DNA of 32,000 nt from NCBI RefSeq assembly GCF_001598795.1, contig NZ_BCZP01000001.1:510001-542000 (forward strand). Direction: 5' to 3'. The position numbers and the translations under genes were made by a program. This document shows positions 1-32,000 of this stretch, piece by piece. The stretch is from Delftia acidovorans NBRC 14950 (GTDB taxonomy: Bacteria; Pseudomonadota; Gammaproteobacteria; Burkholderiales; Burkholderiaceae_C). The notes beneath the pieces are model-generated. The model worked only from the letters and a program-made list of their open reading frames with translations. It was not told where the DNA came from and searched no databases. Each line of letters begins with the position of its first letter. The stretch's first letter is position 1.

Positions 1-1
1 G

Positions 2-133
2 ACCGCCGAGGAGCATGCCGCCATCATCGAGGCCCTGTCCCAGGGCCGGCCCGAACTGGCGCAGCAGGCCATGGCCACGCACATCGTGCAGGCTGCCCAG
101 CGCGCGGGCGTGCACTTTCCCACCGGCCTGTAA
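2..133 (+). CDS. 3' end of a GntR-family (FCD-type ligand domain) transcriptional regulator, truncated by the window edge
   Basis: Open frame from the window edge translates TAEEHAAIIEALSQGRPELAQQAMATHIVQAAQRAGVHFPTGL, then TAA at 131-133. The H-x3-I ... A-x3-M-x2-H helix pattern resembles the C-terminal helices of FCD domains. Only 43 residues are visible. Confidence 0.45.
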   Translation, partial: TAEEHAAIIEALSQGRPELAQQAMATHIVQAAQRAGVHFPTGL

Positions 134-231
134 GCGCGCCGGCACGAGCCCGATCGGCCGGGTTTTTGGCCTTACCATCCTTGGCGCAACGCATTTTTTC
201 CCTCTCTACAGACCGCCACGGATGCCCATCC

Positions 232-1530
232 ATGACAAGCCAAGGAAATGAACTCTGCATACTGGCAGACGCCCTCGCGGCGCAGCGCGAAGGACTCTTG
301 CAGACATGGCGCAAGGCCGTCAGGCGGGACCCGGCACTGACCGCCGGCGAGGCGCTTCCCCGCACCCAGTTGAACGATCACATTCCGGCCGTGCTGGCCG
401 CGTTCGAGCAGCAATTGCGGACCCTCGGCGGTGCCCCGGCAGGCGCTGCCGAGCCGCCGGTCGATGGCGAGCAGGCCGCCGCCCACGGCCTGCACCGCTG
501 GCAACAGGGCTATGACCTGCATGAAGTCGTGCGCGAGCTGGGCCTGCTCAACGAAGTCATGGTGGCGCAACTGGAGGCCTATGCCGAGGAGCATCCCGAT
601 GCGCATGGCGCCATGCCCGTTGCGCGCAAGGCCTGGGCCGCCACCTACACGCGCGACGTGCAGGACAGCAGCACCCAGTATTTCCGCCTGCAGCAGCAGG
701 AGGCCGAGGGCCATGTCCGGGACCTGGAAGCGGCGCTGCATGACGTGAGCACGCTGGACCTGCAGCGCTCGCAACTGTGGGAGCAGGTCGCGCATGACCT
801 GCGCAGCAACGTCGGCGTGGTGGCCAATGTGACGCATGGCCTGGGCATGCAGCATGCGCCGGCGCAGTCGCGCGAGAAACTCCTGCGCATGCTGGACCGC
901 AACGTCCAGTCGCTGCGCCATCTGCTGGATGACGTGACGGAGCTGGCCAAGCTGCACGCCGGGCGCGAGCATCGCCAGCTGACCTCCTTTGACGCAGCCG
1001 AGGTGATCACCCATCTGTGCGAGGGACTGCAGGCCCTGGCCAACGATCGCGGCCTGTACCTGCACCTGCAGGGGCCGGGGACGATGCCGGTGGAAGGGGA
1101 TGCCTTGAAACTGCGCCGCATCGCGCAGAACCTGATACTCAACGCGCTCAAGTACACCCAGGAGGGCGGTGTCACGGTGAAGTGGGCTCTGGGTGATGGG
1201 GAGGACCGGCGCCGCTGGATGCTCTCCATCGGGGACACGGGCCCTGGCATGGCGCCTGCGGCGCCTTTGGTTGCCGCCCTCAAGCAGGCCACGGACATGG
1301 ACCCTTCGGGCCACCTGGGGACGGCGGCGTCCGGGGAGGTCCGCACCGGGGGCGCGCCGCAGCAAGGCGGTGCGGCGGCCAGCTACCGCAGCGGCGCAGG
1401 CGAGGGGATCGGCCTGTCCATCGTCAAGCGGCTGGCGGAATTGCTGGACGCCACGATCGAGGTGCAGTCGGCCGCGCAGACCGGCACGACCTTTCTTCTG
1501 TTGTTTCCGCTGCGATACGCCGACGAGTGA
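232..1530 (+). CDS. Soluble (no TM segment seen) sensor histidine kinase, HisKA + HATPase_c, with a helical N-terminal RsbRD-N-like sensor region
   Basis: H-box VAHDLRSNVGVV, N-box QNLILNALKYT, G1 IGDTGPGM, G2 GEGIGLSIVKRL. ATG at 232 is in frame with the tracked ORF 166..1530, whose 166 start is TTG. No hydrophobic stretch long enough for a TM helix. Confidence 0.85.
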   Translation: MTSQGNELCILADALAAQREGLLQTWRKAVRRDPALTAGEALPRTQLNDHIPAVLAAFEQQLRTLGGAPAGAAEPPVDGEQAAAHGLHRWQQGYDLHEVVRELGLLNEVMVAQLEAYAEEHPDAHGAMPVARKAWAATYTRDVQDSSTQYFRLQQQEAEGHVRDLEAALHDVSTLDLQRSQLWEQVAHDLRSNVGVVANVTHGLGMQHAPAQSREKLLRMLDRNVQSLRHLLDDVTELAKLHAGREHRQLTSFDAAEVITHLCEGLQALANDRGLYLHLQGPGTMPVEGDALKLRRIAQNLILNALKYTQEGGVTVKWALGDGEDRRRWMLSIGDTGPGMAPAAPLVAALKQATDMDPSGHLGTAASGEVRTGGAPQQGGAAASYRSGAGEGIGLSIVKRLAELLDATIEVQSAAQTGTTFLLLFPLRYADE

Positions 1531-1552
1531 CCGATAGCTGGGCCAGAAGATG

Positions 1553-1580
1553 AAAAAACGGGCACACAGGCCCGTCGTTT
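1553..1580 (-). terminator. Rho-independent terminator downstream of bfr (may also serve the kinase gene on the + strand)
   Basis: Stem ACGGGC (1558-1563) / GCCCGT (1570-1575) with a 6-nt loop. On the minus strand it is followed by a T-run (the A-run at 1553-1557 on +). Confidence 0.55.
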
Positions 1581-1624
1581 CGAGTGCGGGGTGCGGCCTG
1601 TGCCGCCGCCCCTGAGTCCGATGC

Positions 1625-2101
1625 TCAGGACTCTTCGTCCATCTGCGACTGCAGGTAGTTCTGGATGCCGACCTTGTCGATCAGGTCCAGCTGGGTTTCG
1701 AGGTAGTCGATGTGCTCCTCGGTATCGTCCAGGATCTTTTGCAGCAGGTCGCGCGAGACATAGTCGCGCACGCTTTCGCAGTGGGCGATGCCGTCCTTGA
1801 TGGTCTGCTGCGCGGTTTTCTCGCTGCTCAGGTCGCAAGCCAGGGCTTCGGGCACGTCCTCGCCGACTTGCAGCTTGCCCAGGTCCTGCAGGTTGGGCAG
1901 GCCGTCGAGCACGAAGATGCGGTCCATGAGCCAGTCGGCGTGCTTCATCTCGCCGATGGACTCCTTGTATTCCTTCTTGGCCAGCCTGTCGAAGCCCCAG
2001 TGCTTGTACATGCGGTAGTGCAGGAAGTACTGGTTGATGGCCGTCAGCTCGTTCTTGAGCTGGGCTTGCAGCCAGGTGATGACTTGTGCGTCGCCTTGCA
2101 T
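1625..2101 (-). CDS. bfr: Bacterioferritin
   Basis: 158 aa starting MQGDAQVITWLQAQLKNELTAINQYFLHYRMYKHWGF, with the typical Bfr length and ferroxidase-centre Glu/His pattern. AAGGAG-type RBS just upstream (minus strand) of the ATG at 2101. Confidence 0.95.
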   Translation of the reverse strand: MQGDAQVITWLQAQLKNELTAINQYFLHYRMYKHWGFDRLAKKEYKESIGEMKHADWLMDRIFVLDGLPNLQDLGKLQVGEDVPEALACDLSSEKTAQQTIKDGIAHCESVRDYVSRDLLQKILDDTEEHIDYLETQLDLIDKVGIQNYLQSQMDEES

Positions 2102-2364
2102 GGGGAACTCCTTTGTTGTACGTGGGGGACCGCGCCGATCGCCGGCCGCTATAGGGGTGGATTGTCTAGGGTTTCTGCGTCAGATCAAGCAAACCCCTGT
2201 TATCGCGCATTGGCTGCTTATGAGGCGCGTTCTCGTTTGCGGGCCGGCTGCCGACGCGGCTGCGGGGTTGCTGCATTGCCTTGTCATATTTCGGCCCAAA
2301 ATAGCCTCTTCAGGCCGGTGGCGGGCTGGTCAAGCCCGCAGGCCTGGAGACCAAGGATGTTCAC

Positions 2365-2416
2365 ATAGTTTTTGGCAATCGGATGAATTCAATCAATTCA
2401 TTGGATCAATCGATTG
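2365..2416 (+). promoter_or_regulatory. AT-rich, dyad-dense operator region upstream of ahpC (OxyR-type site suspected)
   Basis: ATAG-N7-CAAT-N7-ATTC-N7-TCAT (2365-2401) keeps the 4x(4+7) spacing of the OxyR ATAG-N7-CTAT-N7-ATAG-N7-CTAT motif but matches the letters only partly. Also the dyad TGAATT-N5-AATTCA (2384-2400), the perfect 10-bp palindrome CAATCGATTG (2407-2416), and CAATC three times (2376, 2390, 2407). Confidence 0.35.
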
Positions 2417-2469
2417 CCTGGGCCTAGACTTCGTCCTGTGTTCACTCACCAACCACAAAGGAAACAGCA

Positions 2470-3033
2470 ATGTCCGTGATCAACACCCAAATCAAGCCCT
2501 TCAAGACGCAGGCCTTCAAGAATGGCAAGTTCATCGAAGTGACCGAAAAGGACGTCCTGGGCAAGTGGGCCGTGTTCTTCTTCTACCCCGCTGACTTCAC
2601 CTTCGTGTGCCCCACCGAACTGGGCGACGTGGCCGACCACTACGACGAACTGCAAAAGCTGGGCGTGGAAGTCTTCTCCGTGTCCACCGACACCCACTTC
2701 GTGCACAAGGCATGGCACGACACGTCTGACACCATCCGCAAGATCAAGTACACGATGCTGGGCGACCCCACCTGGGAAATCAGCAACAACTTCGAAGTCC
2801 TGCGTCCCGGCCAGGGCCTGGCTGACCGCGGCACCTTCATCGTCGATCCCGATGGCGTGATCCAGGCCGTGGAAATCACCGCCGAAGGCATTGGCCGCAA
2901 CGCCGTCGATCTGCTGCGCAAGGTCAAGGCTGCCCAGTACGTCCGCAACCACCCCGGTGAAGTCTGCCCCGCCAAGTGGGAAGAAGGCGACAAGACCCTG
3001 GCTCCTTCGCTCGACCTGGTCGGCAAGATCTAA
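2470..3033 (+). CDS. ahpC: Alkyl hydroperoxide reductase subunit C (typical 2-Cys peroxiredoxin)
   Basis: 187 aa with [16 protein letters not shown] peroxidatic Cys motif, C-terminal resolving Cys in GEVCPAKW, and LDLVGKI terminus. Confidence 0.97.
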
Positions 3034-3074
3034 GCGGTACACCGCTTCCTGTTCACAGTTGAACTGTTGAAGAC

Positions 3075-3105
3075 GCCCGGGTGCCTGGCGCCCGGGCTTT
3101 TTTTT
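3075..3105 (+). terminator. Intercistronic stem-loop plus T-run between ahpC and ahpF (partial terminator or attenuator)
   Basis: GCCCGGG (3075-3081) / CCCGGGC (3091-3097) followed by TTTTTTTT (3098-3105). Confidence 0.7.
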
Positions 3106-3136
3106 CCGAAAATTCGTATTTCCCTAGGAGTCCGAC

Positions 3137-4693
3137 ATGCTTGACAACAACCTGAAAGCCCAATTGCAGGCCTACCTGGAGCGCCTGCAGCGTCCGGTGG
3201 AGCTGGTGGCTTCGCTGGATGACAGCCAGGGTGCGCGCGAGCTGAAGGAACTGCTGCTGGAAATCCGCGAGCTGAGCGACAAGATCACCGTCGTCGAGCA
3301 CAACGACGCCGAGGTGCGCAAGCCCTCGTTCCTGATCACCAATCCCGGCGTGGACAGCGGCGTGCGTTTCGCAGGCGTCCCCCTGGGCCATGAATTCACC
3401 TCGCTGGTGCTGGCCCTGCTGCAGGTCGGCGGCCATCCGTCCAAGGAATCGGCCGAGCTGCTGGAGCAGGTGCGCAATATCGACGTGCCGCTGCACTTCG
3501 AGACCTATTACTCGCTGTCCTGCCACAACTGTCCCGACGTGGTGCAGGCGCTGAACCTGATGTCCGTGCTCAACCCCAAGATCAGCCATACCGCCATCGA
3601 CGGCGGGCTGTTCCAGAAGGAAGTCGAGCAGCGCGAAGTCATGGGCGTGCCCACCGTCTTTGTGAACGGCGAGCGCTTCGGCCAGGGCCGCATGGAGCTG
3701 GCCGAGATCGTGGCCAAGGTCGATACCGGTGCCGCTTCGCGTGAAGCGGCCAAGATTTCCGCCAAGGATGCCTTCGACGTGCTGATCGTCGGCGGCGGCC
3801 CGGCCGGCGCGGCAGCTGCCATCTATGCGGCACGCAAGGGCATCCGCACCGGCATCGCCGCCGAGCGCTTCGGTGGCCAGGTGCTGGACACCGTGGACAT
3901 CGAGAACTTCATCTCGGTCTCCAAGACCGAAGGCCCGCAACTGGCCGCCGCCATGGAGCGCCATGTGCGCGACTACGAGGTGGACATCATGAACCTGCAG
4001 ACGGCGTCCAAACTGATTCCGGCCGCCACGGAAGGCGGGCTGATCGAGGTGCAGACCGCCTCGGGCGCCAGCCTCAAGGCCAAGACCGTCATCCTCTCGA
4101 CCGGCGCGCGCTGGCGCAACATGAACGTGCCGGGCGAGGACAAGTACCGCACCAAGGGCGTGACCTACTGCCCGCACTGCGACGGTCCCTTGTTCAAGGG
4201 CAAGAATGTGGCCGTCATCGGCGGCGGCAACTCGGGCGTGGAAGCGGCCATTGACCTGGCCGGCATCGTGCGCAGCGTGACGCTGCTGGAGTTCGCCAGC
4301 GAGCTCAAGGCCGACGCCGTGCTGCAAAAGAAGCTGCGCAGCCTGCCCAACGTCACGGTCATCCTCAACGCCCAGACCACCGAGGTCAACGGCGATGGCA
4401 AGAAGGTCACCGGCCTGACCTACAAGGACCGCACGACGCAAGAGGTCAAGACCGTGGCGCTGGAAGGCATCTTCGTGCAGATCGGCCTGCTGCCCAACAC
4501 CGACTGGCTCAAGGGCACGGTGGAGCTGACACGCTTCGGCGAAATCGTGATCGACGCCAAGGGCCACACCAGCGTGCCCGGCGTGTTCGGCGCAGGCGAC
4601 TGCACCAACGTGCCGTACAAGCAGATCATCATTGCTGCCGGTGCCGGCTCCACGGCTGCGCTGTCGGCCTTCGACCACCTGATCCGCCACTGA
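3137..4693 (+). CDS. ahpF: Alkyl hydroperoxide reductase subunit F (NADH-dependent peroxiredoxin reductase)
   Basis: 518 aa. N-terminal thioredoxin-fold pair with CHNC, FAD motif [21 protein letters not shown], redox-active CPHCDG, NADH motif [23 protein letters not shown] at 3125-3130. Confidence 0.97.
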
Positions 4694-4744
4694 CCAGCCG
4701 TTGCTCCGCCATGGTGCGGAGCAGGCCGGAGGAAGGGCCCGGAT

Positions 4745-4778
4745 GCCATGGCATCCGGGCCCTTTTTTCATCGCCCTG
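4745..4778 (+). terminator. Rho-independent terminator of ahpCF
   Basis: 12-bp stem GGGCCCGGATGC (4745-4756) / GCATCCGGGCCC (4761-4772) followed by TTTTTT. Confidence 0.85.
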
Positions 4779-4942
4779 CCAGGGGCAGAAGGCCTGGCGC
4801 AGCAAGGGGAGGGTGGGGGCTATTTTTCATGCCCGCGTCTTCAGGCGCGGGCCTTGTCGCTGTGGGTGTCGCACAGATAGCTGCCTGGCGGCACGCGGCG
4901 CCAGCAGGGTTTGTTCCGGGGCCCATGCGCCAGATCAAACCA

Positions 4943-4968
4943 ATAAATGAGAACTATTCGCATATAAT
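4943..4968 (+). promoter_or_regulatory. Candidate Fur box overlapping a perfect TATAAT -10 element upstream of the heme receptor
   Basis: ATAAATGAGAACTATTCGC (4943-4961) matches the 19-bp Fur consensus GATAATGATAATCATTATC at 11/19 by hand count. TATAAT at 4963-4968. The only AT-rich island in the 4.78-5.08 kb spacer. Confidence 0.4.
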
Positions 4969-5084
4969 TTTTCTTCATCCAGCCAGCACATGACGCGCCA
5001 ACGGCTGGCGGGCCACCCGCCAGCTGCTGCAAGCAGAAGCCAGCTCTCGCACATCCATGTTGATCAGAGAGAGAGGGCTTCGCA

Positions 5085-7373
5085 ATGGCTTACGACTTCG
5101 CAATGCAATCAAGCGCCCGGCGGGCGCGTCATCCCCTGGCCGCCGCCTGCGCGCTGCTGTGCGCCTCCGCTGCCCTGGCGCAGGAGCCGGGGCAGGCCGC
5201 CGCAGACGCCGCAAACGTTGCAAATGCCGGAGATGCCGACACGCAATTGCTGGCGCAGGCCGCGTCCGGGGCACGGACCCGCGCCCCGGCCCTCAAGGAG
5301 ATGGTGATCAGCGCTTCGCGCGAGGTGCAGGACCCTGACACCCTGCCCATGAGCATCGACGTGATCGACGCCGGCCGCATGGAACGCGAGCAGGCCAGCG
5401 ACATCCGCGAGATGGTCAACCTGCTGCCCAATGTCGAGGTGCCGCGTGCCCCGGCGCGCTTCTCTCTGGCGACCTCTCCGGCCGGGCGCGATCAGAACAG
5501 CGGCTTCAACATCCGTGGCCTGGATGGCAACCGCGTGCTCATGCTGGTCGATGGCGTGCGCCTGCCGCGCAGCTACAGCTTCAGCGCCAACAGCTTCGGC
5601 CGCGACTACCTGGACCTGGGCCTGGTGCAGCGCGTGGAAATCCTGCGCGGCTCCACGCCCGCGCTGTATGGATCGGACGGCATGGGCGGCCTGGTCAACT
5701 TCGTGACCGTGCAGCCGGACGATCTGCTGGGCAAGGACAAGCGCATCGCCGGCCGCGTGGCTGCCGGCTATGACGGCTCGGACAACGGCCGCAAGCTGGG
5801 CGCCACCGTGGCGGGCCGTGCCAGCCCCGAATGGGCATGGCTGCTGTCGGCGGGCCTGGGCCGCTCGCACGCGCTGGAGAACATGGGCACGAACAACGTG
5901 ACGGGCGCGGCGCGCACCACGCCCAATCCCGAGAAAGACCGCAGCGAATCGCTGATGGGACGCCTGGTCTTCACGCCCAGCGCCGTGCAAAAGCATGTCT
6001 TCACCTTCGAGAACGTGGACAAGCGCGCCGACTACGCCCTGCTGTCCGCGCGCTCGGCCACCGTGGCCAATTCCGACTCGCGCACCGACATGAAGCGCTG
6101 GCGGGCCAGCTGGCAGGGCCAGTGGCAGCAGCTGGGCACGGCGCTGGCCGACGAACTGCAGCTGATGGCCAGCTACCAGAAGTCCGACGCGCGCGAATTC
6201 GTCACCGAGACGCGCATCGGCCTGCCCTACCGCGAGCGCGACGTGACCTATGACGAGGACGCGATCCAGCTGCACGCCCAGGCCAGCCGCCTGCTGCGCT
6301 GGAGTTCTTCGGCCAGCGGCAAGTTCACCTACGGGCTGGACTACCTCCGCAACAAGGTGGTCAACGCGCAAAACGGCATCACGCCGCCCGTGGGCGAGAG
6401 CTTCCCGCTCAAGCGCTTCCCCGACACCACCGAAAGCGCCACCGCCCTGTTCGCCCAGGCCGAACTGCACAACGGCCCCTGGAGCGTGACCCCGGGCCTG
6501 CGCGCCGAGCACTACAGCATCAAGCCCCGGCAGAACGGCTTTGTGCCCACCGTGGTCAGCAACTCCGACTCCGCGCTCTCGCCCAAGCTGGGCGTGATGC
6601 TGCAGGCCAGCCCGGCCTGGTCCGTATATGGCAACTATGCGGCGGGCTTCCGGGCGCCCAACGCCGGGCAGATCAATGCCTTCTTCGAGAACCCGGTGGC
6701 GTTCTACCGGAACATTCCCAACCCCAATCTGCGGCCCGAAAAGAGCCAGACCTTCGAGCTGGGCCTGCGCGGGCGCATGGACAGGCTGCGCCTGGACGCC
6801 GCCGTGTTCACGGGGCGCTACAAGGACTTCATCGTCGACCAGCAACTGGTTGCCGGCCAGCCCGGCAACGCGGCCAACCCCGCCATCTACCAGTCCATCA
6901 ACGTGGGCCGCGCCCGCATCAGCGGCTTCGAACTCAAGGCCGACTACGACTGGGGCCGCCGGGCCGGCGGCGACTGGCAGACGCGCCTGGCCTACGGCTA
7001 TACCGACGGCAAGGACACGCAGTCCGACAAGCCGCTGGACACCATCTCGCCCCAGCAACTGGTGCTTGGCGTGCGCTACGAGCGCTCTGCCGTGGGCGTG
7101 CAGTTCAACGTCTCGCACTGGAGCGGCAAGAAGGCCGGCGACGTGTCCAACGGCAGCGCCGCCTGGCTCAGCCCCTCGGCCACCGTCGCCGACCTGAGCG
7201 CCCAGTGGCGCATACGCCCCGACCTGCGCCTGAACGCCGGCATCTACAACCTGACCGACAAGAAGTACTGGCGCTGGGCCGATGTGCGCGGCCTGGCTGC
7301 CAGCACGGCGATTGCCGACGCCTACAGCCAGCCCGGCCGCCATGTGCGGGTGTCGATGGTCAAGGATTTCTGA
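5085..7373 (+). CDS. TonB-dependent outer-membrane receptor, heme/hemoglobin receptor family
   Basis: 762 aa. Signal peptide ending AALA-QE, plug motifs (IEVLRG-type VEILRGSTPALYGSDGMGGLVNFVT), FRAP (6648-6659) and NPNL (6720-6731) boxes typical of heme receptors, terminal aromatic residue (KDF). Followed by a hemS-type gene. Alternative ATG at 5103. Confidence 0.9.
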   Translation: MAYDFAMQSSARRARHPLAAACALLCASAALAQEPGQAAADAANVANAGDADTQLLAQAASGARTRAPALKEMVISASREVQDPDTLPMSIDVIDAGRMEREQASDIREMVNLLPNVEVPRAPARFSLATSPAGRDQNSGFNIRGLDGNRVLMLVDGVRLPRSYSFSANSFGRDYLDLGLVQRVEILRGSTPALYGSDGMGGLVNFVTVQPDDLLGKDKRIAGRVAAGYDGSDNGRKLGATVAGRASPEWAWLLSAGLGRSHALENMGTNNVTGAARTTPNPEKDRSESLMGRLVFTPSAVQKHVFTFENVDKRADYALLSARSATVANSDSRTDMKRWRASWQGQWQQLGTALADELQLMASYQKSDAREFVTETRIGLPYRERDVTYDEDAIQLHAQASRLLRWSSSASGKFTYGLDYLRNKVVNAQNGITPPVGESFPLKRFPDTTESATALFAQAELHNGPWSVTPGLRAEHYSIKPRQNGFVPTVVSNSDSALSPKLGVMLQASPAWSVYGNYAAGFRAPNAGQINAFFENPVAFYRNIPNPNLRPEKSQTFELGLRGRMDRLRLDAAVFTGRYKDFIVDQQLVAGQPGNAANPAIYQSINVGRARISGFELKADYDWGRRAGGDWQTRLAYGYTDGKDTQSDKPLDTISPQQLVLGVRYERSAVGVQFNVSHWSGKKAGDVSNGSAAWLSPSATVADLSAQWRIRPDLRLNAGIYNLTDKKYWRWADVRGLAASTAIADAYSQPGRHVRVSMVKDF

Positions 7374-7374
7374 A

Positions 7375-7401
7375 GCATGCGCCTGTGGCGCGGGCGCATG
7401 C
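7375..7401 (+). other. Intercistronic 9-bp stem-loop just after the receptor stop codon
   Basis: GCATGCGCC (7375-7383) / GGCGCATGC (7393-7401) with a 9-nt loop and no T-run after it. Confidence 0.4.
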
Positions 7402-7439
7402 ATGTGCAACGCTGCCAACTGAAACGCAAGGAGAACCCC

Positions 7440-7811
7440 ATGCATCCATCCAAGAGTGAGAGCCTTGCCCAGGACGAGGAATACCTGCTGCCTGAGAACG
7501 AGGCCGCGCTGGCTGCCACGCTGGCCCTGATGACCGGCTTCGGCCACGGCTGCTGCGACACCCATAGGCCGGCCATGGCCGCCCGGGTGGCCGAGCAGCT
7601 CGAAAACCTGGCCTGCGCGGGCGGCTTGTCCCATGACATGCGCGCCCTGCTGGGGCGGCTGCAGCAACGCTGGCAGGCAGTGGCCGATGCGGGCGCGCCG
7701 TCGCGCTCGCACCGCGCCGTGTCCGATGCCGGAGTCGCCCTGCCTGGAGTCCATGCAGCCCAGCCGGTGCCCCATGCGCTCTGGCACGCACCGCTGGACA
7801 CCCTGCAATGA
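7440..7811 (+). CDS. Uncharacterised 123-aa protein inside the heme operon (no family recognised)
   Basis: ATG at 7440 preceded by AAGGAG (7429-7434). Its stop overlaps the hemS start (ATGA at 7808-7811). Translation MHPSKSESLAQDEEYLLPENEAALAATLALMTGFGHGCCDTHRP...HALWHAPLDTLQ. No TM segment or signal peptide. Confidence 0.65.
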   Translation: MHPSKSESLAQDEEYLLPENEAALAATLALMTGFGHGCCDTHRPAMAARVAEQLENLACAGGLSHDMRALLGRLQQRWQAVADAGAPSRSHRAVSDAGVALPGVHAAQPVPHALWHAPLDTLQ

Positions 7812-8932
7812 GCAGCGCCGTCCACGATGCCGAGGAGGGCGGGCTCCTGATTCCCGTCGATGCTCCCGCAGTCCGCCAACGCTTTGCGCGGGCGCGCCAG
7901 GGTGGCCTGCGCGCCAAGGAGGCCGCCGATTCCCTGGGCCTGCCGGAAGGCGCCGCCATTGCCGCGCATGCGGGCCAGCACGAGGGCAGCCTCCAGGCCG
8001 TGCCGCTGCGCGCCGAATGGCTGGCCATCCTGAAGGGCTTGCAGGACTGCGGCCCCGTGATGGCGCTGACCCGCAACGAGTCCACGGTCCACGAAAAGAC
8101 CGGGGTCTACCAGAAGCTTTCGGCCAACGGCGGCGTGGGCCTTGCCCTGGGCCGCGACATCGACCTGCGAATGTTCTTTGCCCAATGGCATGCCGGCTAT
8201 GCCGTGACCGAGCAGCCTGCCCAGGCCGGCAGGCCGGCCATGCGCAGCCTGCAGTTCTTCAATGCGCAGGGCCGTGCCGTGCACAAGGTCCATGCGCGCG
8301 AGCCCACCGACCTGCAGGCATGGGAGGCGCTGGTGCAGCGTTTCGCCGAGCCCAGCGCTGGTTACCTGTTCCGCCATGCCCGCCCGCGTGCGCTGCCGCA
8401 GGCCGACGAGGCCATCGACGTGCCCGGCCTGAGCACTGCCTGGGCCGCCATGCAGGACACGCATGAATTCTTCGATCTGCTGCGCCGGTTTGGCGCCGAG
8501 CGCCAGCAGGCCTTCCGCCTGGTGCCCGGTCACTGCGCGCGGCTGGCGCCCGAGTCCGTGGCCCAGTTGCTGGGCGATGCGGCCGTGGACGGCCTGCCCA
8601 TCATGGTCTTCGTGGACAGCGGCGGCTGCATACAGATCCACACCGGCCCCGTGCACAACATCCAGCCCATGGACACGCCCGGCGGCGCACAGTGGATCAA
8701 TGTCATGGACCCGGATTTCAACCTGCATCTGCGCTGCGACCTGATCGCCAGCGTCTGGGCCGTGCAAAAGCCCACGGCCGATGGCGTGGTCACCTCGGTC
8801 GAGGCCTTCGATGCCCAGGGCGACCTGATGGCCATGTTCTTTGGCGAGCGCAAGCCGGGCCGGGCCGAGCTGCCGGGTTGGCGCGAACTGGTGGCGGGCC
8901 TGCCGCGCCTGGCAGCGCAGGCGCTGGCCTGA
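7808..8932 (+). CDS. hemS: Hemin-binding/degrading cytoplasmic protein, HemS/ChuS/HmuS/PhuS family
   Basis: 374 aa with the two-repeat architecture. Family-typical stretches: MALTRNESTVHEKTGVYQKL, DLRMFFAQWHAGYAV, RSLQFFNAQGRAVHKV, NVMDPDFNLHLR, KPTADGVVTSVEAFDAQGDLM. Confidence 0.9.
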   Translation: MSSAVHDAEEGGLLIPVDAPAVRQRFARARQGGLRAKEAADSLGLPEGAAIAAHAGQHEGSLQAVPLRAEWLAILKGLQDCGPVMALTRNESTVHEKTGVYQKLSANGGVGLALGRDIDLRMFFAQWHAGYAVTEQPAQAGRPAMRSLQFFNAQGRAVHKVHAREPTDLQAWEALVQRFAEPSAGYLFRHARPRALPQADEAIDVPGLSTAWAAMQDTHEFFDLLRRFGAERQQAFRLVPGHCARLAPESVAQLLGDAAVDGLPIMVFVDSGGCIQIHTGPVHNIQPMDTPGGAQWINVMDPDFNLHLRCDLIASVWAVQKPTADGVVTSVEAFDAQGDLMAMFFGERKPGRAELPGWRELVAGLPRLAAQALA

Positions 8933-8949
8933 GAGCACCCAGGCCCTGA

Positions 8950-8984
8950 AAAGAAAGATCCGGCCCTGCGTCTGCGTCGGGCCG
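8950..8984 (-). terminator. Probable terminator of the DUF2798 gene (also lies downstream of hemS)
   Basis: Stem CGGCCC (8961-8966) / GGGCCG (8979-8984). On the minus strand it is followed by a T-rich tract (ATCTTTCTTTTC). Confidence 0.45.
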
Positions 8985-8986
8985 CG

Positions 8987-9268
8987 TCAGAGATGCACGG
9001 TGGCGGCCACCAGCTTGCCCACCAGCGGACGCACCACCATCACGCAGACAAAGGCCACGGGCATGGCCAGCACATAGGTCTGCATCACGCGCTGCAGGTA
9101 GTCGGCGCCCAGGCCGCTGTTGGCGCCGACGATGGCGCAGCACATCAGAAACGCCATGATGGCCGACATGTAGAAGGCAAAGACGATGGGCGCGAAGCGG
9201 CGGTGCAGCTTGCGGCTGCTCGGCGCCGCAGGGATTGCGGGAGCGATGGAGGCAGAGGTATCGGGCAT
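8987..9268 (-). CDS. Small membrane protein, DUF2798 family
   Basis: The last 93 codons of tracked ORF 8987..9973, from the ATG at 9268: MPDTSASIAP...RRFAPIVFAFYMSAIMAFLMCCAIVGANSGLGADYLQRVMQTYVLAMPVAFVCVMVVRPLVGKLV. Two hydrophobic helices typical of DUF2798. Confidence 0.8.
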   Translation of the reverse strand: MPDTSASIAPAIPAAPSSRKLHRRFAPIVFAFYMSAIMAFLMCCAIVGANSGLGADYLQRVMQTYVLAMPVAFVCVMVVRPLVGKLVAATVHL

Positions 9269-9383
9269 GAAGGCGTATCCTGTCAGGCCGCTTGTCGATT
9301 CGGCGCGGCAAGTGCAGGACTGTAGGCAAGGCCCGTGCTGCCGTGTAGAGGGCTGCAGCTTGGTGCACTCGTAAGCTATATTG

Positions 9384-9400
9384 ATGAATCCATTTTTCAT
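9384..9400. promoter_or_regulatory. Dyad ATGAA-N7-TTCAT in the lysR / DUF2798 divergent spacer (candidate LysR-type operator)
   Basis: Inverted repeat read directly, 13 bp upstream of the LysR GTG start, inside the only AT-rich stretch of the spacer. Confidence 0.35.
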
Positions 9401-9412
9401 CCATAGTTTTTT

Positions 9413-10357
9413 GTGCCTAATCTGCGCTCCATCGAGACCTTCGTCAAAGCCCTGGAAGGCGGCTCCATTGCCTCGGCGGCGCGCCAGCTGGGCATTTCTC
9501 CGGCGGCGGCCAGCCAGAACATCGCCCGGCTGGAGCGTGAGTTGGGCACGCGGCTGATCACGCGCACCACGCGATCCATGGCGTTGACCGAGGCGGGCGA
9601 GCGCTATCTGGCGCGCGTGGGCCCCGTGCTGCAGGAGCTGGAAAAAGCGCAGTCCGACCTGTCCCAGCTGCACGGCGAGTTGCAGGGCCGGCTGCGCATC
9701 GCCTGCATGGCAGCCTTTGGCCGCCATGTGCTGGCGCCGCTGCTGCCGGCCTTTGCCGCGCAGCATCCCCGGCTGGAGCTGGAGTTGCTGGTGGTGGACC
9801 GGCAGGTGGATGTGCTCAAGGAAGATGTGGACATCAGCGTGCGTTACCGCGATGTGCTGGAGCCCGGCATGGCCGTGCGCCAGCTGGCGGCCGTGCCGCG
9901 CGTGCTGTGTGCATCGCCGGCCTATCTGCAGGCCCATGGCAGGCCACGGACGGCCCAGGATCTGCTGGACCATGCCTGCCTGCTGTACCGGCGCGAGGCC
10001 GATGGCCGCTTCATGCGCTGGCCGTTTTCACGCGACGGCAAGCGCGTGGACCCGCAGCTGCGCGTGACCGCCATCGCCAGCGACGTGGATGCCCTGACCG
10101 AGATGGCCGTGGCCGGGGGCGGCATTGTCTGGATCGGCAGCTTCATTGCCCACCGCTACATGCGCGAAGGACTGCTGCAGCCGCTGGCCCTGGGCCCGGC
10201 GCGCAAGGGGCAGCTGCATTTCGAGGACACCACGCTGGATTTCTTCGCCTGCTTTCGTGACCGCCAGTACGTGCCGACCAAGGTGCGTGCCCTGGTGGAC
10301 TACCTGGTCGAGACGCTGCCGCAGCAGTCCATGCTGCGCTGGAACGTCCCGGCCTGA
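9413..10357 (+). CDS. LysR-family transcriptional regulator
   Basis: 314 aa with N-terminal HTH LRSIETFVKALEGGSIASAARQLGISPAAASQNIARLERELGTRLITRTTRSMALTEAGERYL. GTG start. Divergent from a small membrane protein gene. Confidence 0.92.
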   Translation: MPNLRSIETFVKALEGGSIASAARQLGISPAAASQNIARLERELGTRLITRTTRSMALTEAGERYLARVGPVLQELEKAQSDLSQLHGELQGRLRIACMAAFGRHVLAPLLPAFAAQHPRLELELLVVDRQVDVLKEDVDISVRYRDVLEPGMAVRQLAAVPRVLCASPAYLQAHGRPRTAQDLLDHACLLYRREADGRFMRWPFSRDGKRVDPQLRVTAIASDVDALTEMAVAGGGIVWIGSFIAHRYMREGLLQPLALGPARKGQLHFEDTTLDFFACFRDRQYVPTKVRALVDYLVETLPQQSMLRWNVPA

Positions 10358-10372
10358 GCAGCGCAGGGGAGG

Positions 10373-11194
10373 CTAGTGCCCCAGGTGCTGGGGCAGCACC
10401 TCCTGCAGGATGGTGGTGGCGATTTCCTCGATGGACTTGGTCGTGCTCGACAGCCACGGTATGCCGCTGCGGCGCATCATGGATTCGGCCTCGGCCACCT
10501 CGTAGCGGCAATTGACGAGGCTGGCGTATTTGGAGTCGGGCCGGCGTTCGTTGCGGATGCTGGACAGGCGCTGCGGATCGATGGTCAGGCCGAACAGCTT
10601 CTTGCGCGAGGGCACCAGGGCGGGCGGCAGCTGCTTGCGCTCGAAATCCTCGGGGATCAGCGGGTAGTTGGCCACCTTGAGGCCGAACTGCATGGCCAGG
10701 TACAGGCTAGTGGGGGTCTTGCCGCTGCGCGAGACGCCGACCAGGATCACGTCGGCGCCCGTCAGGTCCTGGTGGGTCTGGCCGTCGTCATGGGCCAGCG
10801 TGTAGTTGATGGCCTCCATGCGCTCCAGGTATTCCTTGCTCTCGCTGATGTCGGCGAAGCGGCCCACGCGGTGCAGCGATTTCTGGCCCAGCTCCAGCTC
10901 CAGCGGCCGCACGAAGGTGCCGAACATGTCGAACACCTTGCCCTTGCACTGGCTCTCGATCAGGTCGAGCATGTCCTGGTTGACCAGGGTGGTGAAGACG
11001 ATGGGCTTGTGGCTTTCCGACTCGGCCACATGGTTGATCTGGCGCACTGCCTGGTGCACCTTGTCCATGGTGTCCACGAAGGGGATGCGGACCAGGCGCG
11101 ACTTGGTGTCGAACTGGGCCATGATGGCTGTGCCGAAGGTCTCGGCTGTAATGCCAGTGCCATCGGAGATGACGAAGATGGTGTGGGTGTGCAT
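10373..11194 (-). CDS. ppsR: PEP synthase regulatory protein (bifunctional kinase / pyrophosphorylase, DUF299)
   Basis: [22 protein letters not shown]-terminus, P-loop [18 protein letters not shown], about 273 aa, divergent from ppsA. The tracked ORF extends 13 codons further upstream (to 11233). Confidence 0.93.
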
Positions 11195-11402
11195 GGTGGT
11201 CGGGCTCTGGACAGGGGGCTGCCGTCGGTTCACGGCAAACGCCTACAATGACGCCCATTATTCCCAATTTCCCATCCATGCTCGCTGCCGGCCTCCAACC
11301 AGAACAGCAAAGCCTCGCGCACGCCTGCGTGGATGGATCGACCGTGCCCGGCTTTGGCAGCCGGGGCGGCGCACGACGGTTTTCAACTTCTGGAGCTTTC
11401 CC

Positions 11403-13793
11403 ATGTCTCAACTGTTCGAGGCCACCGCCCTCGTCGTTCCGTTTGAACAACTGAGGATGACCGATGTCGAGTCCGTAGGCGGCAAGAACGCCTCGCTCGG
11501 CGAAATGATCTCGCAGCTGCCGCAAGGCGTGCGCGTTCCCACGGGCTTTGCCACCACGGCCCATGCCTTCCGCCAGTTCCTGGCCCACGACGGCCTCGCC
11601 GACAAGATCAGCGCCAAGCTGGCCGCCCTGGACGTGGAAGATGTCCGCGCCCTGGCCCAGGTCGGTGCCGAAATCCGTGCCCTGGTCGAGAACCAGCCCT
11701 TCCCGGCCGATCTGGAGCAGGCCATCCGCGAGGAATTCGTGCGCCTGCAGGGCGGCAACGAGGCGGCCTCGTTCGCCGTGCGCTCCTCGGCCACGGCCGA
11801 AGACCTGCCCGACGCCTCGTTCGCCGGCCAGCAGGAAACCTTCCTGAACGTGGTGGGCATCGAGTCGGTGCTGCACAAGATGAAGGAAGTCTTCGCCTCG
11901 CTGTACAACGACCGCGCCATCTCCTACCGCGTGCACAAGGGCTTTGCCCACGACGTGGTGGCCCTGTCGGCCGGCGTGCAGCGCATGGTGCGTTCCGACC
12001 TGGGCGCGGCCGGCGTGATGTTCACCATCGACACCGAATCGGGCTTCGAGGACGTGGTCTTCATCACCTCCAGCTATGGCCTGGGCGAGACCGTGGTGCA
12101 GGGCGCCGTCAATCCTGACGAGTTCTATGTGCACAAGCCCATGCTCAAGGCCGGCAAGAAGGCCCTGATCCGCCGCAACCTGGGCTCCAAGCTGATCCAG
12201 ATGGTCTTTGCCTCGCCCGAGGAAAAGGCCGCCAGCGGCAAGCTGGTCAAGACCACCGACGTGGCCCATGAGCTGCGCAACCGCTACTCGCTGTCCGATG
12301 AGGACGTGCAGCAGCTGGCCCACTATGCCCTGGTCATCGAGCAGCACTATGGCCGCCCCATGGACATCGAGTGGGGCAAGGACGGCACGGACGGCCAGCT
12401 CTACATCCTGCAGGCCCGCCCCGAGACCGTGAAGAGCCAGGCCAAGGGCCAGGCCGAGCAGCGCTACGCCCTCAAGGGCACGGGCAATGTGCTGGCCGAA
12501 GGCCGCGCCATTGGCCAGAAGATCGGCACGGGCCCCGTGCGCCTGGTCAATGACATCGCCAACATGGACCAGGTCCAGCCCGGCGACGTGCTGGTGACCG
12601 ACATGACCGATCCCAACTGGGAGCCGGTGATGAAGCGTGCCTCGGCCATCGTCACCAACCGTGGCGGCCGTACCTGCCACGCTGCCATCATCGCGCGCGA
12701 ACTGGGCATTCCGGCCGTGGTCGGCTGCGGCAACGCTACCGACCTGCTCAAGGACGGCACCCTGGTCACCGTCAGCTGCGCCGAAGGCGATACCGGCAAG
12801 ATCTACGATGGCCTGATCGAGACCGAGATCACCGAAGTGCAGCGTGGCGAGATGCCCGCCATCAAGACCAAGATCATGATGAACGTGGGCAACCCCCAGC
12901 TGGCCTTCGACTTCGCCCAGCTGCCCAACGAGGGCGTGGGCCTGGCCCGCCTGGAGTTCATCATCAACAACAACATCGGCGTGCACCCCAAGGCCATCCT
13001 GGACTACCCCGCCGTCGATGCCGACCTCAAGAAGGCCGTCGAGTCCGTGGCCCGCGGCCATGCCTCGCCGCGTGCCTTCTATGTGGACAAGGTTGCCGAA
13101 GGCGTGGCCACGATTGCCGCCGCCTTCTGGCCCAAGCCCGTCATCGTGCGCATGTCGGACTTCAAGTCCAACGAGTACCGCAAGCTCATCGGCGGCAGCC
13201 GCTACGAGCCCGAGGAAGAGAACCCCATGCTGGGCTTCCGTGGCGCCGCGCGCTACATCTCCGAGGACTTCGGCGAGGCCTTCCGCATGGAGTGCGAGGC
13301 ACTGCGCCGCGTGCGCGAGGACATGGGCCTGACCAACGTGCAGATCATGATTCCCTTCGTGCGCACGCTCAAGCAGGCCGAGCGCGTCACCCAGCTGCTG
13401 GCGGCCAACGGCCTCAAGCGCGGCGACAACGAGCTCAAGCTCATCATGATGTGCGAGGTGCCCTCCAACGCCATCCTGGCCGATGAGTTCCTCGAGTTCT
13501 TCGACGGCTTCTCCATCGGCTCCAACGACCTGACCCAGCTGACGCTGGGCCTGGACCGCGACTCCGGCCTGGAGCTGCTGGCTGCCGACTTCGACGAGCG
13601 CGACCCGGCCGTGCGCAAGATGCTGTCGCGCGCCATCAAGGCCTGCCTGGACCAGGGCAAGTACGTGGGCATCTGCGGCCAGGGCCCTTCGGACCACCCG
13701 GACTTCGCCCAATGGCTGGCTGACGAAGGCATTGCCTCCATCTCGCTGAATCCCGACAGCGTGGTCGCCACCTGGCAGCGCCTGGCGCAGTAA
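11403..13793 (+). CDS. ppsA: Phosphoenolpyruvate synthase (pyruvate, water dikinase)
   Basis: 796 aa from the ATG at 11403 ([35 protein letters not shown]). Phospho-His region [24 protein letters not shown], and a C-terminal PEP-utilising TIM barrel ([15 protein letters not shown]). Confidence 0.97.
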
Positions 13794-13810
13794 GGGCTGG
13801 CAGCGTCGCC

Positions 13811-14098
13811 ATGCATACGCCGAAAGCGCACTTGCATGACGACGCGGTCGGGGGACCGTCCGAAGGCGAGACCTTCGCCCCCGACCTGCACGACATCCGC
13901 CATCTGTGGCTCAAGGCCGTGCTGTTCGCGGTCTGGGTGGCCGTCTCCTTTGGCGCCTGCTACTACGCGCGTGACCTGCAGGCGCTGATGCCCGACTGGC
14001 CGCTGGCCTACTGGTTCGCGGCCCAGGGGGCAGTCCTGATGTTCCTGGCCATCGTCATCGTCTATTGTTTGTCCATGGACCATTTCGAGCGCCGCTAG
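13811..14098 (+). CDS. DUF4212 small membrane protein (putative small subunit of a sodium:solute symporter)
   Basis: 95 aa with two TM helices. WLKAVLFAVWVAVSFGACYYARDL and PLAYWFAAQGAVLMFLAIVIVYCLSMD match the DUF4212 pattern. Sits immediately upstream of an SSS permease. Confidence 0.85.
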   Translation: MHTPKAHLHDDAVGGPSEGETFAPDLHDIRHLWLKAVLFAVWVAVSFGACYYARDLQALMPDWPLAYWFAAQGAVLMFLAIVIVYCLSMDHFERR

Positions 14099-14183
14099 GC
14101 CCGGGCCGCTTTTGCGATGGCACCGGCTCCCGCATCCCCATCGGCCGATACGCAACCGTCCGCACCGCCATCGCCTCCCGGCC

Positions 14184-16274
14184 ATGGCTGAGCGCGCCCC
14201 GCTGACGGCGGCCTCCCACTGGCGGCTGCACCGCATCGTGGCCCTGTACACGCTCGGCGTGCTCGGCTTTCTGGCCCTCATGTTCTGGGCCGAGCAGCAG
14301 GGCCTGTCCCGCCACTGGATAGGCCCCATCTTCCTGTTCTTCACCGTCATGGTCTATGCGGCCATCGGCGTGTACCTGCGCACCAGCGACCCCGAGGAGT
14401 ACTACGTCGCGGGCCGGCGCATTCCGCCCTTCTACAACGGCATGGCGGCTGCGGCGGACTGGGTCAGCGCGGCCTCGTTCATCAGCCTGTCGGGGGCGCT
14501 GTACCTGCAGGGCTTTGCCGGCGTGCCGGGCCAGGCCGGCGGACTGGCCTACCTGCTGGGCTGGACGGGCGGCTTTTGCCTGGTTGCCATGCTGATCGCG
14601 CCGCACCTGCGGGCGATGAAGCTCTACACCATTCCCGATTTCTTCCAGCAGCGCTACGGCGGGCGCTGGCCGCGCGTGATCGCGGCGCTGGCGGCCGTGA
14701 TCTGCTCGTTCACCTATGTGGTGGCGCAGATCTACGGCGTGGGGCTGATCGCCTCGCGGCTGACGGGCGTGCAGTTCGAGATCGGCATCATGCTGGGCCT
14801 GGGCGGCGTGCTGCTGTGCTCCTTCCTGGGCGGCATGCGCGCCATCACCTGGACCCAGGTCGCGCAGTACGTGGTGATCCTGCTGGCCTTTCTGATCCCC
14901 GTGTCCTGGCTGGCCTACCGGCAGATGGGCAATCCCGTGGCGCCGCTGGCCTATACGGCCCAGCTCAGCCAGATTGCGGAGATGGAGCAGCGCCTGCTGG
15001 ACTCGCCGGCCGAGCAGGAGGTGATCGCCGCCTACCGCCTGCGCGCCGAGGTGCTGGAGGACAAGCTCAAGGACGTGCCGCGCGTGCTGGCCGCCGAGCG
15101 CCAGGCGCTGGCCGAGCGCATACGCGATCTGCGCACGCGCAGTGGCGATATCGGCGCCATCATGGCCGCCAGCCGCGAACTGGCCGCCATGCCGCGTGAC
15201 GAAGCCGCCGCGCGCGCGCTGTGGACACGCCAGCTGCAGGAAATGCGCGAGCGCGAGAAGCCGCTGGGCGGCATTCCACTGCACAGCCTGCCATTCGCCG
15301 GCAACCCCGATGGATCGCCCCAGGAGCAGCAGATCTACGAGGACAGCCGGCGCAACTTCCTGGCGCTGATGTTCTGCCTCATGGCCGGCACGGCCGGCCT
15401 GCCGCACCTGCTCACGCGCTACTACACGGCGCCCTCGGTGTCGGGGGCGCGGGCCTCGGTGGGCTGGACGCTGTTCTTCATCGGCGTGCTGTACATGAGC
15501 GCGCCGGCCCTGGCCGTGCTGGTCAAGTTCGAGGTCATGAACAACCTCGTGGGCATCCGCTTTGACGAGCTGCCCAACTGGATGGCGCAGTGGGCCCGGG
15601 TGGATGCCTCCTTGCTGGCCGTGGAGGATGTCAACGGCGACGGCGTCCTGCAGTTCGGCGAGATCCGCATGGGCGCCGACCTCATCATGCTGGCCACGCC
15701 CGAGCTGGGCGGCATGCCCTACGTGGTCTCCGGCCTGGTGGCGGCCGGCGGCCTGGCTGCGGCGCTGTCCACGGCCGATGGACTGCTGCTGACCATCAGC
15801 AACGCGCTGGTGCGCGACCTGTACTTTCGCGAGCGCCGCCGCCGCGCCTCGCCCGAGCAGCGCGTGATCCTGTCCAAGTTCGCGCTGCTGGTGATGGCGC
15901 TGTCGGCCGCCTTCGTGGCCTCGCGCCGTTCCTCGGACATCCTGCCCATGGTCACGGCATCGTTCTCGCTGGCGGCCTCGGCCTTCGTGCCGGCCATGGT
16001 GCTGGGCATCTTCTGGCGTGGCACCACGCGCCGGGGCGCCGTGGCCGGCATGCTGGCCGGGCTGGGCGTCACGCTGTACTACATGGTCTCGCATGTGCCG
16101 GCACTGCAGCCCGTGCTGCCCGAAGCGCTGCACGCGCGCCTGTGGTGGGGCATACAGCCGATTTCATCGGGCGTCTTCGGCGTGCCGGCCGGCCTGCTGG
16201 TGACCTGGCTGGTCAGCTGCCTGGACCCGCGCCGCCGGGCCCCGGCGCGTTCCGTGCCCGCAAAAGCGTCCTGA
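14184..16274 (+). CDS. Sodium:solute symporter family permease (the DUF4212-associated subfamily), with a large hydrophilic insertion
   Basis: Multi-TM protein with SSS signatures (YYVAGRRIPPFYNGMAAAADWVSAASFISLSGALY; MAGTAGLPHLLTRYYT). ATG at 14184 chosen; the tracked ORF begins with TTG at 14112. Confidence 0.88.
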   Translation: MAERAPLTAASHWRLHRIVALYTLGVLGFLALMFWAEQQGLSRHWIGPIFLFFTVMVYAAIGVYLRTSDPEEYYVAGRRIPPFYNGMAAAADWVSAASFISLSGALYLQGFAGVPGQAGGLAYLLGWTGGFCLVAMLIAPHLRAMKLYTIPDFFQQRYGGRWPRVIAALAAVICSFTYVVAQIYGVGLIASRLTGVQFEIGIMLGLGGVLLCSFLGGMRAITWTQVAQYVVILLAFLIPVSWLAYRQMGNPVAPLAYTAQLSQIAEMEQRLLDSPAEQEVIAAYRLRAEVLEDKLKDVPRVLAAERQALAERIRDLRTRSGDIGAIMAASRELAAMPRDEAAARALWTRQLQEMREREKPLGGIPLHSLPFAGNPDGSPQEQQIYEDSRRNFLALMFCLMAGTAGLPHLLTRYYTAPSVSGARASVGWTLFFIGVLYMSAPALAVLVKFEVMNNLVGIRFDELPNWMAQWARVDASLLAVEDVNGDGVLQFGEIRMGADLIMLATPELGGMPYVVSGLVAAGGLAAALSTADGLLLTISNALVRDLYFRERRRRASPEQRVILSKFALLVMALSAAFVASRRSSDILPMVTASFSLAASAFVPAMVLGIFWRGTTRRGAVAGMLAGLGVTLYYMVSHVPALQPVLPEALHARLWWGIQPISSGVFGVPAGLLVTWLVSCLDPRRRAPARSVPAKAS

Positions 16275-16461
16275 CGGACAGAGGCCGCCGGGCGGGAGGA
16301 TGGCCATTTTCTGCCCCGTTTTTGCGCTTTTGGCAGATCTGGATCATTGCCGGCCCCACTGAAGCCCGTGCGTGCTGGAAAACCCGCTTTTGGGAGCAGG
16401 AGGCTCATGACACGCTGCGAGCCGTGTCCGATCCGATCCCTTGCAGAGAATCCCGTCCGCC

Positions 16462-16986
16462 ATGCATTTTGTGAAAACGTCCGCCGGCCAACAGGCATTC
16501 AAGGAACGCCATGCCGATCTCTCGCCCCGGTTGCGCTCGGCCTTTTTGCTGTTTGACGGGCAACGCAGCCTGGCGCAGGTGCTGCAGGCCGTTGCCGGAA
16601 TGGGCGTGACGCAGGACGAGATCCTGGCGCTGGTGGAGCGCGAATGGCTGGCACCGCGCGACGCGGCCGAGCCCCGGCTGGGCGTGGTGGCCGTCGCGGT
16701 GCCTTCGGTCCCTGCCGCGCCTGCTGCAGCGGTTTCGTCCACGGATTCGGCTGGCGATGCCCCCGCGCAGTCCGAGCCATCGCTGGCCGTGCGCTATCGC
16801 AACGCCTATCCGCTGGCCGTGGCCATCACGGCCAACCTGGGCCTGAAGGGGTTCCGGCTCAACCTTGCCGTGGAAGCGGCCATGGGCTACGACCAGCTGG
16901 TGGCGCTGGCGCCGCGCCTGCGCGAGGCGGCCAGTCCTGCCAGCTACCTGCCGCTGCACGAGGCGCTGTTCGGCAAGGCACCGTGA
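16462..16986 (+). CDS. Hypothetical two-domain protein (no family recognised)
   Basis: ATG at 16462. MHFVKTSAGQQAFKERHADLSPRLRSAFLLFDGQRSLAQVLQAV..., then an Ala/Pro-rich linker, then AVRYRNAYPLAVAITANLGLKGFRLNLAVEAA. The composition looks coding in this frame, but no SD is seen. Confidence 0.55.
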   Translation: MHFVKTSAGQQAFKERHADLSPRLRSAFLLFDGQRSLAQVLQAVAGMGVTQDEILALVEREWLAPRDAAEPRLGVVAVAVPSVPAAPAAAVSSTDSAGDAPAQSEPSLAVRYRNAYPLAVAITANLGLKGFRLNLAVEAAMGYDQLVALAPRLREAASPASYLPLHEALFGKAP

Positions 16987-17048
16987 ATGAGGAATGGCCC
17001 GCACGCTCGCCAAGGGAGCGCTTTTCATCTTGGGGTGGCCCGGCAATG

Positions 17049-17080
17049 AAAAAGGGCAAGGCGCCTTCGCACCTTGCCCT
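17049..17080 (-). terminator. Rho-independent terminator of the FKBP gene
   Basis: Stem AGGGCAAGG (17053-17061) / CCTTGCCCT (17072-17080). On the minus strand it is followed by TTTTT (the A-run 17049-17053 on +). Confidence 0.75.
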
Positions 17081-17103
17081 TGCATGAACCTGTGGGTGCA
17101 GGC

Positions 17104-17457
17104 TCAGACGGCCAGCAGCTCCACGTCGAACTTCAGCGTGGCGTTGGGGGGGATCACGCCGCCGGCGCCACGGGCGCCATAGCCCAGCTCGGCCGGGATG
17201 ATCAGGGTGCGCTGGCCGCCCACCTTCATGCCTTGCACGCCTTCGTCCCAGCCCTTGATCACCATGCCGCCGCCCAGGGGGAAGACGAAGGGATCGTTGC
17301 GGTCCTTGCTGGAGTCGAACTTGGCGCCCTGCACGCCGTTGTTGTAGAGCCAGCCCGTGTAGTGCACGGTCACGCTGCGGCCGCGCTGGGCTTCGGCGCC
17401 GTCGCCCACGACGGTGTCTTCATACTGCAGGCCGGATGCGGTGGTGGTGAAAGCCAT
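17104..17457 (-). CDS. FKBP-type peptidyl-prolyl cis-trans isomerase
   Basis: 117 aa from the ATG at 17457: MAFTTTASGLQYEDTVVGDGAEAQRGRSVTVHYTGWLYNNG...KFDSSKDRNDPFVFPLGGGMVIKGWDEGVQGMKVGGQRTLIIPAELGYGARGAGGVIPPNATLKFDVELLAV. Confidence 0.92.
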   Translation of the reverse strand: MAFTTTASGLQYEDTVVGDGAEAQRGRSVTVHYTGWLYNNGVQGAKFDSSKDRNDPFVFPLGGGMVIKGWDEGVQGMKVGGQRTLIIPAELGYGARGAGGVIPPNATLKFDVELLAV

Positions 17458-17566
17458 GGTGGTATTCCTTGAGAGAGAAACGGTTGGGGGAAAGGAGACG
17501 ACCCGGCTGGCCGGTGGCCCTGCGCGGGAAGAGGCCGTGGCGCCTGGTGCCGCGCCCGGCCTGACA

Positions 17567-17872
17567 TCACTTCTTGGCGCGCGCGGCCACCCAGCGGTTG
17601 GCAAAGGCCTGCACATCGGACAGGCGCTTGAGCAGGTCCTGGCCGGCCAGCGTCACGGTGTAGCCGTCGGAGCCATGCTCCAGCAGCCCGCACTCGCGCA
17701 GCTCCTTGATGCGGGTGTTCAGCGTGTTGGGCGTGATGCCGCCCACGCTGTCTTGCAGCAGTCGAAAGGTCTGAGGATGGCCGTCCCGCAGCGCCCACAG
17801 CACGCGCAACGCGTAGCGGCATTCGAGTTTCTCGAACAGCTGGTTGATGGCGGCGTTTTCCTTGGAGCTCAT
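17567..17872 (-). CDS. HxlR-family winged-helix transcriptional regulator
   Basis: 101 aa. KLECRYALRVLWALRDGHPQTFRLLQDSVGGITPNTLNTRIKELRECGLLEH is the typical HxlR domain. Confidence 0.85.
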   Translation of the reverse strand: MSSKENAAINQLFEKLECRYALRVLWALRDGHPQTFRLLQDSVGGITPNTLNTRIKELRECGLLEHGSDGYTVTLAGQDLLKRLSDVQAFANRWVAARAKK

Positions 17873-18092
17873 GACGCTTCTCCTTGCGCAATGGTGTGGG
17901 TGAGCCGGCGGGTGCGTCCGGGTGGGACGCGCGCCGAGCCAAGTCCCGGGGAACTATAGCTCTGGATCCATTCTGCTACAAGTTTGGTAGCTCAAAACCC
18001 ACAGCGGCAATGCCCCACGCTAGAGGAATACGCGTATGACCAAGCCAGTGTTGCAGGCCCGCCACGTGGCCTGCCCGCTGCGCGGCGGTTTC

Positions 18093-19169
18093 TCAGCTCT
18101 TGAGTTTGAGCAGATAGGTCATCACGCTGGCCGTGGTGTGCTCCAGCTCCAGAAAGCCGTTGAAATCGCGGCCCGCCTGCCAGGAAGGCTCCCAGCGGTT
18201 CTGGCGCAGGGCGCGTTGCCAGCTCTCGTGCTGCGTGGCCTGCTCCACGGCGCCCAGCAGGGCCTGGGCACGTGCGGCGCTGACCTGCTTGCCGGTGAAG
18301 ACGGCGCGCCAGTTGGCCATGTCCGCATCCAGCCCCTGCTCGCGGAACGAGGGCAGGCCGAACAGGCTGCGGCGCGAGGACACGCCGATGGCGCGCAGCT
18401 TGCCGCTGGCCAGCGCCTCGCTGAACTCGCTGTAGCCGGACACGCCCATGCGCGCATCGCCCTTGAGCAAGGCCTCCACCACCTGGGCGCCGCCAGGAAA
18501 GGGCTTGTAGACCAGTTGCTCGGGCGCCGCCTTGGCCGCGCGCGTGAGCAGGCCGGCGAACATGTGGTCCACGCCACCGGCCGAGCCACCCGCAAAAGAC
18601 TGGTGGGCCAGGTCGCTGCGCAGCGCGGCCACCAGGTCCTTGGCATTGCGGATGGGGGAGTCGGCCGGTACGGCCACGACCAGGTAATCGCTGGTCAGGC
18701 GGGCAATCGGCTGCACATGCGACATGTTGACGGCCGGCTTTTGCAGTGCCACCGCACCGACCATCACCATGCCGCCGATCAGCAAGGCGTCGGGGTCCTT
18801 GCCATGGCGCTCGGCAAACTGGGCCAGGCCGATGGTGCCTCCCTTGCCGCCCACGTTTTCATACTCCACGCGCTCGGCCGCGCCGCTGGCCACCAGCGCT
18901 GCGCCCAATGCGCGGCCGGTCTGATCCCAGCCGCCGCCGGCATTGGCCGGAATGACGATGCGCAGGCTGGTCGCCACGCGCTGGGCGCTGCCGGCAGCCC
19001 GTGGCGCATGGGCTGCAGGTGCTGCCGCTGGCGGTGCGGCATGGGCCAGAGGAGAGCACAGCATGGCCAGGGCAGCGCCCTGGGCCAGCATCTGGCGGCG
19101 GTTCTGGCGCGTTCCATCGGCGGTATGGGCGGCGTTGGCGGCGGTTTGCGAAAAGCTCGGAAGGCGCAT
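18093..19169 (-). CDS. Bug-family (TctC-like) tripartite tricarboxylate transporter substrate-binding protein, orphan
   Basis: About 358 aa from the ATG at 19169. RRQMLAQGAALAML signal region. RIVIPANAGGGWDQTGRALG and GGKGGTIGLAQFA are typical Bug motifs. No tctA or tctB nearby. Confidence 0.9.
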   Translation of the reverse strand: MRLPSFSQTAANAAHTADGTRQNRRQMLAQGAALAMLCSPLAHAAPPAAAPAAHAPRAAGSAQRVATSLRIVIPANAGGGWDQTGRALGAALVASGAAERVEYENVGGKGGTIGLAQFAERHGKDPDALLIGGMVMVGAVALQKPAVNMSHVQPIARLTSDYLVVAVPADSPIRNAKDLVAALRSDLAHQSFAGGSAGGVDHMFAGLLTRAAKAAPEQLVYKPFPGGAQVVEALLKGDARMGVSGYSEFSEALASGKLRAIGVSSRRSLFGLPSFREQGLDADMANWRAVFTGKQVSAARAQALLGAVEQATQHESWQRALRQNRWEPSWQAGRDFNGFLELEHTTASVMTYLLKLKS

Positions 19170-19325
19170 GCAGTCTCCAATCGGGTTCGCGCGCCATTGT
19201 GGGCGCAAATGAATCAGAAAAGCAGATTATGTAAGCATGTGCGTCAGCTGCTTGACACAACACAGTACAGCGCAGTCCGGCCCGCGCGGCTCTGTGATCT
19301 CTGGGCCGGTGCGGTCCCTCAGCGC

Positions 19326-21845
19326 TCAGAAGTCGTAACGCATGCTCACGTTGACGCTGCGTGGCGCGCCCCAGGTGTAGTACAGGCCCTGGGCATTGAA
19401 GTTGGTCACGCCCGAGAAATAGTGCTTGTCGAACAGGTTGTTGACGTTGGCCACGATGCTGAGATGGCGGTTGATCTGGTAGCGCGCCATCAGGTCCATC
19501 ACCCAGTAGGCGTCCTGGCGCAGCGTGGCGGCGCCGCGGCTGGTGGAGATGGCGCTTTGCCAGCGCGCGGCGCCGCCCACAGTCAGGCCGGACAGCGCGC
19601 CCTGCGCGAAGCGGTAGGTGGTGCCCAGCTTGAACTGGTGGCGCGGGCTGGTGGCGGCGTTGTCCAGATTGCTGTTGATGGTCACGTAGCTGCCCTGGGC
19701 CTGCCAGCCCTTGGCCAGCTCGCCGGACAGTTCCAGTTCGAAGCCGCGCCTGCGCGCGCCCTGGACCGCGCGGTAGGCCGTGTCGCCATTGGGCATGAGC
19801 CCGTCTTCCACGGCCGTGTTGTCGGTGCGCATCCAGAAATGGGCGACGCTGGCGTTCAACCGCTTGTCGAAGAATTCGCCCTTGGCGCCGATCTCGTAGG
19901 TCAGGCCCTCCTCGGGCGGCAGGGTGCGTTCCTGCAGATCCTTGGCGCTTTGCGCCTTGAAGATGCTGGCGTAGCTGCCATACAGCGAGATGTTCGGGCT
20001 GACGTCATACACCAGGCCCGCATAGGGCGTGACCACGCCGTGCTCGCGCATGTTGTAGTTGTACCAGCTGATGTCGGTCACATCCTTCTGGTCGTAGTTG
20101 GTCACGCGCAGGCCGGCGATCAGCTTCAGCGGATCGGCCAGATTGAGGCGTGCCGCGCTGTAGAGATAGCTGCGCTTGTTGCTGAACAGGTCGTTGGAAT
20201 AGGGGATGTTGTCCGCTGGCGCCGGGATGGCTGCGCCGCCCTGGCTGAAGTCCACCTGCGGCAGGTCCAGGCCGGGGCGCGCGCCGCGCAGCAGCGTGGT
20301 GCGGTTGCGTGCGGCGCCCGCGCCCACCAGCAACTCATGCTGGCGGCCGAACAGCGTGAACGGGCCCTGAACGTCGATGCTGATGTTCTGGTTGCGGGAC
20401 TCGATGTCCTTGTAGGCCGCGAACTGGGCCGAGCTGGGCAGGGCGTAGCGCAGCAGGCCGATCTGCATGTCGGGCGTCTTCACCTCTTCATGCGACATCT
20501 GCAGCTTGGCCTTCCAGCCGCTGGCAAAGCGGTGCTCCAGGCGCGCGAAGCTGTTGAGCGACTCCTGCTCGTAGCCCGACCAGGGCGCGGCGATGTTCAG
20601 CGAGCGCGGCATCCAGCCGACGAACTGGCCGGTGCCCGTGTAGCCCTGGATGGGCGTGGTGCCGCCCGAGCCGCGCAGTTCGCGCTGGCGGTAGGTGATG
20701 CCGGCGCTCAGCAGGGTGTCGGGGGTGAGGTCGTATTCCAGCGTGCCGTACAGCATGGAGCTGTTGCTGTGCTGGTGGTCGCGGAAGCTGTCGCCGCTCT
20801 TGCGCGAGGCCACCAGGCGGCCGCGCAGGCTGCCTTCCTGGTTCAGCGGACCGGCAATGTCGGCATCGGCACGGTAGGTGCCCCAGCTGCCCGCGCTGGC
20901 CATTACGCTGGCCTGGAAGTCGCGCGTGGGGCGCTTGCGGATCAGGTTGACCGTGGCTCCGTAGGCGCCGTCGCCATTGATCAGGCCCGACGAGCCCTTG
21001 AGCACTTCAACGCGGTCGATCTCGGCCAGATCGTCCAGCGAGTACATGATGTGCGTGTTCCAGCCCCAGCCATTGGTGAGCTGGCGGCTGCCATCGGTCT
21101 GCAGGTTGACGCTGGAGCCGCGCACGTTGAAGGTGGTCATCTCGCTTTGGCGGACCACGGCCACGCCGGGCGTCTGCTCCAGCACGTCGGTCAGCGTCTC
21201 CAGCTTGAAGTCATCCATGCGCTGGCGCGTCATCACGCTCACCGACTGCGGCGTCTCGCGCAGCGACAGGCCCAGGCCCGTGGCCGTGCTGCTGGGTCCG
21301 GTCGCGGTGTAGGCGCCCGTGCCTTCCGTGGCGCTGCCGACCTCGGCCTTGGCGGTGACGTGCACCTCGCCCAGCGTGGTGGCGCCTACGGCTGATGCGG
21401 CAGGCGCTGTCGAGGACGCAGGCGATGCCTGCGAGCGGCGCAGCGTATAGCCGCCGTTGCCCGAGGTCGCGGCCGCTAGGCCCGAGCCCGCCAGCAGGCG
21501 GGTCAGCGCCTCGGCCGGCGCATGGCTGCCCTGCAGGCCCGGGCTTTGCAGATCGCGCACCAGCTCGGGCGTATAGGCCAGCAGAACGCCCGAGGCCTTG
21601 GCGAAGCGCGTGAGCGCGGCCTCCAGCGGTCCTGCCGGAATGTCGTAGGCCTGGGCGCGCTCGGTACTACCTGTCTGGGCCTGGGCCTGGGCATTCGCGG
21701 GCAAGGGCAGGGCGGACAGGCTGGCCAGTGCGGCGGCCAGGGCCAGGGTCAATGCGGACAGGTGGAACACGGGCGCAGGTTGCGCGGGGCGGAGGACGCG
21801 TGCCGCCGCGGTAGCGAGGCGGCGCTGGTGATGGAGGTCGGACAT
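19326..21845 (-). CDS. TonB-dependent siderophore receptor / transducer with N-terminal STN signalling domain (FecA/FpvA type)
   Basis: 839 aa. Signal peptide, STN domain (QAYDIPAGPLEAALTRFAKASGVLLAYTPELV...ALTRLLAGSGL), plug and barrel, terminal RYDF. Immediately downstream of fecI-fecR-like genes. Confidence 0.92.
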   Translation of the reverse strand: MSDLHHQRRLATAAARVLRPAQPAPVFHLSALTLALAAALASLSALPLPANAQAQAQTGSTERAQAYDIPAGPLEAALTRFAKASGVLLAYTPELVRDLQSPGLQGSHAPAEALTRLLAGSGLAAATSGNGGYTLRRSQASPASSTAPAASAVGATTLGEVHVTAKAEVGSATEGTGAYTATGPSSTATGLGLSLRETPQSVSVMTRQRMDDFKLETLTDVLEQTPGVAVVRQSEMTTFNVRGSSVNLQTDGSRQLTNGWGWNTHIMYSLDDLAEIDRVEVLKGSSGLINGDGAYGATVNLIRKRPTRDFQASVMASAGSWGTYRADADIAGPLNQEGSLRGRLVASRKSGDSFRDHQHSNSSMLYGTLEYDLTPDTLLSAGITYRQRELRGSGGTTPIQGYTGTGQFVGWMPRSLNIAAPWSGYEQESLNSFARLEHRFASGWKAKLQMSHEEVKTPDMQIGLLRYALPSSAQFAAYKDIESRNQNISIDVQGPFTLFGRQHELLVGAGAARNRTTLLRGARPGLDLPQVDFSQGGAAIPAPADNIPYSNDLFSNKRSYLYSAARLNLADPLKLIAGLRVTNYDQKDVTDISWYNYNMREHGVVTPYAGLVYDVSPNISLYGSYASIFKAQSAKDLQERTLPPEEGLTYEIGAKGEFFDKRLNASVAHFWMRTDNTAVEDGLMPNGDTAYRAVQGARRRGFELELSGELAKGWQAQGSYVTINSNLDNAATSPRHQFKLGTTYRFAQGALSGLTVGGAARWQSAISTSRGAATLRQDAYWVMDLMARYQINRHLSIVANVNNLFDKHYFSGVTNFNAQGLYYTWGAPRSVNVSMRYDF

Positions 21846-21971
21846 GTTGGTGCGGTCTTTGGATCAGGGAGGAAACATGGCGCCGCAAAGCGCCTCTCCC
21901 CTGCTTGTCACGCGAGATGAGAAAAGGTACAGACCGATGTCACCGGGCCGGGTTGTCCCGCCGCCTTCTCT

Positions 21972-23015
21972 TCACGCCGGACCTATGCGCACCCAGTAGC
22001 GCACCGGCACATGGATGCGCACGGGCAGCACCTGTACCAGGGACTGCAGGATGCGATCCGTATCGGCGAGCGGGAAGACGCCTGACAGGCGCAACCCGGC
22101 CACCTCGGGTGCCAGCGTGATCAGCCCGGGTCGGTAGCGGCGCAGTTCGTCGATGAAGCGGTCCAGGCGCATGTCCGAGGCCACGAGCACGCCTTCGTCC
22201 CAGCCCGGCCCCTCGCCGGCCGCGCCGGCCGGCAGGGCCTGCGTGGCACTGAGCCTTGCGGCTTCGCCGCTGTCGACACGCAGCAACTCGCCCGTGCGGC
22301 TGCGGGCCTCGACCGCACCCTCGAAAACGGCCACGCGCGTATCCGCAGTCTCCATGTCATGGCGCACCGTGAAACGCTTGCCCAGGGCGCGCAGCCTGCC
22401 CGCGGGCGTGTCCACCACAAAGGGGCGCGCGGGCTGGGCCGTGTCATGGGCGGTGGCGACCATCAGCTCGCCGCGCAACAGCAGCACGCGGCGCAGCTGG
22501 TCGTCGAAGGCAAGGTCCACGGACGTCTCGGTGTTGAGCAGCAGCTGCGTGCCATCGGGCAACTGCAGGGAGCGCCGCTCGCCCTTGGCGGTGCTGACAT
22601 CGGCATTCCAGGCCTGCCAGGGCAGGCGCTCATGCGCAGTCCATGCCGCAGCACCTGCGCCGGCCAGGCCAGCGACGCTGGCCAGCAGGCGGCGGCGTGA
22701 CTGGGCGGTCTTGAGGCTGCGCGCCAGCGTGGCCGTGGCAAGGGGTCCATTGAGGGGACCGCTGTCCGGGCGTGCGTCAGGCAACCTGAGCCGCGCATTC
22801 GTGGCCTCGATGCGCTGCCAGGCCCGCTCATGCAGCGGATGGGCCGCGCGCCAGTCCAGCCATTGCGCGCGTTGTTCCGCTGTGCACTCGCCTGACCACA
22901 GCTGCACCAGCCAGTCCACGGCGCTGTGGACCACGTCAGGCGGCAGCGCGGGGTCGGCACTATGGGTGGAGCCATCGGCGCCATGGACGCGCCCGGCAGC
23001 GCAGCGCTGTGTCAT
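21972..23015 (-). CDS. fecR: FecR-family anti-sigma factor / transmembrane sensor
   Basis: About 347 aa from the ATG at 23015. N-terminal AVDWLVQLWSG...QWLDWRAAHPLHERAW, one TM (LLASVAGLAGAGAAAW), periplasmic FecR domain. The start overlaps the fecI stop (ATGA). Confidence 0.9.
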   Translation of the reverse strand: MTQRCAAGRVHGADGSTHSADPALPPDVVHSAVDWLVQLWSGECTAEQRAQWLDWRAAHPLHERAWQRIEATNARLRLPDARPDSGPLNGPLATATLARSLKTAQSRRRLLASVAGLAGAGAAAWTAHERLPWQAWNADVSTAKGERRSLQLPDGTQLLLNTETSVDLAFDDQLRRVLLLRGELMVATAHDTAQPARPFVVDTPAGRLRALGKRFTVRHDMETADTRVAVFEGAVEARSRTGELLRVDSGEAARLSATQALPAGAAGEGPGWDEGVLVASDMRLDRFIDELRRYRPGLITLAPEVAGLRLSGVFPLADTDRILQSLVQVLPVRIHVPVRYWVRIGPA

Positions 23016-23527
23016 GCCGCATGTTCCGGGAAGTAGCAATGCCGGATGGCGCGCGCCATGTACTGCTTGACCGAGCTGACCGAGACCTGCAGCAGCAACG
23101 CGATCTCGGCATAGGCCATGCCGTCCAGCTGGGCGTGCAAAAAGGCCGCGCGCACCTTGGGCGGCAGGCCGTCGAGCAGGCGGTCCAGCTCGCACAGCGT
23201 CTCCAGCACGATGGCGCGTTCCTCGGGCGAGGGCGCCAGCGGCTCGGGCTGCAGCGCCAGCGTGTCCAGATAGGCACGTTCAATTTCTCGGCGGCGCAGG
23301 TGGTTGGCCATCACGCGCTTGGCCACCGTGGTGAGGAAGGCGCGGGGCTCCCGGATCTCGGACAGTTCGGTGCGGGACTCCATCACGCGCACGTAGGTGT
23401 CCTGTGCGAAATCTGCCGCATCGCCTGCATGGCCCAGCCGGCGCTGCAGCCAGGTGCGCAGCCAGCCATGGTGCTGCTGGTAGAGATGGGCAAGGGCCTG
23501 GTGGGGAGTCACGGCGGGACAGGACAC
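23012..23527 (-). CDS. fecI: ECF sigma factor, FecI (iron-starvation) type
   Basis: 171 aa with region 2 (DAADFAQDTYVRVM) and region 4 (LPPKVRAAFLHAQLDGMAYAEIALLLQVSVSSVKQYMARA). The start is GTG at 23527; an alternative GTG lies at 23512. Confidence 0.9.
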   Translation of the reverse strand: MSCPAVTPHQALAHLYQQHHGWLRTWLQRRLGHAGDAADFAQDTYVRVMESRTELSEIREPRAFLTTVAKRVMANHLRRREIERAYLDTLALQPEPLAPSPEERAIVLETLCELDRLLDGLPPKVRAAFLHAQLDGMAYAEIALLLQVSVSSVKQYMARAIRHCYFPEHAA

Positions 23528-23546
23528 GAAGGGTAAAGAGAGAGAT

Positions 23547-23571
23547 GCAAGTGATAAGCATTCTTATTTTA
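23547..23571 (-). promoter_or_regulatory. Candidate Fur box overlapping a TAAAAT -10 element of the fecI promoter
   Basis: GCAAGTGATAAGCATTCTT (23547-23565) matches the Fur consensus at 13/19 by hand count. It contains the perfect dyad ATAAG-catt-CTTAT. The minus-strand TAAAAT lies at 23566-23571. Confidence 0.5.
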
Positions 23572-23632
23572 CTTTGGGTGATGCTGGCACCGCCTTGGCG
23601 TGGCGCACGATTAAGCCGGTAAAGCTTGTGTA

Positions 23633-23666
23633 AATGCGATCAATTCTTATTTGTGGGCGGTAGAAT
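23633..23666 (+). promoter_or_regulatory. Second Fur-like site plus TAGAAT -10 element, upstream of the PepSY-TM gene
   Basis: AATGCGATCAATTCTTATTT is a poor full-length consensus match (9/19) but repeats the 10-mer ATTCTTATTT of the first box (23560-23569 and 23643-23652). TAGAAT at 23661-23666. Confidence 0.35.
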
Positions 23667-23751
23667 CCCCGGGCCTTTCCTTTCCTGGGCTCCCGTGCCC
23701 GCCATCCGTGATGGTTGACGCCGCGTGGCGCTGCCGCCTTTTTCTGTTGCG

Positions 23752-24390
23752 ATGACATCCCCCAAACCGGACCCTCGGCGCCGTTCCTACTGGCTCAAGA
23801 CACTGCACGAGTGGCACTGGGTCAGCTCCGCGCTGTGCCTGATCGGCATGCTGCTGTTCGCCGTCACGGGGTTCACGCTCAACCATGCGGGGCAGATCGA
23901 GTCCAAGCCGCGCATCGTGCGTGGCGAGGCGGCATTGCCCGATGCGCTGCGCGTGCAGTTGGTCCAGCAGCAGGCCAGCCAGCCGCGCGACCGGGCGCCC
24001 GTGCCTGCGCCGTTTGCGGACTGGGTGCGCGGCCAGTGGGGCCTTGAGGCCGAGGGCCGCGAGGCCGAATGGACGGCCGACGAACTCTATGTCTCCCTGC
24101 CACGCCCCGGCGGCGATGCCTGGGTGCGCGTTGCCCTGGCCGATGGCGAGGCCGAATACGAGCGCACCGACCGGGGCTGGATCGCCTATCTGAACGACCT
24201 GCACAAGGGTCGCAACACGGGCGCCGCCTGGAGCTGGTTCATCGACATCTTTGCCGCAGCCTGCCTGGTGTTCACCGTCACGGGCCTGTTCATCCTGAAG
24301 ATGCATGCAGGCAATCGCCCCTTCACCTGGCCCATGGTCGGCATGGGGCTGGTGATTCCCATGCTGCTGGCCCTCCTGTTGATCCACTGA
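23752..24390 (+). CDS. PepSY-associated TM-helix membrane protein (short, about 212 aa)
   Basis: RRRSYWLKTLHEWHWVSSALCLIGMLLFAVTGFTLNH (PepSY_TM helix signature), then a roughly 110-aa hydrophilic domain, then YLNDLHKGRNTGAAWSWFIDIFAAACLVFTVTGLFIL and a third TM helix. Confidence 0.85.
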   Translation: MTSPKPDPRRRSYWLKTLHEWHWVSSALCLIGMLLFAVTGFTLNHAGQIESKPRIVRGEAALPDALRVQLVQQQASQPRDRAPVPAPFADWVRGQWGLEAEGREAEWTADELYVSLPRPGGDAWVRVALADGEAEYERTDRGWIAYLNDLHKGRNTGAAWSWFIDIFAAACLVFTVTGLFILKMHAGNRPFTWPMVGMGLVIPMLLALLLIH

Positions 24391-24410
24391 GAACCGAAAG
24401 AGCCTTGCCA

Positions 24411-24938
24411 ATGAATCCGCACTTCTCTCTGCGCTACACCATGGCGCTTGGCGCCTGCCTGGGCGCGGTCCCGGTCTTTGCCGCCGGCCTGAACGTGGGC
24501 GTGGAAATTCCGCGCCTGGATGTCGCCGAATACCACCGCCCCTACGTGGCCGTGTGGATCGAGCGCGCCGACGCCTCGGTTGCCTCCACGCTGTCGGTCT
24601 GGTACGACGTGAAGATGCGCAATGCCGAAGGCACGAAGTGGCTCAAGGACATGCGCCAGTGGTGGCGCCGCACGGGCCGTGACCTGACGTTGCCGATCGA
24701 TGGCGTGACCAGCCCCACGCGTCCCGTGGGCAAGCACCAGCTGAGTTTCACCGAAGGCGCCAATCCCTTCGCCAAGCTGCCGCCCGGTGAATACAAGCTC
24801 GTGGTCGAGGCCGCGCGCGAAGTCGGCGGCCGCGAAGTGGTTACCGTGCCCTTCAAGTGGCCCGCGGCCAAGGCCGAGCAACTGAGCGCCAAGGGCAGCA
24901 GCGAGCTGGGCGAGATCAGCGTCGAGCTCAAGCCTTGA
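24411..24938 (+). CDS. Periplasmic DUF2271 protein (candidate ApbE substrate)
   Basis: 175 aa. Signal peptide ...GAVPVFA-AG. EYHRPYVAVWIE, KWLKDMRQWWRRTGRD, IDGVTSPTRPVG and PGEYKLVVEAAREVGGRE fit the DUF2271 pattern as I recall it. Confidence 0.8.
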   Translation: MNPHFSLRYTMALGACLGAVPVFAAGLNVGVEIPRLDVAEYHRPYVAVWIERADASVASTLSVWYDVKMRNAEGTKWLKDMRQWWRRTGRDLTLPIDGVTSPTRPVGKHQLSFTEGANPFAKLPPGEYKLVVEAAREVGGREVVTVPFKWPAAKAEQLSAKGSSELGEISVELKP

Positions 24939-25115
24939 AATTGAAAGCCGCCGAGGCGCTGTGCGCCTTCCCCCTCACGAGGGGGACGACGCCATCGCTG
25001 CGGGGCGGCCAGGCCCTTGCTCGGCATCCCTGAGCTGAGCCCTGCATGTTGGTGGGCCACGCATCTTGCGGGGGATCCACGTGCCAGACCCATCCACGAA
25101 CCAAGGAGATTTTTC

Positions 25116-25934
25116 ATGAAGTCCAAGACCCGCTTTGCCGTCCGTCTGGCTGCCAGCCTCGCCATTGCCTGCGGCGCCTTCCAGGCCGCCCAGGCCCACA
25201 ACCTGTGGCTGCTGCCCTCGACCACGGTGCTGTCCAAGGCCGAATGGATCACGGTGGATGCCGCTGTCTCCAACGACCTGTTCTTCTTCAACCACGTGCC
25301 GCTGGGCCTGGACAACCTCGTTGTCTCGGCGCCGGACGGCTCGGCCGTCGCGCCGCAGAATGCCCATCGCGGCAAGCTGCGCAGCGTGTTCGACCTGGAC
25401 CTGCAGCAAAGCGGCACCTACCGCCTGGCCATCGTCAACGACGGCCTGTTTGCCTCTTGGAAGGACAAGGCCACGGGCCAGAACCGCCGCTGGCGCGGCT
25501 CGCCCGAGAAGTTCGCCGCCGATGTGCCCGCCGACGCGCAGGACCTGAAGGTGACCCAGTCCGTGGGCCGCATCGAGACCTTCGTGACCGTGGGCAAGCC
25601 CAGCGCCGTCAAGCCTTCCGGCAAGGGGCTGGAGCTGGTGCCCGTGACCCATCCCAACGACCTGGTCAAGGGCGAGAAGGCCACCTTCGCCTTCCATGTG
25701 GACGGCAAGCCCGCCGCCAACCTGGAAGTCGTGCTGGTGCCCGGCGCCACGCGCTACCGCGACAACAAGGGCGAGATCAAGGCCACGACCGACGCCAAGG
25801 GCGAGTTCAGCGTGACCTGGCCCACCGCCGGCATGTACTGGGTGGATGCCGACGCGCAGGACAGCAAGACATCGCTGCCCCAGGCCAAGGAGCGCCGCCT
25901 GTCCTACGTGGGCACGTTCGAGGTGCTGCCCTGA
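25116..25934 (+). CDS. Periplasmic DUF4198 protein
   Basis: 272 aa. AAGGAG RBS at 25103-25108. Signal peptide ...FQAAQA-HNLWLLP, so the mature N-terminus is His. GLELVPVTHPNDLVKGEKATFAFHVDGKPAANLEV and TTDAKGEFSVTWPTAGMYWV are typical DUF4198 strands. Confidence 0.85.
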   Translation: MKSKTRFAVRLAASLAIACGAFQAAQAHNLWLLPSTTVLSKAEWITVDAAVSNDLFFFNHVPLGLDNLVVSAPDGSAVAPQNAHRGKLRSVFDLDLQQSGTYRLAIVNDGLFASWKDKATGQNRRWRGSPEKFAADVPADAQDLKVTQSVGRIETFVTVGKPSAVKPSGKGLELVPVTHPNDLVKGEKATFAFHVDGKPAANLEVVLVPGATRYRDNKGEIKATTDAKGEFSVTWPTAGMYWVDADAQDSKTSLPQAKERRLSYVGTFEVLP

Positions 25935-25975
25935 GCCTTGCGTCCCCACCCGGGGCTCCGTCTGCGCCCGCGCCC

Positions 25976-27052
25976 GTGCGCGTGAGCTTCGCGCCCGCCC
26001 TATTGCAGGGCAGCGCAGGCCGGGGCCTTGCCGCGCCTGTGTCCACAGGCGCGGCGTCCTTTGCCGTCTCCGGCTACGCGCCGCAGGCCGTGCGGCGGGC
26101 AGACCCCGCCGCGCTGCAAACACTCACCGGCGAGTCCATGGGCACGAGCTGGAGCGTGCGCCTGCACAACCCGGATTTCCGCCCGCTCGATGAGGCGCGC
26201 CAGGCCATAGAGGCTGCGCTGGCCCTGGTCGTGCGCCAGATGAGCAACTGGGAAGCTGGCTCCGACATCTCGCGCTTCAACCGCGCCGAGCCCGGCAGCT
26301 GGCATGCACTGCCACCCGAATTCTTCACCGTGCTGACCTGTGCACTCGATTGGGCACAGGCCAGCGGCGGCGCCTGGGACCCTACCGTGGGGCCGCTGGT
26401 TGATCTGTGGGGCTTCGGCCCGCGTGCGGAAAAGTCGCAGGGCGCCGGCATCCCCGATGCCGACGCGCTGCGGCGGGTGCGCGAGCGCGTGGGCTACCAG
26501 CGCATCGTGCTGGACCTGGCAGGCCGGCGCGCGCTGCAGCCCGGCGCCGTCCATGTGGACTTCAGCGGCATCGCCAAAGGCTATTCGGTGGACCTGGTCG
26601 CCGAGCGCCTGCAGGCGCTGGGCCATACCGATTTCCTCGTCGAGGTGGGCGGCGAGCTGCGGGCCTGTGGTCAGCGCCCTGGCAACCAGCCCTGGCGCGT
26701 GGCCGTGGCCAGCATGGCGGACCAGTCCACGCCGCTGGCGCTGCCGCTGCGCGACATGGCCATCGCCACCTCGGGCGACCACTGGCATGCCTTCGAGCAA
26801 GGCGGGCGCCGCTACTCCCACACCATCGATCCGCGCAGCGGCGAGCCCGTGGCGCATGGCCTGACCAGCGTCACCGTGCTGCATGCCGAATGCATGCAGG
26901 CCGACGCCCTGGCCACCGTGCTCACCGTGCTGGGGCCGCGCGAGGGCCTGGACTTTGCCGAGCAGCGCGGCGTGGCGGCGCTGCTGTGCGAGCGCACTGC
27001 CCAAGGCCCTGCCATGGCGATGACAACGGCTTTTGCCGCGCTGCTGCCGTGA
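25976..27052 (+). CDS. apbE: FAD:protein FMN transferase (ApbE family); start codon uncertain
   Basis: MGTSWSV, WDPTVGPLVDLWGFGP, FSGIAKGYSVD, IATSGDHWH, HTIDPRSGEP and QADALATVL motifs. There is no in-frame ATG between the DUF4198 stop and MGT, so a GTG at 25976 (or 25982) is assumed. Confidence 0.85.
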   Translation: MRVSFAPALLQGSAGRGLAAPVSTGAASFAVSGYAPQAVRRADPAALQTLTGESMGTSWSVRLHNPDFRPLDEARQAIEAALALVVRQMSNWEAGSDISRFNRAEPGSWHALPPEFFTVLTCALDWAQASGGAWDPTVGPLVDLWGFGPRAEKSQGAGIPDADALRRVRERVGYQRIVLDLAGRRALQPGAVHVDFSGIAKGYSVDLVAERLQALGHTDFLVEVGGELRACGQRPGNQPWRVAVASMADQSTPLALPLRDMAIATSGDHWHAFEQGGRRYSHTIDPRSGEPVAHGLTSVTVLHAECMQADALATVLTVLGPREGLDFAEQRGVAALLCERTAQGPAMAMTTAFAALLP

Positions 27053-27097
27053 GCGTTTCCTTCCCTTTTTCCGCCGTGTAGATTTCCGGTCCTCGCC

Positions 27098-28483
27098 ATG
27101 ACCTTGTCCGAAACCGGGCTGCGCGTACTCGCAGCCGCCGTGCTGGTCCTGCTCTATGCGGCCATGTGCGCCGCCATCTGGTGGCGTGAGCGCCGCCAGC
27201 GCATGCGGACCCTGCAGGAAGCGGCTGCGCTGACCAGCGCACGCGAGGGCGCGCTGCCCCTGCTCGTGGCCTATGCCAGCCAGACCGGCCAGGCCGAGGA
27301 GCTGGCGCGCGAGACCGCCCGGCTGCTGCACACGGCCGGAGAAAGCGTGCACCTGTGCGCCCTGGACGCTGTGGATGCCGACCTGCTGGCGCGCACGCAA
27401 AGGGCGCTGTTCATCGCCAGCACCTATGGCGAGGGCGATCCGCCCGACAACGCGGCGCTGTTCCTGGCGCACGCCATGGCCGATGCACGGCCGCTGTCCC
27501 ATCTGCAATACGGTCTGCTGGCGCTGGGCGACCGGCAGTACGCGCAGTTCTGCGGCTTTGGCCGCGCGCTGGACAGCTGGCTGCGTGCCGGTGGCGCCAG
27601 GCCCTGGTTCGAGCGCATTGAAATGGACAACGGCGCGCCGCAGGTGCTGACTGCCTGGCAGCACCAGCTGACCCAGATCAGCAGCCTGGGCGACATGCCG
27701 GCATGGGAGCAGCCGGTCTTCAGCGAATGGACGCTGGCCGCGCGCCGGCACATGAACCCGGGCAGCGCAGGCGAGCCGGTGTTCCACATCGAGCTGCAGC
27801 CCCCTGCAACGGAGCCCGCGCTGTGGGAGTCCGGCGACCTGGCGCAGGTCTGCATTCCTGCGGACCCGCAGCATCCGCGCGAGTACTCCATCGCCTCCAT
27901 TGCCCAGGATGGCTGCGTGCACCTGCTGGTGCGCCAGGCGCGGCGCGAGGATGGCTCGCCGGGCCTGGCCTCGGGCTGGCTCACGCAGGGCGCGCCCCTG
28001 GGTGCAGCCATCACCCTGCGGCTGCGTGCGCACCGCAATTTCCGGCTGGAAGACAACCTGCAGCGCCCGCTGGTGCTGATCGGCAACGGCACGGGCCTGG
28101 CCGGCCTGCGCAGCCACCTGCGCGCGCGTGCTGCGGCGGGCCTGGGTCCCAACTGGCTGCTGTTCGGCGAGCGCAATGCGGCGCACGACCGGCTGTACGG
28201 CGACGAGCTTCAGGCATGGTGCGATGGCGGCGTGCTGCAGCGCCTGGACCTGGCCTTCTCGCGCGACCGCAGCGAAGGCGCGCCGCGCGCCTATGTGCAG
28301 GACCTGCTGGCGCAGTCCGGCGATGTCTTGCGCCAATGGGTGGCGCAGGGCGCAGCCATCTACGTGTGCGGCAGCCTGCAGGGCATGGCCCAGGGCGTGG
28401 ACCAGGCGCTGCACGCCGTGTTGGGCAAGGCGCAGATGGACCAGCTGGTGCGCAGCGGTCGATACCGGCGCGATGTGTACTGA
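27098..28483 (+). CDS. Membrane-anchored diflavin reductase (CysJ / sulfite-reductase flavoprotein-like: TM helix + flavodoxin-like + FAD + NAD(P)H domains)
   Basis: 461 aa. N-terminal TM LRVLAAAVLVLLYAAMCAAIWW, flavodoxin-like LLVAYASQTGQAEELA...FIASTYGEGDPPDNA, FAD motif REYSIAS, NAD(P)H motif VLIGNGTGLAGLRS, IYVCGS...MAQGV, and a C-terminal GRYRRDVY. Confidence 0.9.
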   Translation: MTLSETGLRVLAAAVLVLLYAAMCAAIWWRERRQRMRTLQEAAALTSAREGALPLLVAYASQTGQAEELARETARLLHTAGESVHLCALDAVDADLLARTQRALFIASTYGEGDPPDNAALFLAHAMADARPLSHLQYGLLALGDRQYAQFCGFGRALDSWLRAGGARPWFERIEMDNGAPQVLTAWQHQLTQISSLGDMPAWEQPVFSEWTLAARRHMNPGSAGEPVFHIELQPPATEPALWESGDLAQVCIPADPQHPREYSIASIAQDGCVHLLVRQARREDGSPGLASGWLTQGAPLGAAITLRLRAHRNFRLEDNLQRPLVLIGNGTGLAGLRSHLRARAAAGLGPNWLLFGERNAAHDRLYGDELQAWCDGGVLQRLDLAFSRDRSEGAPRAYVQDLLAQSGDVLRQWVAQGAAIYVCGSLQGMAQGVDQALHAVLGKAQMDQLVRSGRYRRDVY

Positions 28484-28568
28484 ACGCCGCTTGCGCGAGC
28501 GCAAAGATGGGCCGGTTTGCTCCTAGGAACGTAGCATCGGCACGACAGATAAATCCTATTGTGCTCGT

Positions 28569-28601
28569 GAGAATGGAAATGATTCTCAATGTTCATATAA
28601 T
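28569..28601 (+). promoter_or_regulatory. Fur box plus perfect TATAAT -10 element upstream of the CirA-like receptor
   Basis: GAGAATGGAAATGATTCTC (28569-28587) matches the Fur consensus at 14/19 by hand count, with the perfect arms GAGAAT/ATTCTC. TATAAT at 28596-28601. Confidence 0.6.
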
Positions 28602-28694
28602 TTCGTTACATATCCCCATCCCATCGCATAACCAAACATTTCAAAGCGAGTTTCACGGGCCCCACAGCCCGTTTTCCGTTTCTGGAGTGTTTGC

Positions 28695-30872
28695 ATGTCG
28701 TATCGCGATCCGCGCGGAGTTCTTCCGTCGCGTCCTTCCCATCTGGCCCTTGTGGTGGCTGCCGTCTGCGCTTCGGGTGCCGTCTCTGCTCAGACGGCAA
28801 CAGGCAATGCCGCGCCCGCCACGGAGCTGCGCGAAGTCGTGGTCTCCGCCTCGGGTTTCGAGCAGGACATCAAGGAGGCGCCGGCCTCCATCACCGTCAT
28901 CCCGCGTGAGGAACTGGCCAAGGGCCGCTTCGGCAGCCTGACCGACGCGCTGGAAAGCGTGGAAGGCATCGACGTGGGCGCCCCCGCAGGCAAGACCGGC
29001 GGCCTGAACATCAGCATCCGCGGCATGCCCAGCGACTACACGCTGGTACTCATCGACGGCCGCCGCCAGAACTCGGCCGGCAACGTCACGCCCAACGGCT
29101 TTGGCGAGACGCAGACCAGCTTCATGCCGCCCATCGGCGCCATCGAGCGCATCGAGGTCATCCGCGGCCCCATGTCCACGCTCTACGGCTCCGACGCCAT
29201 GGGCGGCGTGATCAACATCATCACCCGCAAGGTCGGCAAGACCTGGACGGGCAGCGTCAGCGCCGACTACACGCTGCAGGAAGAGTCGGAGTTCGGCGAC
29301 ATCAAATCCGGCAAGTTCTACCTGAGCGGCCCCATCAAGCAGGACATGCTGGGCCTGTCGATCCGCGGCAGCACGCAGCGCCGGGCCGCTTCGGACATCA
29401 CCTATGCGGGCGCCAACGGCCAGCCAGCCGTTCCCCTCATGGGCGGCAACCCCGTCAAGTCCGAGATCAACAACCTGGGCCTGCGCCTGGCGCTCACGCC
29501 CAACAGATACCACGACATCACGCTGGACCTGGACTCGGGCCGCCAGACCTATGACAACTCGCAGGGCCAGTTGGGTACGCTGGGCACGGGGGGCTACAGC
29601 CCCGAGCAGAAATACAACCGTGACCAGCTCACGCTGGCCCATACCGGTCGCTACGGCTTCGGAACCTGGGACACCAGCTTCATGGTCAACCGGACCGAGA
29701 CCATCGGCCGGACCATTCCCCGGGGAACCCCGGGCGCGACGCCAGGTGCCGCGCGCACGCTGGAGGTGGAAAGCAAGGTGCTGGACAGCAAGCTGGTCCT
29801 GCCCTGGGGTGCCCACCTGACCACGCTGGGCGGCCAGTGGTGGGATGCCGAGATGAAGGACGGCGTGGCGCCGAACAAGTTCGCCTTCACGCAGAAGGCC
29901 CTGTTTGCCGAGGACGAATGGAGCCTGACCGACGCCTTCAAGCTCACCATGGGCGCGCGCTATGACCGCCACAGCCTCTTCGGCGGCAAGCTCAGCCCGC
30001 GCATCTACGGCGTGTGGAATGCCGCGCCGCAGTGGACCGTGAAGGGCGGCATCAGCAACGGCTACAAGACGCCGCGCGTGGAGCAGCTGGCGCCCGGCAT
30101 CAACGGCTTCGGCCAGCAGGGCCGCCTGCCGCTGGTGGGCAGCCCCAACCTCAAGCCCGAAACCAGCCGCACCACTGAACTGGGCGTCTATTTCGACAGC
30201 CCCACGGGCTTTGCGGGCAGCGCCACGGTGTTCAACAACGAGTTCAAGGACAAGATCACCAGCGGCCCGGGCCTGATCAACTGCGACTTTGCGGCAGCGC
30301 CCAACCGCCCCGGCTGCGTGAGCTTCGGCGACTGGCCGCTGGTGGATGCCTTCGGCCAGTCCATCAACGTGGACGAGGCCGTCACGCGCGGCCTGGAGCT
30401 GAGCGCGCGCATGCCGCTGGCGCGCGGCTGGAATGCCAGCGCCAACTACACCTTCACCAGGAGCGAGCAAAAGAGCGGCCCCAACCGGGGCAACCCGCTG
30501 AGCGACACGCCCAAGCATGCGCTCAACGCCCGCCTGAACTGGGAGCCGGGTGCCCAGTGGAACCTGTGGCTGCGTGCCGAATACCGCAGCGAACGCTTCC
30601 GCGACCCCGGCACCAGCGCCAGCTCCCAGGCCGCCAAGGCCGCGCTGGGCAACTACAAGGCCTATACCCAGTTCCACCTGGGCGGCAGCTACCGCGTGAG
30701 CAAGCAGTTCACCATCAACGCGGCCATCTACAACCTGTTCAACAAGGATTTCGTGGACTACCAGCCCTACAACGTACCGGGCCAGGTCCAGGGTACCGTG
30801 ATCTTTGGCAACCGCTACGCGAACAACCAGGAAGGCCGCCGCCTGTGGGTGTCCGCCAACTACGAGTTCTGA
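28695..30872 (+). CDS. TonB-dependent receptor, CirA/IrgA-like (catecholate-type siderophore receptor family)
   Basis: 725 aa. Signal peptide ...GAVSA-QTA, TonB-box-like ELREVVVSAS, plug DIKEAPASITVIPREEL...LNISIRGMPSDYTLVLIDGRRQNS...IERIEVIRGPMSTLYGSDAMGGVINIITRK resembling CirA, terminal NYEF. Confidence 0.9.
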   Translation: MSYRDPRGVLPSRPSHLALVVAAVCASGAVSAQTATGNAAPATELREVVVSASGFEQDIKEAPASITVIPREELAKGRFGSLTDALESVEGIDVGAPAGKTGGLNISIRGMPSDYTLVLIDGRRQNSAGNVTPNGFGETQTSFMPPIGAIERIEVIRGPMSTLYGSDAMGGVINIITRKVGKTWTGSVSADYTLQEESEFGDIKSGKFYLSGPIKQDMLGLSIRGSTQRRAASDITYAGANGQPAVPLMGGNPVKSEINNLGLRLALTPNRYHDITLDLDSGRQTYDNSQGQLGTLGTGGYSPEQKYNRDQLTLAHTGRYGFGTWDTSFMVNRTETIGRTIPRGTPGATPGAARTLEVESKVLDSKLVLPWGAHLTTLGGQWWDAEMKDGVAPNKFAFTQKALFAEDEWSLTDAFKLTMGARYDRHSLFGGKLSPRIYGVWNAAPQWTVKGGISNGYKTPRVEQLAPGINGFGQQGRLPLVGSPNLKPETSRTTELGVYFDSPTGFAGSATVFNNEFKDKITSGPGLINCDFAAAPNRPGCVSFGDWPLVDAFGQSINVDEAVTRGLELSARMPLARGWNASANYTFTRSEQKSGPNRGNPLSDTPKHALNARLNWEPGAQWNLWLRAEYRSERFRDPGTSASSQAAKAALGNYKAYTQFHLGGSYRVSKQFTINAAIYNLFNKDFVDYQPYNVPGQVQGTVIFGNRYANNQEGRRLWVSANYEF

Positions 30873-31837
30873 GGCGGGTTCCGGGGCGCCTGGCTGGCCT
30901 GCACGCGTGACGGGGCCAGCCTGACCAGCACCTGCAGCGTGCGGTTCAGCGGCACGGGCACGCCCAGGGCCTCGCCGCGCCGCACCACGTAGCCGTTCAG
31001 GTGGTCGATTTCGCTGGGCTTGCCCAGCGCCAGATCCTGGGCGGTGGACGAGAACTGGCCCGGCATGGTGGCCGGCAGGCCCCGCACGGCAGCGGGCACG
31101 TCGCCGGGCAGGGCTACGCCGTCGGCCCTGGCCACGGCCAGGCATTCGGCCACCACGTCATCCACCACGTCCGTCACGCCGGGCGACTGCACCAGTGGGC
31201 CGTAGGGCAGCTGGCAGAGCGCCGACAGCGCGTTGTAGGCGCAGTTGATCACCAGCTTGGCCCACAGCGCGCCGCGCACATCGGGCGATACCTGCACGGC
31301 AATGCCCGCCGCGCCAAATTGCAGGGCCACCTGTTCGCTGAGTGCAGAGGGCGCGATGACCAGCTCGCCACGCCCGAAGTGGCGCACATGGCCGGGACCG
31401 GCCATGGCCGTGGCCACATAGACCACGGCGGCCGCCACGGCAACGGACGGGCCCAGCACGGCGCGCACGCGCTCGTCGTTGTCCACGCCGTTTTGCATGG
31501 TCAGCACCAGGGCGCCCGGCGCCAGGTGCGGCTGCATCTCGCGGGCCGCTTCCTCGGTGGCCGTGGACTTGACGCAGAACATCACCACATCGGCATCGCG
31601 CACGGCGCTGGCCTCGGTCGATGCCTGCATGGGCACCTGGATGTCCAGCGCCGCCGTCTCCAGCCGCAGGCCATGCTGCTGCACGGCCTGCACATGGGCG
31701 GGACGGCCAATCAGCGTGACCTGGTGGCCGGCGCGTGCCAGCAGTGCGCCGAAATAGCAGCCCACGGCGCCTGCACCCATGACGGCGATGCGCAGCGGCG
31801 CGGTGGGGGAGGAGGGGCTGGCGGAAGAAGCGTCCAT
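30860..31837 (-). CDS. 2-dehydropantoate 2-reductase family (PanE/ApbA-like) oxidoreductase
   Basis: About 325 aa from the ATG at 31837. Rossmann motif LRIAVMGAGAVGCYFGALLARAGHQVTLIGR, then GAGHV...NGVDN-type middle region and SSTAQDLALGKPSEIDHLNGYVVRRGE (the ketopantoate reductase C-terminal signature). Confidence 0.85.
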   Translation of the reverse strand: MDASSASPSSPTAPLRIAVMGAGAVGCYFGALLARAGHQVTLIGRPAHVQAVQQHGLRLETAALDIQVPMQASTEASAVRDADVVMFCVKSTATEEAAREMQPHLAPGALVLTMQNGVDNDERVRAVLGPSVAVAAAVVYVATAMAGPGHVRHFGRGELVIAPSALSEQVALQFGAAGIAVQVSPDVRGALWAKLVINCAYNALSALCQLPYGPLVQSPGVTDVVDDVVAECLAVARADGVALPGDVPAAVRGLPATMPGQFSSTAQDLALGKPSEIDHLNGYVVRRGEALGVPVPLNRTLQVLVRLAPSRVQASQAPRNPPQNS

Positions 31838-31954
31838 GGTGCGAATCGGATAGGCCTTTGATGGCGCCCAGTCTAGCCAGGCTGCCGTCAAGGGCCCATG
31901 CTGTCTTCCCTGCCGGGGGGGCACTGCGGACTTCAGGCCGTCCTCATGCCGTGC

Positions 31955-32000
31955 TCATGCCGTCTGCAGGCACAGGTACTTGGTTTCCAGGTATTCCTCG
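31955..32000 (-). CDS. 3' end of an aldehyde dehydrogenase (succinate-semialdehyde dehydrogenase-like), truncated by the window edge
   Basis: The minus strand reads ...EEYLETKYLCLQTA then a stop (TGA at 31955-31957). EYLExKYxC is the typical extreme C-terminus of GabD-type ALDHs. Only 14 residues are visible. Confidence 0.4.
   Translation of the reverse strand, partial: EEYLETKYLCLQTA

Follow-up and report, generated by a model that had tools for sequence, protein, structure and literature searches.

The five genes on one strand of Delftia acidovorans NBRC 14950 described here, lying in a window of 32 kb (the whole stretch of DNA that was analysed), probably constitute the orthologue of the Fur-regulated, flavinylation-associated "PepSY-like" ferric-reductase operon known from Caulobacter crescentus as CC3059-CC3063, and would provide a path for electrons from NADPH to the periplasm. 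In order, they encode a PepSY_TM_like_2 membrane protein, a DUF2271 protein, a DUF4198 protein, ApbE, and a flavodoxin-FNR reductase anchored by one helix (Table 1). The genes are separated by gaps of 20, 177, 41, and 45 nt, and the terminator/promoter scan found no terminator-like site inside the operon. Open reading frames, translations, and Pfam matches bear out the arrangement proposed in the initial annotation (23725/23752-28483), and every motif quoted there (LHEWHW, LNDLHKG, REYSIAS, GNGTGLAG, and the RRDVY end) is found in the translations. Its domain assignments were recovered for PepSY_TM (partially), DUF2271, DUF4198, ApbE, Flavodoxin_1, and NAD_binding_1, but FAD_binding_1 gave no match. 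The cluster is also conserved as the unit it was taken for: in 66 of 80 loci of beta-, gamma-, and alphaproteobacteria, all five share one order and strand, although these loci are the best matches to DUF2271 and, being chosen by that similarity, overstate the universality of the arrangement. Nine of the 80 loci were too short for judgement and six lack one gene.

Table 1. Features of the operon and its surroundings (window positions).
Feature	Position	Strand	Basis
STN+Plug+barrel TonB-dependent receptor	19326-21845	-	Pfam
fecR	21972-23015	-	Pfam
fecI	23012-23527	-	Pfam
Fur-like box, fecI side of divergent intergenic region	23547-23571	.	13/19 E. coli consensus; 24.2 bits, orthologue-derived matrix
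Fur-like box of five-gene operon	23630-23654	+	21.1 and 18.4 bits, ranks 3 and 6 in window
TAGAAT, candidate -10 hexamer	23661-23666	+	sequence reading
PepSY_TM_like_2 (VciB-type, COG3295) inner-membrane protein	23752-24390	+	PF16357, E 8.6e-83
DUF2271, Sec-exported periplasmic protein	24411-24938	+	PF10029, E 1.2e-51
174-bp insertion, bulk of 177-nt gap	24939-25112	.	comparison with MMO-42
DUF4198, predicted Sec-exported periplasmic metal-binding protein	25116-25934	+	PF10670, E 1e-57
ApbE-family FAD:protein FMN transferase	25976-27052	+	PF02424, E 1e-83
Flavodoxin-FNR (CysJ/CPR-like) reductase, membrane-tethered	27098-28483	+	Flavodoxin_1, E 4e-25; NAD_binding_1, E 6e-8
Fur-like box of downstream receptor gene	28569-28593	+	14/19 consensus; 20.5 bits
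Promoter-like site TGGAAA-16-TATAAT	28574-28601	+	promoter scan; overlaps Fur-like box of receptor gene
Catecholate-type (CirA/CfrA-like) TonB-dependent receptor	28695-30872	+	Plug + barrel domains

The PepSY-like flavinylation system was defined by Meheust et al. (eLife, 2021) on 3220 clusters, and flavinylation of a DUF2271 protein by its cognate ApbE has been demonstrated (PMC8238504). In Caulobacter, experiments have shown that Fur and iron regulate the operon (CCNA_03155-03159; PMC3751524), and mutants in it are less fit in the presence of EDTA (PMC12004947). The view that this gene set lacked biochemical dissection thus overstated its novelty. The electron chain initially proposed, from the reductase through a His-rich PepSY protein and a flavinylated protein to iron, equals the published model (PMC8238504). 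The domain calls and topology agree with it, as do the conserved His, Thr, and cofactor motifs, the Fur-like boxes, and the way in which the five genes are kept together across genomes. PepSY-like systems, including that of Caulobacter, share with the Delftia operon the five families, their order, the promoter Fur boxes, and nearby iron receptors. Delftia differs in the candidate flavinylation site of DUF2271 (T-S-P-T versus [S/T]GA[S/T]), in its separate one-helix-anchored reductase in place of a PepSY-NAD-binding fusion, in an ApbE that has no signal peptide, and, in this strain, in the fecIRA module beside the operon and the 174-bp insertion inside it. As a copy of an already described and widely conserved operon, the cluster is real but ordinary, with the exception of the ApbE lacking an export signal.

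In the mechanism that we propose, the tethered reductase would take electrons from cytoplasmic NADPH and pass them to FAD and then to FMN. The three-helix PepSY_TM_like_2 protein would move them across the inner membrane, probably via two b hemes with bis-His ligation, one close to either face, and periplasmic DUF2271, carrying FMN attached to Thr103 by ApbE, would receive them. Ferric iron, free or chelated, delivered by the neighbouring TonB-dependent receptors could then be reduced, and a DUF4198 site built on the mature N-terminal histidine might take the released metal ion and pass it on to an Fe(II) importer whose gene lies outside the operon; that the cluster itself contains no such importer is a point against this mechanism. 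Eukaryotic and bacterial ferric reductases of the Fre/NOX/STEAP and MsrQ-like types follow the same logic, from cytoplasmic NAD(P)H through flavin and two membrane hemes to an extracytoplasmic metal, but their protein families are unrelated to those of the operon, and they lack a periplasmic carrier with covalently bound flavin.

The reductase matches the cysJ profile (E 1e-67), though at 229 bits against a cut-off of 668, and its best PDB matches are CysJ/CPR structures. Like CysJ and cytochrome P450 reductase, it combines a flavodoxin-like FMN domain with an FNR-like FAD/NADPH domain and shares with them three motifs (RxYS, GxGxxP-type, and Ser-Arg) as well as an aromatic residue at the C-terminus. 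In contrast to these enzymes, it has an N-terminal membrane anchor, and it seems to lack the connecting domain, since only about 75 residues lie between the domains and FAD_binding_1 found no match. The anchor helix is directly followed by a strongly basic stretch (WWRERRQRMR), which puts the catalytic portion on the cytoplasmic side. Judging by its conserved motifs (the QTG loop, STxGEGDxPD, RxYSIAS, GNGxGxAG, S388-R389, and the terminal Tyr), the enzyme retains the means to bind FMN, FAD, and NADPH; we take S388-R389 to correspond to the Ser-Arg pair responsible for 2'-phosphate binding in enzymes of the CysJ/CPR/FNR type.

DUF2271, whose signal peptide has an h-region of 16 residues, is the presumed ApbE substrate. 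Its conserved residues D97, G98, and T103 belong to the candidate flavinylation site D-G-V-T-S-P-T, in which Thr103 would carry the covalent FMN. However, T-S-P-T is non-canonical with respect to [S/T]-G-A-[S/T], and changes at the G and A positions of the motif reduced flavinylation in another substrate (PMC12052999); this site therefore counts against the flavinylation model.

The ApbE product of 358 amino acids is identical in independent gene calls (P0121), and its S266, H282, and D310 are conserved and spaced like the catalytic residues of the V. cholerae enzyme. ApbE had been assumed to be extracytoplasmic, an assumption to which the sequence lends no support: a heuristic search, the homologue alignment, and the AF2 model reveal no recognisable signal peptide but a disordered N-terminal extension of 43 residues. 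In particular, alignment with the closest solved structures (5MGY, 6NXI) begins at query residue 44-47, and residues 1-37 are modelled with pLDDT <50. Combined with a Sec-exported presumed substrate, such an enzyme does not appear to fit a simple periplasmic flavinylation step. Another reading keeps the conduit but puts ApbE to work in the cytoplasm, where it might flavinylate DUF2271 while the precursor is still unfolded and not yet exported by Sec; alternatively, it might have some other substrate or role there, with DUF2271 modified by a second, periplasmic ApbE. Between 50 and 64 of 75 orthologous ApbEs likewise lack signal-peptide features, several of them in reading frames so bounded by a stop codon that there is no space for a signal peptide, whereas the same heuristic detects hydrophobic cores in 78 of 80 DUF2271 proteins, 80 of 80 DUF4198 proteins, and 68 of 69 reductase anchors. 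Cytosolic ApbEs are also known, and an unstructured tag of seven residues suffices for flavinylation (PMC12052999). Nonetheless, a cytoplasmic site of action is unlikely: in about a dozen orthologous clusters ApbE bears a classical signal or lipoprotein peptide, which favours a periplasmic job; translations and conserved columns contain a flavinylation-like motif in none of the cluster's cytoplasmic proteins; no flavinylated chain is known to be exported through Sec; and cytosolic Salmonella ApbE did not complement.

The initial annotation placed a Fur-like site before the operon. Such a box exists, but the one at 23547-23571, with which the annotated cluster began, belongs with fecI, from whose start codon it is about 20 nt away, and falls within a strain-specific insertion (19266-23607). 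The candidate Fur operator of the operon itself is the box directly 5' of TAGAAT, which matches the E. coli consensus at only 10/19 positions and lies in a promoter stretch common to this strain and D. acidovorans MMO-42. TAGAAT had been read as a -10 element; the hexamer is present but has no good -35 partner and is absent from the promoter-scan calls. Scored with a matrix derived from 50 orthologous promoters, four places exceed 14 bits (4943-4967 and the three boxes of Table 1) and no other place in the window exceeds 10 bits, while at least 13/19 matches to the E. coli consensus occur at two places only in the 32 kb, the fecI-side and receptor boxes. Fur-like sites are thus clearly in excess of chance expectation. 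Moreover, boxes with at least 12/19 matches lie upstream of 53 of 78 orthologous PepSY genes, compared with 31 of 390 controls.

Pfam confirmed the surroundings described initially, with a fecIRA module on one side and, on the other, a CirA-like receptor that has a Fur box. The fecIRA module (19326-23527) is a strain-specific neighbour outside the conserved operon: in MMO-42, about 130 bp stand in place of the 4.3-kb segment that carries it. The CirA/CfrA-like receptor, in contrast, adjoins the operon in MMO-42 too; its best NCBIfam matches (PRK13483, CfrA, and CirA) all fall under their cut-offs, and it is a possible source of ferric substrate. In 38 of the 80 loci, a TonB-dependent receptor is encoded no more than 9 kb away.

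DUF4198, formerly described as a protein of unknown function, belongs to a family now known to comprise periplasmic metal binders (PMC12663993, PMC12537917). The cleavage context AQA/H would make His28 the mature N-terminus, a feature shared with IsDUF4198 of Ideonella sakaiensis (PDB 9GCB), and His28, D48, D54, and H60 are each conserved in 95% or more of 81 sequences. That IsDUF4198 binds Ni, and Zcp of Neisseria gonorrhoeae (PDB 9MHI/9MHK), of the same family and likewise periplasmic, binds Zn, is a point against the iron model. The same architecture could accordingly serve another metal, by Cu(II) reduction or by Ni/Zn capture and delivery, with DUF4198 as the metal-specific element and a redox chain working for that metal; a link to copper has been reported for CrpH, a PepSY_TM protein (PMC13038864). 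We regard this as distinctly improbable. Those characterised proteins are Zur-controlled or stand in a nickel context, whereas the boxes at the Delftia promoter and at most orthologous promoters are of the Fur type rather than Zur or NikR sites; the operon has iron receptors and a heme-uptake cluster as neighbours; and in Caulobacter the orthologue is responsive to iron and Fur (PMC3751524). Delftia DUF4198 is, in addition, only a distant relative of Zcp (E 0.002) and conserves Asp48, Asp54, and His60 besides the N-terminal histidine.

The PepSY-like protein has a public annotation of 212 amino acids from ATG 23752 (P0241), with an alternative GTG start at 23725, and shows an additional partial match to PepSY_TM (PF03929, E 1.2e-9). 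In the AF2 model (pLDDT 82), helices at 8-46, 158-186, and 192-211 enclose a periplasmic alpha/beta domain at 54-152. H22, H151, H185, and H212 (212-aa numbering) are at least 95% conserved, two per membrane face, so that both helices and histidines agree with the three-helix protein with flanking His residues described initially. The protein is presumed to be a di-heme b electron conduit. FoxB/FpvG/HiuB/FsrB-type PepSY_TM ferric-siderophore reductases (FoxB structure 7ABW) resemble it in their periplasmic PepSY-type domains, TonB-dependent receptor neighbours, and conserved His pairs at both faces, which in those proteins hold two hemes. However, FoxB has four helices and two periplasmic domains compared with three helices and one domain here, and neither sequence/profile searches nor Foldseek detected similarity to the solved FoxB; for these reasons it is the His pattern that suggests heme binding. 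For FoxB no electron donor is known; the Delftia operon, in contrast, includes genes for an NADPH reductase and a presumed flavinylated partner. VciB of Vibrio cholerae is an inner-membrane protein of the same PepSY-like kind (COG3295) and the sole characterised homologue named by Meheust et al. (PMC8238504); it reportedly aids the uptake of ferrous iron by promoting the reduction of ferric iron (PMC8238504, PMC12004947). VciB has no link to flavinylation genes (PMC8238504), whereas the Delftia gene is clustered with ApbE.

It is highly improbable that the membrane protein, DUF2271, and DUF4198 form an iron or siderophore permease to which the reductase and ApbE are accessory, as older annotations ("transporter", "PepSY permease"), the first description of the Caulobacter genes as a putative transporter (PMC3751524), and the interpretation of Alteromonas PepSY-TM proteins beside iron receptors as siderophore permeases would have it, given that three helices and a 100-residue periplasmic domain are insufficient for a permease, the best-conserved membrane residues are the four His at the membrane faces, the NADPH diflavin reductase and the flavin transferase are obligatory partners (66 of 80 loci), and VciB and FoxB-type relatives function as reductases.

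The 174-bp insertion behind the DUF2271 gene shows no significant fold (z -0.5) and no terminator-like site, and it is absent from MMO-42, in which the spacer measures 32 bp. It resembles a repeat found between genes at an Acidovorax locus (L009), with 75-84% similarity to four copies there, one of them in the equivalent spacer.

The cluster holds up: it carries Fur-like boxes and is conserved as one unit. Its five genes encode, in order, a PepSY-like membrane protein, a DUF2271 protein, a DUF4198 protein, ApbE and a flavodoxin-FNR reductase, and they are separated by gaps of 20, 177, 41 and 45 nt. This arrangement on one strand, the gaps and the domain families had been described in the initial annotation and were borne out by the ORFs and by Pfam; every sequence motif quoted there was also found in the translations. 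In particular, a Pfam search of the window places the PF16357 gene next to DUF2271, with ApbE in the same cluster. Upstream, on the opposite strand, lie fecI, fecR and the gene of an STN-domain TonB-dependent receptor, and a CirA/CfrA-like receptor gene follows downstream; the domain calls thus agree with the flanking fecIRA-type module and CirA-like receptor proposed earlier. The DUF2271 gene and 20 kb around it are 95-99% identical to D. acidovorans MMO-42. A terminator scan called no terminator-like site inside the operon, and an Rfam search found no known RNA element in the whole window. Directly after the reductase stop there is a short, GC-rich inverted repeat (28486-28505, CTTGCGC-GA-GCGCAAAG), which has no T run and was not called by the terminator scan.

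Coordinates of the operon and of associated sequence features in the window
Feature	Position	Strand	Remarks
Insertion relative to strain MMO-42	19266-23607		4.3 kb
Fur-like box within this insertion	23547-23571		
Fur-like box, candidate operator of the operon	23630-23654		
TAGAAT hexamer	23661-23666		
PepSY_TM_like_2 membrane protein	23725/23752-24390	+	PF16357, E 8.6e-83; annotated start ATG 23752, 212 aa
DUF2271	24411-24938	+	Pfam, E 1.2e-51
Presumed flavinylation site of DUF2271	24699-24719		residues 97-103, D-G-V-T-S-P-T
Insertion between DUF2271 and DUF4198	24939-25112		174 bp
DUF4198	25116-25934	+	PF10670, E 1e-57
ApbE	25976-27052	+	PF02424, E 1e-83; 358-aa product, identical in independent gene calls
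N-terminal extension of ApbE	25976-26104		43 residues
Flavodoxin + FNR-type NAD(P)H reductase	27098-28483	+	one N-terminal helix; closest relatives CysJ / cytochrome P450 reductases
Fur-like box of the downstream receptor gene	28569-28593		overlaps promoter-like TGGAAA-16-TATAAT (promoter scan)

Meheust et al. (2021) defined "PepSY-like systems" and counted 3220 clusters that encode a PF03929 or PF16357 protein; 2833 of these contain DUF2271, 1500 a secreted DUF4198, 1077 an NAD-binding domain and 231 a TonB-related gene. They proposed that these systems transfer electrons across the membrane for iron reduction (PMC8238504). Genes for ApbE, FMN-binding, DUF3570 and DUF2271 proteins fall under their cluster definition, which includes at least one predicted signal peptide on an ApbE or flavinylation-substrate gene (PMC8238504). 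The Delftia cluster is one in this sense: it combines ApbE, DUF2271 and DUF4198, with signal-type h-regions on the latter two. The gene list of Caulobacter crescentus CC3059-63 is also that of the window operon, family by family, with order and common strand unchanged; these genes are induced 12- to 51-fold when iron is low and when fur is mutated (PMC3751524), and transposon insertions in them reduce fitness in EDTA (PMC12004947). Moreover, V. cholerae VciB, a characterised PepSY-like homologue, promotes ferric reduction (PMC8238504). The gene set had initially been regarded as lacking biochemical dissection, which holds for the electron path and the substrate only. In view of the work on PepSY-like systems, Caulobacter, VciB and DUF4198, the proposed conduit of electrons from NAD(P)H through flavins and hemes to the periplasm is the published model. 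The cluster is probably the Delftia representative of this known operon type, a PepSY-like ferric reductase with a flavinylated component.

Conservation of the neighbourhood, proposed as a check in the initial annotation, held. A DUF2271 alignment scan with one genome per species confirmed 589 loci, and the best 80 of them, a sample biased to close DUF2271 relatives (at least 55% identity), were compared. In 66 of these best 80 of 589 loci, the full set of five keeps its order on a single strand; nine loci are too short to judge and six lack one gene. By tblastn (E <1e-8), ApbE was not found at its usual place in a Cellvibrionaceae and an Oryzomicrobium locus (L030, L078), nor the reductase in two Phenylobacterium, one Rhodospirillaceae and one unclassified locus (L021, L031, L068, L079). 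The 80 loci include Comamonadaceae, Variovorax, Achromobacter, Bordetella, Cupriavidus, Herminiimonas, Luteibacter, Lysobacter, Niveispirillum, Hyphomicrobium and others, and a TonB-dependent receptor gene lies at most 9 kb away in 38 of the best 80 of 589.

In the 32 kb, 13 of the 19 positions of the E. coli Fur consensus are reached at two places only, the box within the 4.3-kb insertion and that of the downstream receptor gene, and the box next to the TAGAAT hexamer reaches 10/19. A weight matrix was also derived, for which the upstream regions of 50 orthologous PepSY genes supplied their best sites; it is partly circular, as these sites were first chosen with the E. coli consensus. The matrix scores these three boxes and a fourth at 4943-4967 at 15-24 bits and everything else below 10 bits. 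The E. coli consensus alone undervalues the operon's own box, and an orthologue-derived matrix is needed. This box would be the candidate operator of the operon, as it lies in the promoter common to both strains, directly upstream of TAGAAT. The 4.3-kb insertion comprises the whole fecI-fecR-receptor module, in place of which MMO-42 has approx. 130 unrelated bases; since the box at 23547-23571 lies within this strain-specific segment, it is assigned to fecI. Iron-uptake modules of the fecIRA type thus come and go between strains, with the promoter and the Fur-like box of the operon being kept. The initial annotation, which had begun the cluster at a Fur-like site followed by a TAGAAT -10 element, was right that such a box is present, but the one at its start coordinate is that of fecI; the hexamer also exists, but the promoter is weak by consensus and was not called by the promoter scan. 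Fur-like boxes are a trait of the family, with a best site of at least 12/19 in 53 of 78 orthologous upstream regions vs 31 of 390 control regions. In Caulobacter, Fur sites overlapping -35 and -10 have been validated (PMC3751524), whereas the Delftia box, which abuts TAGAAT, is a candidate site. The fourth strong box (4943-4967, 24.4 bits) stands ahead of another TonB-dependent receptor gene (5085-7373), followed by a gene for a HemS/ChuX heme-degrading protein (7808-8932); this is a probable heme-uptake cluster, and a gene for an AhpF-like disulphide reductase is located at 3137-4693.

The PepSY-like protein consists of three helices and one periplasmic alpha/beta domain (AF2 model, pLDDT 82, pTM 0.57). 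Four of its histidines (H22, H151, H185, and H212 in the 212-aa product) are at least 95% conserved among 79 sequences; in the model, H22 and H185 are at the cytoplasmic ends of TM1 and TM2, and H151 and the C-terminal H212 are at the periplasmic side. H45, also on the periplasmic face, is invariant among close relatives. FoxB-type PepSY_TM proteins are ferric-siderophore reductases with two bis-His hemes; they have four TM helices and two periplasmic PepSY domains, whereas the Delftia protein has three helices and one domain. Its histidine pattern is that expected for two bis-His hemes, which it may hold; the assignment stays tentative because neither profile nor Foldseek comparison detected similarity to FoxB (7ABW). 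Fusion proteins reported in Alteromonas, in which DUF2271 follows PF16357 at the C-terminal end, would fit a periplasmic C-terminus that faces DUF2271.

The anchor helix of the reductase is followed by the basic stretch WWRERRQRMR, and thus its catalytic part is cytoplasmic. At least 95% of 69 orthologues keep the FMN loops QTG and STxGEGDxPD, RxYSIAS, GNGxGxAG, S388-R389 and the terminal Tyr. In CysJ/CPR/FNR enzymes, a Ser-Arg pair binds the 2'-phosphate of NADPH, and because S388-R389 matches this pair, NADPH is the likely electron donor. The Delftia protein has in common with CysJ and CPR a flavodoxin-like FMN domain, an FNR-like FAD/NADPH domain and the cofactor motifs. Of the diflavin reductase domains called initially, the flavodoxin and NAD(P)H modules were confirmed, but a Pfam search at E up to 0.01 gave no match to FAD_binding_1 (PF00667). 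As the stretch between the two modules is only approx. 75 residues long (181-255), the CysJ/CPR-type connecting domain also seems to be missing. Against the cysJ equivalog TIGR01931, the protein scores 229 bits, which is below the cut-off of 668.

DUF2271 carries a Sec-type signal by an h-region heuristic, and D97, G98 and T103 are conserved. Compared with the canonical motif D-x-x-[S/T]-G-A-[S/T], its presumed flavinylation site keeps the Asp, the first Thr and the acceptor Thr103, whereas it has Ser in place of Gly and Pro in place of Ala. This Pro is common and dominates in Comamonadaceae (94 of 120 close homologues; approx. 15 of 75 wider loci). In another ApbE substrate, flavinylation fell by half when the Gly and Ala positions were changed (PMC12052999). 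In Amantichitinum ursilacus, the cognate ApbE flavinylates DUF2271 on the Thr of [S/T]GA[S/T], and this is the only pair for which ApbE-dependent covalent FMN on DUF2271 has been shown (PMC8238504).

The Delftia ApbE resembles solved structures (5MGY, 2.8e-66; 6NXI, 5.5e-53), and mature ApbEs align to it only from residue 44. S266, H282 and D310 are conserved with a spacing identical to that of the catalytic Ser-His-Asp of V. cholerae ApbE, S241/H257/D285 (PMC12052999), and from this spacing, rather than from a residue-level alignment, they would be the corresponding residues. Although an N-terminal signal or lipoprotein peptide is typical of the family (not universal), the Delftia protein lacks one by sequence features: its extension has no hydrophobic core, twin arginine or lipobox, and residues 1-37 are disordered in the AF2 model. 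A twin-arginine (Tat) motif is likewise absent from DUF2271. The extracytoplasmic ApbE of the initial annotation is therefore not supported by sequence. The extension is conserved in type: in Comamonadaceae it begins MRV[HRS][YF][GA]P, and in many other orthologues it contains xRVL[IV]P. Most beta- and alphaproteobacterial orthologues likewise show no export signal on ApbE. Of 75 orthologous ApbEs, 11 or 12, all gammaproteobacterial, carry a classical signal or lipoprotein peptide (Luteibacter, Lysobacter, Dokdonella, Rhodanobacteraceae). The lenient h-region heuristic was positive for 78/80 DUF2271, 80/80 DUF4198, 68/69 reductase anchors and 25/75 ApbEs, the last including marginal 8-residue stretches such as that of Delftia. 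In Cupriavidus, Herminiimonas, Niveispirillum and Moraxellaceae, a stop codon less than 45 codons before the conserved MGT core closes the ApbE frame, and thus no choice of start codon gives these proteins a signal peptide.

A read-through fusion of DUF4198 and ApbE that would lend the latter a signal peptide was rejected; ApbE is in frame after the DUF4198 stop in approx. 14 of 73 loci, which is below the third of loci that chance would give. A cytoplasmic flavinylation target in the cluster was also rejected, as inspection by eye found no conserved D-x-x-[S/T]-x-x-[S/T]-type site, either in the reductase or in those parts of the PepSY-like protein that face the cytoplasm. DUF2271 is the only plausible ApbE substrate in the cluster, yet it is Sec-exported. 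Some ApbEs are cytosolic, and an unstructured tag of seven residues suffices as a substrate (PMC12052999); action of ApbE on the DUF2271 precursor in the cytoplasm is therefore conceivable, as are non-classical export of ApbE or a second periplasmic ApbE elsewhere in the genome. Nevertheless, a cytoplasmic or otherwise non-canonical ApbE step within a PepSY-like system is unlikely, whether the unfolded DUF2271 precursor were flavinylated before translocation or ApbE exported by a non-classical route via its extension. Either route, if true, would amount to a new maturation pathway for a periplasmic flavoprotein, and such a step is the only one here that could lead to something new.

DUF4198 has the traits of its metal-binding family, namely the PF10670 domain, a signal peptide and a mature N-terminal His: it has a signal-type h-region, the cleavage context AQA|H28 makes His28 the first mature residue, and His28, D48, D54 and H60 are conserved in at least 95% of 81 sequences. 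Two family members were characterised in 2025, Zcp as a periplasmic Zn-binding dimer (PMC12663993) and IsDUF4198 as a protein that binds Ni via its mature N-terminal His and a second His (PMC12537917). For the Delftia protein, the context points to Fe, whereas these relatives bind Zn and Ni; that the same architecture serves another metal is quite improbable. A transporter reading of the cluster is more improbable still, and it is less supported, as are the other-metal and non-canonical ApbE readings, than the PepSY-like ferric-reductase operon.

Bacteria widely release iron by reduction in the periplasm when they acquire it, a step that has been poorly dissected. No electron donor is known for FoxB-type reductases; operons of the PepSY-like type encode a complete candidate chain from NADPH to the periplasm and therefore lend themselves well to reconstitution. 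Nothing fundamental in the picture from published comparative genomics is changed by the Delftia copy, but it sharpens two testable questions: whether the T-S-P-T site is flavinylated, and how an ApbE without a signal serves a Sec-exported substrate.

ORFs of 830-1119 aa run antisense to real genes at 18036-21395 (+), 26000-28504 (-) and 28653-31145 (-). Such ORFs, e.g., the 834-aa one at 26000-28504, were rejected as genes and are most likely by-products of the approx. 68% G+C content. The 177-nt gap between DUF2271 and DUF4198 consists mostly of a 174-bp insertion that is absent from MMO-42. It was rejected as a structured RNA or terminator (fold z-score -0.5, no terminator-like site). The insertion is 75-84% similar to four copies in an Acidovorax locus, L009 (9849-9896, 10503-10598, 11525-11561 and 14283-14330 of that locus), one of which lies in the same DUF2271-DUF4198 spacer, and it looks like a small intergenic repeat element.
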